A DNA stretch of 64,000 bases from Bacteroidota bacterium. Lineage in GTDB: Bacteria > Bacteroidota > Bacteroidia > Bacteroidales > Porphyromonadaceae. The stretch covers positions 61,899-125,898 of the forward strand of contig JAEWWU010000018.1 in NCBI GenBank assembly GCA_023396255.1. Reading direction: 5' to 3'. Below are positions 1 through 64,000 of this stretch, piece by piece. Within the stretch, counting starts at the first letter, position 1. Every line of letters starts with the position of its first letter. The notes beneath the pieces are model-generated. The model was not told the DNA's origin. It made no database searches and worked only from the letters and a program-made list of their open reading frames with translations. A program made the translations under genes and the position numbers.

Positions 1-374
1 CAAAAGGAGAAGAAAACGGATCGATCATAGGATTGAAAGACTTAACTCTCGACCATTGCTATATAACCTCCCCCAAGAGCGCAACGGTAGAAAATGGAAG
101 TGTTGTTCTCAATGGAACTGTTTGTAAAGAAGAGATTATAATTCAAAAAGATACCGGAATAGCTAACCTCATTCCCGAATCTATCACGATAACAACACAA
201 CCCGGACTCCTCATCCTTCGCAATACTGGGAATAGTTGCAAAACGGTCATCTACAACCTAACGGGAGAAGTTCTACACAAGGATGTTTTGAACGAAGAAC
301 TATCCGTTCCCCTTCCTACCGGTAAATATCTTGTCAAGATCGACGATGCATCCCAAATGGTTATAATCCAATAA
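1..374 (+). CDS. C-terminal fragment of a secreted protein ending in a T9SS C-terminal sorting domain (5' end outside the window)
   Basis: The frame is open from nt 3 to the TAA at 372-374, with no in-frame stop upstream of the listed TTG at 33. The tail TGKYLVKIDDASQMVIIQ matches the terminal strand pattern (G-x-Y/F-h-h-K/R...) shared by five other proteins in this window. Confidence 0.55.
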   Translation, partial: KGEENGSIIGLKDLTLDHCYITSPKSATVENGSVVLNGTVCKEEIIIQKDTGIANLIPESITITTQPGLLILRNTGNSCKTVIYNLTGEVLHKDVLNEELSVPLPTGKYLVKIDDASQMVIIQ

Positions 375-440
375 TAATCGGGAATACTACAAACACAATC
401 GGGAGGCTGTAACCTCCCGATCCAAAAACAAGTCAAAAAA

Positions 441-471
441 AGTCCGGCGAGCTATCTTTTCTCGCCGGACT
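441..471 (-). terminator. Rho-independent terminator for the minus-strand LRR gene
   Basis: An 11-bp perfect stem (agtccggcgag / ctcgccggact) is followed on the minus strand by a T7 run (434-440), 10 nt after the stop at 482. A second hairpin (atcgggagg / cctcccgat) lies at 398-421. Confidence 0.6.
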
Positions 472-481
472 TACTTTATGA

Positions 482-2065
482 TTACTCTGTACAAAGAACC
501 TTCTTTACGCTACCGTTACTCAAACGAACAACATTTACCCCGGGTTGCAAAGATTCTACACGCAACCCATCTGTCGTATAGATGTCTGTGATTGTAGCAT
601 CTTCCCCGTAGAGGACATCTTGTATAGCAAGAGGCGATCCTTCGTAATCAACCCATTCTTCTTTCTCTTTATTGAACTGTCTGGCTACCCAACCGCGTTT
701 TTTTGCAGCAGCAACTTGATCTGTAGTACAAATATTTTGTTCCAAATTCTTAGAATTATCGAAAACTCTAAGCTCACTCATCTTTTGGTTAGCTGCCAAA
801 TTGGGCAAAGAGGCAATCATTTTATCCATCTGTTCATTCTTAATTCTATTCATAGAACAAATGAGATAATCCAAATTAAGACAAGCAGTCAAGTCCAAAG
901 CTGTCAATTGATTATGGTTGCATAGCAACGACCTCAAATTTCCATTTTTGGACACATCCAACGTAGTCAATTGATTTTCAGAGCAATCCAAATCGGACAA
1001 AAGTGCATTTTGGGTAACATCGAGAGAAGTCAGTCGGTTTTGAGAACAAGTAAAGACAGTAAGGGTCGGACACTTGGTAACATCAAGAGCTGTAAGAAGA
1101 TTTTCCGAGCAATCCAAATCGATAATATCCCCCTTGATGACCACACGGCCATCAACGGATTCCAAGACATACATACCGGGCTCACTCTGAGCCAAAGCTC
1201 CTTCTACAACGAAGTTCCCTTTGGCTTTAATCACCAATTCGATGGTTTCTCCTTTTTTCTTGGCGGTGGTTATGGTTACAATTCCAGCATTTTCAGCTAC
1301 TTTCCCATCTTTATAAGCGACCCATTTTTGAGCATTCGAATCGTAACACTCCACTGCCCATCCAAGTTTTTGAGCAGCGATAACCTGTTCTTTATCACAA
1401 ACATTCTTTTCTTTTTCAGATCCGCCCAAAACTCTAAAGACACCCGCCTTATCCTCTTGTGTTCTATCGGGCAAAGAAGCAATAAGAGAGTTCATTTCCT
1501 TCCCCGATATTTGGTTAAAAGAGCACTCCACCTGAGAGAGTTTCTTGTTCTTTGACAAATCCAACAGAGAAAGTTGGTTATCAGAACAATACAATCCTGT
1601 CAAGCGACTATTTCCCGACAAATTCAAAGAGGAGATACGGTTGCCCGAACAATTCAAAACAGTCAGTTCCGGATTATGGGACAAGTCCAAACTCTCAAGA
1701 CTATTGTTCTTACAATTGAGCAAACTTAACTTGGGTGCTTTTGAGGTATTCAATGTCAAAAGTTGGTTATCCTCACAGAAAAGCTCTGTAACTTCTCCTT
1801 TTATAAGGATCAAACCATTATCTCCCGTAAGAGTGTACTCCTCACCACCCTTAAGAGTTGCCCCCTCCACAGAAAACGAGCCATTGCTGGAAGCAATTGA
1901 TAATTTGATACTTTCGCCCTTCTTTTTCGCGGTGGTCATAGATACCAGAGAAAGAGGTGAGGCATCAACCTCTGACGCCTCTGCCGTGCCTCCCACAAAG
2001 GTGGCAAACGACATAATGGTTACTAATGCAACAAAAACACTCAAATAATTCTTAATTTTTATCAT
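482..2065 (-). CDS. Leucine-rich repeat surface protein with signal peptide, two tandem LRR modules and a T9SS CTD
   Basis: Has an N-terminal hydrophobic signal (VFVALVTIMSFATFVGG) and repeated LxxLxCxxNxLxxLD/N units. The C-terminal about 50 aa (..GVNVVRLSNGSVKKVLCTE) look CTD-like. Confidence 0.85.
   Translation of the reverse strand: MIKIKNYLSVFVALVTIMSFATFVGGTAEASEVDASPLSLVSMTTAKKKGESIKLSIASSNGSFSVEGATLKGGEEYTLTGDNGLILIKGEVTELFCEDNQLLTLNTSKAPKLSLLNCKNNSLESLDLSHNPELTVLNCSGNRISSLNLSGNSRLTGLYCSDNQLSLLDLSKNKKLSQVECSFNQISGKEMNSLIASLPDRTQEDKAGVFRVLGGSEKEKNVCDKEQVIAAQKLGWAVECYDSNAQKWVAYKDGKVAENAGIVTITTAKKKGETIELVIKAKGNFVVEGALAQSEPGMYVLESVDGRVVIKGDIIDLDCSENLLTALDVTKCPTLTVFTCSQNRLTSLDVTQNALLSDLDCSENQLTTLDVSKNGNLRSLLCNHNQLTALDLTACLNLDYLICSMNRIKNEQMDKMIASLPNLAANQKMSELRVFDNSKNLEQNICTTDQVAAAKKRGWVARQFNKEKEEWVDYEGSPLAIQDVLYGEDATITDIYTTDGLRVESLQPGVNVVRLSNGSVKKVLCTE
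638..1270 (-). repeat. Internal protein-level tandem duplication, unit 2 (aa 266-476 of the LRR protein)
   Basis: [53 protein letters not shown] is collinear with unit 1. Confidence 0.8.
1307..1936 (-). repeat. Internal protein-level tandem duplication, unit 1 (aa 44-253 of the LRR protein)
   Basis: TTAKKKGESIKL..EVTELFCEDNQL..NSLIASLPD..AAQKLGWAVECYD..WVAYKDG is collinear with unit 2. Confidence 0.8.
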
Positions 2066-2132
2066 AAATCTTTATTCAATTAGAAATACTATTCTATCAT
2101 TTTATGCAGACACATATCCCTATACCTAAGTA

Positions 2133-2140
2133 CAAATGTA
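2133..2140 (-). promoter_or_regulatory. Bacteroidetes -7 promoter box (TACATTTG on the minus strand)
   Basis: Perfect TAnnTTTG, 68 nt upstream of the ATG at 2065. Confidence 0.45.
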
Positions 2141-2324
2141 GCATACTTTGTTTATAAAACAAGTCGCCAAAAGAAATGTTCACCCCACAAGCAATGTGTA
2201 AGTATGTTACGATAGAATGTTGTAAAACTGTCGAATAGCAAACACAGACCGAGTAGCCCTCCTCTCTTTTGAAGAAGGTTGCATTGCAAAATCAGCCAAG
2301 AGGCATCTTCCGAGTATAGAAACT

Positions 2325-2693
2325 TTATTTGAGAAAAACGAAGTAGACTGCCAATATAAGACAACCAAAAGCCACAAAATGGTTCCACTGCAAAGCTGTT
2401 CCCTTAAAAAGCACAACCGAAAAAAAGGCAAAAACAATCAAGCTTACAGCCTCTTGAATAACCTTCAGCTGCACCAAAGAAAAAGGTCCGCCCTGCTCTA
2501 CAAATCCCATTCTATTGGCAGGAATCATAAAACAATACTCCGCCAGTGCAATACCCCACGAAAAGAGAATCACAGCATATAAGGGCCAATGGGTGGAAAT
2601 CTTCAACTCATCCAACTTAAGATGACCATACCACGCAAAAGTCATAAACACATTGGAAACGAGCAACAGCAAAATAGTATAAAGACCTCTCAT
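2325..2693 (-). CDS. Small DMT-superfamily membrane protein (DUF486-like)
   Basis: 122 aa with four hydrophobic segments. The sequence MRGLYTILLL..FAWYGHLK..SLVQLKVIQE resembles the conserved DMT/DUF486 family, recalled from memory. Confidence 0.7.
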   Translation of the reverse strand: MRGLYTILLLLVSNVFMTFAWYGHLKLDELKISTHWPLYAVILFSWGIALAEYCFMIPANRMGFVEQGGPFSLVQLKVIQEAVSLIVFAFFSVVLFKGTALQWNHFVAFGCLILAVYFVFLK

Positions 2694-2803
2694 ACTTACT
2701 TATTGAAAATTTTTATGGATATCAGATGGGGTTCGGCAAAGCCGGATAATCTCTTCTTATAAACCGAAAAGGACAAGGCACAAACCGAACCTCCTCCCCT
2801 ATT

Positions 2804-3994
2804 TTAGCAAAGTGGCAAAATAATACGGATAGTAGTACCCACGTTGATTTCCGATTCTTTCACAAAAATCCTTCCCTTCATTATCTGTACCACAATGCGT
2901 TTGGCGAGAGAAAGCCCCAATCCCCATCCCCGTTTTTTGGTTGTAAACCCAGGCGAGAATATACGCTTGCGATTCCTTTTGGGAATTCCTCGACCATTGT
3001 CGGTTATATCTATGCAACACTTTTTTCGACGCACAAAACAGTGCACCTCTATGGTACCCTCTCCCAGAGGTAGAGCATCCACGGCATTTTTGACTACATT
3101 CTCTACCACCCACTCAAATAAAGGCTCGGACAACAATACCATAGGAGGCGTGGAGTAGGAACTCCGAAAACGAACCGAAACCTTAGACGAAAAACGCTTC
3201 TGCAAATAGTCCAGCGAAGACAACAGTAGTCTCTCGACATCCACAAGATGCAGCGAAGGTTTAGAACCCACCTTCTGAAATCTATCGGCAATTTGAGCCA
3301 AACGAGAAATATCTTTGCGCATTTCCTGCGTTGTTCCACCATCCGCCACCATAGCGGGATTCAACTCGATAAGTTCTACCCAAGCCGATAACGAAGAGAT
3401 GGGAGTTCCCAACTGATGTGCCGTTTCTCTGCTCAAACCCTCCCATATTCTATTCTGCTCACTCCGCCTTATTGCCCTTATTGCGACAAAGAGAATCAAC
3501 AAATACAAAGCAAAAATGGCGGTTTGCAAGTAAGGGAAGAGCAACAACTTATGCAACGTACTACTTGCCGAATAGTAGAGATATTGCTTTCCTCCGGAAA
3601 GGGACACATTGATTACAATAGGCGGATAACCCTTTTTGAAATTCTTGAGCATACGAGCCAAGTATTCCCTACTCCCCGTTGCTTGGTATTTGTCGGGGAT
3701 GGATATATTCTTAACCGAAACAATGGAATCTCTCTCTGTCGCCAGAATAACCGGAATAGTTTTATTAGATTCTATAATATGCAACATTACGTTGTATGGC
3801 TCCAAGACATCTTCACTCGCCAGGCCTTCTACGGCTTTTGCCCAAGTTTCGATGCGCAGATGCTCTTCGGCTACCATTCGCTCCATCAATTGTTCCGACA
3901 AATACAAGGGTACCACGGCGGCAATCAGAGCCACAACAGTTAGCAACACATTGAGGTATAGTGAATTTAGTCTTCTATACTTTTTGCTCTTCAT
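2804..3994 (-). CDS. Membrane sensor histidine kinase (orphan, no adjacent response regulator)
   Basis: H-box ETAHQLGTPISSL, N-box VVKNAVDA, and G-boxes DNGRGI and GWGLGLSLAKRIV, with two TM segments. I prefer the ATG at 3994 (MKSKKYRRL) over the upstream start at 4096. Confidence 0.85.
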   Translation of the reverse strand: MKSKKYRRLNSLYLNVLLTVVALIAAVVPLYLSEQLMERMVAEEHLRIETWAKAVEGLASEDVLEPYNVMLHIIESNKTIPVILATERDSIVSVKNISIPDKYQATGSREYLARMLKNFKKGYPPIVINVSLSGGKQYLYYSASSTLHKLLLFPYLQTAIFALYLLILFVAIRAIRRSEQNRIWEGLSRETAHQLGTPISSLSAWVELIELNPAMVADGGTTQEMRKDISRLAQIADRFQKVGSKPSLHLVDVERLLLSSLDYLQKRFSSKVSVRFRSSYSTPPMVLLSEPLFEWVVENVVKNAVDALPLGEGTIEVHCFVRRKKCCIDITDNGRGIPKRNRKRIFSPGFTTKKRGWGLGLSLAKRIVVQIMKGRIFVKESEINVGTTIRIILPLC

Positions 3995-4149
3995 AGTGTT
4001 GTCAAAGGTACGGAAAAAGCAAAAAAATATTCGAATGGAGACAAACAAAGCGGTGCGTTTCAACTTTTCATCGAAACGCACCGCCCCTAACAACAACTCT
4101 TTGTAAGATCATCCTCCCACAAAGCGTTGAACTATTCCGGTTGGCCCTA

Positions 4150-5340
4150 TTACTTGATTACCCCTAGCTCTTTACCAACTTTGATAAAGGCAGCAATACA
4201 CTTATCCAAATGTTCGCGGTTGTGAGCTGCAGAAAGCTGTACTCGGATGCGTGCTTCTCCTTTGGGCACAACAGGATAATAGAATCCGGTCACATAGATA
4301 CCCTCTTCGAGCATACGGGCAGCATACTTTTGTGATAGGGGAGCATCATAGAGCATAACGGCGCAAATAGCACTTTGAGTGGGTTTAATGTCAAATCCGG
4401 CAGCCAACATCTTGGTGCGGAAATACTCTACGTTCTCCATCAAACGAGTGTGCAATTCATCAGACTCTTCCAACATCTTGAAGACTTCCAACCCGGCACC
4501 TACCACGGCAGGGGGTAAAGAGTTAGAGAACAAGTACGGACGAGAACGCTGGCGCAACATAGCAATCACTTCTTTGGGCCCCGTCGTAAAGCCTCCAACG
4601 GCACCACCAAAGGCCTTGCCCAAAGTGCCGGTATGGATATCTATACGATCGAAGCAATCAAATTGCTCAGCCACTCCGCGTCCGGTAGCACCCACTACAC
4701 CGGCAGAGTGACATTCGTCTACCATTACCATAGCATCATACTTTTCTGCCAAGGCACAGATCTTATCCATAGGAGCCACGTTACCGTCCATAGAGAAAAC
4801 TCCGTCCGTTACGATAATGCGATGACGCTGTGCCTGCGCTTCTTGAAGACATTTTTCCAACTCTTCCATATTGGCATTGGCATAACGATAGCGTTTAGCT
4901 TTGCACAAACGAACCCCATCAATAATGGATGCGTGGTTGAGGGCGTCACTGATAATGGCATCTTCTTCGGTAAAGAGAGGTTCAAAAACTCCCCCATTGG
5001 CATCGAAGCAAGCAGCATAAAGGATGGCATCTTCTTTATGAAAGTAGCGAGCAATGGCCTGCTCCAACTGTTTGTGAATATCTTGAGTTCCACAAATAAA
5101 ACGTACGGAGCTCATTCCGTAGCCGTGGCTGTCCATTGCGGCTTTGGCAGCTTTTATCAAGCGAGGATTGTCGGATAACCCCAAATAGTTATTGGCACAG
5201 AAGTTAAGAACTTCCTGTCCCTGATTCACCTTAATATCCGCAGTTTGCGGAGTAATAATAATGCGCTCCTCTTTGTAAAGCCCGGCTTGACGAATGTTTT
5301 CCAATTCATCTGCCAAGAATTGCTTAATCCCTTTGTACAT
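4150..5340 (-). CDS. kbl: Glycine C-acetyltransferase (2-amino-3-ketobutyrate CoA ligase)
   Basis: Long stretches are near-identical to E. coli Kbl as I remember it (AIISDALNHASIIDGVRLCKAKRYRYAN, RPYLFSNSLPPAVV, YPVVPKGEARIRVQLSAAH). The PLP lysine sits in the TLGKAFGG context. Confidence 0.9.
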   Translation of the reverse strand: MYKGIKQFLADELENIRQAGLYKEERIIITPQTADIKVNQGQEVLNFCANNYLGLSDNPRLIKAAKAAMDSHGYGMSSVRFICGTQDIHKQLEQAIARYFHKEDAILYAACFDANGGVFEPLFTEEDAIISDALNHASIIDGVRLCKAKRYRYANANMEELEKCLQEAQAQRHRIIVTDGVFSMDGNVAPMDKICALAEKYDAMVMVDECHSAGVVGATGRGVAEQFDCFDRIDIHTGTLGKAFGGAVGGFTTGPKEVIAMLRQRSRPYLFSNSLPPAVVGAGLEVFKMLEESDELHTRLMENVEYFRTKMLAAGFDIKPTQSAICAVMLYDAPLSQKYAARMLEEGIYVTGFYYPVVPKGEARIRVQLSAAHNREHLDKCIAAFIKVGKELGVIK

Positions 5341-5373
5341 ATGATTATTTTTTGATTGATTGATGTTTCTATT

Positions 5374-5802
5374 TCACTTGTCGTCTCCCTCGGCCTGAGG
5401 CTCCTCTTGGGGTCTGAAAGCAGTGATGCCGGAAACGACCAAAAGGTTGTACCACTTGATCAACTTTTTGATATCCGTAATATAAACTCGTTCTCTATCA
5501 TAAGAGGGCAATATCTCTGCCATAAGAGCCGAGTACGCAGCATCATCTTTAAGAGAGGCGAGGTCTACCTCCGCAGTTCCTTTCAGAGCCGATAGGCTTT
5601 CCAAAACTTCGTATAGAGGTATGTCCTCCTCGTTGGTAAATATCGAAATATCTCCCAAAGAAACCACTCTATCGGAGGCATATACGGGCATACGACGTTT
5701 ATTCTTGGGGTCTAAGGCTTCTACGATAAGGCTGTTTTTGGTACGGCTAACCAAACGAAACAAGCCGGGTTTACCGGATACGGATAAAATTTCTTTGAGC
5801 AT
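5374..5802 (-). CDS. Conserved Bacteroidetes hypothetical protein (DUF5606-like)
   Basis: 142 aa, MLKEILSVSGKPGLFRLVSRTKNSLIVEAL... The family assignment is from memory. It lies 33 nt upstream of kbl on the same strand. Confidence 0.55.
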   Translation of the reverse strand: MLKEILSVSGKPGLFRLVSRTKNSLIVEALDPKNKRRMPVYASDRVVSLGDISIFTNEEDIPLYEVLESLSALKGTAEVDLASLKDDAAYSALMAEILPSYDRERVYITDIKKLIKWYNLLVVSGITAFRPQEEPQAEGDDK

Positions 5803-5909
5803 AAGCTAATTATAGTTCGTTAGTATAAGGTAAAGGGGCATCGGGTCTTGCTTTAAGGCTCGGACAATCCCAATGTTTCTTGCTTAGGATTTTGCCACTT
5901 ATCACGATG

Positions 5910-5917
5910 CAAAGATA
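5910..5917 (-). promoter_or_regulatory. -7 promoter box (TATCTTTG on the minus strand)
   Basis: Perfect TAnnTTTG, about 108 nt upstream of the ATG at 5802. Confidence 0.4.
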
Positions 5918-5967
5918 AAGTACTCATCGCTCTCTTACAAACCCTCTTTTGGGCTCTCCACAAACAA

Positions 5968-6000
5968 TCTCCCCGAACACCTTTTTAGCATTCGGGGAGA
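5968..6000 (-). terminator. Terminator hairpin after the TonB-receptor operon
   Basis: A 10-bp perfect stem (tctccccgaa / ttcggggaga) is followed on the minus strand by ttgtttg. It lies 38 nt after the stop at 6038. Confidence 0.55.
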
Positions 6001-6037
6001 CTCAATTCGGGAAAACGTTGTCTATAGAACCTAAAGA

Positions 6038-8491
6038 CTAACGAATAATCACCTTATGAATTTCTTGTCCACAAGTCAAGACATATTTTCCGGGAGTAAG
6101 GGATATTTCTTGCTCTCCGATAACATCTGATCGATAGATAAGCTGTCCGTTTATGTCAAAGACACAGACCTGTTGAGGACGGGTTGTGGCTACAACCACG
6201 GAAGAAGCCGAGACAGTAATAAATATAGGTTTGCTTGTAATATGTTCTACCGCCACCCTCTCGGCTGGGGTTCCTTGAATCTCTATACGGTGTACAACTT
6301 TTCCGGAGACAAGTTTGATGACAGCCTTTTCTGCTGTTGCCAACGGATAAGTTGCAGGAGCATAAGTCACGGTAATTGTACCACCTTCCTTGGGTAAGAT
6401 AGATTCTTTTACGGCAAAGGACTTACTTCCTTCTACGGTCACTGAAATCTCTCCGGTAAGCCCTTTGGCTGTTATTACAAATTCTTTGTCTTTTTTCTGA
6501 TCTACCGGCACCGTTCCGTAATCATACGTTGCAACGTCAGATGTAAGACTTCCCGATGGATTGGCCATTCCGGAAAGAAGAATCTCTTCCTTGTAAATTC
6601 CGTGCCGGATGATCAGCTTAGCTTTTAGCTCCGTTGGCTCCGTTGTACCTTTAGGACTGACGAACTTCACTATCACTTTTCCTCCATCTTTGGATAGCTT
6701 GGTGGTTTCCGTGGAGAATGCAGAAGCTCCCTCGATACTGATGCTCAACTCCTGAGTAAGATTTCGGGTATCAATTTGAATTTCTTTGGACACCACATCT
6801 CCAACGGCAACATTCCCAAACCTAATTTCTTTGTTCTGAAGAATGATTGAGGGGAGAAGCAACTCTCTGGCAACCCACAACGAGGCCCAGCCCTTTTTCT
6901 CTGCGGGGGTTATGGTCAATTTATCTTCGCCTTCGAGAGGAATCCCTCCTCCGGTCATCCCCTGCAAACGAGCAGCCATAACAATGCGCCCCTCTACTAT
7001 GGCACTACCGAAAAGTGTGGCAGAGGGTTCCGAAGCAACGTAATTTTTAGAAGACCCTATTTTCATCCCTGCATCAAACTCTTCGTAACGTGTTCCTTTG
7101 AACAATTCGTAATAGCTCACAAATACTTTTCCGTTTACAGTATGGATCCCCAAGACATTAGAAATATTTTTTTCTTTATTTACATAGCCACATCCTTCTC
7201 GAAGATTGCCCTGCCTATCAAAAGCCAAAGCGTAGGCTGTATGTTTTTTTGCAGGTTGCTCTATAACCCATTCTCCTTTGGTGTTTTTTATGCCACCCTG
7301 CATACGCCCCCCGAAGTAGAAGTTTTCGGCATCCGCTTCAAAGGCCTGGATAAAGCACAAGACTGAGTTTCCGCCGATCGCCTCTACTTTATAAGTTTTG
7401 CTCCATTCGGGAGTCAATCCAAGGTCGGTGCAGAGGATTCCTATGCGAATACCTTCTGCGGCATCAACCTCAATGGTGCCAAACTTTATTTTTTTTGCTC
7501 CTTCTCCCTTAAGAGAGTAAGCGACGTAAAGCTTATCGCTATCTACTATGAGCTTTTCTGCGACAGATTGAGTAATAACATCCCCCATCTCTTGCAAAAA
7601 AGCCAACACTTTCCCTTGAGGATCCAATTTGATAACAAAGAAGTCTCCCACCGATTTTTGGGGGTCTCCGGTCCAACCCTTTACATTCTTGGCCTTGTAG
7701 GTTTTCCCATCTATCGTTATTTCGCTGCAAAAGTTCCCCGCCAAGTAGATATTCCCGTCCTTGTCAGTCGCGACACTTTTGGATCTTATTGCCGATGGGG
7801 TTCCCCACGCATAATGGGAAGAGGGAGCTTCTGCAGGAGCGTGCGATGCTTCTATTTTTTTATGTAAAACAATTTTACCCGAAGCATCGACCCGAAGCAA
7901 CACGGTTACATCCTTACGATGTCCTTGGTTATCTTTATCTACCACGACAGAACCCAATTCCACATCATAGTTTTTTCCATCAGGCTGAACAAATCGCAAT
8001 AGATCTCCATCATCCTCCTTACTGACTTGAGATCCTCTGCACGTAAAATAGACAAGAAAACCGCCATCCGGCGTTGGGACCATATGGTCATAATTGGAGT
8101 AAATATCGGAACGGGTAGAGTATAACTGCCACAACATTTTTCCCTGTGGGGTCACTTTATAAAAAGCCAAATTACTGGTTCCCGTGGCTGAGTTTTTCTT
8201 TGCCACATCTCCCGTCGAAGTCGTTGTTTGGTTCTCCGCACCAACGGTAAGAGTCATACTAATCTTCTCCTCTCTGGTAAACGTTTTGGTGTACGAAGTC
8301 AAAATGAGATTACCATCTGAAGTTGTAATAACCGTTCCCGGTAAGTTTTGAGGTTGTTTTCCCTCAAGGGTTACAGTTGTCTCCCCTAAACCGTGCCACA
8401 GATACTTGTTGGCCACAGGCTTTGCATCTTGCCCCCAAAGGGTTACGCCCCCCAAGAGGATCAAGAGAAATAGTAAATTGATTTTTTTCAT
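6038..8491 (-). CDS. Large secreted protein with signal peptide and T9SS CTD (function unknown)
   Basis: MKKINLLFLLILLGGVTLWGQDA signal (ATG at 8491; alternatives at 8497 and 8545). The C-terminus ..LTPGKYVLTCGQEIHKVIIR is CTD-like. It sits 10 nt downstream of the preceding gene. Confidence 0.75.
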   Translation of the reverse strand: MKKINLLFLLILLGGVTLWGQDAKPVANKYLWHGLGETTVTLEGKQPQNLPGTVITTSDGNLILTSYTKTFTREEKISMTLTVGAENQTTTSTGDVAKKNSATGTSNLAFYKVTPQGKMLWQLYSTRSDIYSNYDHMVPTPDGGFLVYFTCRGSQVSKEDDGDLLRFVQPDGKNYDVELGSVVVDKDNQGHRKDVTVLLRVDASGKIVLHKKIEASHAPAEAPSSHYAWGTPSAIRSKSVATDKDGNIYLAGNFCSEITIDGKTYKAKNVKGWTGDPQKSVGDFFVIKLDPQGKVLAFLQEMGDVITQSVAEKLIVDSDKLYVAYSLKGEGAKKIKFGTIEVDAAEGIRIGILCTDLGLTPEWSKTYKVEAIGGNSVLCFIQAFEADAENFYFGGRMQGGIKNTKGEWVIEQPAKKHTAYALAFDRQGNLREGCGYVNKEKNISNVLGIHTVNGKVFVSYYELFKGTRYEEFDAGMKIGSSKNYVASEPSATLFGSAIVEGRIVMAARLQGMTGGGIPLEGEDKLTITPAEKKGWASLWVARELLLPSIILQNKEIRFGNVAVGDVVSKEIQIDTRNLTQELSISIEGASAFSTETTKLSKDGGKVIVKFVSPKGTTEPTELKAKLIIRHGIYKEEILLSGMANPSGSLTSDVATYDYGTVPVDQKKDKEFVITAKGLTGEISVTVEGSKSFAVKESILPKEGGTITVTYAPATYPLATAEKAVIKLVSGKVVHRIEIQGTPAERVAVEHITSKPIFITVSASSVVVATTRPQQVCVFDINGQLIYRSDVIGEQEISLTPGKYVLTCGQEIHKVIIR

Positions 8492-8555
8492 TTGCATTAT
8501 TATTAAAGAGTAAATAAACTTTGCGTAAAATCTCTCACATTTCACATTCGTTCCT

Positions 8556-10124
8556 TTAGAAAAAGAACTCTATTCCCCAATTCAAGTAGTGATTATTTTG
8601 CGAAGCAATCCGAGTATTTTGCCATTGCGTAAAAACGGAGGCAACAAATTTGCCCATTACAGAACGGCTGCAACGCACTCCTATCTGCCAAGAGTAAGTT
8701 CGTTTCGAGTTGTGCTCAAAGGAGCGAACCAATTCGTCAACCTGCGCTTGTAATGAGTGTTTTGTCGGATGTACATCGAGGATATTTTTTCGCGAATGAG
8801 GTTGAGACAGACATCCCTCCATTTCTGCTTCCAAAGCCCAATGGTCAAAAGTTCGACCTATTCTTGCCAAAACAGACTCTTTCAACACCGCTATACCTAC
8901 GGATTCCTGCGGATGAAGCAATCTCCGCTGGAGAGTCTCATAATCGACTCTGCACGATAACAAACCATACCAAGAGCCTCGCATATACTCAGCCATAAAC
9001 TCGGATTTGATATGGTGCAAAAGCGATTCGTAGAGAGGCAACGACGCTATTCGAGGATAAATCCCGGCAGCAGCATCACCATACATAAATACAGTTCCTA
9101 CCCTACGCTCACAACGGTAGCTTCCCTTTATGCCAAGGATTGCCTCTTGTGAGAGTCGAGTCTGCAAACCAGCTTCCGAAATGATTGTTCCGGTATGCAT
9201 CTGCGCCATAGAAAGTTGATTGAGATTCTTCAATATCTTATCGAACGCGAACAACTGCCAACGAACTCCTGCAAAAAAGGAAGTCTTGCGCTTTCTATCC
9301 ACAGGCAACAGATCCAACCCAGCTGAATAGAGATACCCCTTGTAAAAATTCTCCGTATTGTTTCCCCTAAATCGATAATAATCTTGAGACAATCCCAAGA
9401 AGTGATACTCCGAAGGAACTCCCAACTCGCTCATAAAAAGGACCTCGTTGGATTGCTTATAAGTACCTGCCGTCCCATAAACGATCACTGCACAATGATC
9501 TCCCAAGACGAAACCCACAGAGGGAGAAAGTTGAAAACAGGTTGTTAAGTTCTTTGGTCTGGGATCCACATAAAAGGAAGAAATAACAGCCTTGTACGAG
9601 GCATTGATCCCCCAGTTCCACAAATTATACTTACGTGCAAATCCTCCCGAAAAAAAATACGACTCACGATTGCGGTTCTGTTGGGCTACCGTATCTCCCA
9701 TAACAAACGGAGCTAAGAGCTGATAGTCATCTGAATGATTGAGAGCTACCCCACCCAACAAAGCGTTGCCATAACCGGCCTTTGTAAAAGCAGCAATAGC
9801 CCCTTTTTTCAAAAAAGTTTCTGCACTCGTTTGCCACTCTCTCTTACTCGTTCCCTCTTGTATGTACCGAGGATTCTGTTTCTGATAATCGTCCTTCCCC
9901 ACCGTTATTGCTCCGTGCGAAGGCAACACGCTGTACAACAAATGAGTTGCATACTGCTCTTGAGCAAAAGGGATTGCAAAGTTCGATACTGCTGCTCTTT
10001 TAAGACGCAACGTGTACAGTAGCGAATCTCCGGAAAAGAAGCTACTCTCTCCCCCCTTTGCATAGTTAAAATGTACCACACAAAGCCCCCACACAATCAA
10101 AAACAGAACGAAGATCTTTCTCAT
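8556..10124 (-). CDS. Outer-membrane beta-barrel protein (DUF6850-like)
   Basis: Has a signal peptide (MRKIFVLFLIVWGLCVV), alternating amphipathic strands rich in Y/G/S, and a C-terminal ..NWGIEFFF (terminal aromatic residue typical of OMPs). Family name is from memory. Confidence 0.6.
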   Translation of the reverse strand: MRKIFVLFLIVWGLCVVHFNYAKGGESSFFSGDSLLYTLRLKRAAVSNFAIPFAQEQYATHLLYSVLPSHGAITVGKDDYQKQNPRYIQEGTSKREWQTSAETFLKKGAIAAFTKAGYGNALLGGVALNHSDDYQLLAPFVMGDTVAQQNRNRESYFFSGGFARKYNLWNWGINASYKAVISSFYVDPRPKNLTTCFQLSPSVGFVLGDHCAVIVYGTAGTYKQSNEVLFMSELGVPSEYHFLGLSQDYYRFRGNNTENFYKGYLYSAGLDLLPVDRKRKTSFFAGVRWQLFAFDKILKNLNQLSMAQMHTGTIISEAGLQTRLSQEAILGIKGSYRCERRVGTVFMYGDAAAGIYPRIASLPLYESLLHHIKSEFMAEYMRGSWYGLLSCRVDYETLQRRLLHPQESVGIAVLKESVLARIGRTFDHWALEAEMEGCLSQPHSRKNILDVHPTKHSLQAQVDELVRSFEHNSKRTYSWQIGVRCSRSVMGKFVASVFTQWQNTRIASQNNHYLNWGIEFFF

Positions 10125-10138
10125 AGTCTGTGTTTCAA

Positions 10139-11506
10139 CTACTCTACGGGCATTACACCATCGTGGGTCTGTTGAGAGGCCTTTGTTCCGCCTGCATCTG
10201 TCGCCGTTTTTTGCCGTTCCACGATGGAAGGGATTACCATAGGATTAAAATCTTTTGTTGAGTTATTGGTATCTTGCAATACGATACACCCATCCGACAA
10301 TATCTCTTTTACCTTACGCCTAACACTATGGAAGTAGCGGTCTTTCTGCTTGTCTACCGTACCACAGTTGGTCCACCCCGCATCAATGGTCGGAGGGAGT
10401 ATATTCCATACCACTTTGGACGCTACACTACAATTCACCCCATCCAAAATCCACTCGTTGGGCAAACGATATGTTTGGCGTTCCATAGGATAGTCTCCGG
10501 TGGGGGCACTTATCGTATATCGAAAAGTGTAGCGATATTCTTTCAAGTACTCTTGCTTGGACACCGGTATTCTGGCAATGGCATAAGAGCGAAACCCTCT
10601 ATTGTGCAAAACCCAAATGCTTTTGGTATAGCAGTACCACTTGTCCATATTGGGAACCAAAGGGCTATCGAAATCTGTGTGCGCCGGAGCCGAGGAAATA
10701 TCGTACCACTCCATATCCGCTTTGGAGAGATCGAACGAATTCGGATTTACCGCTTTATGGTCAATGCCTGTATCACAAATAACGAAATCTCCACCGGGAG
10801 GCACCGGGTGCTCGGAACCGCTGCCCGGAACTACATAGATAGCCTCCACGCTAAAATCCGTCATCTGCAAATCGGGGGTATAGTTGTACTTCTGCACGGA
10901 AGTAAATGTAGACTCCGTGAGAGCAATTCCATCAGCGTACAACATCCTATCCGTATTATTGTGCAGTACAACGTAGTTATCCCCGTGGTACTGTTTCCCC
11001 GATGGATAAAGAGTACCGGTAAAGAAGATTTCCCTGATGACAAAATCCCCTACCTCTTTGATCACAAAAGCCTCCAGGGACACTTTCTGCCCTCCTTTTT
11101 GCGAGCTTATTTGTACCGCCTCTCTCTGCCCCTTGAGATTGACTTTTACCGAAGTGTTTGGAGTTGTGCAAACCGCCTCGAGAGAGACGTTGTACAGTCC
11201 GGGTAAGAGTTGTATATCTTTCCCTGAAGAAGATGTATTGCTCTCGCCTGTCGAAACATTATAAAACGAGTACAGGGCTTTCTCTATCACTGCCCCTTTG
11301 ACCTCCGGTGGCAAAACGAGTTCTACGGATACCGAAACCGGAATAGGTGGCGTAGGCTTATCCGGAACACACCCAACCCCAACAAGGCAAGATACGGATA
11401 CAAGAAAAACGAGAGCTCTGCATACTCCAAAACCGGTCTCCTTCGCTCGAAATACTTTCAACCTGCGTAGGGATATATTCTTTTCAATTCGTATAAGTCT
11501 GTTCAT
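10139..11506 (-). CDS. Surface lipoprotein partner of the TonB-dependent receptor (DUF4876-like)
   Basis: Lipobox LVGVGC. It lies 6 nt downstream of the receptor gene. Family name is from memory of the TBDT-DUF4876-DUF6850 gene order in Bacteroidales. Confidence 0.6.
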   Translation of the reverse strand: MNRLIRIEKNISLRRLKVFRAKETGFGVCRALVFLVSVSCLVGVGCVPDKPTPPIPVSVSVELVLPPEVKGAVIEKALYSFYNVSTGESNTSSSGKDIQLLPGLYNVSLEAVCTTPNTSVKVNLKGQREAVQISSQKGGQKVSLEAFVIKEVGDFVIREIFFTGTLYPSGKQYHGDNYVVLHNNTDRMLYADGIALTESTFTSVQKYNYTPDLQMTDFSVEAIYVVPGSGSEHPVPPGGDFVICDTGIDHKAVNPNSFDLSKADMEWYDISSAPAHTDFDSPLVPNMDKWYCYTKSIWVLHNRGFRSYAIARIPVSKQEYLKEYRYTFRYTISAPTGDYPMERQTYRLPNEWILDGVNCSVASKVVWNILPPTIDAGWTNCGTVDKQKDRYFHSVRRKVKEILSDGCIVLQDTNNSTKDFNPMVIPSIVERQKTATDAGGTKASQQTHDGVMPVE

Positions 11507-11512
11507 TATTTT

Positions 11513-14350
11513 TCAATATCTAAGTTGTACTTCCATTCCGAAATAAGGGAATACATTACGCCGAACAATAATGTTGTTGGCTTTATAGTCGGGTGTGTAA
11601 TCCCACAGATTGTGAGCAAAAATGGACATACGGAGATGCTTCCCCACCATTTTTGTCAATTTCAAATTGACGTTCACGCCTCCGGGAACATATACTTCTC
11701 TAAACAGAGCCGAGTTGAAGCTCTCCTTGAGCTGTTTGAGGTACACATTCTGTTCACTTTCGGAGGTATAGTTGTGTAATTTCCCGTCCTCCGCAGCAAA
11801 ATAGGCAAATGGAGTTCCTTCCATAGGCATTCGACGCATAGCCGTGAACCAAACACACTCGACCGTTGTCGAAAAAATGAGGCCATAGTGAGGTATTTGG
11901 GTATCCAAAATGATGTTGGTATTAAGGCGTTTATTGTGACTTCCTTCATCTCGGTTGTACAATCCTACGTAAAGATCTCCAACAGCCTTATTGTCGATTA
12001 CGGCAGAAACGGGAACAAAAAGAGCCATACTATTGGAATAGGAAGAGTGGTAATAGGCTCCATTGATCGTTATGGCTGTTCTCAAAGCAGCTATTCGCGG
12101 CGAGGAGAACGAAAACTCTATTCCCCTTTTAACTACCAATGTCCCATTCTGAGGCAGTGATTTAATTTCTAACTTCTTCTCTCTCGTGTACGGGATTGCC
12201 GACAGATCGGGAGGAGCCGTAAGAGAAGATCCATCAACAGAAGAGTGATCGTATTTCTTAAACGAATAGGCCTCCGGTTCGGGATTGTATCTAAAGCCCG
12301 TAGTCATCTTCTCAAAAAAGCCGGTAACTCCGATCGAAAATCCATCTCCCCAATTAACCCGAATATGAGCATCCACCTTATGATTAAGGGTGGGTTTGAG
12401 GTTATAAGAAGAGACATCTCTGACATAGGTTATCACATTGAACCGGCTGTACATCTCGGGATGGTACACATCATAATAGTTGAGCTGCAAAATATCTATG
12501 TAACGAGTGTCCGGAAAAAGATAGTTGAGTGTGGGCATCCGATGGGTTGTTCCGTAACCGACTCCACAAGAGACCAAAAACTGTTCCTTTCCCACCCTAA
12601 GGGAGCGACTCTTCCATTGCAAATTGGCCCTCGGATCCAAATAAACCTTTCCCGCAATCAGATACTTCTTGTCGAGCCCCGGTAAGGATGTCGATCGCAC
12701 CCCCGCCCTCAATTCCAAGCTATTCTTATCATTGATAGGAACGGAGAAAAAGTCCTCGGCAAAAAAGGATAGCGTTTGCAACGCAGGAATAGTTCTGTAA
12801 TCACGGGGGCGTGTGTCCCATCTGCCAATAAATATGGGGCGACGAAGGTCGTACACCTGCCCTTTACCCCAATTCTTAACGAAGCTGTACTCCGCCCCTC
12901 CTTTGAAGTCGTGTACACATCCTTCAAACTTCAGTCTGTAAGAAGCCGTAGTTGAAAAGTCCACACTAAACGGACGACCATAACAAGCGTAGTCGGCAAC
13001 ATACTCCCCCAACAAAAGGGAAGCATCGTGCTCCCCACTCTCATAAGACGAGGGAGCCAAAGAGGCCCTGTCCGGAGCCATCAATTTGCGTTCTCGAAGC
13101 AACTCTATCTGTTGAGAGGCACTGCACCGAATTTTAAACTCTTTCCACCCCGAATCCTCCACATCGGGAGAAAGAAATTGCCCCATACCGGTCAGAGCGC
13201 AACGGTTGTATGAAGAATAATACTCGTCTGTCTTCCCATACGACAAATCGGGATCTCGCTTAGCATTATCGAAAGATCCTGTATAATCTCCTATCACGTG
13301 CCATTTCCAATGATGCTCTTCTCCATAATAGCGCAGCGATGTATTGATTCTTTTGTATCCGACAAGGAGGTTTCTGGGATCAATTCGAGAATCAATAAGT
13401 CCTAAGTCTGCGTTTATATGTTGCTGACCATTGGAAGACCCCCGATTAAGTACAACACCTCCCTCAATATATCCCAGCTTACTGTACCCGTCTGCCTTAA
13501 ATCGAGCAGATGGGCTCACAACCCTACTCTTGCGAGTGACCAGCACCACTCCGGAGGTAAGATTGCCAAACTCCACCGAAGGGATACCGGTGATGAACTC
13601 CACTTGTTCGATGTTATCCGTGCTCAACGTGCGCATATCCACTCCCCGATTGATACTGTTTCTTTGGCTCTCCCACACAGACGATGTTCCGGATGGCTTA
13701 TACTGCAAGTTGCCGTCCGTAACAATAGGGGCACCATCTACCACAAAAGAAACGCCGAGAGAAGTTATGGAATAATTAGGATTATACGTTTGCGCTCCGG
13801 AGGTGGACAAAGAGCCCGTCTCCCTCAACAAGAGAGGATTAAATCGATCCATCTGAGGGGCTGCACTTTTCCCACCCGGCAACAAGGCAATGAGATCCGA
13901 AAAACTATTTGGTTGTAAATGGTCTATGGCTGCACGACCTATTTTTATGGAAGAGGTTTCTCTGTTACCGGCCTTTGCCGTGACAACAACAGTAGACAAT
14001 CTCCGAGAATCTTGAAACAAAATATCTCGCAACACCACCCCACCGGAAACCGAAGAAGAACGAACCTTTTCCCCTTTGGAAACGATCCCCAAATAGCGAC
14101 ACCGAACGTACAACTCTTCGTTGCAGGGAAGTCCTTGTAGTAAATACTCTCCTCGCTCATTGGTGACCGTTACGGCTATTTCCTTTTGACTCTTTTCGCT
14201 CCAAGCCGACACCGTGGCATACTCCAAAGGCAACAAACTACTCTCCTCGATAACTTTTCCCCGAATGGAAGAACTTTGTTGCTGAGCATCAACGGCATAG
14301 AATGAAATAAAAAATATAATTACGTACAGTGTTTTCTTGTACCGATTCAT
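11513..14350 (-). CDS. TonB-dependent receptor with N-terminal carboxypeptidase-regulatory-like domain
   Basis: Signal YVIIFFISFYAVDAQ, IRGKVIEESSLLPLEYATVSAW (CarbopepD_reg-like), a plug region (..IEQVEFITGIPSVEFGN), and a C-terminal ..YFGMEVQLRY. ATG at 14350 preferred. Confidence 0.85.
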   Translation of the reverse strand: MNRYKKTLYVIIFFISFYAVDAQQQSSSIRGKVIEESSLLPLEYATVSAWSEKSQKEIAVTVTNERGEYLLQGLPCNEELYVRCRYLGIVSKGEKVRSSSVSGGVVLRDILFQDSRRLSTVVVTAKAGNRETSSIKIGRAAIDHLQPNSFSDLIALLPGGKSAAPQMDRFNPLLLRETGSLSTSGAQTYNPNYSITSLGVSFVVDGAPIVTDGNLQYKPSGTSSVWESQRNSINRGVDMRTLSTDNIEQVEFITGIPSVEFGNLTSGVVLVTRKSRVVSPSARFKADGYSKLGYIEGGVVLNRGSSNGQQHINADLGLIDSRIDPRNLLVGYKRINTSLRYYGEEHHWKWHVIGDYTGSFDNAKRDPDLSYGKTDEYYSSYNRCALTGMGQFLSPDVEDSGWKEFKIRCSASQQIELLRERKLMAPDRASLAPSSYESGEHDASLLLGEYVADYACYGRPFSVDFSTTASYRLKFEGCVHDFKGGAEYSFVKNWGKGQVYDLRRPIFIGRWDTRPRDYRTIPALQTLSFFAEDFFSVPINDKNSLELRAGVRSTSLPGLDKKYLIAGKVYLDPRANLQWKSRSLRVGKEQFLVSCGVGYGTTHRMPTLNYLFPDTRYIDILQLNYYDVYHPEMYSRFNVITYVRDVSSYNLKPTLNHKVDAHIRVNWGDGFSIGVTGFFEKMTTGFRYNPEPEAYSFKKYDHSSVDGSSLTAPPDLSAIPYTREKKLEIKSLPQNGTLVVKRGIEFSFSSPRIAALRTAITINGAYYHSSYSNSMALFVPVSAVIDNKAVGDLYVGLYNRDEGSHNKRLNTNIILDTQIPHYGLIFSTTVECVWFTAMRRMPMEGTPFAYFAAEDGKLHNYTSESEQNVYLKQLKESFNSALFREVYVPGGVNVNLKLTKMVGKHLRMSIFAHNLWDYTPDYKANNIIVRRNVFPYFGMEVQLRY

Positions 14351-14371
14351 TTCATATGACTTTATAGAGCG

Positions 14372-14379
14372 CAAAGGTA
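14372..14379 (-). promoter_or_regulatory. -7 promoter box (TACCTTTG on the minus strand)
   Basis: Perfect TAnnTTTG, 22 nt upstream of the receptor ATG at 14350. Confidence 0.55.
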
Positions 14380-14500
14380 GTTGCCTACCACCCCTATTTG
14401 CAATACCTAATTATTGTCATTTATTCCTTTCCATCAAGCTATCCTACATTCATTTGTATTACTGAAAAGGTGCAATTGTTCTCAAATACAATTAGGCTGA

Positions 14501-14605
14501 GGGATTAGTTCCCTGCAAAGAAAAATTATGTTGGACGGAAGAAAAATTCATAGGGAATTATCAAACAATAATTCCCTGCTTTTCTCCAATTTTGAGGGAA
14601 CTATT
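14501..14605 (+). repeat. Mosaic intergenic repeat, copy 1 (type I)
   Basis: 9-mers TAGTTCCCT 14506, AGGGAATTA 14552, TAATTCCCT 14569, AGGGAACTA 14595, with core TTGGACGGAAGAAAAATT. About 85-90% identical to copy 4 with identical 46/17/26 spacing. Confidence 0.9.
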
Positions 14606-14730
14606 CAAGAAAGAATTCTTGAGGAAAAAGTAAAAGATCTGTGTGTGTAAAAAATTGATACGATAACGTCTACGAGAAGTTTTTGTCCACTCATCTTTTC
14701 TGTTTGTCGACAAAAGACGACCTTTGTCTT

Positions 14731-15576
14731 ATGAACAATGCGATGATTAAAAGATATCTGTTCAATACACCCTCGACAATCGGAGTTGAAGCCAAGAGTC
14801 TTGATTTTCTTTGGGAAAAAGCTCCTATGACAGAGGGAATACATCGAGCTGATTTTTACCATCTTATTTGGGTAGAAAAAGGAAACCTTTTTCTGATGGT
14901 TGACTTTGAAGAGCTTTGTTTGCAAAGCAACGATGCTTTTCTTATATCTCCGGGGCAAATCTGTCGCTTTAATCTTCTATCCCATCCACAAGCATTCTCT
15001 GTATTATTCGTTCCCGAATTCCTTGGTGAAGCCTCAACCGATGCTCAACTTCTTCATCGAATATTAAGGATAAGTCCCCTTGGGCATAAAGTAATATCCT
15101 TGCAAGGTCTACCTATGAGCAGTCTGATGCAACAACTTATCCGTGAACTGGAAAACGATACAGACGAATATCAATTAGTCGTTGCACGTAGCTGTTTGCG
15201 TATCTTGTTGGCTGAAGTTGCCCGCCGTCTCCCCAAAATGCCCGGCAACTCAAATGAAACTGCAAAACGTTTTTTTGAAGAGGTGGAAAAACACCATCAC
15301 CAATGGCACAATGTGAGTGATTATTTACCTCTGCTTTCTGTACAAGAGAAACCTCTCTCCGAATCCGTCCGCCTTGCCGTAGGAATGACCCCCAAAATAT
15401 ATCTCGACCAAAGACGTATGCTCGAAGCCAAACGCTTTCTGGCATATAGCAACCTATCTATCAAGGAAATTGCATTCTCTTTGGGATTTGATGAACCGAC
15501 GAACTTCAACAAATTCTTTCGCAAGCACTCCGGCATAAGTCCTAACGAATTTAGACTTATGCAGACAAGAAAATAA
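14731..15576 (+). CDS. AraC-family transcriptional regulator
   Basis: C-terminal double HTH (..IKEIAFSLGFDEPTNFNKFFRKHSGISPNEFR) and an N-terminal cupin-like domain. The first ATG is at 14731; the listed start at 14683 is TTG. Confidence 0.85.
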   Translation: MNNAMIKRYLFNTPSTIGVEAKSLDFLWEKAPMTEGIHRADFYHLIWVEKGNLFLMVDFEELCLQSNDAFLISPGQICRFNLLSHPQAFSVLFVPEFLGEASTDAQLLHRILRISPLGHKVISLQGLPMSSLMQQLIRELENDTDEYQLVVARSCLRILLAEVARRLPKMPGNSNETAKRFFEEVEKHHHQWHNVSDYLPLLSVQEKPLSESVRLAVGMTPKIYLDQRRMLEAKRFLAYSNLSIKEIAFSLGFDEPTNFNKFFRKHSGISPNEFRLMQTRK

Positions 15577-15676
15577 AAATCTCCTGTCGGAGATTTACCC
15601 TATAAACGCCCAAAAGGATTATAAGAAGCGTATCCGTTGCCTCTTCCTTTGCCATATCAAAATCAATGAAAAAAAG

Positions 15677-16540
15677 ATGATGGCAAAAGTGACAACAATT
15701 CTGATCGCAGCCCTTACAACAGTCTGTTGCATTGCACAGGAGGCTAAAAGTCTAACAAAAACAAATAATCCAATGAGCAAAAAAGAACAAGTAGTAGCTC
15801 TTCTCAAGAGCATTGAAACGGGAGATACAAATCCTATCGCATTTATCAATGCAAACAAATACACCCAACACAACCTCGCTATAAAAGATGGCTTGGCCGG
15901 GTTCGGAGCAACCCTTGCTGCGCTCCCCAAGGGGTCGGCGCGTGTACATACCGTACGTGTTTTTCAAGATGATAACTTTGTCTTTGCACACACCGATTAC
16001 AATTTCTTTGGACCTAAAATAGGCTTTGACATTTTCCGCTTCGAAGATGGTAAAATTGTAGAGCATTGGGATAACCTTGCCGAAACTCCTGCCGTGGCGA
16101 ACCCCAGCAATCATACTATGATTGACGGAACTACCGAACTAAAAGATTTGGACAAGACGGCAATAAATAAAACCCTCGTAGAACAGTTTGTTCGCGACGT
16201 GCTTATAGGACAAGCCCCCGATAAGCTAACGAGCTATTTTGATGGGGACAAATATATACAGCACAATCCGGCAATTGCAGACGGACTTTCGGGGTTGGGT
16301 ACGGCCCTCGCCGAAATGGCCAAGAATGGAGTAACAATGACCTACGAACGCATTCATAAAGTACTTGGAGAGGGAAATTTCGTTCTCGTGGTAAGTGAGG
16401 GATATTTTGCGGGTAAGCAGGTAAGTTTCTACGATCTCTTTCGAGTAGAAGCAGGCAAGATTGCCGAGCACTGGGACGTTATCGAACCAATACTTCCGGG
16501 CTCGGAATGGCAGCATCAAAATGGGAAATTCGGATTCTGA
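15677..16540 (+). CDS. Secreted tandem NTF2/SnoaL-like domain protein
   Basis: Has a signal peptide (ILIAALTTVCCIAQE) and two similar halves, each ending ..G(K)I(V/A)EHWD(N/V), a SnoaL-like fold signature. Confidence 0.65.
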   Translation: MMAKVTTILIAALTTVCCIAQEAKSLTKTNNPMSKKEQVVALLKSIETGDTNPIAFINANKYTQHNLAIKDGLAGFGATLAALPKGSARVHTVRVFQDDNFVFAHTDYNFFGPKIGFDIFRFEDGKIVEHWDNLAETPAVANPSNHTMIDGTTELKDLDKTAINKTLVEQFVRDVLIGQAPDKLTSYFDGDKYIQHNPAIADGLSGLGTALAEMAKNGVTMTYERIHKVLGEGNFVLVVSEGYFAGKQVSFYDLFRVEAGKIAEHWDVIEPILPGSEWQHQNGKFGF

Positions 16541-16564
16541 ATAATAACGAAAAAAATAAAAAAC

Positions 16565-16600
16565 AAAGCCCGCGTTGTCCATAATCACAACGTGGGCTTT
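16565..16600. terminator. Bidirectional terminator between convergent genes
   Basis: A 13-bp stem (aaagcccgcgttg / caacgtgggcttt, one G-U), flanked by an A-run upstream and a T-rich tract downstream. Confidence 0.6.
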
Positions 16601-16714
16601 GCCGTTATTTGCACAGTGTTGCGACAGTGATCAATTTCGGGAAGAGGCAAAAAGATCTTTTCCTTACCACTTCGAAATCCAGGGATCGACTATTATGACA
16701 CACTGCCAATAATT

Positions 16715-18409
16715 TCATAGTTTTTGTATTTCTATCCGATTTACCCAAACCTGACTCCTGTCTAAATTAGCCTCAAAATTTTTTCGCATAAAATCTGTGT
16801 TGTACTCAACCAACTTATTGAAGTATAATTTCCCATTTACATATACCCGTACTTTCTTTTTCATATCGATCATTTCCGGTGAAATATTGATTGCCAAACC
16901 TTTTATACAAGAGGTTTGGATGCGAAACACGTTATCCTCGTATTTTGCCACAATTTTACCTGATTGGCGAGGAAAGTCAAAAGCTGTTTTATCCACATTT
17001 ACGACCTGGAGAGCATCGTTGTCGTTATATTCCAGCCATCGATTTATCCTAAAATTCAAATCTCGATGCCACTCTTTTCGCTCCGTCAACGTATCTAATC
17101 GAATATTAGAAATCCAGTCCACGCTTCCATACCGTTCGTCGTCAAACTCCCAAACAATCTTTTTAGGGAAAGGGTTTCTTTTGCGCCCTACGAGGTCTGT
17201 GAAAAGAATCTGATAAGCCTGTTCCGATTCATCGAATTGAGGAAACCAATGAGGAAACCCCGTATAACGATACTCCTTGTAATCAGCATTGATTTGTCTC
17301 ATCAATCGAGAGAAATCATCGTTTGCATTGGGAGGATAGTAGTAATCCTCATCTGTGGAAAAGTTCACAAACGAACGGTTTTTTATATTCTCTGCAAATG
17401 TTCCCCCCGTAAAAACTTTCGGATAAGTGTTAAACCCATAGAGACCAGCAAATGGTGTAGGCTGTTTCATCAAGTATGAGAAAGATCCGGTTGCTCCATT
17501 GGAATGCCCCGATACAAAAACTCTGTCATCGTCTACATTAACTGCTTTTTTTACAAGTACCAATATCTTTGGAATCATAAAGAAACCATCATCCGGCATC
17601 ATCCAATTGAATTGTTTGCTTCCTTTTGGGAAAACCAAAATAACGTTGTTCAAAGCTGCGTACTTTGTGTAAAATCGGTTCCAATCATACAAACACTCAC
17701 TTGCGGTCTGGTATTCAGACAACCTATTGCTTCTCACCGCGCCGTGCAAGAAAAACAAAAGTGGATAGCTCTTCCTGGGGTCGTAATTCAAAGGTAGATG
17801 TACAAAAAACGACGTTTTAACAGAATCGTTTATGGCAAACGAAATAGAATAATCTCGCTCCTGCTTGAACAAGTATCCATCTCGTTGCTTAATTGCTTCG
17901 TACAGGCTTACTGGCGATTTTATCTCCCGTAAATCGGAGGTATCGGCTGCATAGAACTCTTTTTCTCTCTCCCTTAGCCTATCGAAAAAGATCCTTTTAT
18001 CTCTTTGTGCTTCATCATTCAGCTCCTTCCATCTGGCATCTGAAAACAGGTTTACAAACTCTTCCTCTGAAGCCTCCCCTACGATGTATTGCCATTTTGG
18101 GACAAGCATATACTTATCCTCCAAATTCATCAGCATTGCAAGAAACTTAAAAGCTTTGTCGTACTCTTTCAGCTCAGTAGAGAGAACAGAAGCCTTGTAC
18201 AATCCCACTTCGTCAATACTATCCGGAAAAAAGGAAAAAGCCTTTTCGTATATATCAAGAGATTTTCTATACCCAACAGTGTCTTTAGACTGCCACATAC
18301 ATTCCAGAGCTTCTTGCGCAAGCATCGAGTAGTTTGTCGTCTGAGCGAATAAAGAAAAGCAGGCTGAGGTATATATAAGAATTAGAAGAATTTTTAGTCG
18401 ATGCTTCAT
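16715..18409 (-). CDS. Secreted alpha/beta-hydrolase (esterase/peptidase-like) with N-terminal helical repeat region
   Basis: Signal LLILIYTSACFSLFAQ, an oxyanion-like LLFFLHGA, and nucleophile elbow VSGHSNGATGS (G-x-S-x-G). Confidence 0.6.
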   Translation of the reverse strand: MKHRLKILLILIYTSACFSLFAQTTNYSMLAQEALECMWQSKDTVGYRKSLDIYEKAFSFFPDSIDEVGLYKASVLSTELKEYDKAFKFLAMLMNLEDKYMLVPKWQYIVGEASEEEFVNLFSDARWKELNDEAQRDKRIFFDRLREREKEFYAADTSDLREIKSPVSLYEAIKQRDGYLFKQERDYSISFAINDSVKTSFFVHLPLNYDPRKSYPLLFFLHGAVRSNRLSEYQTASECLYDWNRFYTKYAALNNVILVFPKGSKQFNWMMPDDGFFMIPKILVLVKKAVNVDDDRVFVSGHSNGATGSFSYLMKQPTPFAGLYGFNTYPKVFTGGTFAENIKNRSFVNFSTDEDYYYPPNANDDFSRLMRQINADYKEYRYTGFPHWFPQFDESEQAYQILFTDLVGRKRNPFPKKIVWEFDDERYGSVDWISNIRLDTLTERKEWHRDLNFRINRWLEYNDNDALQVVNVDKTAFDFPRQSGKIVAKYEDNVFRIQTSCIKGLAINISPEMIDMKKKVRVYVNGKLYFNKLVEYNTDFMRKNFEANLDRSQVWVNRIEIQKL

Positions 18410-18563
18410 TCTGTTGTGTTTTTAAGAATGTTTTTCTGTTATAAACGTCCGAGCTCCGTTTTAGAAAATAATCAGAGCACAGACTCCTAAAATTTGTTCA
18501 AAAGTACCCAGAAAAAGATCGTTTTCAGCTCACTCTGCACTACGAGCTATTTACCTCTAACGC

Positions 18564-19391
18564 CTACTGCCCATTAGGTGGATACAAAAGCGGGTTATAC
18601 ATCATAATAGCGTGATTCTCCACCAACAACTCTTTACTTTCACGCCCATCCGGATAGGTTACAATACGAAACAGGCGATTGTGTCGAGTAAATCCGCCCC
18701 ACGGTTGCTGCACGATGCAATGCCCCTCTTCCTCCACTCGATAAGAAGAGAGCAACTCTCCCTGAGCCCATAAGCGTCCGTGAAGATGAGTTTCGTCGAG
18801 CCACAATTCTAAATAAAATGTTTGCTGTGTATCATTTTGAACACGAAGATCAATGTAGTTATACGACAACGTTGCCCCCGACCCAAAAGGAATATTGCGC
18901 CCAACATCCGGGAAGACATCGAAGCTATGCCGGTGACGCTCTGTTATGCTGAGTGGTGAATGTGCAAAAATCCAAAAAAGCAGGTTTCCCAACTGACAAA
19001 GCCCTCCTCCGACTCCCGTATCTATTTTCCCCTGGTTGAGCACCAATCCGGGCAAATAACCTTTTCGGGCCGTTGGGCGTCCAACATAGTGCCATACGGA
19101 GAAAGTCTGTCCCGGGGCTATTCTCATCTGATTGAGCCTCTCTATCGCCAAGCGTAAATTGGTTCTCTTATTTTCTTGCAGATACATATCCACATCTTTT
19201 AGGGGCCTAAGGATAAGAGACTTGTGTTCCTTGACAAGAGAGTAATTGTTCAAATTCTCAACCCCTCTTTTGCACCACTTGATTCCTGACGTATAGTCCG
19301 TAATCCTACGACGAACTATGTAATACTCTCTACCAAGCACTCTGCGCCATTTTTTGCGCAAAAGGGGTTTCTCTATTTGTAATCTGTGCAT
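18564..19391 (-). CDS. VanW-domain protein
   Basis: The VanW-like core ..GVGGGLCQLGNLLFW.. matches the family as I recall it. The first ATG is at 19391; the listed start at 19454 is TTG. Confidence 0.7.
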   Translation of the reverse strand: MHRLQIEKPLLRKKWRRVLGREYYIVRRRITDYTSGIKWCKRGVENLNNYSLVKEHKSLILRPLKDVDMYLQENKRTNLRLAIERLNQMRIAPGQTFSVWHYVGRPTARKGYLPGLVLNQGKIDTGVGGGLCQLGNLLFWIFAHSPLSITERHRHSFDVFPDVGRNIPFGSGATLSYNYIDLRVQNDTQQTFYLELWLDETHLHGRLWAQGELLSSYRVEEEGHCIVQQPWGGFTRHNRLFRIVTYPDGRESKELLVENHAIMMYNPLLYPPNGQ

Positions 19392-19546
19392 ATTTCTCGA
19401 TGAGTTCAGATAAAAAACAATCACAGCCCAACTATGCCTCCCTAGAATTGACAATCAGCTTATCTTGAACAATTTACCAACAAGCCCTCTTTAATTCAAT
19501 CAGAGGGAAAAGAAACACAAAATTTAGCGAACTCAAAAATAAAAAA

Positions 19547-19586
19547 GAGCGTCAACCTCATCCATATAAGGAAGGGTTTGACGCTC
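19547..19586 (-). terminator. Terminator of the 2-oxoacid oxidoreductase operon
   Basis: Stem gagcgtcaacc / ggtttgacgctc, followed on the minus strand by a T6 run. It lies 44 nt after the stop at 19630. Confidence 0.6.
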
Positions 19587-19629
19587 CTAAGTTGAATCTC
19601 CTGACTCTTTAGAAGAACATCCGAGAGAA

Positions 19630-20175
19630 TCAGTCAATCTTACGAATTACTTCCATACCCCTCCGAATAGCCTCTTCATTCATAGGGATCAGTTTGTGGT
19701 GACGTTCGGGTAAAGACTTCTTAAGACCGGCGATAACACTTTCCAATGTTACCATAGGTGCCACCTTGAGAACACCACCAAGAACAATCATATTGAACGT
19801 TTTGTCGTTACCAATCTTTTCGCACTCTTCGCTGGCAGGCACTTCGTAGATCTGGATATCTTTACGATCGGTATGCGTATGTATACCATTGGGGTCGTAA
19901 ATAAGGATTCCACCTTTCTTTACGCGACCGGCAAACTTATCCAAAGAAGGTTGATTGAGAACAATAGCGATATCGTATTCATTCACCACGGGCGAGCTAA
20001 CCGGCTCATCGCTAACGATAACAGTTACATTAGAAGTACCTCCACGTTGCTCGGGTCCGTAAGAAGGCATCCATGAAACTTCTTTGTTCTCCATTATTCC
20101 GGAGTAAGCCAGAATCTTTCCCATAGAAAGAACTCCCTGACCGCCGAATCCGGCAATTACTATTTCGTGAGTCAT
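19630..20175 (-). CDS. 2-oxoacid:ferredoxin oxidoreductase, gamma subunit
   Basis: 181 aa. IAGFGGQGVLSMGKILA is typical of the KorC/PorG family. Confidence 0.85.
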   Translation of the reverse strand: MTHEIVIAGFGGQGVLSMGKILAYSGIMENKEVSWMPSYGPEQRGGTSNVTVIVSDEPVSSPVVNEYDIAIVLNQPSLDKFAGRVKKGGILIYDPNGIHTHTDRKDIQIYEVPASEECEKIGNDKTFNMIVLGGVLKVAPMVTLESVIAGLKKSLPERHHKLIPMNEEAIRRGMEVIRKID

Positions 20176-20190
20176 ATCTTAAATCTCTCC

Positions 20191-20967
20191 TTATTTTTGT
20201 TCTACATCCACATCCTTTATATCACCCAATTGGTATTTGGCGTGCATATGTTCTGTCATCCATTCGTTCGCCTTTTCGGGAGACATCTTCCATCCGGTAT
20301 TGCAAGTAGAAACTACTTCGAATATAGACGTACCCTTACCCTGCATAGAGTATTCAAAAGCTTTGCGCAAGTTCTTCTTAGCCTTACGGACAGCACCGGC
20401 TGTGTGTACGCTTTGGCGTGTTACGAAACAAGTTCCATCAAGTTGAGCCAAAAGATTGCTAATTACCAAAGGATAACCATTCAATTTGGGATCACGACCG
20501 GTTGGACAAGTAGCCGTTTTCATACCCAACAAAGTAGTGGGAGCCATCTGCCCTCCAGTCATACCATAGATACCGTTGTTGATAAATATGATTACGATGT
20601 TTTCTCCACGGTTGGCAGCGTGAATAGTCTCGGCCGTACCAATAGCGGCCAAGTCTCCGTCCCCTTGATAAGTAAAGACAAGCTTATTGGGGTAAAGACG
20701 TTTTACTGCCGTGGCCAAAGCAGGAGCACGACCGTGGGCAGCCTCTTGCCAATCAATATCGATATAGTTATAGGCAAACACGGCACAACCCACAGGAGCA
20801 ATACCAATAGCATCCTCTGCCATACCCATTTCATCTATAACTTCTGCAACTAATTTGTGTACCACACCGTGGCTGCACCCCGGACAGTAGTGCATAGTAG
20901 CGTCATTCATCAGACGCGGCTTCTCATAAACCAGATTTTCAGGTTTGATGATTTCTTTTATATCCAT
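20191..20967 (-). CDS. 2-oxoacid:ferredoxin oxidoreductase, beta (TPP-binding) subunit
   Basis: CPGCSHG and GDGDLAAIG..NNGIYGMTGGQ TPP motif. ATG at 20967 (MDIKEII) preferred. Confidence 0.85.
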   Translation of the reverse strand: MDIKEIIKPENLVYEKPRLMNDATMHYCPGCSHGVVHKLVAEVIDEMGMAEDAIGIAPVGCAVFAYNYIDIDWQEAAHGRAPALATAVKRLYPNKLVFTYQGDGDLAAIGTAETIHAANRGENIVIIFINNGIYGMTGGQMAPTTLLGMKTATCPTGRDPKLNGYPLVISNLLAQLDGTCFVTRQSVHTAGAVRKAKKNLRKAFEYSMQGKGTSIFEVVSTCNTGWKMSPEKANEWMTEHMHAKYQLGDIKDVDVEQK

Positions 20968-20980
20968 TGTGTTATAGTTT

Positions 20981-21178
20981 TTAGCGTTTTTGTTTATATC
21001 GTACCACGTAGTAAGCAACCCGAGCTACAATCGCAATAAAAGCCAATATCAGAAATGCCCAAGGCGCAGTATTGCGTAGTGCAAAGAAAACAGCAACCAT
21101 AGCTACTGTAGCACCCCAAAATAGGGCACTAAGAACAATTAGTAAGAGGGTGGTTTTCTTGTTTGAGTTCTCGGTCAT
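20981..21178 (-). CDS. 65-aa two-TM membrane protein embedded in the oxidoreductase operon
   Basis: MTENSNKKTTLLLIVLSALFWGATVAMVAVFFALRNTAPWAFLILAFIAIVARVAYYVVRYKQKR has two clear hydrophobic helices and positively charged ends. It fits the alpha/beta gap exactly, 53 nt after the alpha stop and 13 nt before the beta start. Confidence 0.6.
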   Translation of the reverse strand: MTENSNKKTTLLLIVLSALFWGATVAMVAVFFALRNTAPWAFLILAFIAIVARVAYYVVRYKQKR

Positions 21179-21231
21179 ATGATAAAGGGATCACTTTTTT
21201 GCTACAAGAGTACGAGGTGTGGAAAATCAAA

Positions 21232-22320
21232 TCACTTGCGGTTGATAATCTTTTCTTTGAGAGCTGCGAGCACTTCATCGGGAGAGAAGAGCATACCACC
21301 CATACGACCATAGTGCTCTACGGGAGTCCTTCCATTAACAGCCAACTTAACATCTTCGATCATCTGACCGGCATTGAGCTCAACAGAGAGGAATCCCTTT
21401 ACGCCACGCTCTGCCATAGAAGAAATAATCTTGGAGGGGAACGGCCACAATGTTATGGGGCGCAAAACACCTACCTTAATGCCTTCTTGACGAGCCAACT
21501 GTACCACTTTCTGGCACACACGAGCCGAAGAACCAAAAGCCACCAAAATGTAGTCTGCGTCTTCTGTCATATACTCTGAATAGCGAACTTCTGCCGCTTC
21601 AATTTCGGCATATTTCTTCTGGAAACGTTCGTTATTCTTTTCCATAACAGCAGAATCAAGCTCCAAAGAGGTAATGATATGCCTTTTTCCCCCACGTGCT
21701 CCGTGAGTAGCCCAAGGAGTTGCTGCAATAGTTTCTTCATCGGTGCGACGAGGCTTAAAGTCGGGTAAAACAACCTTTTCCATCATCTGACCTATAATAC
21801 CATCAGAAATCATCATTACAGGGTTGCGATACTTAAATGCCAACTCCATACCAAGATCGACAAAGTCTACCATCTCTTGAACAGAGTAAGGAGCCAAAGA
21901 AATCAGACGATAGTCTCCGTGTCCACACCCCTTGGTAGTTTGGAAATAGTCTGCCTGACTGGGTTGGATAGTTCCCAGACCAGGACCTCCACGCATAACG
22001 TTTACAATAAGGCACGGCAATTCGGCTCCAGCCAAGTAACTCAAACCTTCGGCCATAAGGCTGATACCGGGGCTCGAAGAGGAAGTCATCACTCTTTTAC
22101 CGGCACCTGCACCTCCATACACCATATTGATAGAAGAGATTTCACTTTCTGCTTGCAACACAACCATACCGGTTGTTTCCCAAGGGCGTTCTGCCATAAG
22201 TGTTTCCAACACTTCGGATTGAGGAGTGATCGGATAACCAAAATAACCATCAAGCCCATTACGGATTGCCGAATGAGCAAGGGCTTCATTGCCCTTCATC
22301 AGTTTTACATCTGCTGCCAT
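21232..22320 (-). CDS. 2-oxoacid:ferredoxin oxidoreductase, alpha subunit (KorA/VorB-like)
   Basis: 362 aa. MKGNEALAHSAIRNGLDGYFGYPITPQSE matches the N-terminal signature of the family. Confidence 0.85.
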   Translation of the reverse strand: MAADVKLMKGNEALAHSAIRNGLDGYFGYPITPQSEVLETLMAERPWETTGMVVLQAESEISSINMVYGGAGAGKRVMTSSSSPGISLMAEGLSYLAGAELPCLIVNVMRGGPGLGTIQPSQADYFQTTKGCGHGDYRLISLAPYSVQEMVDFVDLGMELAFKYRNPVMMISDGIIGQMMEKVVLPDFKPRRTDEETIAATPWATHGARGGKRHIITSLELDSAVMEKNNERFQKKYAEIEAAEVRYSEYMTEDADYILVAFGSSARVCQKVVQLARQEGIKVGVLRPITLWPFPSKIISSMAERGVKGFLSVELNAGQMIEDVKLAVNGRTPVEHYGRMGGMLFSPDEVLAALKEKIINRK

Positions 22321-22331
22321 ATTGTAATCTT

Positions 22332-22562
22332 TTATTGCAATGAAACTTTATAAACAGTTATGCAACCGTCCGGACACACGGTACCGCAGTTGGTACAACC
22401 AATGCAGGCCTCAGGATTGCTCATGTAACAATAGTGGTAACCTTTGTCATTTACCTCATCGGGGTGCAAGCCGATGGCTTTGGTCGGGCAAGAAACCACA
22501 CAGAGGTTGCAGCCTTTGCAACGCTGTTGGTTTACTACCACTGCACCTTGAAACTTTGCCAT
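22332..22562 (-). CDS. 4Fe-4S dicluster ferredoxin (delta subunit)
   Basis: Two CxxCxxCxxxCP motifs (CKGCNLCVVSCP, CIGCTNCGTVCP). Confidence 0.85.
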   Translation of the reverse strand: MAKFQGAVVVNQQRCKGCNLCVVSCPTKAIGLHPDEVNDKGYHYCYMSNPEACIGCTNCGTVCPDGCITVYKVSLQ

Positions 22563-22612
22563 ACTTCTTTCCTATTTAGTTTAAGTGTAAAATAAGTCTT
22601 ATTTTGATGCCT

Positions 22613-22620
22613 CAAAGATA
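22613..22620 (-). promoter_or_regulatory. -7 promoter box (TATCTTTG on the minus strand) for the oxidoreductase operon
   Basis: Perfect TAnnTTTG, 51 nt upstream of the ATG at 22562. Confidence 0.5.
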
Positions 22621-22732
22621 CAAATAAATATCTTCATCTACCCAAATATAGGGAGTCATTCTCTTTTCTCCCAAGAAACATCTAAAGCCCTCGAACAAAA
22701 GGAATCAATAGATCTTCTTCGCGAACAAAAAA

Positions 22733-22775
22733 AGAGGAAGGGTGAATATCTCTGTCCTATTCTACACCTTCCTCT
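22733..22775 (-). terminator. Terminator of the PFOR gene
   Basis: Stem agaggaagggtg / caccttcctct, followed on the minus strand by a T7 run. It lies 36 nt after the stop at 22811. Confidence 0.6.
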
Positions 22776-22810
22776 TTATTCTATCTACGATTTATTTAAC
22801 AAATGGTGGT

Positions 22811-25800
22811 TCAAAGATTTTCGTCCCAAACCATATTTGCCATTCTCTTATATGTGTTATAACGATGCTTGGCACTGTCTTCCGCACATTGAGCTAATTC
22901 ATCGGCCTCTGCCGGGAATTGTTTGTAGAGAGCTTCGTAACGTGTTTCTCCTTTCAAGAAGCTCTTAAAGAGCTCCCACTTGGGCTCTTTACTATCCAAA
23001 GTGAATGGATTTTTGCCCTCTTCAGCCAAACGTGGATCAAAGCGCCACAAATGCCAGTAACCACATTCTACGGCTTTGCGTTCTTCTTCTTGAGTTAAGC
23101 CCATACCGGCCTTGATCCCGTGGTTGATACACGGAGCGTATGCCAAAATCAAAGAAGGACCATCATAAGCCTCTGCTTCTCGCAATACCTTTAGTGTCTG
23201 TGCTTGATTGGCCCCCATAGCTATCTGAGCCACGTATACGTATCCATAAGTGGTAGCCATCAGACCCAAATCTTTTTTACGCACTCGCTTACCACCGGCA
23301 GCAAATTTGGCAATGGCTCCGACAGGTGTACTCTTAGAGGACTGACCTCCTGTGTTAGAATAAACTTCTGTATCCAGCACCAAAATATTTACATTCTTCC
23401 CGGAAGCAATCACGTGATCCAAGCCTCCGAAACCGATGTCATACGAAGCACCGTCCCCGCCGATAATCCACTGGCTACGTTTTACCAAAGAAGGAATTAC
23501 AGCTACAGCCTCTTTGCCCAACGAGCAATCAGGATGCTCGCTATTGTACTGCTTTAGCATAGGAGCTATCTGAGCAGCCAATTCCTTTGTTTTGTCTCCA
23601 TCTGTACGGTTGTCGATCCATTCCTGCAACAAAACCTTTACATCGGCAGGAACTTGCTCCAAAGCCAAAATTTGTTCAAAGACTCTTACGACCTGATCGC
23701 GTTTACGTTCACTGGCCAACTCCATACCCAAACCAAACTCACAGAAATCCTCAAACAAAGAGTTTGCCCAAGCCGGACCTTGTCCTTTTTCGTTCGTGGT
23801 ATAGGGAGTAGAAGGAGCAGATGCCGAATAGATAGAAGAACACCCGGTGGCATTGGCTACCATTTGACGATCTCCAAAGAGTTGAGTTATGAGGCGTACA
23901 TAAGGTGTTTCTCCACAACCGGAACAAGCTCCGGAGAATTCGAACAAAGGCTGTGCGAATTGTGAGTTCTTCACGTTGGCAGCAACATCAACCAAGTGTG
24001 CCTTGTTGGTAACTTGCTTGATCATCTTGTCCCAATTACCTTGCTCATCCAGCTGAGTCTCCAACGGTTTCATTGTCAAAGCCTTGCCCTGTTTATTTCC
24101 CGGACATACGTTGGCACAATTACCACAAGCCAAACAGTCGAGAACATCAACTTGTATGCGGAACTGAAGCCCTGCTTCTTTGAGACCTTTTCCGATGGCA
24201 GGAAGCGTACGCACTCCCGTCTCGGATTGCTCTTCTTCGGTGAGTAGGAATGGGCGAATAGTAGCGTGTGGACAAACGTAAGCACATTGGTTACATTGGA
24301 TACAATTGTCTGCATTCCACTCCGGGACGAAGGCTGCAACTCCACGTTTTTCACTGGCAGCCGTACCATTGTCCCAAGTACCATCTTCACGACCTTTGAA
24401 TGTAGACACGGGCAACACATCACCATCTTGAGCATTGATCACGCGTACTACATTGTGAATAAAATCTGTATCATCAGCGTGACGCACCACTGCATCATCT
24501 TCCAATGTTGCCCATTCGGCCTTTACTGGCACTTCTATAATATCAGCTCCAGCATCCACCGCGGCAAAGTTTTTATTAACAACGTCTTCTCCCTTCTTGC
24601 TGTACGACTTAACGATAAACTTCTTCATCTGCTCAACCGCCAAATCGTAAGGGATTACTCCCGAAATCTTAAAGAACGCCGATTGAAGAATGGTGTTGGT
24701 TCTGTTTCCCAACCCGATTTTTTGAGCAATCGCCGTTGCGTTGATCATATAGAATTTAATATTATTCTTCGCCAGGTAGCGTTTAACGCGATTGGGGAGG
24801 TGTTGCTCTACCGTATCCAATCCCCAAATAGAGTTGAGCAAGAAAGTTCCGTTTTTCTTCAACCCGTTGAGGACATCGTACATATGTAAATAGGCAGGCA
24901 CGTGGCAAGCCACAAAATCTGGCGTCACAACCAAATAGGTAGAACGGATAGGAGTATCGCCAAAACGCAGGTGAGAAGCAGTAAAACCTCCCGATTTCTT
25001 TGAATCGTATGCAAAATAAGCCTGACAATACTTGTCGGTGTTCTCTCCTATGATCTTTACGGAGTTCTTATTGGCACCCACTGTACCATCAGCTCCAAGA
25101 CCATAGAATTTGGCTTCAAAAGCACCATCAAAGACAAGGTTCTCTTCTTGAGGTAAAGAGGTAAATGTAACATCGTCCACAATACCCACCGTAAACTGAT
25201 CCTTGGGCATATTCATTCCCAAGTTCTTGTACACTGCTAAAATTTGTGCCGGAGTAGTATCCTTAGAAGAGAGACCATAGCGTCCACCCACAATAAGCGG
25301 AGCTTTATCATTCCCATAGAAAGCATTCTTAACATCCAAGTACAAAGGATCACCAGCAGCTCCGGGTTCCTTGGTCCTATCCAACACAGCGATTCGCTTA
25401 ACAGTAGCAGGCAAAGCCTCCAAGAAATATTTTATGCTGAAAGGACGGTAAAGGTGTACAGCCAAGAGACCTACCTTTTCGCCCTTATTGCGCAGATAGT
25501 CAACGACTTCTCTAATAGTCTCTGTAACAGATCCCATTGCTATGATAACATTAGTCGCTTCAGGATCTCCGTAGTAGTCGAAAAGACGATATCTGCGTCC
25601 GGTGAGTTCGGAAAGCTGATCCATACACTCTTGTACCATCTCCGGCAAAGCATTATAGAACGGATTGGCAGCTTCACGAGCTTGGAAATAGATATCGGGG
25701 TTTTGCGCCAATCCTCTTGTTACGGGGCGAGATGGATCCAATGCCCTTTTGCGGAATTGCTCCAATGCTTCCATATCGATGAGCGGACGCAATTGGTCTG

Positions 25801-26368
25801 CCGTGAGATATTCTATCTTTTGTATTTCGTGAGAAGTACGGAAGCCATCAAAGAAATGAATAAACGGTACACGCGATTTGATGGCCACAAGGTGAGCCAC
25901 TGCAGCCAAATCCATTACCTCTTGTACAGAACCCGTACACAACTGGACAAAACCCGTCATACGAGCCGACATTACATCCTGGTGGTCTCCAAAAATAGAA
26001 AGAGCCTGTGCAGCCAAGGCACGAGCAGAAACGTGAAATACTCCGGGAAGCAGTTCACCGGAAATTTTGTACATATTGGGAAGCATCAAGAGCAAACCTT
26101 GAGAGGCCGTAAAGGTCGTGGCCAAAGCTCCGGCCTGCAACGCTCCGTGCATAGCTCCAGCGGCTCCGGCTTCAGATTGCATTTCCTGAACGGTAACAAC
26201 TTCTCCAAAAATATTTTTCATTCCTGCAGCAGCCCACTCGTCTACGTACTCAGCCATCGTAGAAGAAGGCGTAATGGGATAAATAGATGCCACCTCGCTG
26301 AACATATAGGCAATATGCGCCGCAGCCTGATTCCCATCACAGGTCATCTTTTTAATTTCTTTACTCAT
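22811..26368 (-). CDS. nifJ: Pyruvate:ferredoxin (flavodoxin) oxidoreductase
   Basis: 1185 aa single-chain PFOR with DGNQAAAHIAY..YPITPSS, two CxxCxxCxxxCP clusters and the TPP motif GGDGASYDIGFGGLDH. Confidence 0.92.
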   Translation of the reverse strand: MSKEIKKMTCDGNQAAAHIAYMFSEVASIYPITPSSTMAEYVDEWAAAGMKNIFGEVVTVQEMQSEAGAAGAMHGALQAGALATTFTASQGLLLMLPNMYKISGELLPGVFHVSARALAAQALSIFGDHQDVMSARMTGFVQLCTGSVQEVMDLAAVAHLVAIKSRVPFIHFFDGFRTSHEIQKIEYLTADQLRPLIDMEALEQFRKRALDPSRPVTRGLAQNPDIYFQAREAANPFYNALPEMVQECMDQLSELTGRRYRLFDYYGDPEATNVIIAMGSVTETIREVVDYLRNKGEKVGLLAVHLYRPFSIKYFLEALPATVKRIAVLDRTKEPGAAGDPLYLDVKNAFYGNDKAPLIVGGRYGLSSKDTTPAQILAVYKNLGMNMPKDQFTVGIVDDVTFTSLPQEENLVFDGAFEAKFYGLGADGTVGANKNSVKIIGENTDKYCQAYFAYDSKKSGGFTASHLRFGDTPIRSTYLVVTPDFVACHVPAYLHMYDVLNGLKKNGTFLLNSIWGLDTVEQHLPNRVKRYLAKNNIKFYMINATAIAQKIGLGNRTNTILQSAFFKISGVIPYDLAVEQMKKFIVKSYSKKGEDVVNKNFAAVDAGADIIEVPVKAEWATLEDDAVVRHADDTDFIHNVVRVINAQDGDVLPVSTFKGREDGTWDNGTAASEKRGVAAFVPEWNADNCIQCNQCAYVCPHATIRPFLLTEEEQSETGVRTLPAIGKGLKEAGLQFRIQVDVLDCLACGNCANVCPGNKQGKALTMKPLETQLDEQGNWDKMIKQVTNKAHLVDVAANVKNSQFAQPLFEFSGACSGCGETPYVRLITQLFGDRQMVANATGCSSIYSASAPSTPYTTNEKGQGPAWANSLFEDFCEFGLGMELASERKRDQVVRVFEQILALEQVPADVKVLLQEWIDNRTDGDKTKELAAQIAPMLKQYNSEHPDCSLGKEAVAVIPSLVKRSQWIIGGDGASYDIGFGGLDHVIASGKNVNILVLDTEVYSNTGGQSSKSTPVGAIAKFAAGGKRVRKKDLGLMATTYGYVYVAQIAMGANQAQTLKVLREAEAYDGPSLILAYAPCINHGIKAGMGLTQEEERKAVECGYWHLWRFDPRLAEEGKNPFTLDSKEPKWELFKSFLKGETRYEALYKQFPAEADELAQCAEDSAKHRYNTYKRMANMVWDENL

Positions 26369-26433
26369 TTTACTTAGTTTGTAATATTAGGTTTTGATTT
26401 TTATTCGATACAAACATCCGGTAACGCCAAACC

Positions 26434-27615
26434 TTAGTACAAGAAGCCAAAGCTCCATAAGGGCAATATATTGCGTTCTCCACTGTTGATTCCGCCCACG
26501 GCATAGAATCTATCGGACTTATAACGGCCCGAAATCTCTTTATCTATTCTAAAGAGGTGCTCACCATTGACCACAAAATTGACTTGGGCACGAGACCCGG
26601 CATCCACGTGATGCAGAGCCGACACCTGATTGAGGAAGAAAGTGGTGAGGGCATCCATAGGAGAAGCTGGCTCCGGCATCAAAGCATAGGAGATGTTGGT
26701 GTTTTGTAAATAGCACATAGCCGGCTTCTTACTTTCGTCCTCATTAGCCCTGTAGAGCTGTGTTATAAGGCCGGCATCCGAAAGGATATGCATATAGTTG
26801 GCAACGGTGGCACGAGAAGTCTCTATACTGGCAGCCAATTGGGACACATTGGGAGTGGCGGGAGCTGAGCGAGCCAGCATATAGAGCAACTTACGCAATT
26901 TGGGTAATAGACGCTGATCGATATTGCGGATATACATAATATCCACTTCAAGCATCATATTGATATTTTTGAGCAAATTTTCGGAATAATTTCGCTGTTC
27001 CAAAAAGAACGGATAATAGCCGTGGTGAATGTAATCGGCAAAGAAATTGACCGGATTAACGCTCTCCAACACAGTACGGCTAAAATCTTTATGAAAGCGA
27101 AGCAAGTCGGTATAAGGGATCGTAGGTAAAGACAGTCCTGTACGCAAATTGATGAACTCACGCAAAGAGAAGCCATCCAAACGATACACCACCCCTGGAA
27201 GAGTGTCTTCTTCTTCCTCGGACGAATCTTTCTGTACCGAGCTTCCGGCATAGATAATCTTCAATTCGGGATGAATTTCTGCGGCTTGTACCAACTCTTT
27301 CTTCCAATTAGGATACTTGTAAATCTGATCCAGAAGCAAAACACGACCTCCATTTTCCACAAACCGACCAGCGAAATTGACCAAAGACTCGGTTGTGAAT
27401 AGAAATTGATTCAAATTAACATAAAGACATTTGCGATTGTGCGTACCGTAAACTTCCTTGGCATAATCGAGCAAAAAGGTTGTCTTTCCAATCCCGCGAG
27501 AGCCCAAAATACCTATAATTTGGTCTTTTGAGTCTATCTTGTCCATCAAGCCTCTACGGATTGTTTCCTGCATATTGCGCAAGAGATAATCGTGTGTTCT
27601 GTATAAAACTTCCAT
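26434..27615 (-). CDS. AAA-type ATP-binding protein with C-terminal winged-helix-like region (DUF4143-type architecture)
   Basis: Walker A GSRGIGKTT and Walker B-like VLLLDQIY. ATG at 27615, 30 nt below a -7 box. Confidence 0.65.
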   Translation of the reverse strand: MEVLYRTHDYLLRNMQETIRRGLMDKIDSKDQIIGILGSRGIGKTTFLLDYAKEVYGTHNRKCLYVNLNQFLFTTESLVNFAGRFVENGGRVLLLDQIYKYPNWKKELVQAAEIHPELKIIYAGSSVQKDSSEEEEDTLPGVVYRLDGFSLREFINLRTGLSLPTIPYTDLLRFHKDFSRTVLESVNPVNFFADYIHHGYYPFFLEQRNYSENLLKNINMMLEVDIMYIRNIDQRLLPKLRKLLYMLARSAPATPNVSQLAASIETSRATVANYMHILSDAGLITQLYRANEDESKKPAMCYLQNTNISYALMPEPASPMDALTTFFLNQVSALHHVDAGSRAQVNFVVNGEHLFRIDKEISGRYKSDRFYAVGGINSGERNILPLWSFGFLY

Positions 27616-27644
27616 AAAGTAAGGTTGTACCAACTATTTGGTAG

Positions 27645-27652
27645 CAAAGATA
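27645..27652 (-). promoter_or_regulatory. -7 promoter box (TATCTTTG on the minus strand)
   Basis: Perfect TAnnTTTG directly upstream of the ATPase gene. Confidence 0.5.
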
Positions 27653-27910
27653 TAAACAATCGAACAATTTGCAAGGAATACGTATCAAAACAGCTCTGTT
27701 TTCATCAAAAAATGTTGCTTTTAATACTCAAATTCGGTTTTTAGACTCTACACTATTGAGAAAAAAACTCTTTTGTAGGTATACCACTTCCCACAAAAGA
27801 GCTCCTAAAAAACATAATATTTGTATAAGACCTCCTAGAAATCTCCTATACAAGGAGGTAAACAGCGTTTCGTGTTCCCAAGAACAACATTCTAAAACCT
27901 CTCAGAAGAA

Positions 27911-28696
27911 CTATTCAAAGGAGTGTAAAACCAAAGAAGTTCCGTCCCAAGAGACATAAGAATTGTGGATGAGCCAATCCCCCGTAACAATCATCTCTCC
28001 CCCCAGCGAGAGAGGTTGCCGTACCAATAGATGCCTATGACCATAAATAAAAGTATCAATCTGAGGATTGGCTTGCTTATACAGTTCCGTACAACGATAG
28101 AGCCATTCGGCATCGGGATTCAAAAGCTGATGAGAGGTATTGGTCAAAGAGGGAACCTCACTCTCTGCTCTCTGATGCTTTTTGCGATTTTGGTACGACC
28201 ACCACAAAGCAATGCCCATAGTACAATCGGGATGCACCGCCGCAAAAAGTTTTTGCAACCCTTTGTTGCGAAAAAGAGAGTACAAAAAACGTTGAGAAAA
28301 ACTGTTTGTTCGGTATTCATAATCTCCGTGCGAGAGACGAAAAGTACGCCCCAGCAAAGAGACCTCAAATGGTTTGTGATGCACCACAACCCCCAATTCT
28401 TGCTCGAAATATTGACGCATCCAGACATCGTGATTTCCCGCCAACATATGCAACTCTACGCCGTTATCGGACAAATGTGCCAAGGCTCCCAAAAAGCGCA
28501 CGTACCCCTTTGGAACTACATAGCGATACTCAAACCAATAGTCGAACATATCTCCCATAAAGTAGACGGCCTTCGCTGTGTTGGCTATGGAATAGAGCCA
28601 CCGCACCAATCTCCGCTCCACCTCCATTGGAGAAGTATGGCAAGAAGCCCCCAAATGAGCATCTCCCGTAAAATATATAACAGTCTTCTTTTGCAT
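27911..28696 (-). CDS. lpxH: UDP-2,3-diacylglucosamine diphosphatase
   Basis: Calcineurin-like metallophosphoesterase motifs in LpxH order: FTGDAHLG, GDMFDYW, GNHD, HGD, GHRH. Confidence 0.8.
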   Translation of the reverse strand: MQKKTVIYFTGDAHLGASCHTSPMEVERRLVRWLYSIANTAKAVYFMGDMFDYWFEYRYVVPKGYVRFLGALAHLSDNGVELHMLAGNHDVWMRQYFEQELGVVVHHKPFEVSLLGRTFRLSHGDYEYRTNSFSQRFLYSLFRNKGLQKLFAAVHPDCTMGIALWWSYQNRKKHQRAESEVPSLTNTSHQLLNPDAEWLYRCTELYKQANPQIDTFIYGHRHLLVRQPLSLGGEMIVTGDWLIHNSYVSWDGTSLVLHSFE

Positions 28697-28794
28697 AGGT
28701 AATTCCAAATACCTAAACAGACATAATACCCGGCCGGCAGAGGTTTACGCCCTCTGCCCAACGAATCCTGTCAAGAGCCCAATGACCTATTTAT

Positions 28795-29112
28795 CTACAA
28801 AAAGCCTAACTCCAATTGTGCCTCTTCGGACATCATATCCTTATTCCACTCCGGCTCAAAGGTAATGGTAACATCAACACGAGAAACCTCGGGGATACTT
28901 TCCACCTTAATACGAACATCTTCCAAAATAAAATCGGCTGCCGGGCAATTGGGGGCAGTTAAAGTCATTGTTATATGTACCACCCCAGCCTCCTGAACTT
29001 CTACATTGTAGATAAGCCCTAAGTCGTATACATTGATAGGTATCTCTGGATCATAAACCGTGCGCAACATACGCACGATTTGCTCCTCCAGATTCATAAA
29101 TTCATTTTCCAT
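28795..29112 (-). CDS. DUF59/MIP18-family Fe-S cluster assembly factor (SufT-like)
   Basis: 105 aa. VYDPEIPINVYDLGLIY...TLTAPNCP is the family signature. Confidence 0.8.
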   Translation of the reverse strand: MENEFMNLEEQIVRMLRTVYDPEIPINVYDLGLIYNVEVQEAGVVHITMTLTAPNCPAADFILEDVRIKVESIPEVSRVDVTITFEPEWNKDMMSEEAQLELGFL

Positions 29113-29121
29113 AATAGAGAA

Positions 29122-31272
29122 TTAGCGTTTGATATTCATTTCTTGAAGCAAGCGGGGGCAATTGCCATACTTATCCACAATGAGAAGCAGGTAACGAATA
29201 TCCAAAATAATGCTTCGTTGGTAGTCAGGCAGGTATTCAATATCCCCTCCAACGCCTTCCCAGTTTCGGTCGAAGTTGAGACCGATAAGCTCTCCTCGCT
29301 TGTTGAAGACAGGGCTACCGCTATTGCCCCCTGTTGTATGCGTGGTGGCGCAGAAATTCACCGGCATAGAGCCATTGGGCAAGGCATAGGGGCCAAAATC
29401 TTTCCTATCAAATATCTCTTTCAGACGAGGGCTTACTACATATTCCCAGTTATTGGGATCTTCTTTTTCCATTACCCCCACAAGAGTTGTTTGATGCCCG
29501 TAGGTAATGTTGTCCGATGGTTTGTAGCCTTTTACGTTACCATAAGTAAAGCGGATGGTCAGGTTGGCATCGGGCCACAATTGCTCTCCACCCACCATAT
29601 CGAGCATTCCGGCAGTAAATACTTTCTGTGCCGAAGCTATGGCAGGGTTAAAGGCCCTCAACTCCTCCATCACCGTTTCGTAGGTAGACCATACGGAAGC
29701 GGTTAATTGTGCCATAGGATCTGAAACAAAAGTGCGCAAATCTCCTACCTTGATGGCTTGAGCAAACTTTTCTCGAGAAGCATAGATAGAGTTTTCAAAA
29801 AGGAACGACACATATTGCTCCACTGAGCCAAACTGAGCCACTCCTTGCTTCAAAACGGCTGGTTGCTGTTCGGGAGCAATTTGTTGCACATAACGTTTGA
29901 GGACAGCCGTTGTTACATCTTTATCGACTTGCGGATTGTAATCTTTGTTGTAAAACTCGGCAAACTTTTCTTGCATACGCTGCAACTCTTTTGTCTTCAC
30001 GGCGGGTTTGCTCCATCCGGAAGCAGCCTCGGAACTAATAAGAGGTATGCGCAAAAATTCTACCGGATAAACAAGGGCCTCTTCCAAATAAACGCGATGG
30101 CGATGCAGGGGATATTTTTCCTTAACCAATTGCTCTATCTGTGCCACGGCCTCTTGATACTTATCTCCCTTGTTGTGGTTTTTCGCCCACTTGAGCAAAG
30201 CCTCTTGTTGTGCCAATTTGGAAGCTCTAAGATTGCGCTGCTTGATAGCCCAGTTAGCCCCCTGAGCCCGTTTATATCCATTCTGTGAGTAGGCGTACTT
30301 AGCTGCATACTGAATATTTACAGCTTCTTCTGCCAACATATGTCGCAGCATTACTTCCTGGCGAATACCTCGCATTTCGATGCGAATTTTATTGTCTAAC
30401 TCCGCCCAAGAATCTACCTCTGGAGCGGTAAAGAAGCGGTAAGTAGTTCCCGGGAAACCCATAATGAGAGCGAAATCTCCTTCTTGGACTCCTTGGGTGC
30501 TCACTTGCACAAAACGTTTGGGACGCAGGGGTTGATTGCTTGCAGCATAAGGAGCCGGATTGCCATTCTTATCAGCATAAATACGGAAAATAGAAAAATC
30601 TCCGGTATGGCGAGGCCACATCCAATTGTCTGTATCCGAGCCGAATTTACCAATTGAGCTGGGAGGGGCCGCCACAAAGCGCACATCCGAATATACCTTA
30701 TTGGTAAACATATAGTACTTATTCCCCCCATAGAAAGCCTTTATCACATATTTATATCCGGATTTGGCTGCAGCCCTCTTGCCCACAATTTGGGCCACAT
30801 AGGTGGCTAAGTGGCGAGGAGAAAGAGCCTCCAAGCTGTTTTCCAATTTGTCTTTCTTGAGCAAAGCAAGCACCTTATCGGTTACATCATCTATCCTATC
30901 GACCATCTCCACTTCTAACCCCGGGCACACCAGCTCTTCTTGAAAAGATTGCGCCCAAAAACCATCCTCTAAGTAGTTGTGTCCTACTGCCGAGTGATAC
31001 TGTATCTGATCGTAGCCACAATGGTGGTTGGTCAAAATGAGCCCTTGGTCCGAAACCACAACGCCCGAACATCCACCATCGAACATAACCACGGCATCCT
31101 TTATTGAAGAGCCATCCGGATTATACAAATCCAAAGCATTGAGTTCCAATCCACGCTCTTTCATTTGTTGATACTGCCCCTGCATCTGCTGCAAGAGCCA
31201 CATTCCTCCATCTGCATAGGCACAGAAAGAGGCAATCAAAGCCACAAAGGGCAAGAGGAAAAATTTTTTCAT
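29122..31272 (-). CDS. S46-family dipeptidyl peptidase, DPP11-like
   Basis: Has a signal peptide. Catalytic His in LTNHHCG and Ser in TGGNSGSPV (Ser651), with Arg669 18 residues after the Ser, as in P. gingivalis DPP11 (Ser655/Arg673, from memory). Confidence 0.85.
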   Translation of the reverse strand: MKKFFLLPFVALIASFCAYADGGMWLLQQMQGQYQQMKERGLELNALDLYNPDGSSIKDAVVMFDGGCSGVVVSDQGLILTNHHCGYDQIQYHSAVGHNYLEDGFWAQSFQEELVCPGLEVEMVDRIDDVTDKVLALLKKDKLENSLEALSPRHLATYVAQIVGKRAAAKSGYKYVIKAFYGGNKYYMFTNKVYSDVRFVAAPPSSIGKFGSDTDNWMWPRHTGDFSIFRIYADKNGNPAPYAASNQPLRPKRFVQVSTQGVQEGDFALIMGFPGTTYRFFTAPEVDSWAELDNKIRIEMRGIRQEVMLRHMLAEEAVNIQYAAKYAYSQNGYKRAQGANWAIKQRNLRASKLAQQEALLKWAKNHNKGDKYQEAVAQIEQLVKEKYPLHRHRVYLEEALVYPVEFLRIPLISSEAASGWSKPAVKTKELQRMQEKFAEFYNKDYNPQVDKDVTTAVLKRYVQQIAPEQQPAVLKQGVAQFGSVEQYVSFLFENSIYASREKFAQAIKVGDLRTFVSDPMAQLTASVWSTYETVMEELRAFNPAIASAQKVFTAGMLDMVGGEQLWPDANLTIRFTYGNVKGYKPSDNITYGHQTTLVGVMEKEDPNNWEYVVSPRLKEIFDRKDFGPYALPNGSMPVNFCATTHTTGGNSGSPVFNKRGELIGLNFDRNWEGVGGDIEYLPDYQRSIILDIRYLLLIVDKYGNCPRLLQEMNIKR

Positions 31273-31378
31273 TACTCTTTTTCTATTTTATTTTATCTAT
31301 ATCTTCTCGGAGTCGTTGCCAAAAGCAATAGAACAATCTCCTGCTCCCATCCCCACAACATTCTTCCGTACGTGTCTA

Positions 31379-31849
31379 TTACTGCAAAGGAGGTAACTGC
31401 ATATTTTGAGACAAATAGCCATTGTGATAACGTTTGTCTCCCGTCACTTCTCGACCAATCCAAGCCGGCAGTGGGGGGTTATCGGTCACTTGCTCCAATT
31501 CCACTTCTGCCAAAAGCAGCCCTTCCAAAGCACCTTCAAAGACATCTACCTCCCACATAAACCCTTCATAAGGAACATAGTAGCGCACTTTTTCTATCAC
31601 CCCCGGTCGGGCATAATGCATCATTTGCACGGCATCCTCTTTGGGAATAGAGTATTCCCATTCGGGACGCGAAAGCCCTCCATCGAGAGAAGCTCCCTTG
31701 ATGGTAATAACAGCTTCTTGATCAATAATTCGCACACGCACCGTATTGAACTGTGAGGTGCTCAAATAGGCCTGCTTAATTTTTTTACAATGTGTTGCCT
31801 GCTGCACAAAATCACTGTTGAGAGGCAAAAATTTACGCTCTATTTCCAT
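31379..31849 (-). CDS. CYTH-domain protein (triphosphate tunnel metalloenzyme)
   Basis: Starts MEIERKFL, the ExExK signature of CYTH. 156 aa. Confidence 0.8.
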   Translation of the reverse strand: MEIERKFLPLNSDFVQQATHCKKIKQAYLSTSQFNTVRVRIIDQEAVITIKGASLDGGLSRPEWEYSIPKEDAVQMMHYARPGVIEKVRYYVPYEGFMWEVDVFEGALEGLLLAEVELEQVTDNPPLPAWIGREVTGDKRYHNGYLSQNMQLPPLQ

Positions 31850-31861
31850 CGCAACAAGATA

Positions 31862-32965
31862 TCAGTGAATAATGACTTCGATAGCTCCGAACCCGTATTC
31901 TTTAAAAGAAGCATCTCGGTGCGAAACTTTGGGATATTTGCGCTCTATGGTCTGTATCAGAGTTTGCCTCAAAACCCCTTGCCCCTTACCGTGGATAAAA
32001 ATCACCTTAGAACCCTTGGGGCGCTTTTCCAATTCCCGCTCAAACGACTTCACTTGATACAAAAGTATTTCGTGGGGCGTCATACCGACACTATCGTCCA
32101 ACAGGGCAGAGATATGCAAATCCACCACACCATCCTTACAATCCAGTTGCGGTTGTGGCTGGGTTGACTGAACCTTTTGCGGAGAACGATCGCGCTGCAC
32201 CTTCTCTTGCAGCACTGCTTCCGGTTCACCCGTATTGGTTGGAGCTACGCTATGCGATTTCCCCTTAACGATCAGCGGATAAACCAAAGCATCTTCATCG
32301 AAAAAAGGGTTTTCTCTAAAACAATGTCTCTTGAAAAACTTTACCCCCTCCAGATGCCACTCCACACTAAACGGCTGCAAACTCTGGTACCCCCGTTGCA
32401 TCTTGTAGGGGAGCAACTGTACCAAGCTGTATTCCATTTCATTGAGCTGGTCGGGAGTAAACTCCTCCACAAAAACACGCGTATCCGGCTCTACGATCCC
32501 CTGTGCACGAAAGTGATAACGTCCAGATCGAGTGCGTGTGGCATAAGTAAAGGTCAAATAATAATTGCTCTCGTTGATTAGATACATCTCATAGGCAGAA
32601 GAGCCAAAAGATTTATAATCGACCGGCAAATAAGCCACAGAAAAATCCACTGCATCACCCCCGGGGCGGTCAATAACCGGAATCTGTATAGGAGTCTCCT
32701 CCTTTGAGGCAGTTATCGTCTTTGGAGACTGGCTCGCGACTTTTGTCTCTTTTTGAGCCTGCTCGGCTCTCTTCTCAGCGGGAGTCTTGTAACCAGAAAC
32801 AAAAGTATCGTTGCCATCAACCACCACACACTCGGAGATAGGGGTAGGCAATTCAAAACCGTCTTCACCCTCGACCCACGCTATATTTTTCTTTATTCTG
32901 CGTATGACACCGCCTCCACTGGCATTGAGGAAGCGCACTTTGTCTCCCACTTGTATATTCTTCAT
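31862..32965 (-). CDS. Smr-domain protein (DUF2027 N-terminal region plus C-terminal Smr)
   Basis: The C-terminal VVDLHISAL...VIFIHGKGQGVLRQ.. is a Smr/MutS2-type nuclease motif. It lies 12 nt upstream of the CYTH gene. Confidence 0.7.
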   Translation of the reverse strand: MKNIQVGDKVRFLNASGGGVIRRIKKNIAWVEGEDGFELPTPISECVVVDGNDTFVSGYKTPAEKRAEQAQKETKVASQSPKTITASKEETPIQIPVIDRPGGDAVDFSVAYLPVDYKSFGSSAYEMYLINESNYYLTFTYATRTRSGRYHFRAQGIVEPDTRVFVEEFTPDQLNEMEYSLVQLLPYKMQRGYQSLQPFSVEWHLEGVKFFKRHCFRENPFFDEDALVYPLIVKGKSHSVAPTNTGEPEAVLQEKVQRDRSPQKVQSTQPQPQLDCKDGVVDLHISALLDDSVGMTPHEILLYQVKSFERELEKRPKGSKVIFIHGKGQGVLRQTLIQTIERKYPKVSHRDASFKEYGFGAIEVIIH

Positions 32966-33459
32966 AATCCATTCTTCCCCACTCGGTTCTTACCGACATA
33001 AAGCACTAATTCCGCATTCAGAGCCGACCTTTTGCCTCATTTTGCCATTCCGAGCAGACATCCGCGAAGATAACCATTTTTTACCAAAGCCCTCGTCATC
33101 CGTTCCCAAGCTGTGAAAAAACAAGGGAGCAACTTCTCTACAAGAAAACTCCTCCCAACACCTCGTCTGGGTTCTTTCGTTTCCGCTCTGCCAAAGAGAC
33201 AATAGCCAAGGTTTTCTAATAAATAATTATTTATTTCTTCAAATTGCCCTCTACCTATGGTAAATTCGTATAAAGACATCCTTTCAAGCCCTTTTAACAA
33301 TTTTTAGAATATTTTCCCTAACAACAAGAGTGAAACAACAATCAAAAAAATTGAATGCAACACCTCTTGAAATCGGATAAGAGCTTCTCCATTTTTCGGG
33401 GAATGTTTTCCTCCCTCATATCCCCTGTTTTTCGAGACTCCAATTACCTATTTCCTCAT

Positions 33460-33571
33460 AAAAAATATTTGCTTGGACGGAAGAAAAATTTGTAGGGAAT
33501 TATCAAAAATTAGTTCCCTGAAAATAGGCGATTAGTTCCCTACTTTTTTGTCATTTTGAGGGAACTAATCG
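33460..33571 (+). repeat. Mosaic intergenic repeat, copy 2 (type II)
   Basis: AAAAATATTTGCTTGGACGGAAGAAAAATTTG core, then AGGGAATTA 33494, TAGTTCCCT 33511, TAGTTCCCT 33533, AGGGAACTA 33559. Confidence 0.9.
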
Positions 33572-33652
33572 AACAGTGGATAGGAACACGAGGTAGATAA
33601 GGTTTTGAAAGACATTTTTGTGTTTCTTGGATGGTATTTATTGGCAATTGTT

Positions 33653-33660
33653 TACCTTTG
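33653..33660 (+). promoter_or_regulatory. -7 promoter box TACCTTTG for dapB
   Basis: Perfect TAnnTTTG, 34 nt upstream of the ATG at 33694. Confidence 0.55.
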
Positions 33661-33693
33661 AGAGAATCTTTTGGATACAAAAAAATTATACCT

Positions 33694-34461
33694 ATGAAAA
33701 TAGCCTTATTGGGATATGGGCGTATGGGACATATGGTGGAGCAATTGGCTCTCGCTGCGGGGGACACGGTTGTGGCGATCATAGATGCCGGTCAGGAAAA
33801 TATGTTCGATACAGAATCCTTTGCTTCGGCAGATGTTGCCATAGACTTTTCTGTTCCATCCGTGGCATACAGCCTGTGTCGTGCTGCTATGCAGCGAGGT
33901 AAACCGGTGGTTTCGGGCACAACGGGTTGGGACAAAGAGTTGCATCTGCTGCAACAAGAAATAATCACCCAAGGCTGGACCTTCTTGCACGCCAGCAATT
34001 TCAGCATAGGAGTCAATCTGTTTTTCGCCCTTAGCGAAGAGTTTGCCAAGATGATGGACCGATTTCCCAACTATCGTGCAACAATGAAAGAGGTACACCA
34101 TCGGCACAAGCTCGATGCTCCGAGCGGAACGGCTTTGACCACCGCCAAAGGCATTTTGGTCCACTCTTCTCGCCTATCGGATTGGTATATGGAAAGCGAG
34201 GAGCCTTCGTTGCAGTCCTTAGTGGAGCGCAGTAAAGATGGCAAAAAGCCGGATGACTGTTTGCCGATAAAAGTCTTTCGCCAAGGAGAAGAGATTGGTT
34301 GCCACTCGGTGGCGTATACCTCGGACAGCGATTCCATAACCCTCACACATCAAGCCTTTGACCGCAGTGGTTTTGCTCAAGGGGCTCTTATTGCAGCTCG
34401 TTTTTGTCTTGGTCGCAGTGGGCTATTCACGATGAAACAACTCCTCGAAGAGTATCGCTAA
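33694..34461 (+). CDS. dapB: 4-hydroxy-tetrahydrodipicolinate reductase
   Basis: MKIALLGYGRMGHMV Rossmann start and EVHHRHKLDAPSGTA catalytic motif. Confidence 0.88.
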   Translation: MKIALLGYGRMGHMVEQLALAAGDTVVAIIDAGQENMFDTESFASADVAIDFSVPSVAYSLCRAAMQRGKPVVSGTTGWDKELHLLQQEIITQGWTFLHASNFSIGVNLFFALSEEFAKMMDRFPNYRATMKEVHHRHKLDAPSGTALTTAKGILVHSSRLSDWYMESEEPSLQSLVERSKDGKKPDDCLPIKVFRQGEEIGCHSVAYTSDSDSITLTHQAFDRSGFAQGALIAARFCLGRSGLFTMKQLLEEYR

Positions 34462-34497
34462 TTACTCAGTTCAACACAAAACAAATTCTTATTCGAT

Positions 34498-35910
34498 ATG
34501 AAAATTCAGTTCCATTGGAAAGACTTGTCACTAAAACAACGCATAATCGGAGTGGTTGTTTGCCTCCTTTTTTTACTCTTCTGCTTGTGGGCAGGATGGG
34601 GGTGGTTGCTGCTCTTTCCTTTTGTGGTAGACCGATATTTCCTGCACATTGTACCTTGGGGATGGTACAGGAAAATCAAAAACAAAACCTTGAGGAGTTT
34701 CGTCTCCCTGGTGGCAGATCTTCTTTATGCTGTAATAGGAGTTACTTTTTTGAGCATATTTTTCTTCCAAAATTTTGCCATTCCATCCTCCTCCTTGGAG
34801 AAAACTCTGCTGGTAGGGGATTATCTTTTTGTTGATAAAATCACTTTTGGGCCTCGCTCGGTAATGACCCCTGTGGCTGTGCCACTGGTACACAATCGCT
34901 TTATGAATGGCGAATCTTATGTGGTTTCGCCTCAACTGAAATACCGTAGGCTCAAAGGAATTCGTCCCGTACGGCGAGGAGACTTGGTGGTCTTTAACTT
35001 TCCTACCGGAGACACAGTCACCGTAAAAAAGAACAATCCGGACTACTACTACCAGTGCAAGCAGTCCGGCAGAGACTATATCTATGCCCATCCCGAAGAG
35101 TTTGGCGAGGTGGTCTATCGCCCCGTAGACAAAAGAGACCACTATGTAAAAAGATGTGTGGCAATCGCCGGAGATCAGCTTGAAATAAGAAACAATCAGG
35201 TATACATCAATGGCAAACCGCAAGCCAATCCTCCTCATATGCAACTTAACTATTTGATACAGGTAACCTCCCCCGGGCTTACGGAACGGGAAATGGATCA
35301 GTTGGGCATCAATCTGGACGACCGCCATTGGTTCTCATCTTCTCCGGAGCAAACACCTCTGTTACAAACCTACGGCTTGCAACCCTTGGAAGATGGTACA
35401 ATGGGGATGGTTTACCAATTCCCTCTGACACAGAAAATGAAACAAAAGTTGCAGGCACACCCACGGGTTAAACGAATCGTGGTGACACAGGATGCCAATA
35501 CCCAAATCTATCCGTTAGAGATGGATTTGGGATGGACAAGGGACAACTTCGGTCCGCTCTACATTCCCAAAAAGGGAGAAACCATAGAGCTAACCCCAAA
35601 AAACATAGCCCTCTACAAGCGGTGTATTGTCAACTATGAGGGGCATACCTTTGAAATATCGACCGAAGGGGGATACTTCATCGACGGCAAGCCTGCCACA
35701 CACTACACTTTTGCCCAAGACTACTTCTTTATGATGGGGGACAATCGACACAATTCGGCAGACAGCCGCTATTGGGGATTGGTTCCGGAAGACCATATCG
35801 TAGGGCGTCCGGCTTTCTTGTGGCTTTCTCTGGAAAAAGACAAGGATTGGGGCTATGGTCATATTCGCTGGAAAAGAATGATGCGTGTAATCAATGGGCT
35901 TACCCTCTAA
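34498..35910 (+). CDS. lepB: Signal peptidase I (long Bacteroidetes form)
   Basis: TM segments, a [16 protein letters not shown] Ser box, [11 protein letters not shown], and [25 protein letters not shown]. Confidence 0.88.
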
Positions 35911-36313
35911 AAACAATCGTTCTCGACGCCTGCTTACCTACCTGCCTTTGTTATTAATCGTAGGGGTGGCGGTGGTGCGTTGTTGTTTCTTCTTTCTGTA
36001 TCGGGTCACTCCGGGGGAATGCTCTCCATTGCCGACAGGGACAGTGCTATTATTACATAAACAGGCCTCTCCGCAAGTGGGGCAATATGTACTTGTCGGA
36101 GACCGTTCTTTTTGGAATTGGAGACATAAGGGAATCTTGTTGCAGGTAGTGGCTCAACCCGGAGATACAGTAATCGTCAGCAGAAACCAAGGAGGGGTTG
36201 CCGAGCAACGCGTGCTCTCTCCCGAGCAATATCAGGTTGTGATGGAGTGCCACAACGAGCGGAAGTATGCTTTTGTAAACAGATCCGATATTATAGCTGT
36301 TACACGCCGTTGA
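35894..36313 (+). CDS. Short S26-like signal-peptidase paralog
   Basis: TM segment [16 protein letters not shown], a Ser-box-like GECSPLPTG, and [14 protein letters not shown] resembling the KRV.A.PGD box. It has no GDNxxxSxDSR box and overlaps the lepB end by 17 nt. Confidence 0.5.
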
Positions 36314-36321
36314 TTGGTGGT

Positions 36322-36951
36322 ATGATGAACCCTGTCTTATCCATTGCTTACGCTCCCCCGATACAATATTTTTGCCACTTGCTCAAAGGTGCAGTGGTAG
36401 AGCAGTTCGAGAACTACCACAAGCAGTCGTATCGCAATCGTTGTACTATTTTAGGATCGGGGGGACCGATCTCTATGACCATACCGGTGCAGAGCGGAGC
36501 CTCTTCTCAGTGCCCAATTACCAATGTTTTATTAGCTCCGCACAACGATTGGCGCAAGAATCATTGGCATACCATCTGTACTTGTTACGGGGCGTCTCCT
36601 TTTTTTGAGTATTATGCCCCGGACTTGGAGTCATTCTTTTTGGCTCCGTTGAAGAGCGAATCGCTTTTCGATTTCAACCTGCACCTGTTGCAAACCATCA
36701 TCGAACTTTTGCACCTTCCGATAGAGGTGACATTTACGGAGCATTATTCCTCAGAGACACCGAACAACCTGACCCATTTGTTGCAGCCCAAATCCAATTG
36801 GATCGATCCTCACTTTTTCCCCACACCTTACTATCAGCCTTTTAGAGAACGGTTGGGTTTTGTTCCCAATATGAGTGTTTTGGATCTCTTGTTCAACGCG
36901 GGTCCCGAAGCCATATTGGTTTTACAAAAAAGTTATCGAGTGTTCCAATAA
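36322..36951 (+). CDS. WbqC-family protein
   Basis: MMNPVLSIAYAPPIQYFCHLL...FENYHKQSYRNRCTI matches the WbqC-like N-terminus as I recall it. ATG at 36322. Confidence 0.7.
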   Translation: MMNPVLSIAYAPPIQYFCHLLKGAVVEQFENYHKQSYRNRCTILGSGGPISMTIPVQSGASSQCPITNVLLAPHNDWRKNHWHTICTCYGASPFFEYYAPDLESFFLAPLKSESLFDFNLHLLQTIIELLHLPIEVTFTEHYSSETPNNLTHLLQPKSNWIDPHFFPTPYYQPFRERLGFVPNMSVLDLLFNAGPEAILVLQKSYRVFQ

Positions 36952-36964
36952 AACATATATGTAA

Positions 36965-39900
36965 ATGATGAAAAAAATTAGTTTCTTATTGTACTCATTG
37001 CTATTGTGTATGGCAGGGGTACTGACGGGTTGGGCGCAAGATGCTCCTGCCCTAAAATTCAAAACGGAGCAATCCATAGGAACCAAACAGAGTATAAGCG
37101 TCGTAACCGCAGAAGGAGCTTATCGGGTCGATTGGGGAGATGGCAAACCCATTGAGTACAGTGCAATGATGAGTTCGGGAACTGTTCAAGGCAATTACAT
37201 TGCCGTTTATGGATCCATTAAATCTTTATCTTTGACCGGTGCCAAGATTACGGCGGTGGAGACCTTCAATGCCCCCAACCTAACCATCTTTAATCTTAGC
37301 GACAACCAACTGACGTCATTGGTATTGCCTCAACTTGCTTTGCTCAAAAGTTTGTCGTTGCAAAACAACCGCTTATCCGAATTGGTTCTCAACAATTACC
37401 CGGCATTGGAAACCCTCAACATCAAAGGCAACGGAATGGGTAAACTCACGTTGAACAACCTGCCTCAACTAAAAACTTTGATGATGGCGGAAAACCTCGT
37501 GACCGAGTTGGATTTGAGCAAATTCGCTGCCCTCAACTCGGTACGCGCATCCAAAAACAAATTGGCCAAGGTCGTGTTAGCCCCTAATCTTAAAGAGTTG
37601 CACGCCGAAGACAATTTACTTACCTCTATGGCTCCGGTCAAGGATATGCCCAACTTGAAAACGCTCCGTTTGAGTGGCAACCGAATTGCATCGATGACAG
37701 TAGACGGTTGTGCCGTTTTTGCCGAACTTGAGCTCAATGATAATGGGCTTACGGCACTTTCGTTGAACAACCTGCCCAAGCTCTCTCTTCTGTATCTGAA
37801 AAACAATAAACTCTCTGCCCAAACACTTGAAACGATATACAAAGCTCTCCCAAACAATAGCCGAGGAGTTATCAAAATAGAAGGCAACGAAGCGGCTGCC
37901 TCCTCTCCTATGTCCATCGCCACGGACAAGGGTTGGAAGGTAGATGTTGCTCCCGTTGCACAAAGGCAATTGGTTGAGGGAACAGACTATACGCTCAGCA
38001 ACGACCGAGAAGGATTGGCACGTTGGTTGGCAGAAGATTTGTCTTTGATCGATTTGAATCTTGATGCCACCCTTTCTCAAATCAAGAGAATAGATGATTA
38101 TGCTTTCTTTGGAGCTGTTTCGGTGCAAAAAATTCTCTTGCCCTCTTCTTTGCAGAGTATAGGGGTCGGTTCATTTATGGGGTGTGGTCTCAAAGAAATC
38201 AAACTCCCCAAAGGACTAAGGAGCATAGGTAAGGTAAATGGGAAGAATAGCAATCCTTTTGGAGAGTCTCTCTCGCTGACCAAGATCAATGTCGAGGAGG
38301 GAAACAGTCGTTTTGCCTCCATTGACGGAGTGTTGTACTCCAAAGACGGCAGTATGATGATTGCTTATCCTGCCGGTCGCTCCGGGGCAGAGTTTTCCAT
38401 CCCCAAGGAGGTACAAGAAGTTGGGCAGTGGGCTTTCTCCGGAGCATTGTTCCTCAAGAAAGTAATCTGCCCTTCCGAACTTAAAACCATTCACCAATAT
38501 GCTTTTGCCGACGCCGGGTTACTGAACCAAGTAGAACTTAATGAAGGTCTTACAGCTATCGATTGGGCAGCTTTTCAGCGCACCGCCATCGAATCGATCT
38601 CTTTGCCCAAGAGCCTGGGGGTGGTAATGGATGGTGATTATCCCGTAAATCCTTTTATGGGGTGCACTTCGCTCAAAGAAATTCGAGTAGCAGAGGGCAA
38701 TAGTACTTACAGCGTGAGCGAAGGGATACTCTACGCAACCGAAAAAACTTCTCTCATAGCTGTTCCCGCTTCACTCTCGTTGGAGCAATACACCCTTCCC
38801 GCTTCGGTCAAAAGCATAGCTATGGGGGCCTTTGCCGGGCAAAAAAATCTCAAAGGAGTACGCATCCGCCAATATATCGCCGTTCCGTTGAGAGCCTTTG
38901 ACGAGTGTTTGCGGCTCGAAAGTGTACGCCTCGAAACGGGTACACCATACATCGCCGATCAAGCTTTTAGTGGATGCACGGCTCTGAAGAATATTTATTT
39001 GATCAACAAGAAAGTACCGGCAATAGGTGAAGAAGCCTTTGATCAAGTTCCTGCCACCGCAGTAGTCTATGTCGCAGAAGGTGGTAAGGCTTTGTACGAA
39101 GCTGATGCTAACTGGAAGAAGGCCATTAGTGCCTCTTATCAAGAAGTAGCACCCATTTACAGCTTTTTACAAATCCATCGCGAGGAGTTTGTCAAGCTGA
39201 CTAATACCGAAGAGGGAGCTGAGTTTTACAACCAAATTCCCGAAATTGCTCCCCTATGCCGCAACAACACAGAAGTCGTAGGCAATATAACCGGGATGAC
39301 TTCGATTGTGGTATTGGGTACCCAAAAAGGTAGCGACTACGAGGCTCTCTATTTGGTAGAAGTTGTACCCACACAAGCCTCTTTCGTTGAGCCTTATCTG
39401 AGTCGCCAAAATCGCAATCGTGCCAACATTGTTAGCTACGAGAAAGAACTAGCACAACGCACTTTGACTCAAGAGGAAGACTCTTTCGGAGGGAAGTTGG
39501 TTACATTCTCTTCGGAACAACAACCCGGGGTAGCTGTCAAATACCTCTTTATGGGGGACGAAGCCGTTATGTACACCACAATTGTTTTCGACAGCAAAAA
39601 GATCTACACCAATCTCAAAGCCGATGTTTTCTTTGCAGAACGCTATACGGCGGCTACGGGAACCGATTTGGACGACCAGGCCTTTGACGGATTTGTTCGC
39701 CCCGATGGAGTAGGCTACGAATACAGAGAAATGGATATAGAAGAAAGCAACGACCCTGTAATTAACATTGCCTATTTCTTTGCAAAAGAAGTTACGTACA
39801 AGCCTATAACACTGCATACCGAAACTATTGAAGCCCAACCGATAGGCTCTCTTATTCTGCAGGGTAATCGTTTGCTGTTTCCACAAGAGAGCGTTGAGGT

Positions 39901-40051
39901 AACTATTTATAATATGGCAGGTGCAAGAGTATATACAGCATCCGTTCAGGGAGTACCCTCAATGGAGTTGCCTTTGTTGGAACAAGGCTCTTTTCTGGTA
40001 GTGGTACGCTCTGCCGATGGAGCAGCCTCTGTACTTAAAGTGATGCGATAA
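36965..40051 (+). CDS. Large surface protein with classical LRR module, BspA-type LRR region and T9SS CTD
   Basis: Signal LLYSLLLCMAGVLTGWAQ. About 10 LxxLxLxxNxL repeats (aa 95-290), then BspA-type repeats (IDDYAFFG..SLQSIGVGSFMGC..LRSIG, EVGQWAFSG, IHQYAFAD, IAMGAFAG, IADQAFSGC). Tail ..GSFLVVVRSADGAASVLKVMR. Confidence 0.85.
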   Translation: MMKKISFLLYSLLLCMAGVLTGWAQDAPALKFKTEQSIGTKQSISVVTAEGAYRVDWGDGKPIEYSAMMSSGTVQGNYIAVYGSIKSLSLTGAKITAVETFNAPNLTIFNLSDNQLTSLVLPQLALLKSLSLQNNRLSELVLNNYPALETLNIKGNGMGKLTLNNLPQLKTLMMAENLVTELDLSKFAALNSVRASKNKLAKVVLAPNLKELHAEDNLLTSMAPVKDMPNLKTLRLSGNRIASMTVDGCAVFAELELNDNGLTALSLNNLPKLSLLYLKNNKLSAQTLETIYKALPNNSRGVIKIEGNEAAASSPMSIATDKGWKVDVAPVAQRQLVEGTDYTLSNDREGLARWLAEDLSLIDLNLDATLSQIKRIDDYAFFGAVSVQKILLPSSLQSIGVGSFMGCGLKEIKLPKGLRSIGKVNGKNSNPFGESLSLTKINVEEGNSRFASIDGVLYSKDGSMMIAYPAGRSGAEFSIPKEVQEVGQWAFSGALFLKKVICPSELKTIHQYAFADAGLLNQVELNEGLTAIDWAAFQRTAIESISLPKSLGVVMDGDYPVNPFMGCTSLKEIRVAEGNSTYSVSEGILYATEKTSLIAVPASLSLEQYTLPASVKSIAMGAFAGQKNLKGVRIRQYIAVPLRAFDECLRLESVRLETGTPYIADQAFSGCTALKNIYLINKKVPAIGEEAFDQVPATAVVYVAEGGKALYEADANWKKAISASYQEVAPIYSFLQIHREEFVKLTNTEEGAEFYNQIPEIAPLCRNNTEVVGNITGMTSIVVLGTQKGSDYEALYLVEVVPTQASFVEPYLSRQNRNRANIVSYEKELAQRTLTQEEDSFGGKLVTFSSEQQPGVAVKYLFMGDEAVMYTTIVFDSKKIYTNLKADVFFAERYTAATGTDLDDQAFDGFVRPDGVGYEYREMDIEESNDPVINIAYFFAKEVTYKPITLHTETIEAQPIGSLILQGNRLLFPQESVEVTIYNMAGARVYTASVQGVPSMELPLLEQGSFLVVVRSADGAASVLKVMR

Positions 40052-40111
40052 GATTTTTCATCACCGGGATGCCGCTTTCTTCGAGACTTTGTTTCTCGAG
40101 GGGCATACATT

Positions 40112-40170
40112 GAGGGCGAGACGATTTTCTCTTTTATCAAGAGTTCGATCTCGCCCTCTTTGTATTTTTT
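40112..40170 (+). terminator. Rho-independent terminator
   Basis: A 10-bp stem (gagggcgaga / tctcgccctc) followed by tttgtatttttt. Confidence 0.6.
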
Positions 40171-40422
40171 CGGAAAGAATTTCTATTGGAAAGAAGCTAT
40201 TTGGCGCAAAAAATGTTCCGTTTTTAGAGGAGAAACAAGCCATCTACGAGTTCTATCACATAGGTAAAACTCGGATAATGCTGAGAGAAAGAAAAAGAAA
40301 CTCCCCCTCCTTTCTTGAGATCTCCGTGCAAGAAACAAGGAATCATCACGAAAAAAAGGGGAGCTTGATTGGAGAGAGAGGCTTTTACTCCCTAAAACAA
40401 GGCTTAAAGGGAGTGGACAAGG

Positions 40423-42705
40423 TTAATCGGCAACACGACCCACTGAGTTAATATCAGGGTGCTGGCGTAGGGCTTCGACCAACTGTTTAATTTCCTCTAC
40501 ATTGTGCACGGCAATCTTTATTTTACCCCGAAAGACACCGTCTTGAGCACTCAGACTAACTTCCATAATGTTGAGACTAAAATCTTCGGTGATGGATTGC
40601 GTGATTGCATTGAGCAGACCTCGAGAGTCGATCCCTTCCAGCTCGATAGTCGCCGTAAAAACGCTGTGAGCGTGCCCTGCCCAAAGAGCCTGCACAATGG
40701 TGTCTCCGGCGCTGCTTTTGAGTCTGATGGCTTCAGGGCAAGAGCGTTTGTGTATAATTACTTTGTTGCCCACAACAAAGCCAAGTACCTCGTCATCCGG
40801 GATGGGATTACAACAAGAAGCTGTTTCGTAATTGCGGTTGAGGTCATCGTCGATGAGCAGATAAGGCTTTTTGCGATCTATTTCTTGAGGAGCAGTGGCA
40901 GCGGCCTTGATAGGAACTCGTTCTTTGCCCGAGGCTCCCAAAGCGGAGAAGAGCCGTTTGATAAAATTCCCCCCCGGTTTGTTTTCGTGCAAAAACTTCT
41001 TTACGCTTTCGGGCAAACTGACCAACCCTTTGCCTACGGCATAGAAAAACTCTTCTCGAGTTTGGAACCCGAAATATTCGGCAATATGATCGAGTTGGGT
41101 GGCTGTTATATCTTGCCCCTCTCGTTCAAACTGCCCAACCACAATCTTTTCGCCTTTGGATGTGAGGTTGCGGCGCAGTTTACGCAATTCGGCAACGATC
41201 TTGGATTTGGCTTTTGACGTAACTACGAAGCGAACCCATTCAGGCTTGACTACCTGATTGGCACTGGTGATAATCTCCACCTGATCTCCGCTTTTGAGTT
41301 TATAGCTAAGGGGAACTAATTGGTGGTTTACTTTGGCTCCGATGCAGCTATTACCCAAGTCTGTATGTACTGCATAGGCAAAATCCAAAGCCGTGCTTCC
41401 GTGCGGTAAAGAGAGGGCTTTTCCTTTTGGAGTAAAGATGAGTACTTCCTTAGAATAGAGATTGAGCTTGATAGTGTCTAAGAAGTCCATCGCATTGGGG
41501 TTGGGATTCTCCAGTATCTCCCGTATGGTATTGAGCCACCGCTCCAGTTCGGAATCTTCCTCTACCCCATTGGTTTTGTAGCGCCAGTGGGCGGCAAAAC
41601 CTTGCTCGGCAATATCATCCATTTTCTTGCTTCGTATTTGCACCTCCACCCATTCTCCGTCAGGGCCCATCACTGTTAGGTGCAGAGCTTGATATCCATT
41701 GCTTTTGGGATTGGAAAGCCAATCGCGAATGCGGTCGGGTTTATTGCGGTACACATCGGTTATATCCGAATAGATGTCCCAGCAGATCTTTTTGTCGGTT
41801 ACATCGGGAACCGATTCAAACACGATACGCACTGCAAAGATGTCGTATATCTCATCGAAAGGCACCCCCTTGGCCTCCATTTTGCGCCAAATGGAGTAAC
41901 AAGACTTGACTCGGGTACAGATGTTATATTTGAGCCCCATCTTGTCGAACATCGGTTTAAGAGGTGCTACGAAGTGAGCAAACAATTCGTTACGCTTGCC
42001 ATCCGTGTCGGCTATGCGTTGTTTGATCGCTTCGTATTCCTGTGGATGTTCTATTCTGAAACTCAGCTCCTCAAGCTCTGTCTTGATGGAGAAGAGTCCC
42101 AAACGGTGTGCCAACGGGGCGTAGATGTAGAGCGTTTCCCCGGCTATCTTCATTTGTGAGGCAGGTTTCATAGCCCCTATGGTGCGCATATTATGCAGGC
42201 GGTCGGCAATCTTAATGAGGATAACCCGCACATCATCGTTCATCGTTAGAATCAATTTGCGAAAGTTTTCCGCCTGCATAGATTCCACGCTGTTGTCTTG
42301 GCTGAGGTCTTCTTTAGAGATTTTGGTGAGCCCGTCTACGATTTGCGCCACTTTGTCTCCAAAAAGGGCGCGCAGATCATCTACGGTATACTCGGTATCC
42401 TCCACCACATCGTGCAGAATGGCGCATACAATGGAGGTTGAGCCCAATCCCATTTCACGGCACACGATGCGACCAATTGCCAACGGGTGCATAATGTAGG
42501 GCTCTCCGCTACGTCGGCGTACCCCCTCGTGCGCTTTACGAGCAAAGTGAAAAGCTTTTTCTATCCGCTCTACTTTGCGGCGGTGGTTAGAATTGATGTA
42601 ATCTTGAATGAGAGCGTTGTATTCGGCCTGAATCATCTCCTCGTCGGAAAGCCCTTTGCCTGTATAAACAGCCGGATAAACGTCCGAAATGTAGCTTTGA
42701 CTCAT
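40423..42705 (-). CDS. Bifunctional (p)ppGpp synthetase/hydrolase, RelA/SpoT family
   Basis: 760 aa. HD domain (HPLAIGRIV..ILHDVVEDT), synthetase region (YQALHLTVMGPDGEWVEVQIRSKKMD), TGS, and a C-terminal ACT-like domain. Confidence 0.9.
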   Translation of the reverse strand: MSQSYISDVYPAVYTGKGLSDEEMIQAEYNALIQDYINSNHRRKVERIEKAFHFARKAHEGVRRRSGEPYIMHPLAIGRIVCREMGLGSTSIVCAILHDVVEDTEYTVDDLRALFGDKVAQIVDGLTKISKEDLSQDNSVESMQAENFRKLILTMNDDVRVILIKIADRLHNMRTIGAMKPASQMKIAGETLYIYAPLAHRLGLFSIKTELEELSFRIEHPQEYEAIKQRIADTDGKRNELFAHFVAPLKPMFDKMGLKYNICTRVKSCYSIWRKMEAKGVPFDEIYDIFAVRIVFESVPDVTDKKICWDIYSDITDVYRNKPDRIRDWLSNPKSNGYQALHLTVMGPDGEWVEVQIRSKKMDDIAEQGFAAHWRYKTNGVEEDSELERWLNTIREILENPNPNAMDFLDTIKLNLYSKEVLIFTPKGKALSLPHGSTALDFAYAVHTDLGNSCIGAKVNHQLVPLSYKLKSGDQVEIITSANQVVKPEWVRFVVTSKAKSKIVAELRKLRRNLTSKGEKIVVGQFEREGQDITATQLDHIAEYFGFQTREEFFYAVGKGLVSLPESVKKFLHENKPGGNFIKRLFSALGASGKERVPIKAAATAPQEIDRKKPYLLIDDDLNRNYETASCCNPIPDDEVLGFVVGNKVIIHKRSCPEAIRLKSSAGDTIVQALWAGHAHSVFTATIELEGIDSRGLLNAITQSITEDFSLNIMEVSLSAQDGVFRGKIKIAVHNVEEIKQLVEALRQHPDINSVGRVAD

Positions 42706-42711
42706 ATATAA

Positions 42712-43356
42712 TTACTTAAAAACAGGTATTTGCAAAAACGAGCACTCCGGCAGATGCTTCTCCACAAACTTTTGCAGATAGGCTATGGTCTCTTGCTCGA
42801 TAGAAGCATCTTGCTGCGGATAAGTGTTGTACAGCAGATACCGAATAGAAATGTTGCGATGACGACAAGCCTCTATGGAAAGAAGCGTGTGGTTGAGGCT
42901 GCCCAATCGCCCGGAAGTGACCAAAGCAACCGGCGCACCGGTCGAAGCAATGTAGTCTGCCGTGAGCAGTTCTTCGGTAAGGGGTACCATAAGTCCGCCG
43001 GCACACTCGACCAATACGATATCGAACCCTCGTTGCAACAACTCTTGCGTACAGTCGGTAATACGCTCGGGATCAATGGTTTGCCCTTCCATACGTGCCG
43101 AAAGGTGAGGCGAAGCCGGATAATCAAAGAGATAAGGACACGTGAGTCCGCTTAGGTCCTCGGGATACAACTCCTCACTCAAAAGAGAGCGGTGCTTGGC
43201 AATGTCTTCGGAGATCCCGACACAACCCGTCTGCACCAGCTTTTGAGAGATGGCTTTGTGCCCCTCTTCTCGGAGCAGGCGGAGCAGGTAGGCGGTTGCG
43301 TAGGTTTTGCCAATGTCTGTATCTATCCCGCTGATATAGATAATGGGCGTATTCAT
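42712..43356 (-). CDS. bioD: Dethiobiotin synthase
   Basis: P-loop ISGIDTDIGKTYAT. ATG at 43356 avoids overlap with the ROK gene. It lies 6 nt upstream of the relA/spoT-family gene. Confidence 0.75.
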   Translation of the reverse strand: MNTPIIYISGIDTDIGKTYATAYLLRLLREEGHKAISQKLVQTGCVGISEDIAKHRSLLSEELYPEDLSGLTCPYLFDYPASPHLSARMEGQTIDPERITDCTQELLQRGFDIVLVECAGGLMVPLTEELLTADYIASTGAPVALVTSGRLGSLNHTLLSIEACRHRNISIRYLLYNTYPQQDASIEQETIAYLQKFVEKHLPECSFLQIPVFK

Positions 43357-43387
43357 AGGAGCTGAAAAAAAGGCGATAAACTTAGTT

Positions 43388-44626
43388 TTACAAAACTTCA
43401 AAGCAGCGAGTGCGTGCCATCATACAAGAGCCCATCACACCGGCTTTCTCTCCCAAAGCTGCAATGCGGATTTCTGTATCTCTATTCACTATGCCCAGCG
43501 AGTAGGTGCGCATTACGGTTTCGACCGGTTGGCGGATGCTCTCGCCCGTGCGCGCCAAAGCTCCCCCGATGACCAAAACTTCCGGATTGAAGATATTGAT
43601 TAACCCGGCTATTCGCTTACCTAACTTGCGCCCAATGATTTCCAAAGCCTGCAAACAGAGGACATCTTCTTTGTTGATGGCAGTGATAATGTCTTCGAGC
43701 GAAACGGATTGTCCTTGCTGAACCTTCTCCGAAAGAATAGAAACCTCACCCGAGGCAATTCGTTCCAAGATGGTTCTGTGTAGTGCCTGACCGCTTATTT
43801 CGGTTTGCAAGCAACCTTTTTTGCCACAGTGACAAAGTATTTCGTTGTCATACACGCTGATGTGCCCCAACTCTCCACTAAAACCCGACTTACCGGCATA
43901 AATCTTGCCATCGATGATGATACCCAATCCCATTCCCCAACTCATATTGAGGTAGAGTGCATTTTGTGCTCCCAATTCGGACGGAACTCCGTGAGTAAAC
44001 TCTCCGTAAGCCATTCCTCGGGTGTCGTTGTCGATGCTGACCCGAAATCCCAGACGGTCGCTAAACATCTGCGCCAGAGGCTTTTCTTCGGTGTCTTTGA
44101 GGAATGTGAAGCTGCGCCCCAAGCGCGGATTGATACGACCGGGGAGATTGATATGGATACTCAAAAGGTCTTGAGATTCGACCCCATTGCGTTGGATAAA
44201 ATCTGTAATCAATCCACACAGTTCGTCTATCTTCTCCACATCGTTGGTCAGATTGAATGGAATGTTGTATTCAGAAGACAATTCGCTTCCCATTAGGTCT
44301 ATGATGCCCATATTGACACACTCGTGCTGCACGTCTACTCCCACGAACTTACCTGCTTGTGGATGCATTCCATAGAGAATGGGTTGCCGTCCTCCACTGG
44401 TCTCTTTCTTACCATAGACTTGCACAAATCCATTGTCCACCAACTCCGATATAATCTTGTTGGCGGTAGGTATGCTCAGATTGATATAATGTGCCAAATC
44501 CGATACGGTTGCAGGTCCCTGATTGATATAGTACGATATAATTTGCCGTTGAGTTTGCGCCAATTTGCTCTCTTGTCCGATATGAGCCAACAATCGGGGT
44601 TGGAGTATTTTCTTCTTCTGAACCAT
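43388..44626 (-). CDS. ROK-family transcriptional regulator (N-terminal wHTH plus sugar-kinase fold)
   Basis: N-terminal HTH (ATVSDLAHYINLSIPTANKIISELV), ROK signature GFSGELGH, and zinc motif CHCGKKGCLQT. Confidence 0.8.
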   Translation of the reverse strand: MVQKKKILQPRLLAHIGQESKLAQTQRQIISYYINQGPATVSDLAHYINLSIPTANKIISELVDNGFVQVYGKKETSGGRQPILYGMHPQAGKFVGVDVQHECVNMGIIDLMGSELSSEYNIPFNLTNDVEKIDELCGLITDFIQRNGVESQDLLSIHINLPGRINPRLGRSFTFLKDTEEKPLAQMFSDRLGFRVSIDNDTRGMAYGEFTHGVPSELGAQNALYLNMSWGMGLGIIIDGKIYAGKSGFSGELGHISVYDNEILCHCGKKGCLQTEISGQALHRTILERIASGEVSILSEKVQQGQSVSLEDIITAINKEDVLCLQALEIIGRKLGKRIAGLINIFNPEVLVIGGALARTGESIRQPVETVMRTYSLGIVNRDTEIRIAALGEKAGVMGSCMMARTRCFEVL

Positions 44627-44726
44627 AGTTTATGTAGATTAATCGGGCGATTCTTGGCAACTCCAGTGAAAAATTTTATAACCCAAGCTACGAGACACCG
44701 TTGCCAAGCCGAAACGCCTCTGAGTT

Positions 44727-46091
44727 TTATTCCTGTATTTTGGTTGTCGAGGGCTCGGAGCTTTTTTTCCTCTTCTTTTGCGAATGGTTTCTACGCTTAT
44801 TTTTCTCCTCGGAATTGCCACCCTGTCCGGACCTCTTTCCTGTCAGTTGCTGCCTGCCTGCATTGCGAGTATGGCCCTTGCCTCTACCTTGTGACGAAGA
44901 TCTGCGCTTGTTGTCTCTCTCCTGCGGAGCGTAGTCCGGGGCTGCCCCCAGCTCTGTATCTATCGGCAGCCGATAGATTTCTTTGCCAAGAAATTTTTGC
45001 AAGCGGGCAAATCCACTCTGCTCTTTGGGGGCAATAAGCGTTATGGCAAGCCCCTCACCGTCCGTTCCCCGGGCGGTACGTCCGATGCGGTGTACATAAT
45101 CTTCGTGGTCGTGGGGCAGTTCATAGTTGATCACCAACCCAATGTTATCGATGTCTATTCCGCGAGCTACCACATCTGTCGCCACCAAGATTTGTATTTT
45201 TCCACTGCGGAAGTCTCGCAAGACACTTTCCCTTTCGGTTTGCTCCAAATCCGAATGGATTGCAGCCACCGGCAAACGATGCTGCTTGAGGGCGGAGTGC
45301 AAGGCACGTACCACCGACTTGGACGAAGAGAAAATAATGGTACGTTTATTTTGTGCTTCTAACGAAGATCCCACCAACAAACTGCGAACAAGGGGTAGTT
45401 TTTGCTCCTCATAACAGATATAAGCCGTTTGCATAATGGTTTCGGGCGGACGAGAAATGGAGAGCTCCACCAGTTGTGGCTCCTTCAGGATGTTGCGTGC
45501 CAAAGTTTTGATTTTGGCCGGCATTGTGGCAGAAAACATAACCGTTTGGCACGTTGCGGGCAGAGTTTTGTAAATAGCCATAATGTCGTTGTAGAAACCC
45601 ATATCGAGCATTCTATCGGCTTCGTCCAAAACAAAATAGGAGACTTGCGATAGGTCACAAGCTTGAAGGTTAATCATACTGAGCAACCGCCCGGGAGTGG
45701 CTATGACGATGTCTACTCCCATATCCATTCCTCGACGCTGTTGCTCCCAAGCGATGCCATCCGTTCCCCCGTAAATGGCCAATGTACTCAGAGAAACGAA
45801 GTACGAGAAACCCTCCACCTGCCGATCTATCTGCTGTGCCAATTCGCGAGTGGGAGCCATAACGACGGCATTCACCCGATTGCCCGAAAGCTCTCCGCGA
45901 CAAATGCGGTTGATAATGGGAAGCAGATAGGCGGCCGTTTTGCCCGACCCGGTTTGGGCACACCCCAGCACGTCGCGACCCGACAAGATGAGTGGGATGC
46001 AAGCCTTTTGGATGGGAGTCATTTCTGAAAAATTCATCGCATCTAAGCCGTCCAATACTTCGTTTTCTAAATCCAGATCGCTAAATCTCAT
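44727..46091 (-). CDS. DEAD-box ATP-dependent RNA helicase with basic C-terminal tail
   Basis: Q motif (F..MTPIQ), AQTGSGKT, PTRELA, DEAD (VLDEAD), SAT, HRIGRTAR, and an RGG/K-rich tail. Confidence 0.9.
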   Translation of the reverse strand: MRFSDLDLENEVLDGLDAMNFSEMTPIQKACIPLILSGRDVLGCAQTGSGKTAAYLLPIINRICRGELSGNRVNAVVMAPTRELAQQIDRQVEGFSYFVSLSTLAIYGGTDGIAWEQQRRGMDMGVDIVIATPGRLLSMINLQACDLSQVSYFVLDEADRMLDMGFYNDIMAIYKTLPATCQTVMFSATMPAKIKTLARNILKEPQLVELSISRPPETIMQTAYICYEEQKLPLVRSLLVGSSLEAQNKRTIIFSSSKSVVRALHSALKQHRLPVAAIHSDLEQTERESVLRDFRSGKIQILVATDVVARGIDIDNIGLVINYELPHDHEDYVHRIGRTARGTDGEGLAITLIAPKEQSGFARLQKFLGKEIYRLPIDTELGAAPDYAPQERDNKRRSSSQGRGKGHTRNAGRQQLTGKRSGQGGNSEEKNKRRNHSQKKRKKSSEPSTTKIQE

Positions 46092-46115
46092 TCTTTTTTT
46101 GTTTTGTTAGATGCA

Positions 46116-46123
46116 CAAATGTA
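46116..46123 (-). promoter_or_regulatory. -7 promoter box (TACATTTG on the minus strand) for the helicase gene
   Basis: Perfect TAnnTTTG, 25 nt upstream of the ATG at 46091. Confidence 0.55.
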
Positions 46124-46303
46124 CTCTTTTTTAACCATAAGCGGATCAAGTCTTTTATTTTTTGAATTTATAGGGGAAAAAGAGGGAGGAGGCGAAGAAA
46201 GAGCCTCCAAAATAGGGGCACGGCCACCCATAAAGAGATCAATAGAAAAGGAGGGAGATACCGCACACTGAAAGAACAAACATAAAGCATCCCTCAACTC
46301 CGT

Positions 46304-46417
46304 GATTTAGTTCCCTGCAAATCCCCGATTAATTCCCTACTTTTGGGCGATTTTGAGGGAATTAATTTTGGATAATTCCCTACAAATTTTTCTTCCGTCC
46401 AAGCAAATATTTTTTAC
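46304..46417 (-). repeat. Mosaic intergenic repeat, copy 3 (core on the minus strand)
   Basis: TAGTTCCCT 46308, TAATTCCCT 46330, AGGGAATTA 46356, TAATTCCCT 46373, then the reverse-complemented core AAATTTTTCTTCCGTCCAAGCAAATATTTTT. Confidence 0.9.
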
Positions 46418-46622
46418 GAAGGTGAAACCTCCTCGCAAGACCCACTTCTACACAACAATTTACCTTACAATATCCTCTATTTTGTTTTCCTGTTGATTTA
46501 TTTTGATCGATTGTTGCACCAATATTGCCATCTGAAAATAACATTTATGCACTATAAGACAGCAAAAAGAAGTATCATCCCATTTGTTTACACTTTTTCG
46601 TGCTTTTGATAAAAATGTTCCG

Positions 46623-46630
46623 TACCTTTG
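46623..46630 (+). promoter_or_regulatory. -7 promoter box TACCTTTG for the aldolase gene
   Basis: Perfect TAnnTTTG, 57 nt upstream of the ATG at 46687. Confidence 0.5.
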
Positions 46631-46686
46631 GCAGAAGTTAATAACAACAATTAAGTGTTTAATTCTCTCTTAATGTGAAAGAAGCT

Positions 46687-47568
46687 ATGAATCAAGAACA
46701 ATTGCAACAGATGAAGCAAGCTCCCGGCTTTATAGGAGCGTTGGATCAGAGTGGGGGCTCTACGCCCAAAGCGCTCAAAGCTTATGGAATAGAACCGGAA
46801 GAATACAAGTCCGAAGAGGAGATGTTCGAACTAATCCACCAAATGCGTGCCCGAATGATTACCTCTCCCGCTTTTGCAACCAAAAAAATCATCGGTGTAA
46901 TTCTCTTTGAACGCACTATGCGTGGCGAAATAGAAGGAATCCCCACAGCCGACTTCCTTTGGCAAAAAAGACAAATTGTTCCTTTCTTAAAGGTTGATAA
47001 GGGACTGCAAGAAGAAGCCAATGGGGTACAATTGATGAAGCCGTTCCCCGAGTTGGGCAAGCTGTGTGACGAAGCGGTTGGTTACAATGTTTTTGGGACC
47101 AAGATGCGTAGCGTTATCAAACAAGCAAATGAGCAGGGAATACGCGACATTGTAGAGCAACAATTCCAGTGGGGTCGTGAAATCTTGTCTCACGGTTTGG
47201 TGCCCATTTTGGAACCCGAGGTAGACATCAAATGTCCGGACAAGGCCAAGGCTGAAGAAATTCTTAAGCGTGAATTGTTGGCTCAACTTGACAAGCAAAC
47301 TCAACCCGTGATGCTAAAAATAACGATTCCCACCGTGGCCAACTTCTACAAAGAAATCATCGAGCATCCTATGATGTTGCGTGTGGTTGCCCTTTCGGGA
47401 GGATATAGCCGCGAAGAAGCCAATGAACTTTTGAGCCGCAACCACGGCATCATAGCTTCGTTTTCAAGAGCATTGGCAGAAGGCTTGTCTGCCAAGCAAA
47501 GCGATGCCGAGTTCAACGCTGTCTTAGAAAAGTCAGTAGACGGCGTTTACCAAGCTTCTATTCAATAA
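46687..47568 (+). CDS. Class I fructose-bisphosphate aldolase
   Basis: [30 protein letters not shown] is a typical bacterial class I FBA N-terminus, and the Schiff-base lysine region is FLKVDKG. The first ATG is at 46687. Confidence 0.85.
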
Positions 47569-47588
47569 TCTTTTGAAGACATAAATTG

Positions 47589-47630
47589 AAAGCCTCCGAG
47601 AATCGACGATTCTCGGAGGCTTTGTTTTTT
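47589..47630 (+). terminator. Rho-independent terminator of the aldolase gene
   Basis: A 15-bp perfect stem (agcctccgagaatcg / cgattctcggaggct) followed by ttgtttttt. Confidence 0.8.
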
Positions 47631-47743
47631 CCCTCTATCTTGCTTTTACGGCAAAATGCTCCTCTATAAAAACGTGAAAACCATTGCCTCATACCCCTTT
47701 TAACACAATCATTAGGAAATATGGGAAGAGAAAAAGCGAGCTA

Positions 47744-47799
47744 TAAAAAAAGAGAGAGCCACTCTACGTTCCTTTTCGGAGGTAAGAGTGGCACTCTCT
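47744..47799 (-). terminator. Terminator for the lipoprotein / small-ORF A unit
   Basis: Stem gagagccactct / agagtggcactctc, followed on the minus strand by a T7 run (47744-47750). Confidence 0.55.
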
Positions 47800-47926
47800 A
47801 TTAAAGTAGCAAGCAGCCCCCTTCCGGAGAAAGCTATTCGGGTTGTTTTTCTCCGATAAGAATGACTACGGCTTGGTCTATACAATCATTGGTTTGATTC
47901 TTTAAGGAGATGGCAAAATGTCTTCA

Positions 47927-48100
47927 TCAACGCAAAGGATCCAACTCTTCATCCTCTGCGGATTCCCATTCTTTAACATTTCCTTGTATAGATACCCCAA
48001 CCAAAAGAGTCTCCAGCATCGATAGCTTAACGACCTCTACCCTTGGGGCTTCGTAAGGTTTACCACTCATAAAGTTTCCTTTTATATTTGATTTTCTCAT
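47927..48100 (-). CDS. Small ORF A (57 aa from ATG 48100, or 47 aa from ATG 48070), paralog of small ORFs B and C
   Basis: My own translation: (MRKSNIKGNF)MSGKPYEAPRVEVVKLSMLETLLVGVSIQGNVKEWESAEDEELDPLR. It is below the 60-aa ORF-track cutoff and starts 7 nt (or 37 nt) after the stop of the 48108-49100 gene. It shares the K-x-Y-x-x-P-x-V-E-x-h-x-L/I motif with B and C. Confidence 0.55.
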   Translation of the reverse strand: MRKSNIKGNFMSGKPYEAPRVEVVKLSMLETLLVGVSIQGNVKEWESAEDEELDPLR

Positions 48101-48107
48101 TGTCTTA

Positions 48108-49100
48108 TCAGATTTTTAGTTTCAAGTATTTGGTTTGTCCGTCTTTAACGGTTTTAACATTGTATCTTGCCTCCCTTGGTGCATAGTAAACCATATCGTA
48201 ATAACTTACCGTAAGTGGGATGGACTCAGGTTTAGCCTCTCCCAAATACCCCAACCACAAGAAAATAAATTTGTTGGACAAAGATTGACTTTGGATACTC
48301 TCTGGCATCGTCAGGTTTGTTGAAGGGGAGCTATAATATTCAGAGAAATAGGGTAATGTTCCTTCTTTGGGTACCTGCGTTATATCCAAACAAACCATAT
48401 TCGATAAAGATGTCGTTTCGGTTGGTTTTATTCCCAATACACTAATCTCTGCCCCACTGGTATTTTCGACCTGCACTCTTAAGAGAAATCCTCGTGGACA
48501 AAATTCGTCCCTTATAGAGGCCTCATCTTGAGCATTAAATGAGAGCTTAGACCATACCGTAGTATAGGGGATATTAAGATATTGGTTACTGCCTCCAATG
48601 TTCAATGTTTTATTTGCTGGATCTACCAAAAAAGGCTGGTAACCATACCCATACTTGTTTTGATAAAGATTCATTCCTCCAACAATGACACAAGCTAGAT
48701 ATTCTTTGTCTTTGTTATACCCGAGCATATCAAAGGTACTTTTATGACACAGTTTGGTTACGCCGTTAATCAACTTTGCTTCCAACGTAATATCCTGTTT
48801 GTGCACAGTTTCCCCTCCATTCTTCTCGCGAATCAAGAGATGACCGTCTACAGTCTCTCCAACATTGAGTTTCAATTTGGGGAAATACTTTTGATCTAAA
48901 TCAGCATCCAACTGAATTGCCGACATCTTCAATTGGGGATTGTCATTGGCAATTCCTGCTTCAAAATCAAGCGATATTCTTGTTGATTTTTCTTGAGGAG
49001 TTAATTGATCTCCACGCTTTCCGCATCCGGAAAGCAAACTAAGGACACACAAAAGTATGCCCATACGACCGACTGTACGGTCAAATAAAGTAATCTTCAT
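48108..49100 (-). CDS. Lipoprotein of unknown function
   Basis: Lipobox LSLLSGC after a hydrophobic signal. 330 aa. I recognise no family. Confidence 0.65.
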   Translation of the reverse strand: MKITLFDRTVGRMGILLCVLSLLSGCGKRGDQLTPQEKSTRISLDFEAGIANDNPQLKMSAIQLDADLDQKYFPKLKLNVGETVDGHLLIREKNGGETVHKQDITLEAKLINGVTKLCHKSTFDMLGYNKDKEYLACVIVGGMNLYQNKYGYGYQPFLVDPANKTLNIGGSNQYLNIPYTTVWSKLSFNAQDEASIRDEFCPRGFLLRVQVENTSGAEISVLGIKPTETTSLSNMVCLDITQVPKEGTLPYFSEYYSSPSTNLTMPESIQSQSLSNKFIFLWLGYLGEAKPESIPLTVSYYDMVYYAPREARYNVKTVKDGQTKYLKLKI

Positions 49101-49430
49101 TTCGATTGGTAGATTAAGTTTTATATAACCACGCTAAGAAATCCCTAAGCTTAGCGGGGGCGAAGATAATTCTATTCTACTCCCTGTCTCTCCATTTAAG
49201 TTAGCTTAACTCAAATGAGATCGATAAGAAACTTTATTTAAGCCACAGATAAATGTTATACACTAAAAGGAGGTACTTATAAAGGCAAACATATATGGTC
49301 ACAGGAATCCATTCCTTGCAAAACAATCAAATAGGAAAAAGGAGAAAACGGTTTGCCCTCCTCAAGTTTTCCGTTATGAGAATTGCTCAAGAAGCAGAAC
49401 TTTAGGCTCCCATTTTTGAAGACAAGCGAA

Positions 49431-49438
49431 TAACTTTG
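49431..49438 (+). promoter_or_regulatory. -7 promoter box TAACTTTG
   Basis: Perfect TAnnTTTG, 101 nt upstream of the ATG at 49539. Confidence 0.4.
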
Positions 49439-49538
49439 CCACGAATGTCGCAGAATGATACAACAAGACGCCCTACTTTTGCGTTATAAGAAAGGAAGAA
49501 ATCAATATCGTATTTGTCAAACCTCAAAACAAAAAATT

Positions 49539-50915
49539 ATGAAGCACTTTAGCTATCGGATGATACTCCCAATCCTTCTAATTCTTTCGGGACTTGTCTT
49601 TTCTTGCCGCCCCAAGGAACAAGAACCTAAAAATGCGACTCTCTCAATGACTTCTCTTAGTTTAGGGATAGGAGAAAAGAAAACAATTAGTGTAACAGGA
49701 ATCAGCGAAAAAGATCGGGTCAATTGGTCAATTGATAAACCCGAAGTTGCCTCCATTGACAATGGAGTTGTAACGGCAAAAGCACTCGGTCAAGCCTTGA
49801 TTACGGCCTCCATAGAGTATTCCGGAGGCAAAAACCAGAAATTAACTTGTCAGCTTACCGTACTTGCGGGGAAAGATACACATATACAATTTGAAGATGC
49901 CAATCTAAAACGCCTTATCTTGGAGCGGTATCCGCTTATAGACCTTAATAAAGACGGAGAGCTGACCCCGGAAGAGGCAAAAGGAGCAAGATCTCTTATG
50001 TTCGAGTTTGAATCGAAAGACGATATTACTTCCAACAACAAAATAACCAATTTGAAAGGATTGGAGTATTTTATCAATTTGGACTCTTTGGGGCTCAAAA
50101 ATCAATATGTCTCCGATGCTACACCCATCTTTGGACTAAAAAGACTAACCTACCTGCATTTGGGGAACAATAACATCGCGATGCTTGATGTTTCGGGGAT
50201 GAAACAGCTATCCGACTTACGAGCCTATGGCAACAGTCGCCTCAAAGAACTCAACCTAAGTAATAACACAGAGCTCCGAGAACTATACCTCCAAAATGTT
50301 TCCATCACCCGTATCGATCTAACTCCTCTCAAGAAACTAACCAAGGCACTTCTGAACAGAGGAAAATTGGAACAGATTGCTTTCTCCGATCTTCCTGTTT
50401 TGGAGCGCATAGACATTGTTGAGAACAACCTCAAAGGACTAACGGCAAACAATTTGCCAGCTTTGAGGGAGCTGCACGCCAACAAAAACCAGATTGAAAA
50501 AGTGGACCTAAAAAATCTACCGGAACTACAACGCCTCAACCTCTATGAAAATAAGCTGACACAGATTGACCTGACTGCTTTCCCAAAAATTATGTTCCTC
50601 TTCCTTTTCGACAACAACCTAAGTCAATTAGACCTCTCTAAACAAACTTCACTGTTGCATCTTTTTGTGTCCAATAATCCTTTGGAAACGTTGGATTTGA
50701 GCAAAAATTCTCACATATCCTCCATAGAAGCAATCAATATGCCCCGCCTCAAAACCATCAATCTGCGCAATCAAGGTTATAATGAGGAGGCCGAATACTT
50801 CATTGTCGAGGGCAACAATCTTTTAGAAAAAGTTTTGGTCGACAGCGGAGCGGAAGAGACCCACGTACGCAATCTATTCAAAAACAACTCTAAAGTGACC
50901 ATCGAAGCACAGTAA
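49539..50915 (+). CDS. Lipoprotein with Big_2 Ig-like domain and about 12 leucine-rich repeats
   Basis: MKHFSYRMILPILLILSGLVFSC lipobox. Big_2-like LSLGIGEKKTISVTG..VASIDNGVVTAKALGQALITA, then 22-residue LxxLxLxxNxLxxLD repeats. ATG at 49539 preferred. Confidence 0.8.
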   Translation: MKHFSYRMILPILLILSGLVFSCRPKEQEPKNATLSMTSLSLGIGEKKTISVTGISEKDRVNWSIDKPEVASIDNGVVTAKALGQALITASIEYSGGKNQKLTCQLTVLAGKDTHIQFEDANLKRLILERYPLIDLNKDGELTPEEAKGARSLMFEFESKDDITSNNKITNLKGLEYFINLDSLGLKNQYVSDATPIFGLKRLTYLHLGNNNIAMLDVSGMKQLSDLRAYGNSRLKELNLSNNTELRELYLQNVSITRIDLTPLKKLTKALLNRGKLEQIAFSDLPVLERIDIVENNLKGLTANNLPALRELHANKNQIEKVDLKNLPELQRLNLYENKLTQIDLTAFPKIMFLFLFDNNLSQLDLSKQTSLLHLFVSNNPLETLDLSKNSHISSIEAINMPRLKTINLRNQGYNEEAEYFIVEGNNLLEKVLVDSGAEETHVRNLFKNNSKVTIEAQ

Positions 50916-50942
50916 CAATTTTTGTGTTTCGTTCGAGAAACA

Positions 50943-50996
50943 GAGAGTAGAAGCCCCTTTCTCTTTCAAGGGGGACTTCTACTCTTTCTTTTTTCT
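50943..50996 (+). terminator. Rho-independent terminator
   Basis: Stem gagagtagaagcccc / ggggacttctactct followed by ttcttttttct. Confidence 0.7.
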
Positions 50997-51098
50997 GTGG
51001 GTTGCAATTCCTCTTTGAGGGAGTTTTTCCCACCCTCATTGCTTTTTTACGTACCTTTACGAGAGACAATAACGAAATCACAAAACTAAACTCACAGT

Positions 51099-52454
51099 AT
51101 GACCATTAAAGAATACATCAACGACAACGAGAAACGTTTTCTGGAAGAGCTGTTTCAATTGATTCGTATCCCCTCGATTAGTGCCAAAAGCGAACATAAA
51201 GAGGATATGCACAAAACGGCACAGGCGTGGAAAGAGCGATTGCTGCAAAGCGGTTGCACCCTTGCACAGATATACCCCACCGACGGTAACCCTGTTGTTT
51301 ATGCAGAGCGCATCATAGCCCCCGAGAAAAAGACCGTGCTCGTGTACGGGCACTACGATGTGATGCCCGCCGAGCCTCTCGAGCTGTGGCACCACGATCC
51401 GTTTGACCCGATCGTTAAAGACGGGCACATCTGGGCTCGAGGAGCAGACGACGACAAAGGACAGTCGATGATTCAAGTAAAAGGATTTGAAACCGCCATC
51501 CAATTGGGGTTGCTCGATTGTAATGTAAAATTCATCTTAGAAGGAGAAGAAGAGATTGGCTCCACCCATTTAGAAGCCTTTTGCCAAGAACACAAAGAGC
51601 AACTGCAAGCCGACATCATTTTGGTATCGGACACCAGTATGGTTAGCAGCAAAGTTCCCAGCCTCACAACCGGTTTACGAGGATTGGCTTATTGGGAAAT
51701 AGAGGTTACCGGTCCCAACAGAGACCTTCACTCCGGACACTTCGGAGGAGCCGTTGCCAACCCCATCAATGAACTGAGTAAGCTCATAGCCCGAGTGGTA
51801 GACGACAAAGGGCGCATTACCATTCCCGGGTTCTATGATGAGGTGGTACCTTTGTCTCAAGCCGAACGAGATATGATTGCCCAAGTACCTTTCTCCGAAG
51901 AAGAATATTGCAAAGCTCTAAACATAGATGCCGTGCAGGGCGAAGAGGGATACAACACCCTTGAGCGCAACAGTTGCAGACCGAGCTTTGATGTATGCGG
52001 TATCTATGGAGGATACACGGGTGAGGGGGCAAAAACCGTACTTCCTTCTAAGGCCTATGCCAAAGTTTCGTGCCGCTTGGTGGCGAACCAAGACCACGCC
52101 CGTATCTCCCAACTCTTTATAGACTACATCAAGAGTATTGCACCCAAATCAATCAAGGTAGATGTAAAACCCTTGCACGGAGGAGAAGCCTACCTCTGTC
52201 CGATTGATTTGCCCGCCTATCAAGCTGCCGAAAAGGCGGTCGAAAAAGCCTTTGGCATTCGTCCCTTGGCAGTAAGACGAGGAGGAAGTATTCCCATCAT
52301 AGCCACCTTTGAGCGGGTTTTGGGAATGAAAACGATTCTAATGGGATTTGGGTTGGAAAGCAATGCCATTCACTCCCCCAACGAAAACTTCTCTTTGGAT
52401 ATATTCCGAAAGGGAATAGAATCGGTGGCTGAGTTTTATAACCTCTTCAAATAA
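51099..52454 (+). CDS. M20-family dipeptidase
   Basis: 451 aa. YGHYDVMP, RGADDDKGQ and LEGEEEIGS are metal-ligand motifs of the M20 (ArgE/DapE/PepV-like) family. Confidence 0.8.
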   Translation: MTIKEYINDNEKRFLEELFQLIRIPSISAKSEHKEDMHKTAQAWKERLLQSGCTLAQIYPTDGNPVVYAERIIAPEKKTVLVYGHYDVMPAEPLELWHHDPFDPIVKDGHIWARGADDDKGQSMIQVKGFETAIQLGLLDCNVKFILEGEEEIGSTHLEAFCQEHKEQLQADIILVSDTSMVSSKVPSLTTGLRGLAYWEIEVTGPNRDLHSGHFGGAVANPINELSKLIARVVDDKGRITIPGFYDEVVPLSQAERDMIAQVPFSEEEYCKALNIDAVQGEEGYNTLERNSCRPSFDVCGIYGGYTGEGAKTVLPSKAYAKVSCRLVANQDHARISQLFIDYIKSIAPKSIKVDVKPLHGGEAYLCPIDLPAYQAAEKAVEKAFGIRPLAVRRGGSIPIIATFERVLGMKTILMGFGLESNAIHSPNENFSLDIFRKGIESVAEFYNLFK

Positions 52455-52477
52455 ATAAACCTCAACAAAGAATATTG

Positions 52478-53758
52478 ATGAACACCATCGTCATCAGAGG
52501 GGGGCTGATAGGGGGCATCGTACAAGACCTTCTTATAGAGGGAAACAAGATTGCTCATATCGGCCCTAACCTTGTTGTCGGTCAAGGGGCGCAAGAGATT
52601 GATGCCCGCAACAAAGCCGTAGTGCCGGGGATGGCCAACCTCCACACCCATTGTGCAATGACCCTCTTTAGAGGTTATGGAGACGATATGCCTCTGCAGC
52701 AATGGCTACAAGAATACATTTGGCCCGTAGAGGCTCATATGACTCACGAGGATATTTACCTTGGAGCTAAATTGGGCTGTTTGGAAATGATCAAAAGTGG
52801 GACCACTTGCTTTCTGGATATGTATACAGCACCCGAGGCCACGGCCCAAGCGGTGTTGGAAACGGGGTTGCGAGCCAATTTGAGTTATACGTTGTTTGAT
52901 CAGTGGAATCCACAACGGGCTCAATTGGATAGAGACAACTGTTACAAGTATTTGGATTTTTTTGATCAACTCCCCGAAAGAATCTCCTATTCGGTGGGGC
53001 CGCACGCCATTTACACCGTTAGCGAAGAACAGTTGGTTTTTGCCAACCAATTCGCTCAAGAGCACCATATACCGGTGCACCTGCATCTTTCCGAAACGCA
53101 ACAAGAGGTAGACGAGTGTGTGGCACGCTACGGCACCACTCCTGTCAGATGGCTTCAGAAGATAGGGGCTTTGTCTCCACACCATATTATGGCACATAGT
53201 CTTTACTTGGAAGAGGAAGAATTGGACATACTGGCCTCTAATGGTTGTGCCGTGGTGCACAATCCGGCTTCCAATATGAAACTCTCTTCCGGTGAGCAAT
53301 TCTTGTACGAAGAAATGTTGCAACGAGGTATTCGTGTGGGGGTCGGAACCGATGGAGCCTCATCGAGCAACAACTTGGATATGTACCAGGCTATGAGAAT
53401 GGCTGCCTTGTTGGGTAAAGTGTGGCGCAAAGATTCCACAGCCGTCTCAGCGAAGAATATCTACGACTCTGCCACTCGTGTGGGCTACCAAATGCTGGGC
53501 ATAGAGGGGGGAGTTATTGCTCCGGGGATGCTGGCGGATATTTGCTTGGTGAAACTGGACTGCCCCGAAATGACCCCTTGTCACAATCTCACTTCCAACT
53601 TGGTCTACTCCGCTTCCGGGAGCTCTGTAGTGGACACAACTATTGTGGACGGAAAAATTCTGATGCTCCACGGCGTTGTAGAGGGAGAACAACAGATTCG
53701 GGAACAAGCCGCCGAAGCTGCCTACCGACTCATTGAAAAATACGGCAATAAAAAGTGA
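52478..53758 (+). CDS. Amidohydrolase, MtaD/SAH-MTA deaminase-like
   Basis: NLHTHCAMTLFRGYGDDMPLQQWL, HLSE, and GTDGASSNN motifs in MtaD order. ATG at 52478 (the position at 52475 is TTG). Confidence 0.75.
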   Translation: MNTIVIRGGLIGGIVQDLLIEGNKIAHIGPNLVVGQGAQEIDARNKAVVPGMANLHTHCAMTLFRGYGDDMPLQQWLQEYIWPVEAHMTHEDIYLGAKLGCLEMIKSGTTCFLDMYTAPEATAQAVLETGLRANLSYTLFDQWNPQRAQLDRDNCYKYLDFFDQLPERISYSVGPHAIYTVSEEQLVFANQFAQEHHIPVHLHLSETQQEVDECVARYGTTPVRWLQKIGALSPHHIMAHSLYLEEEELDILASNGCAVVHNPASNMKLSSGEQFLYEEMLQRGIRVGVGTDGASSSNNLDMYQAMRMAALLGKVWRKDSTAVSAKNIYDSATRVGYQMLGIEGGVIAPGMLADICLVKLDCPEMTPCHNLTSNLVYSASGSSVVDTTIVDGKILMLHGVVEGEQQIREQAAEAAYRLIEKYGNKK

Positions 53759-53767
53759 TCAATTTCT

Positions 53768-54586
53768 ATGAAGCAATACCAAGAAGCAGCCGACTATATT
53801 CGGCAACAAATAGGAGATATTGTGCCCCATACGGCTATTGTTTTGGGAAGCGGATTGGGAGACTTGGTTCGCGTAATTCAAAACCCCATCACTATTCCCT
53901 ACGCTCAAATTCCTCATTTTGCACACTCCACGGCAATCGGCCACAAAGGCAACCTTATCGTCGGTACACTGGCAGAGGTGTCGGTGATTGCTATGCAAGG
54001 ACGCTTTCATTACTACGAGGGATATAGTATGGAGCAAGTAACATTTCCCATTAGGGTATTCAAACTGTTGGGAGTGCAAGTTCTGTTTGTTTCCAACGCT
54101 GCCGGGGGAATCAACAGCTCTTTTCGGGTAGGGGATCTTATGATTATCAGAGATCACATCAACAATCTACCCAATCCGCTCATAGGTCCCAACAATGATT
54201 ACTTCGGGGTTCGTTTTCCTGATATGACCCGTACCTATGACCGAGAGCTACGAGCCTCTGCTAAAAAGATAGCCCTCCTGGAGGGTATCGAACTGAAAGA
54301 GGGTGTCTATGTAGGGCTCACCGGACCGTCGTACGAAACCCCTGCCGAATATAAATTTTGGCAAACCGTGGGGGGAGATGCCATTGGGATGAGCACTATT
54401 CCCGAAGTAATTGTAGCCCGTCACGCCGGCTTGCGTGTTTTTGGGATGTCTGTCATCACCAACGAAGGATGGCACTTCGATGGGGATTATACCAATGACT
54501 CCGATGATGTAATCAGAGCTGCGCAAGCTGCCGGTCAAAAGATGGAATTGCTTTTTACCCGACTTATAGAGACCCTTCGCAGTTGA
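53768..54586 (+). CDS. Purine nucleoside phosphorylase (trimeric PNP/MTAP family)
   Basis: 272 aa. [24 protein letters not shown], and GMSTIPEV motifs. It lies 9 nt downstream of the deaminase gene. Confidence 0.85.
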
Positions 54587-54648
54587 CAGGTGTAATTGCG
54601 CTCATTTTACTCGGAACACCTGCTTGAGCTCCGCGCCCTGCCTTGGAG

Positions 54649-54731
54649 AAAAAACGAAACCTCCCGATGTAGATGACGAACTTACCCGACTTTTCGGGGA
54701 TCGCATCACCACCGAGAGGCTTCGTTTTTTT
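54649..54731. terminator. Candidate bidirectional terminator (long-range stem with inner hairpin)
   Basis: aaaacgaaacctc ... gaggcttcgtttt (one mismatch), flanked by an A-run and a T-run, between convergent genes. Confidence 0.4.
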
Positions 54732-54756
54732 ATTCTATCGTTATCCGATTATGGTT

Positions 54757-56661
54757 TTAGCGAACCACAACCTTTGAGGCAAAGCTACCGAAGTCGTTGT
54801 TTACACGCACTACATACACTCCATTGGGAAGTTGGTATGTGGTTGAGTTGGTGACGAAACGACCACTCATATCATACACCTCAAAGCTATTGATCAAACC
54901 TTGGATAGACACATAACCGTTGTTGATGAAAACACGAGGCATATCTTCCGTAGAGATGGTTGTTGTGGCAAGATCTTTTCCATAACCCACATTGGTAGAG
55001 AAAAATATCTCACGCTCGGCAGCTGTTTTGGTAGACTTGAGTTCTCTTCCCGCAAAGAGAACGACCTTCAAATTTTCCTTCTTCCAATTAGGTTTAATCT
55101 CCTTGGCAGGGAATGTTATGGTAAATTCTTTGCCATTCACAGTAGCTTTATCTCCAAATTCCGAAGAGAGGAATACACGAGCCACCCCTTGGTGTACATA
55201 TTTGCCCGTTGCTCCGGCTTGTTTTTGTGCATCGATGTTGTCCTCAGTTACAATAGCTGTGATGTAGAGGAAGTTGGGGTCCATACCCTCTACCAATGTA
55301 CCTTTGGCTGTTACAATGAGTCGGTCATTTTCCACCTTTTGTTCTACGGCTGTGAATTTCCCAAATTGGAGACTTTCGCCCACTTTGGCAAGAAGAGCAG
55401 TCTCGCTAATGCTTCTGCTTCCTGCAAGCGTGCCGTCCCCGCCAAACATCATACGATCTACACAGAAAGCAGGAGCAAACGATCCGTCAACAAAGTAATA
55501 GGGGAGAAGATTTTCTGACTTTTTCAATGTCAGGAAGTCTGTGTGGAAACCGGCGTGGTGCTGTACATAGCTCAGGGCATAGCCTTTTTCCTTAAGGGCT
55601 TTCATATATTGCTCGAAAACAATCTTTCCTGCGGGGCATTGACCGCAAGACTCTGTGGTGAAGTGTTCAAAGAGCAGAGTTTCTTTGAGAAAAGGACCAT
55701 TCTCCGGAAGAATAGTGTAGGGAACAACAAGAGGAGTATCTTTGGAAGTATGGTCTTTACCATTGATTTTGGGGAGGGCGAATGTGAGGTTACCCATTCC
55801 ATTCTCGGGGTAAGTAACTTCCACAGAAAGAGCGAGTGTTCTTCCGGGTTGGATCGTTGTATTCTTTTCACTTACAACGGCATTTGCATTAGGAAAAGCA
55901 TAGCTAATATCCGCTTTCTCAATGGCGTTGAGACCAATATTGCGTACCGTTATTGCTACATTTTTCTTTGTGTTTTCTTTTTCTTTGGTGCGTGCATCGC
56001 TCGCTACAATGAGTGCATAGTCGTTTAAGAGGTCCTTCTTGTCCTCTATGTCTGCAAAGATCATGAGGGAACCGAAGATCAGATTTTCGTCCACCAAGTT
56101 ACCGATGTTGGCAAGTGTTTGACCCTTTGCAACGTCTGCTTTGAGCTGGGCAAGGTAGTTGGCGGGGCGCAATGACTGCTTTCCGTCGAACGCCAAAACA
56201 TAGGCCTCACCCCCCACTTTAGCGTGGATTTGGTAACCTACATAATAACTTTTCCCGGCCTTAAAGGTGAAAGGAGTGGTAAGGGCAACTGTATTGTCTC
56301 CTTCTACGATGTCTGCACTTTGCACATAGAGTACTTTTTTGGTTGCTGCATCCATAACCACTATGGCTCCTTTCTCCTTTACATCTTTTCCGAATGTTCT
56401 AAAAGAGATTCCTTTCAGTACATTACCTCCCATCGGGGGGATTTCGATAAGCGCGAGCAGCGTAGATGCGGTGTGACCGTTACCGATGCCTTGAGCCTTG
56501 TCCGAATAGCGATCTGCATAACCGAAGCCTTTGAGCCCTACTGCTCTAAGGGACGATTGAGGTGCTCTGCTGTGCAAACTGCGCAACCCTTGAGCATTCA
56601 TACTAACCAAACCGGTAACCAACAGGGTTACCAAAAAGTGAAAAAATCTTTTTATTTTCAT
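54757..56661 (-). CDS. Omp28-related/thioredoxin-like surface protein with T9SS CTD
   Basis: Signal FFHFLVTLLVTGLVSMNAQG, an FEHFTTESCGQCPAG motif (as in Omp28-related proteins, from memory), and tail ..NGVYVVRVNNDFGSFASKVVVR. ATG at 56661. Confidence 0.65.
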   Translation of the reverse strand: MKIKRFFHFLVTLLVTGLVSMNAQGLRSLHSRAPQSSLRAVGLKGFGYADRYSDKAQGIGNGHTASTLLALIEIPPMGGNVLKGISFRTFGKDVKEKGAIVVMDAATKKVLYVQSADIVEGDNTVALTTPFTFKAGKSYYVGYQIHAKVGGEAYVLAFDGKQSLRPANYLAQLKADVAKGQTLANIGNLVDENLIFGSLMIFADIEDKKDLLNDYALIVASDARTKEKENTKKNVAITVRNIGLNAIEKADISYAFPNANAVVSEKNTTIQPGRTLALSVEVTYPENGMGNLTFALPKINGKDHTSKDTPLVVPYTILPENGPFLKETLLFEHFTTESCGQCPAGKIVFEQYMKALKEKGYALSYVQHHAGFHTDFLTLKKSENLLPYYFVDGSFAPAFCVDRMMFGGDGTLAGSRSISETALLAKVGESLQFGKFTAVEQKVENDRLIVTAKGTLVEGMDPNFLYITAIVTEDNIDAQKQAGATGKYVHQGVARVFLSSEFGDKATVNGKEFTITFPAKEIKPNWKKENLKVVLFAGRELKSTKTAAEREIFFSTNVGYGKDLATTTISTEDMPRVFINNGYVSIQGLINSFEVYDMSGRFVTNSTTYQLPNGVYVVRVNNDFGSFASKVVVR

Positions 56662-56984
56662 AAGAAACTGTTTTTTAATTCTGTAAATCATTGTTTTATC
56701 TCTTTACCCAAAGAGTACATCTCCTCTTTGCTTCTGCAAGGTGGGAATCCCGAACAAAAAATCCTCTTTTGGCTTATTATATATCTACGAGTATATAAAA
56801 GACTTCTCATAACGAATCTTTCTTTTTTGGGAAGTCAGCTTCCCTATGGTTTTCAAAAAAAGCTGAGTCTGTTGTGGAGATTGTCTATTCCCGAAGCCGC
56901 CAAGAGAGGAGAGGTTATTTTCCCTCCCTTTGTGGAGGGGAAATAAGAGTTTGACGATTATGTAAACCATAAAAATTAGCCAAA

Positions 56985-57947
56985 TCACAACCTATCGTAA
57001 TGTTTGAAGTAGAAGTCATCGGGATTTTTCCCCACATCGTTGTTAAGCATAATAGCGTGCAACACTCCGCAAATTCCGGGAGCTCGCCTATCGCGATTCA
57101 AGTCCCAGTGGGTCAGTCCTTCCGGCTCGTCGCCCAAACCATCAAACTGATACCTAAATCCCCTCTTTTGTTGAGAGTGAGCAATCCTGCGAATGTAGAA
57201 AGGGATACCGTTTGATAAGGTGTTAGGAACCTGAAAGACAGAAATGCCTCCTCTGTCATTGCACCATTTCTCCCTAACACCTGTGTAGTAGCCATTGTTC
57301 ACGTGCAAGTGGTTGTCCATATCGAAACAGCCCCCTTGCATATGTTCGAGCGAGAGCAACTCTCGCTTCTCGTTCATCGGCACAAGATAGGTCTTGAAAG
57401 AAAGGAAACCGATTTCCTCGCGACTTATTTTTGCAAAATCAATGTCATAAACAAAGAATGGAGAATAGTCAGACTTTACAAAACGGTCACTGACGTGCTT
57501 GTCAGAAGTGTACAGCCGGCCGTCCTTCGGATTGATGGCACACCACCCGATGGTTTTGAAAACTTTACCATCGGGACGCAGAAGCACCTGCTTGACAACA
57601 GGTCTAAGATTCCTTGCAGAAAAGACTTGAATGTACGGTGCACCGTCTCCCGTGACAGGAACAAACAGATACCCCCTGTGATAGTCTATATCGCCAAAGT
57701 GATAAGGGATGGTTTTGCCGCGGGGCTGTGGCAAGGTGCAACGCAATATGCCTTCTTCCAGATTCGCACAGGTAACCTTGTTGCCAAGACGATGCGTAAT
57801 TGGAAACTTCCACAAAACACCGATTTCTCGTCCCGGCACTCCGTTTTGAGTAAAAAACCAGTTATTGTCATCGTGGCACACACCATTGAGTTCGTGGCTC
57901 CAACCGTTCTCGCGATTTCTCGGATAATTCTTGATGTACTTGTACAT
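56985..57947 (-). CDS. Hypothetical protein with no signal peptide and no family recognised
   Basis: A 320-aa uninterrupted ORF with an ATG start and ordinary composition. W/H/G/D-rich repeated beta-like segments suggest a propeller-like fold, which is inference only. Confidence 0.55.
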   Translation of the reverse strand: MYKYIKNYPRNRENGWSHELNGVCHDDNNWFFTQNGVPGREIGVLWKFPITHRLGNKVTCANLEEGILRCTLPQPRGKTIPYHFGDIDYHRGYLFVPVTGDGAPYIQVFSARNLRPVVKQVLLRPDGKVFKTIGWCAINPKDGRLYTSDKHVSDRFVKSDYSPFFVYDIDFAKISREEIGFLSFKTYLVPMNEKRELLSLEHMQGGCFDMDNHLHVNNGYYTGVREKWCNDRGGISVFQVPNTLSNGIPFYIRRIAHSQQKRGFRYQFDGLGDEPEGLTHWDLNRDRRAPGICGVLHAIMLNNDVGKNPDDFYFKHYDRL

Positions 57948-58213
57948 AGCTTTTTCCTTTCTCTTGATGAGGTTAAATAATTATTTGGACTATACTTTTC
58001 TCTCAATACTACGATGTTCGAGGAATCAAATGAACCTAATTGTCTCGTGATTCCGAGGGGGGAGTTCCTTTGCCGCAACTTCGTCTTCGTTAGGAGAGAA
58101 GCCGCATACGATCTTCGGCAAACCGAGTGACTTCATCCAACTTGGACGGCTGCACTTGCGATTGCTTTTGGGATACCTCTGTCATAGCCGTTATTTTTTT
58201 GTTTCGTGTGCGG

Positions 58214-58221
58214 CAAAGTTA
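58214..58221 (-). promoter_or_regulatory. -7 promoter box (TAACTTTG on the minus strand)
   Basis: Perfect TAnnTTTG, 29 nt upstream of a 31-codon ORF (58090-58185) and 267 nt upstream of the 320-aa gene. Confidence 0.4.
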
Positions 58222-58262
58222 CGAGCCACACAAGTCCTGCTTACTGTTCTAATCGGACAAAA

Positions 58263-58314
58263 AACTGTTCTAAACTGACATTTTGCATTTATATCAACTG
58301 TTCTAAACTGACAT
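58263..58314. repeat. Two perfect 19-bp direct repeats AACTGTTCTAAACTGACAT spaced 33 bp, plus a partial copy CTGTTCTAA at 58244
   Basis: Read directly at 58263-58281 and 58296-58314, immediately upstream (minus-strand sense) of the -7 box at 58214. Confidence 0.85.
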
Positions 58315-58749
58315 ATTTCTTCCGCAACCAACTGATTATCAAAATGAATCGCAAACACCTCCTTCAAATTTCTCAAAATGATGTTTTGAGAACCAAAGGA
58401 GTCGAATTGTTACGTTATTCCGATTGGTAAAACCCTTCAAAGTGGAGACTAAATATTTTCCTAAGGATGGATTTTGTGAATAGGAAGAGTGAGAACCATC
58501 CGAAATAATTAATAAGTATTTTGGTACACTCAAAAGCTCTTGTATTTTTGCCAATAGAAAAAAATACATAAGAAGCACCCGCAACCTTGACGGAGAGAGG
58601 TATACTTCTCCCAAAAGAATTATCGACCACTATAAAAAGTACGTTGTATTACTCAACGATCTGCAATTGCCCTCAAACAGAGGGTATTTGTCATATTCGT
58701 GCTTGGGAAATGGAACAACGGCTAAAAAGCAACGAATACAACGAACCCT

Positions 58750-61602
58750 ATGACTCCACGCAAACCCTCTTTCGCAAATCTTTGGCACCTATGGAATAAA
58801 CATTGCCTCCTTGTTATAAGTGTACTGGTGGCATTCATTTCCCTCCTATCGGTTTCGTGCAGCAAACCGCCCGTGTCTTTCTCCCCTGAAGAACGCAAAG
58901 CAGTGGATAGCCTTGTTCGCTCCGTTCGTAATGTGGATTCGCTTGCCCTACTGCAAAAGCGGTTCGAAAGAGAGGGCAATCGGTTGGGCAGCATTGTTGC
59001 ACTGAGAGAATGGGGCAAAGCTCTACGCAACGAAAGCAGGTTCGATGAGGCTCTGAATGCCCACAGCGAGGGGCTTAGGCAGGCAGAGGCCATCGGAGAT
59101 ACTTTGGAATGGATACAAGCACTCAACAATATGGGTACGGACTACCGAAGATTGGGCGTGTTCGATGTGGCACAAGAATATCACTACCAAGCATATACGA
59201 TCAGCTTGGAGTGTGCAGACACCTCTTACGGTGCTAAGAAAAACCGTGTGGTATCGCTCAACGGATTGGGCAATGTCTATATGACGCTGAGAAACTATGC
59301 GCGGGCAGACAGTGCTTTTCGGTTGGCTCTGGTGGGCGAACAGGAATTGCACAGTACAACGGGACAAGCCATCAACTTCGCCAATATGGGATCGATCTTT
59401 GAGCAACAGGGGAAAACCGATTCGGCTTGGGTATATTACCGTCGCTCTATGGCATTCAATCAGGAGGCGGGCAACAAACTCGGCATATCGCTCTGCCACA
59501 CCTACTTCGGGTCGCTCTACGAAAAAGCAAAAGAATACGACAAAGCAACACAAGAGTACGAAACAGCATACTCCCTTATGCAAGCCTCAAAAGACGAATG
59601 GCACGTTTTGAACACACTCGTTGCACTCGCCGGCATCTACTACGCCACCGGCAATGATCCGAAGGCTTTGGATTACCTCGGCAAAGCCAAAGCGATAGCA
59701 GAGCAAATCAAATCGAGAGAACACTTGGCAGACATCCACACCTTATATTATAAGCTCCACAAAAGACAAGGAGACAAAGGGGCTGCTCTCTCTGCCTACG
59801 AAGTTGCCACAGCAATGCAAGACAGCATATTGGATGTGGAAAAGATAAATCGCATCCAAAATACGAGTCTCAACATTGAGCGAAGCCGTAAAGAAAGGCT
59901 GATGAGTGCCGCACAGCTCAAATTGGAAGAAGAACGAACGTGGCGCCGTGTAGGTTACGGTATCTTTGCTCTTCTTTTGTTACTCCTTACCGGATTCGTG
60001 ACAATGCAACTCTACATTCAACGCTTGCGGGTACGCAACCACCGTGCCTTGAAACAGATGTCTGCGTTGCGTGAGAATTTCTTTACCAATATTACCCACG
60101 AATTTCGCACTCCTCTTACCGTAATACTTGGGCTAAGTCGCGATGTACAAGAGGCGACGGAGTGCCCTCCGGAAATCAAAGACAAAGTACAGACCATTGA
60201 GAGGCAAGGCAACGGATTGCTCACGCTCATTAACCAACTCTTGGATATATCAAAGGTGAAGTCGGCAGTAGGAGACCCCGATTGGTATAACGGAAACATC
60301 ACAATATACCTCACAATGATTGTGGAAAGCTACCGTGAGTATGCTCGTAATCAGGGCATTGACCTGCAATTTCTTTCAAAAGGAAGTGTGGAGATGGACT
60401 TTGTACCCGACTACGTAAAAAAGGTGATGAACAACCTGCTTTCCAACGCATTTAAGTTCACCCCCAAGTATGGCAAAGTGAGCGTGATTGTATGGAGCGA
60501 AGACAATCAACTGCTTATAGATGTAATGGATACAGGTAAAGGAATGAGCAGGGAAGTTCTCTCCCGCATCTTTGAGCCTTTCTATCAAGCCGAGGGCGAT
60601 ACTCGAAACATTGGCACGGGAGTGGGTTTGGCACTCGTCAAGCAGGTTATAGACTCCGTAGGAGGCTGCATCAAAGTGGAAAGCACAGAAAACAGAGGAA
60701 CCACTTTTCACATCAGTGTACCCATTCGCAACCAATGCAAGCGGCAATTGACCGATCAAGAGGAGGCTAACAACCCTCTGCTTCCGGAAATAGGAGCAAT
60801 ACCCTTGGACAGCGAAAAAGAGGACAACGAATGCCGTTTGCTTATCATCGAAGACAACCAAGATATTGCCACTTACATCGGCTCGCTATTCTCCGGCTCC
60901 TATGCCATCTCTTATGCCTCCAATGGAGAAGAGGGATTGGAAAAGACATTGGATCTTGTTCCCGACCTAATCATCACCGATTTGATGATGCCCGGTATGG
61001 ACGGATTGGAGGTATGCCGACAGATTCGCAGCAACGAGATTGTAAACCACATTCCCATCATCGTGGTAACGGCAAAGATTACCGAAGAGGAGCGCATCAA
61101 GGGGATACAAGCCGGTGCAGATGCCTATCTTTCCAAACCCTTTAGCAGTGAAGAGCTGCGCACACGGGTCGAGAAACTGCTCGACCGCCATCGCCGCCTG
61201 CGGCACAAATTTGGAGAGAAAGCCGATGCCCCTACCAAAGACAAAGAAGAGTCTCTTACAGAAGCAGAGCGTCGTTTTCTTACCAAAACGGTGGACTTTA
61301 TCTATATCCTCCTGAACAAACGGCAACTGGAGGTAAACACCTTGGCTGAAAAACTCTGTATGAGCCCCAGACAGTTTCATCGAAAAATTATCGCCCTGAC
61401 AGGCGATACACCCGCCTCCTATATGCTGAAGATAAAGATGCAGAAGGCTCGTTTATTACTCGAGGGTAGCCCCGAACTGAAGATAGAAGACATCGCCGAA
61501 CGCTGTGGCTTTGATCATTCTTCCAGTTTCTACCACGCATTTAGGAAGGTCTACGGCATTACACCCACGGAATACAGACGAAGCTGCGCCGGAAAAGGGT
61601 AA
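58750..61602 (+). CDS. Hybrid sensor kinase/response regulator with periplasmic TPR sensor and C-terminal AraC-type HTH
   Basis: TM1, then TPR-like repeats, then TM2 (GIFALLLLLLTGFV). HisKA (FFTNITHEFRTPLT), HATPase (DTGKGM.., GTGVGLALV), REC (LLIIEDN..DLIITDLMMPGMDG..K), and HTH_AraC (IEDIAERCGFDHSSSFYHAFRKVYGITPTEYR). Confidence 0.9.
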   Translation: MTPRKPSFANLWHLWNKHCLLVISVLVAFISLLSVSCSKPPVSFSPEERKAVDSLVRSVRNVDSLALLQKRFEREGNRLGSIVALREWGKALRNESRFDEALNAHSEGLRQAEAIGDTLEWIQALNNMGTDYRRLGVFDVAQEYHYQAYTISLECADTSYGAKKNRVVSLNGLGNVYMTLRNYARADSAFRLALVGEQELHSTTGQAINFANMGSIFEQQGKTDSAWVYYRRSMAFNQEAGNKLGISLCHTYFGSLYEKAKEYDKATQEYETAYSLMQASKDEWHVLNTLVALAGIYYATGNDPKALDYLGKAKAIAEQIKSREHLADIHTLYYKLHKRQGDKGAALSAYEVATAMQDSILDVEKINRIQNTSLNIERSRKERLMSAAQLKLEEERTWRRVGYGIFALLLLLLTGFVTMQLYIQRLRVRNHRALKQMSALRENFFTNITHEFRTPLTVILGLSRDVQEATECPPEIKDKVQTIERQGNGLLTLINQLLDISKVKSAVGDPDWYNGNITIYLTMIVESYREYARNQGIDLQFLSKGSVEMDFVPDYVKKVMNNLLSNAFKFTPKYGKVSVIVWSEDNQLLIDVMDTGKGMSREVLSRIFEPFYQAEGDTRNIGTGVGLALVKQVIDSVGGCIKVESTENRGTTFHISVPIRNQCKRQLTDQEEANNPLLPEIGAIPLDSEKEDNECRLLIIEDNQDIATYIGSLFSGSYAISYASNGEEGLEKTLDLVPDLIITDLMMPGMDGLEVCRQIRSNEIVNHIPIIVVTAKITEEERIKGIQAGADAYLSKPFSSEELRTRVEKLLDRHRRLRHKFGEKADAPTKDKEESLTEAERRFLTKTVDFIYILLNKRQLEVNTLAEKLCMSPRQFHRKIIALTGDTPASYMLKIKMQKARLLLEGSPELKIEDIAERCGFDHSSSFYHAFRKVYGITPTEYRRSCAGKG

Positions 61603-61732
61603 TCACTCTACCTTTCTTCGCCGGATGCCGACAAAGTCAATTTGAAAAAAATTGGCTCAAGAGTCTGCCTTTTGATCTTTAGGAGAGCTTGCACTCTTTT
61701 TCAAACACTCCCATTACAGCCCCGTACGGGTT

Positions 61733-61840
61733 GGGATTTAGTTCCCTGCGAAGAAAAATTATATTGGACAAAAGAAAAATTTGCAGGGAATTATCGAAAA
61801 ATAATTCCCTCAAAATCGTCCAAAAGCAGGGAACTAATCG
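61733..61840 (+). repeat. Mosaic intergenic repeat, copy 4 (type I)
   Basis: TAGTTCCCT 61739, AGGGAATTA 61785, TAATTCCCT 61802, AGGGAACTA 61828, with the same 46/17/26 spacing as copy 1. Confidence 0.9.
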
Positions 61841-61981
61841 CCAATTCGCTTGGAAGAGCTTGGCAACTCTTATCCGCCGAGTAAAACATTTGCCAACTTT
61901 TCCGTGTTGTAGAAGAAAAGCAATAGGCGATTGCTTTGTATCGACCAACAAAAAACCAAAACTATTAACCAATAAAGAACA

Positions 61982-62164
61982 ATGAGTAACAGAAACGAAA
62001 TTATCTGCAACTGCAACCAGATTACGCGAGGAGAGATAGAGGATGCCATTCGCAACAAGAACCTCAAAACGGTAGACGAAGTAGGCGAAACCGTCGATGC
62101 CGGTACGGTTTGCGGAGCTTGTCAAGACGACATTCAAGAAATACTCGATACCCTCAACGCTTAA
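61982..62164 (+). CDS. BFD-like [2Fe-2S]-binding domain protein
   Basis: 60 aa with the C-x-C ... C-x-x-C pattern (IICNCNQITRGEI...GTVCGACQDDI) typical of bacterioferritin-associated ferredoxin domains. Confidence 0.8.
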   Translation: MSNRNEIICNCNQITRGEIEDAIRNKNLKTVDEVGETVDAGTVCGACQDDIQEILDTLNA

Positions 62165-62170
62165 ACACAA

Positions 62171-62208
62171 AATCCGCCTGTCAAAGACATTGTCCCGACA
62201 GGCGGATT
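62171..62208. terminator. Bidirectional terminator hairpin
   Basis: A 12-bp perfect stem (aatccgcctgtc / gacaggcggatt). The minus-strand reading is followed by ttttgtgttt. It lies between the + bfd-like gene and minus-strand small ORF B. Confidence 0.65.
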
Positions 62209-62298
62209 CTCTATTTGGAGGTAAACACCTCCCCACCTAACTTCTACAAAAAAAACTCGTCGTGGCCAATACCACAAACAAGGCACTCAACTTCACCA

Positions 62299-62445
62299 TC
62301 AACCCGTTGGGTCGCTACCATCATCCTCTCCAATAGGGATTTTAGGACCATCGTCGATAGACCACGAAGAAGGCGCTGCAATCATACTCTCGAGTTCAAG
62401 AGAGAGGCTCTCCACACCGGGAATCGAATAGACTTTCTTTTCCAT
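62299..62445 (-). CDS. Small ORF B (48 aa), paralog of small ORFs A and C
   Basis: My own translation: MEKKVYSIPGVESLSLELESMIAAPSSWSIDDGPKIPIGEDDGSDPTG. A -7-like box (TACCTTTA, minus strand, 62500-62507) lies 55 nt upstream. Confidence 0.5.
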   Translation of the reverse strand: MEKKVYSIPGVESLSLELESMIAAPSSWSIDDGPKIPIGEDDGSDPTG

Positions 62446-62757
62446 ACTATTGTTCTTTCTTGTGCAATAAATGCTAAGTCGTTTTTGCCATTAGCGGGGT
62501 AAAGGTAGTTCCATTTGCCCCCTTCTCACATCTTTTTGATTAGATTAACAGAAAAGCAACAAAAATAGAAGTCTTTTTAACGCAATAGAGATCAAAATGC
62601 GAGAATTATATTGCTTCCAAATATTTAAGTCCCTCCCCTATTCGTGGCACAAAGCCAATCAAAATCTCACTCCCTTGAGATGGGCAGAGGATGCTTCGGT
62701 ACAATCCAAAACATCCTCTGCATTCGGAAAATGCAATCTTCCTTACTAAGATGCTAT

Positions 62758-62916
62758 TTAGTTCGATACTCCGGGACCGGAACCGGTATCGTCTATTATA
62801 TCTCCTGACTCCGGATACTTGTTTCCCAAATCATACGAACCACTACTCCCATTCACCACGTTCTTCATCTCTATGGAAACGTGTTCCACAGTCGGTCGCA
62901 CATACGTCTTTTTCAT
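62758..62916 (-). CDS. Small ORF C (52 aa), paralog of small ORFs A and B
   Basis: My own translation: MKKTYVRPTVEHVSIEMKNVVNGSSGSYDLGNKYPESGDIIDDTGSGPGVSN. It starts 27 nt after the stop (62944) of the T9SS cargo gene. Confidence 0.55.
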   Translation of the reverse strand: MKKTYVRPTVEHVSIEMKNVVNGSSGSYDLGNKYPESGDIIDDTGSGPGVSN

Positions 62917-62943
62917 AACATTCTTCTTTTTTTATTTCTGTTC

Positions 62944-64000
62944 TTAGCGTACAAAATATTTCTTCCCATTCACAACGTAAACCCCTTCCGGAAGCCCGTC
63001 AAGATTAGAGCTACCTTGGCGCACCACTTGACCATTGATATCAAAAACAATGTCTGCATAGACATCCCCCTCTTGGTTCCTCTCTGTGTTGGGAAGGACT
63101 TCCGCTATGGCTGTGGGGGCTTGCTGCTCCTTGCTTGGGAACATTACGCCGGCTCTCTTCCCGGCTCCGTTATCCTTGCTCATCAGAACGCAAGCGGTGT
63201 ATTTGGTCCATCTTCCTCCCTCTTTTATCCGTTTGTAGAAGCCGGCACCGAATTGATTATTACCTGAATAGTAGTAATAACAAGGTGTGGAAAAAGTGCG
63301 TTCTTGGTACGTACCTTTGAAAGTGTACTTCACTCCGTCCAAGGAGAAAGACACTTCTTGCAAACTTTCTGCTTTTTCTTCCTGCTTTACGATGCCCGTT
63401 ATTGTAGAATAGGTACCGATCCCCTGCGATGTTCCGGTTCTGATTCCCGGGTGTATCATATAGGGGTGGTGAGCTTTTGTTTCCATTACATTGGTCTTAA
63501 ACTCCAAGACAATAGCTCCGTCTGAGTTCTTCTTTACTCCCGAAAACTCTACCACCTCGCAGCTTGCTCCATAGGCACTCTCAATCTGTTCGCGGGTCAT
63601 ATTGAACGGAAAACACAATGTGTACCACTTATCTTCTACTCGCACCTCATCTTTCCATATGGAACTGTCTGCCTGCTCCATAGTCAGCATAAAGTTGTTC
63701 CAACCGGCATACTCTCCTTGATTGTTATTAAACTTTCCAAAGTCTTGCACTGGCCAGATATTTCCATTATACCTTACAAACTTCTTCTCCCACTCTTGAG
63801 TTGTTCCATTTTTAAGGTTTTTAATATGTTGGTTTACATATTTCTCATAAGCTGATTTGGGGTAATGCAGCACGGTAGGCATCGTATAACCCGTGGCTTG
63901 GTTCTTAATGGCATCCCTCTGCACCTCTTCGCCTTGACTTGCCCCCGAGTAGGTGTAAGCGTAGGTATTATTTGGCTGAAAAGCGTGATCCATACACTTG
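62944..64000 (-). CDS. Secreted protein with T9SS CTD (5' end outside the window)
   Basis: The frame stays open past the listed ATG at 63993 to the window edge. Tail ..DINGQVVRQGSSNLDGLPEGVYVVNGKKYFVR is CTD-like. Confidence 0.65.
   Translation of the reverse strand, partial: KCMDHAFQPNNTYAYTYSGASQGEEVQRDAIKNQATGYTMPTVLHYPKSAYEKYVNQHIKNLKNGTTQEWEKKFVRYNGNIWPVQDFGKFNNNQGEYAGWNNFMLTMEQADSSIWKDEVRVEDKWYTLCFPFNMTREQIESAYGASCEVVEFSGVKKNSDGAIVLEFKTNVMETKAHHPYMIHPGIRTGTSQGIGTYSTITGIVKQEEKAESLQEVSFSLDGVKYTFKGTYQERTFSTPCYYYYSGNNQFGAGFYKRIKEGGRWTKYTACVLMSKDNGAGKRAGVMFPSKEQQAPTAIAEVLPNTERNQEGDVYADIVFDINGQVVRQGSSNLDGLPEGVYVVNGKKYFVR

Follow-up and report, generated by a model that had tools for sequence, protein, structure and literature searches.

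The region at positions 14501-14605 of the window (the whole stretch of 64,000 nt analysed here) contains four copies of the 9-mer TARTTCCCT, counting both strands, and raises the question of whether such a cluster is a dispersed repeat, an array of protein-binding sites or a structured RNA. The window has a GC content of about 45% and belongs to an uncultured member of the Bacteroidales, a Porphyromonas-like gut bacterium. It encodes a SusC-like receptor, a hybrid two-component system, PFOR, a peptidase S46 and many BspA-like LRR proteins, and its DEAD-box helicase is 63-68% identical to the counterparts in Porphyromonas, Tannerellaceae and Parabacteroides. An earlier note on this DNA had reported four such clusters, had likened them to BIME/REP mosaics or a MITE, and had considered them equally compatible with an operator array and a structured RNA. 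Our analyses show that the window species carries a family of about 110-bp hairpin-forming intergenic repeats that has not been described before. The family is lineage-restricted and extends, to a modest degree, a class already known, that of small palindromic intergenic repeats; it is not a new kind of system.

Both strands of the window were screened for TARTTCCCT, which resulted in 16 exact matches, against 1.28 +/- 1.24 expected and a maximum of 5 in 100 dinucleotide shuffles. All 16 are located inside four clusters, c1 to c4, and none elsewhere in the window, so the four clusters and their 16 half-sites are real and lie where they had been reported. Sites with one mismatch are present in the window at background level (36 versus 31.6 expected), which indicates that the 9-mer is confined to the elements and does not occur as an independent word of the genome. 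All four window copies contain the core TTGGACNNAAGAAAAATT without a mismatch. A search with an nhmmer profile built from these four did not reveal extra degenerate copies in the window. Looking up the flanks, we found a fifth, partial copy (c0) 2.1 kb left of the window within the 10 kb covered on that side; the 8 kb covered on the right do not contain a further copy. Hence, five copies are present per about 84 kb of window and flanks, all of them intergenic, and a high genome-wide copy number is plausible. The claim that the four window copies are intergenic was borne out; 13% of the window is intergenic, and the probability of this placement arising by chance is p = 3e-4.

The repeat unit can be written as (G/T)(Y/G)AGGGAAYTA, i.e. 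TARTTCCCT followed by nC and an A4 or T4 tract, and alignment of the 19 sites of the five copies gives (G/A)(A/T)-TA(R)TTCCCT-nC-W4-T, with 18 of the 19 9-mers being exact. Placed in inverted as well as direct orientation, the units keep constant spacings of 8, 17 and 13 nt and surround a conserved linker rich in A-tracts. The layout of the ancestor reads A, 37 nt containing the A-tract-rich core, B, 8 nt, C, 17 nt, D, 13 nt and D', of which c1 and c4 retain A to D, c2 and c3 retain a decayed A together with D', and c0 retains only B to D. The mosaic order is A+ B- C+ D-, with the 37-nt linker conserved and the 17-nt loop reading nCTTTTnnnnnATTTTG or its complement. The B-C unit, AGGGAATTAT-N6-ATAATTCCCT, spans 26 bp and is present in all five copies.

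Copy c1 (14501..14605, plus strand) is a complete form with the sites A (14506-14514, +), B (14552-14560, -), C (14569-14577, +) and D (14595-14603, -). Its linkers are 37 nt between A and B, including the core (14531-14548), 8 nt between B and C, and 17 nt between C and D, and it is flanked by a TonB-dependent receptor gene (minus strand, ATG at 14350) and an AraC-family gene (plus strand, ATG at 14731). Copy c4 (61733..61840, plus strand) is also complete, with A at 61739-61747 (+), the core at 61764-61781, B at 61785-61793 (-), C at 61802-61810 (+) and D at 61828-61836 (-). A hybrid two-component/AraC gene stops 131 nt before it, and a gene for a 60-aa BFD-like ferredoxin starts 142 nt after it (61982). 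The start-to-start spacing of the 9-mers (46/17/26) is exactly the same in c1 and c4, as had been noted, and the identity of 85-90% claimed for this pair agrees with the 88% found over 73 ungapped nt, the full-length figure being 83 of 102 aligned positions.

Copy c2 (33447..33571, plus strand) begins with a degenerate remnant of A (about 33447-33459), followed by the core (33473-33490) and the sites B (33494-33502, -), C (33511-33519, +), C' (33533-33541, +) and D (33559-33567, -), with gaps of 8 nt (B-C), 13 nt (C-C') and 17 nt (C'-D); the ATG of dapB (33694) is located 123 nt downstream. Copy c3 (46304..46417) is in the minus orientation, and contains D' (46308-46316, +), D (46330-46338, +), C (46356-46364, -) and B (46373-46381, +), separated by 13 nt (D'-D), 17 nt (D-C) and 8 nt (C-B). 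Its core occupies 46385-46402 on the minus strand and its degenerate A remnant about 46418-46432, and it is flanked by the DEAD-box helicase gene (minus strand, ATG at 46091) and a class-I aldolase gene (plus strand, ATG at 46687). The left arm said to be shared by c2 and c3 is an identical stretch of at least 40 nt (about 44 nt by eye). The alternating orientation attributed to all copies applies to c1 and c4, but not to c2 (- + + -) or c3 (+ + - +). Copy c0, at 14172-14238 of contig L161, consists of D (with one mismatch), 17 nt, C, 8 nt and B, and lacks both the core and A; the stop codon of sod is on one side and a 70-aa ORF on the other. It is flanked by a short inverted repeat of its own (TCGTAAAT ... 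ATTTACAA; L161 14165-14250), which is unrelated to the 9-mer, so this truncated element still lies within a local palindrome.

The termini of c4, GATTTAGTTCCCTGC and GCAGGGAACTAATC, are near-perfect inverted repeats. The terminal inverted repeat of c1 comprises 9 + 4 bp, the left terminus is degenerate in c2 and c3, and c0 has none. At its foot, the B-C hairpin reads GTAG in c2, c3 and c0, GCAG in c4 and ATAG in c1; counted by eye over the 19 sites, the feet are GTAG (5), GCAG (7), TGAG or TCAG (6) and ATAG (1).

We then asked whether the copies share an origin. They are 88%, 83% and 82-89% identical over 60-105 nt, spacers included, and the nhmmer alignment covers about 155 nt of each copy. 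Because the homology runs through the spacers, the copies are related by descent; at the level of sequence comparison, they are shown to be dispersed repeats that arose by duplication or transposition, and not binding sites that evolved independently. The B-8-C-17-D spacing is found in c0, c1, c3 and c4, and the same gaps occur in c2 on an inverted segment: 33510-33569 of c2 is the inverted counterpart of 46307-46366 of c3 (83% over 60 nt). Thus, c2 and c3 differ by an inversion that has 9-mers exactly at its bounds.

Sites and spacers have diverged very differently. In the B to D modules, compared over all pairs of copies, identical and different positions number 157 and 5 in the sites versus 92 and 58 in the spacers (Fisher p about 3e-16, a value computed on pairs that are not independent). 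Between c1 and c4 alone, 36 of 36 site positions are identical, versus 47 of 66 other positions (p = 1e-4). Overall, the spacers differ by 20-40% between copies.

A sister lineage, L147, whose helicase is 96% identical at the amino-acid level and 93% at the nucleotide level, has an element at the position of c3. Compared with c3, none of the 14 non-degenerate 9-mer positions has changed, and both sites toggle at the R/Y position, while 4 of 13 positions of the 13-nt spacer have changed, which is faster than the flanking intergenic DNA. Comparison of about 146-355 of L147 with 46092-46340 of the window also showed about 190 nt extra in L147, between the element and the helicase promoter, which the window species lacks.

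Variation within the window species was sampled via at least 10 NCBI MAGs together with ENA and Logan assemblies. Copy c1 was found in each of 11 assemblies, and its polymorphism touches no 9-mer. In three of them, the loop between B and C (14562-14567) has the sequence CAAACA; the other eight have the exact reverse complement, TGTTTG. The loop orientation is completely linked to a T/G SNP at 14585 and, because of this linkage, the flip looks like a single historical hairpin-mediated (template-switch) inversion and not ongoing switching. Every assembly spanning c4 contains it, with one loop SNP in one MAG; c2 and c0 do not vary among assemblies, and c0 is present in four of four. To the right of c1, a (TG)n run (14637-14646) shows a 2-nt length polymorphism among the MAGs. 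The events in the elements resemble the small hairpin-associated inversions attributed to quasipalindrome template switching, best known in chloroplast non-coding DNA: the c1 loop is reverse-complemented between perfect 10-bp arms, as is a 60-bp module between c2 and c3. That process is, however, a mutational one acting on the element, and leaves its origin and spread unexplained. Between strains, the family displays hairpin-driven loop inversion in a clean natural form.

Contigs of independent k=31 assemblies repeatedly terminate within the elements. In c3, three Logan (k=31) assemblies stop at one and the same base, and one stops in c2, because of the stretch that these two copies have in common. 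At c4, the ends of three Logan assemblies read ...GCAGGGAATTA, and a fourth begins with GAATTATCG... Since the longest stretch that c4 has in common with any other known copy is 17 nt, k=31 breaks at this position require further c4-like copies elsewhere or heterogeneity of the locus; inverting any pair of arms did not reproduce the exact break points. In practical terms, the repeat family fragments metagenome assemblies of the window species at reproducible points.

Next, we analyzed how widely the family is distributed. It was not found in 21 kb sampled from L148 (65% helicase identity), in 2 kb from L166 (72%), of which 227 nt are upstream of the helicase gene, or in 21 kb from L167-L170 (67%). 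It was also not found around LRR-protein homologues in 13.7 kb from L157 and 13.6 kb from L159. In more distant relatives, the synteny around the copies is lost. Among the lineages sampled, the family thus appears to be known only from the window species and its sister lineage. A search with AGGGAATTATCNNNNNNTARTTCCCT of a species-representative genome collection, from which the source species is absent, gave 15 matches, all of them single, unrelated terminator-like hairpins. On metagenome contigs the same query gave at least 120 matches, mostly human-gut, and none among the matches listed has a third 9-mer or the core. Three scans of viral contigs gave 0, 1 (in coding DNA, by chance) and 0 matches, and BLAST against plasmid and phage collections did not match the elements. 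Six-frame translations of the elements, with which spurious ORFs across other copies were sought, had no match in a protein database at E <= 0.1, and the literature on the 9-mers yielded only unrelated eukaryotic primers.

The LRR-protein homologues were also considered as paralogous regions of the same genome; this was rejected, as they come from other organisms (GC 40% and 53%) and contain no elements. The window itself has at least four BspA-like LRR surface-protein genes (482-2065, 36965-40051, 49539-50915 and 62944-64000), with more in the flanks. Beyond the species and its sister lineage, the closest homologue of the LRR protein reaches only 41% identity, which indicates a fast-evolving multigene family.

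Which explanation accounts best for these observations? We give about an even chance to the elements being a lineage-specific, small non-coding palindromic mosaic repeat, similar to REP/BIME (REPIN) sequences or to hairpin MITEs, the 9-mers of which are recognised by a putative trans-acting protein. The likeness seen in the earlier note is thus the best-supported reading, in view of the spacer homology, inverted units, intergenic position, hairpins and inversions, but membership in either family is at most putative. An ancestral element was copied by duplication or transposition, each copy being assembled from one short unit, and the palindromes have caused loops and whole modules to invert, as seen in comparisons of copies as well as of strains. 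A putative trans-acting protein would recognise the 9-mer, or the hairpin foot formed by it, and would copy, rearrange or homogenise the elements. That the 9-mers are invariant while the spacers decay points to such a protein partner, although the same pattern is also expected of a binding site selected by the host. The likeliest partner would be a single-strand HUH/Y1 transposase of the RAYT type, with a TIR-recognising transposase as the alternative candidate. Copies may survive at positions where their cost is low, in the larger intergenic regions ahead of core promoters.

A partner of the RAYT type is plausible because RAYTs with atypical, non-GTAG hairpin repeats are documented in Bacteroidetes. 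RAYT subclasses 2.4 and 2.6 occur in this phylum, with atypical hairpin repeats copied elsewhere in the genome; the repeats of subclass 2.6 were reported to lack the GT[AG]G foot, and a Flexibacter REP begins GTAGGGAA (PMC6006769). In canonical REPs, a 5' GT[AG]G guide tetranucleotide is located 0-2 nt from the foot of the hairpin (PMC6006769, PMC3733652), and REPs are mostly found downstream of genes (PMC3733652). Like the REP/BIME/REPIN sequences with their RAYTs in E. coli and Pseudomonas, the elements described here are strictly extragenic, form a narrow lineage-specific family and contain a short palindromic unit (B-C, with arms of 9-10 bp and a loop of 6-8 nt), of which the stem is conserved and the linkers vary. 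The units alternate with conserved linkers as in BIMEs and form inverted doublets that fold into a long hairpin as in REPINs, and some have a 5' GTAG foot (GTAGGGAA...). They differ in that only 3 of 5 B sites have this foot, the stems are A/T-rich instead of G/C-rich, and the loop is 6-8 nt long versus 2-5 nt in the canonical rule. Moreover, the elements are positioned upstream of genes, between divergent (three copies) or co-directional (two) genes and in no convergent region, only five copies were observed, and no RAYT gene was seen in the window or among the called genes of the flanks.

The second class with which the elements can be compared comprises hairpin MITEs and modular repeats such as Neisseria Correia/NEMIS, enterobacterial ERIC/IRU, and pneumococcal BOX and RUP. 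Shared features are the length of about 105-125 bp, the non-coding, intergenic location near gene starts, the terminal inverted repeats (c1 and c4) around an A/T-rich centre, the folding of the whole element as a long imperfect hairpin and, as in BOX A-B-C, modular or mosaic variants. In contrast to this class, there is no target-site duplication, no matching insertion sequence is known, presence/absence polymorphism was not seen, three of the five copies lack one terminus, and the internal 9-mer is repeated three to four times and is not only terminal. Porphyromonas gingivalis, which belongs to the closest named genus, contains MITEs (BrickBuilt, MITE239, MITE464/PgRS and MITE700) that are likewise small intergenic repeats, at roughly 10-20 copies per genome, but these have 23- or 41-nt tandem repeats that are absent here. 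The terminal inverted repeats of P. gingivalis IS elements and MITEs (GAGACCTTTGCA, ACGTGAGTTCGA and similar; IS5-type) were rejected as a source, as they do not resemble GATTTAGTTCCCTGC (PMC4596501).

Several results weigh against the preferred reading of a REP- or MITE-like mosaic. With only five copies and spacers as diverged as they are, there is no sign of a recent burst. Pfam searches detected no transposase, RAYT, Y1_Tnp or recombinase gene in the 64-kb window, nor transposase, RAYT or recombinase families among the called genes of the 18-kb flanks. No target-site duplication is present at c1 (..CTGAGG / AAGAAA..) or at c4 (..GGTTGG / GCCAAT..), where the flanks continue the palindrome. 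Empty sites were not found either: c1 (11/11), c0 (4/4) and c4 (all spanning assemblies) are always occupied, and c3 is present in the sister lineage. Small palindromic repeats have been well studied in Proteobacteria, Neisseria and pneumococci, but hardly any have been described in the Bacteroidales; so far, the only mention for this order concerns RAYT genes with "atypical hairpins".

The alternative that survives best is that the 9-mers are the sites of one DNA-binding protein, a global regulator or a nucleoid-associated protein, and that each element is a cis-regulatory module upstream of promoters, possibly spread by duplication. We consider it rather unlikely. In its favour, the spacers have diverged whereas the 9-mers hardly vary and keep a strictly fixed spacing, also with respect to the sister lineage (0/14 changes at non-degenerate 9-mer positions versus 4/13 in the 13-nt spacer); however, the one spacer compared there changes faster than the flanking intergenic DNA. 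The placement of the copies also fits. Each is flanked on one or both sides by a gene start, at 73-240 nt, and from the D end to the following start codon there are 126 (c1), 123 (c2), 213 (c3), 142 (c4) and 73 nt (c0). Of the five divergent intergenic regions in the window, three are filled by c1, c2 and c3, and none of the five convergent regions is filled, but this enrichment is not significant (p about 0.09), and c4 and c0 lie between co-directional genes. The predicted Bacteroidetes -7 boxes (TACCTTTG-type, TAnnTTTG) of the receptor, dapB, aldolase and helicase genes are outside the elements, which end 80-200 nt upstream of them; the elements are therefore upstream of core promoters and, judging from these predictions, probably outside the transcripts of the four genes. 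In addition, the loops contain phased A/T tracts, and both complete copies adjoin genes of AraC-type HTH proteins. Copy c1 is located 126 nt upstream of one (14731-15576) and c4 131 nt downstream of another (58750-61602), an adjacency that is probably a coincidence, with about 0.36 expected by chance. Against an operator array, the downstream genes are functionally unrelated (TonB-dependent receptor/AraC, dapB, DEAD helicase/aldolase, BFD ferredoxin, 70-aa ORF), the number of sites is variable, as is the distance to the start codon, modules lie inverted from copy to copy, and the homologous spacers show that the sites are not of independent origin. The TAnnTTTG box was also considered as a conserved part of the element and rejected, as it is not conserved in it; Fur box, DnaA box and IHF consensus were rejected as well, their resemblance by eye being partial and inconsistent.

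The REP- or MITE-like reading and the host-selected binding array are not mutually exclusive. Their combination, in which a palindromic repeat would have carried the operator array of a lineage-specific protein to promoter-upstream DNA, seems unlikely to us; if it were true, a mobile cis-regulatory module kept by host selection would wire these unrelated genes to a single factor. Related to it would be a first worked RAYT-type REP system in the Bacteroidales, with a GYAG-GGAA foot. Should a regulator bind the sites, the family would be an example of repeat-borne regulatory wiring.

The operator array and the structured RNA, presented in the earlier note as equally compatible, turned out to be unequal options: the former cannot by itself explain the spacer homology, and the RNA is disfavoured. 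According to the RNA reading, to which we attach a very low probability, the element is a small structured RNA or a 5' leader in which the alternating 9-mers form the stems of a conserved fold. The predicted folds are indeed very stable. Inverted units form predicted stems of 9-14 bp, and c1 and c4 fold as a single three-stem hairpin (A:D, TTGGA(C):(G)TCCAA and B:C) that as DNA could extrude as one hairpin of about 105 nt. Their z-scores are -4.7 (c1) and -8.0 (c4) as RNA, and -3.5 and -6.0, respectively, as DNA; c2 folds as two tandem hairpins. A B-C pair in c2 is G.U on the core strand and A.C on the other strand, and both orientation-informative copies (c4 and c0) share the direction of the downstream gene. 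However, c3, read in the core orientation, is not more stable in its folding than shuffled sequences (z = -0.5), and the compensatory changes that would have favoured RNA are lacking: for the consensus of c1, c4 and strain variants, RNAalifold gave a covariation term of +3, which is penalising; of 37 pairs, one is changed on both sides, and in the middle stem of the c1/c4 consensus fold many are broken. The stems are invariant in sequence and not covarying. Rfam gave no match on the elements at the gathering score or up to E = 5, no hairpin-plus-U-run terminator follows any of the four window copies, the C to D' module is inverted between c2 and c3 as is the c1 loop between strains, and promoters are predicted downstream of the elements. 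A structured RNA is therefore unlikely.

The least probable reading, to which we give hardly any credence, is an invertible DNA switch (inverton), in which a site-specific recombinase acting on 9-15 bp inverted repeats would flip a segment and switch its neighbours: invertons are common in Bacteroidales, c1 and c4 have 11-15 bp inverted repeats around about 80 bp, B-C looks like a recombinase core site (10-bp arms, 6-bp spacer), the c2/c3 inversion is bounded by 9-mers, the c1 loop occurs in both orientations among strains and assemblies break within the elements, but the window contains no recombinase gene, c1, c2 and c4 have no promoter motif and c3 only chance TAnnTTTG matches, the inverted pieces (6 and about 60 bp) are too short for recombinase synapsis, the c1 loop flip is fully linked to a SNP, and all full-length assemblies of c2, c3 and c4 show a single orientation.

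Two further features of the window were observed. Sub-threshold Rfam "Plastid-psbA-2" matches at 40106-40168 and 50939-50994, after two LRR-protein genes, proved to be ordinary G+C-rich hairpins that carry T-runs and have no relation to one another or to the repeat family. Finally, an 802-nt divergent region contains three direct repeats, ACTGTTCTAA(T/A)C.GACA, at about 58246, 58264 and 58297 (58246-58317), upstream of the hybrid two-component/AraC gene (58750-61602), and these may be an operator for an AraC-type protein.

Follow-up and report, generated by a model that had tools for sequence, protein, structure and literature searches.

A family of small acidic proteins encoded directly behind genes for predicted T9SS surface proteins in Bacteroidales

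Small ORFs in the window

Three small ORFs, A, B and C, lie on the minus strand of the window, the 64,000-nucleotide stretch of Bacteroidales DNA analysed in this study. The coordinates and lengths given for them in the initial annotation agree with the ORF listing. The ORFs and the features around them are as follows.

62944-64000, minus strand: 3' part of the upstream cargo gene, which in relatives encodes a 649-aa BspA-type LRR_5 protein
62947-63126, minus strand: compact T9SS-type C-terminal domain (CTD) predicted for this cargo, its last ~60 residues, ending ...GVYVVNGKKYFVR (tail HMM, E 6.5e-13)
62758-62916, minus strand: ORF C, 52 aa, beginning MKKTYVRPTVEHVSIEM; family member, 27 nt past the stop of the cargo gene
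62684-62721, no strand assigned: inverted repeat with 16-nt arms and a 6-nt loop, 37 nt downstream of the stop of C
62560-62567, minus strand: TATTTTTG, a Bacteroidetes-type -7 box (TAnnTTTG), the only exact match between C and B
62299-62445, minus strand: ORF B, 48 aa, MEKKVYSIPGVESLSLELESMIAAPSSWSIDDGPKIPIGEDDGSDPTG; second family member, in tandem with C
62260-62277, minus strand: terminator-like hairpin with a T-run, 21 nt after the stop of B
62163-62216, no strand assigned: inverted repeat with 20-nt arms, between B and a convergent Fer2_BFD gene
48108-49100, minus strand: gene of a 330-aa predicted lipoprotein (lipobox LLSGC), directly upstream of ORF A
47927-48100, minus strand: ORF A, 57 aa, or 47 aa from the Met at 48070, MSGKPYEAPRVEVVKLSM...; family member behind the lipoprotein gene

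ORF B is a separate unit behind C and has no cargo gene of its own. The second Met of ORF A (48070), which gives the 47-aa form, is at the position matching the family start; the distance to the upstream stop is 37 nt for this form and 7 nt for the 57-aa form. As judged from the DNA, the inverted repeat at 62684-62721 is possibly the end of the cargo-C transcript, and that at 62163-62216 is likely to act as a bidirectional terminator. ORF B had been credited with a -7-like box of its own. The sole exact TAnnTTTG on that strand is about 115 nt upstream of B, and the window shows no clear enrichment of the motif (65 matches vs 51 expected). The box at 62560-62567 is thus a weak candidate for a promoter element of B. 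An Rfam scan showed no family overlapping the three ORFs.

Translated in all six frames, the window contains the strict motif K.Y..P.VE three times, each time at the N-terminus of A, B or C, while the mean expected by chance from mononucleotide shuffles was 0.1. The common motif noticed at first is therefore genuine. When the family HMM was run against 16,463 small ORF segments of the window, C, B and A were the only matches (E values of 6.8e-13, 1.8e-11 and 1.3e-9, respectively). The acidic tails free of Cys described in the initial annotation were also found, with net charges of -5, -7 and -2 for A, B and C.

Extent and conservation of the family

An exhaustive profile search yielded 14 representatives at E<1e-3 and, at E<=1, at least 371 protein clusters, all of 46-74 aa. 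The hosts are Porphyromonas, Prevotella, Alloprevotella, Prevotellamassilia, oral Phocaeicola and, in large number, MAGs of uncultured Bacteroidales recovered from rumen and animal guts. Several paralogues are found per genome, and the peptides of Porphyromonas and Prevotella are about 25-35% identical.

The sequence plan of the family is M-K-K-x-Y-x-x-P-x-(V/M/I)-E-V-I, followed by a nearly invariant Ser about 20 residues past the Tyr and then by a tail, which is rich in Gly/Asp/Ser/Glu/Trp, contains no Cys (0%) and has a mean charge of -4.6. Among 164 unique sequences, the Tyr is present in 161 and the Ser, at +17 to +22 from the Tyr, also in 161; the residue at +5 is V/I/A/L in 118 and Met in 42. 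The Pro at +3 is found in 164/164 by construction of the search. An aromatic residue is located in the last six positions of 144/164 sequences, and many subfamilies carry conserved C-terminal motifs at or near the stop codon, such as RRGxWGNLW and PNLWDQGW.

This plan bears out the initial impression of a family that had gone unrecognised, whose N-terminal part is conserved and whose acidic C-terminal part varies. When A, B, C and 10 diverse members were scanned against Pfam and NCBIfam at E<=10, nothing relevant emerged; the family profile had no match among the sequences of the PDB, and no fusion of the peptide to a larger protein was seen among the family hits. No description of the family was found in the literature on the motif strings or on T9SS and small proteins.

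Selection at the protein level was evident. In a 14-member subfamily, dN/dS was 0.14 in the N-terminal, 0.33 in the middle and 0.27 in the C-terminal region, with the middle as the most variable part (pN of 0.26 vs 0.05 in the N-terminal region). Among diverse Prevotella, the N-terminal pN was 0.34 while pS was saturated at 0.69. The A content upstream of the family starts was 52%, compared with 25% at background ATGs. The reading frames are kept through indels in relatives; in related Porphyromonas contigs, for example, the frame of C is intact even across a 3-nt indel, although C is a hotspot of variation within the species. The exact protein of B was found on 46 contigs, and only one of its 147 columns is variable within the species. 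Distant B-like relatives (P0010, P0012 and P0014) conserve APSxW(S/K)(V/I)D(D/G)GPx(I/M)PI, and P0014 is located directly 3' of a gene with a CTD-type tail. Orthologues of A were also found (P0003, P0004 and P0006).

Since the ORFs are short, fall under many annotation cut-offs and are predicted from sequence, they might be chance ORFs or a conserved non-coding element read as protein. This explanation we regard as refuted already, with next to no probability left to it. The frame, start position and length class are common to hundreds of clusters; with synonymous sites at saturation, dN/dS is well under 1; and the A-rich starts, the frames kept through indels and the lack of Rfam overlap point in the same direction. 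The family is judged to be coding on the basis of the shared frame, start and length class, the low dN/dS, the A-rich starts and the preserved frames. We therefore consider it very probable that A, B and C are genuine genes and belong to a hitherto undescribed family of proteins 46-74 residues long, for which a position behind compact-CTD cargo genes is a genomic rule.

Cargo genes and their compact C-terminal domain

The full-length orthologue of the cargo gene upstream of C matches LRR_5 at E 4e-35. The initial annotation took this gene for T9SS cargo. On the curated model TIGR04183 the match is weak (E 0.02-0.09, under the curated cut-off), but a dedicated tail profile ties the protein to the gingipain CTDs. 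This profile, built from the last 60 residues of 31 tails, matched the CTD of Arg-gingipain (PDB ID: 7pq4; E 8e-4) and that of RgpB (PDB ID: 5hfs; E 1.3e-3), together with three other C-terminal domains in the PDB. The gingipain alignment reaches the last residue and covers the final ~28-29 profile positions with three deletions.

Among 40 tails, TIGR04183 was the sole family matched recurrently, in 3 cases at E<0.01 and in 9 at E<1, all below the 23-bit cut-off; PF18962 matched one of the 40 (E 0.13). The names given to the cargo proteins by NCBI are LRR, starch-binding or hypothetical, not T9SS. A homologue search with the cargo tail from the window returned one protein, and the AlphaFold2 model of the cargo tail had a pLDDT of 44, too low to be of use. 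A signal-peptide pattern was found in 46 of 50 complete cargo proteins by a crude heuristic, which is not SignalP, and the hydropathy of the signal peptide was 2.6-3.0 in three examples. The last 25 residues of the CTD tails are strongly basic, with a charge of +4.3 vs +0.3 for other genes.

The tails share with the T9SS type-A CTD (TIGR04183/PF18962) the C-terminal location on proteins with a Sec signal and the final motifs ...DhxGRRV...GhYhV...K.h.K. They differ from the CTD of RgpB in being ~16 residues shorter over the matched stretch, and carry a T.I motif ahead of the stretch that matches the gingipains. Canonical CTDs have a YPNP motif or strand. From their sequences, the upstream tails would seem to be compact homologues of the type-A CTD, a class not caught by the curated models, and secretion of the cargo by the T9SS is predicted.

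The similarity of TYIAPxVEV to the YPNP strand raised the idea that the peptide itself is a CTD strand supplied in trans. This idea was rejected: hhalign of the peptide against the cargo-tail profiles showed no similarity, and the topology does not fit either, as the peptide has no signal peptide. It survives only within the wider, speculative form of the escort proposal discussed below. The lipoprotein upstream of A has no Pfam or NCBIfam family and is related neither to the LRR cargo nor to the lipoprotein of Phocaeicola described below. It was also considered as a hidden CTD protein, and rejected because neither the general nor the variant tail profile matched it even at E<=10.

Position of the peptide genes

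The gene neighbourhoods were analysed for 59 peptides from 52 non-redundant sources, in which 55 upstream neighbours were readable. In 50 of these 55 cases the upstream neighbour is a gene on the same strand with a C-terminal compact-CTD match. The initial annotation had suggested testing for a constant secreted-protein or lipoprotein gene directly upstream; the 50 compact-CTD neighbours give a strongly positive answer, with the corrections that A follows a lipoprotein without a CTD and that B sits behind C and not behind cargo. It should be noted that the 43 genome loci were gathered with the MKKTYIAP subset, so that they are biased to Prevotella-type members. The gap between cargo and peptide has a median of 67.5 nt, and ranges from 15 to ~340 nt for the peptides directly behind cargo. 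Conversely, 48 of 55 compact-CTD genes with enough downstream sequence carry a peptide, and six or seven do not, including the gene at 482-2065 of the window.

Pairs of cargo and peptide genes often form arrays (loci L015, L025, L048, L052, L061 and L072/73). The linkage is kept behind unrelated passenger domains, namely LRR_5, DUF285, Exo_endo_phos, a weak CBM26 match or none. Apart from the cargo, the 7 kb around the peptides show no recurrent gene family across the 52 sources. In Phocaeicola oris, as an exception, the peptide gene is located upstream of a lipoprotein gene.

Across genomes, the CTD type and the C-terminal type of the peptide co-vary: tails ending ...VLNAKKGVFVVNGKVIVK occur with GGQLGRE peptides, and tails ending ...VQGAQKGIFIVNGKKVVR with xVQLGRE peptides. 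At L015, two different tail variants occur with similar peptides, and the peptide subfamilies track the organism and not the CTD variant. By the last two observations, any specificity is not directed at the tail variant.

Within a genome, the cargo genes belong to paralogous families whose CTD ends are nearly identical. The peptide genes could therefore be passengers of gene-family expansion, which have a function unrelated to the cargo and were copied along as the flank of duplicating cargo 3' ends; that the CTD type and the C-terminal type of the peptide travel together would also fit. Hitch-hiking alone, however, should not keep a linkage that spans Porphyromonas to Prevotella, unrelated passenger domains and gaps of 15 to ~340 nt, nor does it account for the selection at the protein level. 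We consider this explanation very unlikely, although the linkage might partly stem from co-duplication of the cargo 3' end with its flank.

The tight 3' place on the cargo transcript, with gaps down to 15-40 nt, is consistent also with a small ORF acting in cis. Its translation or its nascent chain would steer the cargo mRNA, through protection of the 3' end or through termination or anti-termination into the following cargo gene, or it would report on export or translation in the manner of an arrest peptide, by way of the conserved Trp-rich C-terminus beside the stop. In the arrays a peptide ORF is at the same time upstream of a further cargo gene, C and B have hairpins downstream, and the C-terminal motifs at or near the stop, with the frequent terminal aromatic residue, would fit such a role. 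On the other hand, the N-terminus is the best conserved part and is under purifying selection across genera, which a purely cis role does not need, and A, B and C have no C-terminal Trp motif. Nothing downstream is left to regulate at many loci, among them the three of the window, as the gene that follows is convergent or far away. Known arrest peptides of the monitoring kind have an export signal and are encoded ahead of the gene that they regulate; the present family has neither property. We consider a role in cis about as improbable as that of a passenger.

Two further explanations were considered for the window itself and rejected. ORF C is in frame with the LRR gene, as an extension by stop-codon readthrough or frameshift might be, but two stops lie between them, and the gaps elsewhere are not multiples of three. 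ORF B is not the remnant of a lost cargo-peptide pair, as the 312-nt spacer between C and B contains neither a CTD-like translation nor DNA similarity to cargo 3' ends.

Discussion

The near-constant position of the family after genes of T9SS surface proteins suggests that it is an unrecognised partner of that export pathway. The properties of the peptides bear on what kind of partner this might be. The maximum 10-residue hydropathy of A, B and C is 0.41-1.89, compared with 2.6-3.0 for the cargo signal peptides, and these low values indicate that the peptides are not exported by Sec. A hydrophobic core is absent in B and C and weak in A, and there is no lipobox Cys. In AlphaFold2 models no globular fold was obtained for the peptide: residues 1-20 had pLDDT values of 90 and 86 with no secondary-structure element assigned, and the tail had values of 47-59. 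In the light of these models, the N-terminus appears to require a partner.

We tentatively propose, at somewhat less than even chances, that the peptide is a co-expressed cytoplasmic partner, or escort, of the basic C-terminal tail of the cargo. The peptide would be made in the cytoplasm from the mRNA of the cargo, since C and A have no room for promoters of their own. Its N-terminal ~20-25 residues, an amphipathic segment with alternating V-E-V-I-K-V, may dock as an extended strand by beta-strand addition, and the acidic tail, predicted to be disordered (~-4.6), would mask or solubilise a basic surface. The most economical partner would be the strongly basic compact CTD (+4.3) of the cargo encoded just upstream. 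The peptide might then serve as a private, cis-encoded escort of the C-terminal secretion signal before export by Sec, produced in step with its cargo; the physical interaction and its consequence are predictions. In a wider form of this proposal, which seems rather unlikely to us, the peptides would be a substrate-coupled component of the T9SS, the N-terminus binding the shortened CTD or the machinery that reads it and the acidic tail masking the basic signal. Several facts stand against an escort: A follows a lipoprotein without a CTD, B has no cargo, and some compact-CTD genes have no peptide. To our knowledge, a cytoplasmic escort for a Sec/T9SS substrate is without precedent.

The multiple paralogues per genome and the variable middle region would suit a leader-plus-core peptide as well. 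According to this second explanation, the peptide would be a RiPP-like or signalling precursor matured in trans: the YxxPx(V/I/M) leader would be bound by an RRE (PqqD-like) domain and cut near the conserved Ser, and the acidic core with its Trp would be modified and exported by enzymes encoded elsewhere. Prochlorosins offer a model for such an arrangement, since their precursors are scattered and one enzyme serves all. The family is consistent with such a leader in its Tyr, its residue at +5 and its Ser. Discrete lasso RREs recognise [Y/W]xxPx[L/V/I/F/A], and the precursors of linear polyphosphorylated peptides (LPP) contain YxxPxVLxHQxIxFETxxS and share the plan of a conserved N-terminus with highly variable C-termini (PMC13381572). 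A, B and C all contain Y..P.V and so match the lasso-type RRE motif, but this motif is low in information, so that the match is a resemblance only and convergence is possible. The paeninodin precursor was dropped as a close match because leaders of the paeninodin type carry WxxP (PMC13381572).

Overall, the family resembles the lasso and LPP precursors in being short, in its N-terminal YxxPx(V/I), in the conserved stretch up to the Ser and in the variable C-terminus. The status of ORF C as a hotspot of variation within the species would agree with a core that changes, and the confident N-terminal model without helix or strand would suit a leader that is added as a beta-strand. The differences are nevertheless considerable. 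At none of the loci is an RRE, a peptidase (B2 or SipW-like SpI), a cyclase, a kinase or an MsbA-type exporter encoded near the peptide; more generally, across more than 50 independent loci, and judged by the Pfam domains of the called neighbours where these were assigned, the 6-10 kb around the peptide contain no recurring RRE, cyclase, kinase, radical-SAM or ATP-grasp enzyme, and no recurring dedicated peptidase or exporter. The initial annotation had seen no modification enzyme in the window, and indeed no maturation enzyme is among the 25 most frequent of the 76 Pfam families of the window, nor among the Pfam domains listed for the genes around A, B and C in contigs of relatives. No lasso, RiPP-precursor or GG-leader model matched A, B or C at E<=10, nor any of 10 diverse members. 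A, B and C have no Thr at -2 and no GG site, and no conserved Thr stands ahead of the Ser. The C-terminal ends are conserved within subfamilies as well (dN/dS 0.27), and not the leader alone. Furthermore, the hosts are Bacteroidales and not Bacillota or Actinomycetota, and the genes are tied to T9SS cargo and not to a biosynthetic cluster; a leader and core would leave the near-obligate place behind CTD cargo unexplained. We consider a precursor matured in trans rather unlikely, though more probable than either a passenger or a role in cis. An escort of the cargo tail accounts for the synteny better. Leader plus core and small partner of surface proteins were the two readings offered by the initial annotation, whose interpretation is supported in part, and the data leave the choice between them.

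Chaperones encoded next to effectors, such as those of class I in the T3SS, are small, acidic proteins of about 130 aa without a signal peptide. The present peptides are likewise small, acidic and free of a signal peptide, and are encoded in the same orientation beside the gene of a secreted protein, with one copy per substrate. They are, however, threefold smaller (~50 aa) and have no predicted globular fold; in addition, their putative substrates use Sec and the T9SS, and binding is predicted only. No sequence match to a chaperone family was found in Pfam, NCBIfam or the PDB. Recognition of T9SS substrates is thought to need only the CTD, and we know of no cytoplasmic substrate-specific chaperone for the Sec and T9SS route.

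Accessory proteins of the T9SS include PorP/SprF, which are partners of cargo with a type-B CTD; they are outer-membrane beta-barrels about 300 aa long and carry a signal peptide. The sole feature in common with the present family is an accessory gene immediately 3' of a T9SS cargo gene, as in the sprB-sprF operon cited in PMC10202324. The peptides, in contrast, are acidic, 46-74 aa long and without a signal peptide, and the cargo tails are type-A-like, not type B.

Major virulence factors of oral, gut and rumen Bacteroidales are among the T9SS cargo, as are polysaccharide-degrading enzymes of these bacteria. If the peptide escorts the cargo tail, it would be a new player in substrate handling, a small gene paired one-to-one with a large and poorly annotated class of CTD proteins. 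In the wider form, a class of T9SS substrates in Prevotella and Porphyromonas, missed by annotation, would be handled by a two-gene module. If the peptide is instead a precursor with leader and core, a new family of peptide natural products or signals would be wired to the expression of surface proteins. Used jointly, the peptide HMM and the compact-CTD profile pick out many surface proteins overlooked by TIGR04183 and PF18962, and the same profiles give names to hundreds of small ORFs now called hypothetical. At least one carrier has been cultured, Prevotellamassilia timonensis An873, in which the peptide WP_235385318.1 adjoins WP_235385319.1.

Three small ORFs and their family

The three small ORFs proposed in the initial annotation, ORFs A, B and C, are all present in the window. 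Their positions and those of the neighbouring features are as follows.

Features around ORFs A, B and C
62944-64000, minus strand: gene upstream of C, encoding a BspA-type LRR_5 protein (E 4e-35)
62758-62916, minus strand: ORF C, 52 aa, 27 nt past the stop of the upstream gene
62684-62721: hairpin with 16-nt arms, 37 nt beyond C
62560-62567, minus strand: TAnnTTTG box, the sole exact copy on that strand between C and B (weak evidence)
62299-62445, minus strand: ORF B, 48 aa
62260-62277: terminator-like hairpin, 21 nt beyond the stop of B
47927-48100, minus strand: ORF A, 57 aa, or 47 aa if the second Met is the start

When the 64-kb window was translated in all six frames, the strict motif K.Y..P.VE appeared three times, each time at the N-terminus of A, B or C, versus a mean of 0.1 in shuffled sequence. 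No Pfam or NCBIfam model matched the three ORFs, and no Rfam family overlapped them.

A word-indexed search with the A/B/C alignment returned only close Porphyromonas orthologues. When 1.84 billion representatives were searched exhaustively with a profile, 14 proteins, all of 48-74 aa, matched at E<1e-3. A second search seeded with these 14 gave 371 clusters at E<=1, all of 46-74 aa; the named taxa among them are Porphyromonas, Prevotella and Phocaeicola. None of the 371 clusters contained a Pfam domain, and none of the profile-search matches was fused to a larger protein. The clusters were named 'hypothetical protein', apart from one 'cytochrome C'. The latter is the NCBI name of P0008, a 53-aa orthologue of ORF C with neither Cys nor a haem-binding motif; the name is therefore an annotation error. 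The MKKTYIAP subset was also run against species-representative genomes. This yielded 43 further loci, in Prevotella, Alloprevotella, Prevotellamassilia timonensis (RefSeq WP_235385318.1) and many uncultured Bacteroidaceae, Prevotellaceae and Bacteroidales MAGs, a set skewed to Prevotella-type members by the search pattern. The uncultured carriers came from ruminant and other animal guts, and some genomes held several copies. The family is large and real.

The sequence plan was analyzed on 164 unique members. Tyr is residue 5 in 128 of them and is followed by Pro at +3, by V, M, I or A at +5 (159/164), by Glu at +6 (139/164) and by Ser at +17 to +22 (161/164). The mean tail length is 31 residues, with a composition of Gly 14%, Asp 12%, Ser 10%, Glu 9%, Trp 5.6% and Cys 0% and a mean net charge of -4.6, and an aromatic residue stands among the final six positions in 144 sequences. 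Many Prevotella subfamilies end in RRGxWGNLW(D/E), FGNIWDSQW or PNLWDQGW. Endings of this type are absent from A, B and C; the subfamily of B keeps APSxW(S/K)(V/I)D(D/G)GPx(I/M)PI.

AlphaFold2, run with a 122-sequence family alignment, gave pLDDT values of 90 and 86 for residues 1-20 and 47-59 for the tail, and assigned no secondary-structure element in residues 1-20. Our reading is that the N-terminal segment is extended and amphipathic (alternating V-E-V-I-K-V) and would need a partner, and that the tail following it is disordered. A hydropathy heuristic detected no Sec signal in A, B or C, whose maximal 10-residue hydropathy was 1.89, 1.10 and 0.41, respectively, versus 2.6-3.0 in the signal peptides of the upstream proteins described below. 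The peptides also lack Cys.

Coding status

Pooled Nei-Gojobori analysis of the real DNA of a 14-member subfamily gave dN/dS values of 0.14 for the N-terminal 25 codons, 0.33 for the middle and 0.27 for the C-terminal part. Among 23 diverse Prevotella members, pN of the N-terminal part was 0.34, with pS saturated at 0.69. The 30 nt upstream of the peptide start codons contain 52% A versus 25% at background ATGs of the same loci; an A-rich context of this kind is typical of Bacteroidetes, where initiation does not depend on a Shine-Dalgarno sequence. Within the species of the window, ORF B hardly varies (1 of 147 columns). ORF C is a hotspot with 20% variable columns, versus 6-7% in its flanks; they are spread across all codon positions, and the frame survives a 3-nt indel. 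The ORFs are coding, and the reading that they are not genes is refuted.

It is improbable that the peptide acts in cis, as a regulatory element or arrest peptide, since its most conserved part is the N-terminus and often nothing lies downstream.

Linkage to genes with a compact C-terminal domain

In every context inspected by eye, the peptide gene lay directly 3' of a large gene on the same strand (hereafter the cargo gene). As an objective test, two HMMs, one of the peptide family and one of the final 60 residues of 31 upstream proteins, were run on 52 non-redundant sources, with crude ORF maps as gene maps. Fifty-nine peptides were found, 55 with a readable upstream neighbour. In 50 of these 55 cases the neighbour lay on the same strand and its product ended in the tail domain; the median gap was 67.5 nt (range 15-498). 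Of the five misses, two are artefactual or borderline: at locus L074 the GTG start of the gene is absent from the map (its tail reads ...KGIYIVNGKKVYVK), and at L054 the tail is a variant. Because the loci were picked by the peptide alone, which gene lies upstream was observed without bias; the reverse count, a peptide behind 48 of the 55 tail-domain genes whose downstream sequence was long enough, is biased by this ascertainment. This synteny with cargo genes carrying a C-terminal domain (CTD) is the key result. Arrays of the form [cargo][peptide][cargo][peptide] were found at L015, L025, L048, L052, L061 and L072/73. At L044, an 1839-aa cargo ORF (244-5763) ends within the CTD (...EGTTDIEHSEIRNQK) and an intact peptide gene (5998-6162) lies 237 nt beyond its end; the cargo gene is probably a frameshifted pseudogene with the peptide retained. 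The peptide could have been carried along with duplicating gene ends, but this too is improbable, since the linkage persists across genera, passenger domains and gap lengths.

The passenger parts of the cargo are diverse (BspA-type LRR_5, DUF285/LRR, Exo_endo_phos, a weak CBM26 match, or nothing recognisable), and the NCBI names are LRR, starch-binding or hypothetical. A heuristic signal-peptide pattern starts 46 of 50 complete cargo proteins. All of them share a module at the C-terminus, whose consensus is ...F.FG...T.I...(about 12 residues)...YDL.GRRV....KG.YIVNGKKV..K; a second variant ends ...QQGVNILQMSDGSVVKVVIK. Curated T9SS models barely detect this module: with TIGR04183, 9 of 40 tails matched at E<1, three of them at E<0.01, and none reached its cut-off; PF18962 matched one of 40. 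The profile of the final 60 residues matched the solved Arg-gingipain/RgpB CTDs (7pq4, E 8e-4; 5hfs, E 1.3e-3), the gingipain alignment extending to the final residue with three deletions (16 residues in all), and it further matched the C-terminal ends of 4kca, 8bbl and 7jvi. The module was therefore named compact T9SS type-A-like CTD. Its homology to the type-A CTD is supported at the level of sequence comparison, and we infer that the cargo is exported by the T9SS.

Possible role of the peptide

The family does not belong with lasso or linear polyphosphorylated peptide (LPP) precursors, known chaperone families or PorP/SprF partners. It has just one point of likeness with each. No description of it was found in Pfam, NCBIfam, PDB or the literature searched, including a T9SS effector review. 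We rate it either as a small acidic partner encoded next to its substrate or as a leader/core peptide.

In the latter case the peptide would be matured in trans. Its N-terminus fits the [Y/W]xxPx[L/V/I/F/A] motif bound by discrete lasso RREs (PqqD-like leader-binding domains), and its plan resembles that of LPP precursors, YxxPxV...S with a conserved N-terminus and variable C-termini (PMC13381572). However, the defining cluster genes are linked in none of more than 50 loci: the precomputed Pfam lists of the loci contain no RiPP-type enzyme, RRE or exporter. In addition, no precursor model matched, and the linkage to cargo would be left unexplained. We therefore consider a leader/core peptide, the main competing explanation, rather doubtful.

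We tentatively favour the explanation that the peptide is expressed together with the cargo and acts as its partner in the cytoplasm. The final 25 residues of CTD tails carry a net charge of +4.3, versus +0.3 for other genes. The N-terminal segment of the peptide would dock through strand addition, and the acidic tail might keep the basic compact CTD covered until export by Sec. Such a partner accounts for the synteny and co-orientation with the cargo, the arrays with one peptide per cargo, the missing signal peptide, the charge complementarity and the lack of any other linked gene. A bolder proposal, that the peptide is a new substrate-coupled T9SS factor for this CTD class overlooked by annotation, seems somewhat unlikely.

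When 335 neighbouring proteins were clustered, the only shared family was a dispersed AAA-ATPase_like/PDDEXK_9 gene at five loci. This gene (514-529 aa) lies near peptides in different genomes (L021, L024, L028 and L031; e.g. L024:6296-7840) and is probably a mobile or selfish gene, not a partner.

Exceptions and surroundings in the window

A and the orphan B are exceptions to a cytoplasmic partner, as are Phocaeicola and the cargo genes that lack a peptide. In its 57-aa form A starts 7 nt, and in its 47-aa form 37 nt, behind a gene for a 330-aa predicted lipoprotein, in which neither tail profile detected a CTD. Since A-like peptides such as P0022 follow CTD cargo, the context of A is a lineage-specific exception. 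In Phocaeicola oris (L068:8001-10014) the order is reversed, the peptide preceding by 31 nt the gene of a 611-aa lipoprotein with no recognisable domain; the two lipoproteins are unrelated to each other. B lies 312 nt from C, and a search of the spacer found no cargo-gene remnant. In another organism, the gene immediately upstream of the B-like peptide P0014 has a CTD-type tail.

The window also encodes a 527-aa LRR_4 protein (482-2065, minus strand) that ends in the variant form of the compact CTD (...QPGVNVVRLSNGSVKKVLCTE; E 2.5e-6 with the tail HMM and 1.6e-23 with the variant HMM) and has no family peptide downstream. With the paired LRR_5 gene, the window therefore has both paired and unpaired cargo genes. 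Peptide subfamilies track the organism, not the tail variant. At L074, an 826-aa cargo with a T9SS tail of canonical length (8087-10564, minus strand; ...GTYIVKVFTDAADMGKKVMVK) has no peptide behind it, whereas the compact-tail gene of the same locus has one; this single case is a hint that only compact-CTD cargo is accompanied by the peptide.

There is no space for a promoter of C alone between the LRR_5 gene and C. The two share a frame, with 27 nt and two stop codons between them (62917-62946); we take this as a coincidence, because the gaps at other loci are not multiples of three. Between A and a convergent aldolase-like gene (46687-47568), a perfect 16-bp hairpin (47589-47623), about 300 nt past the stop of A, probably terminates transcription in both directions. 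A block of some 7 kb (54757-61602), which encodes proteins of 644, 320 and 950 aa, the last a hybrid histidine kinase/response regulator/AraC protein, is shared with L002 and missing from strains L001 and L006, in which a Fer2_BFD gene adjoins a PNP_UDP_1 gene; it is a strain-level indel.
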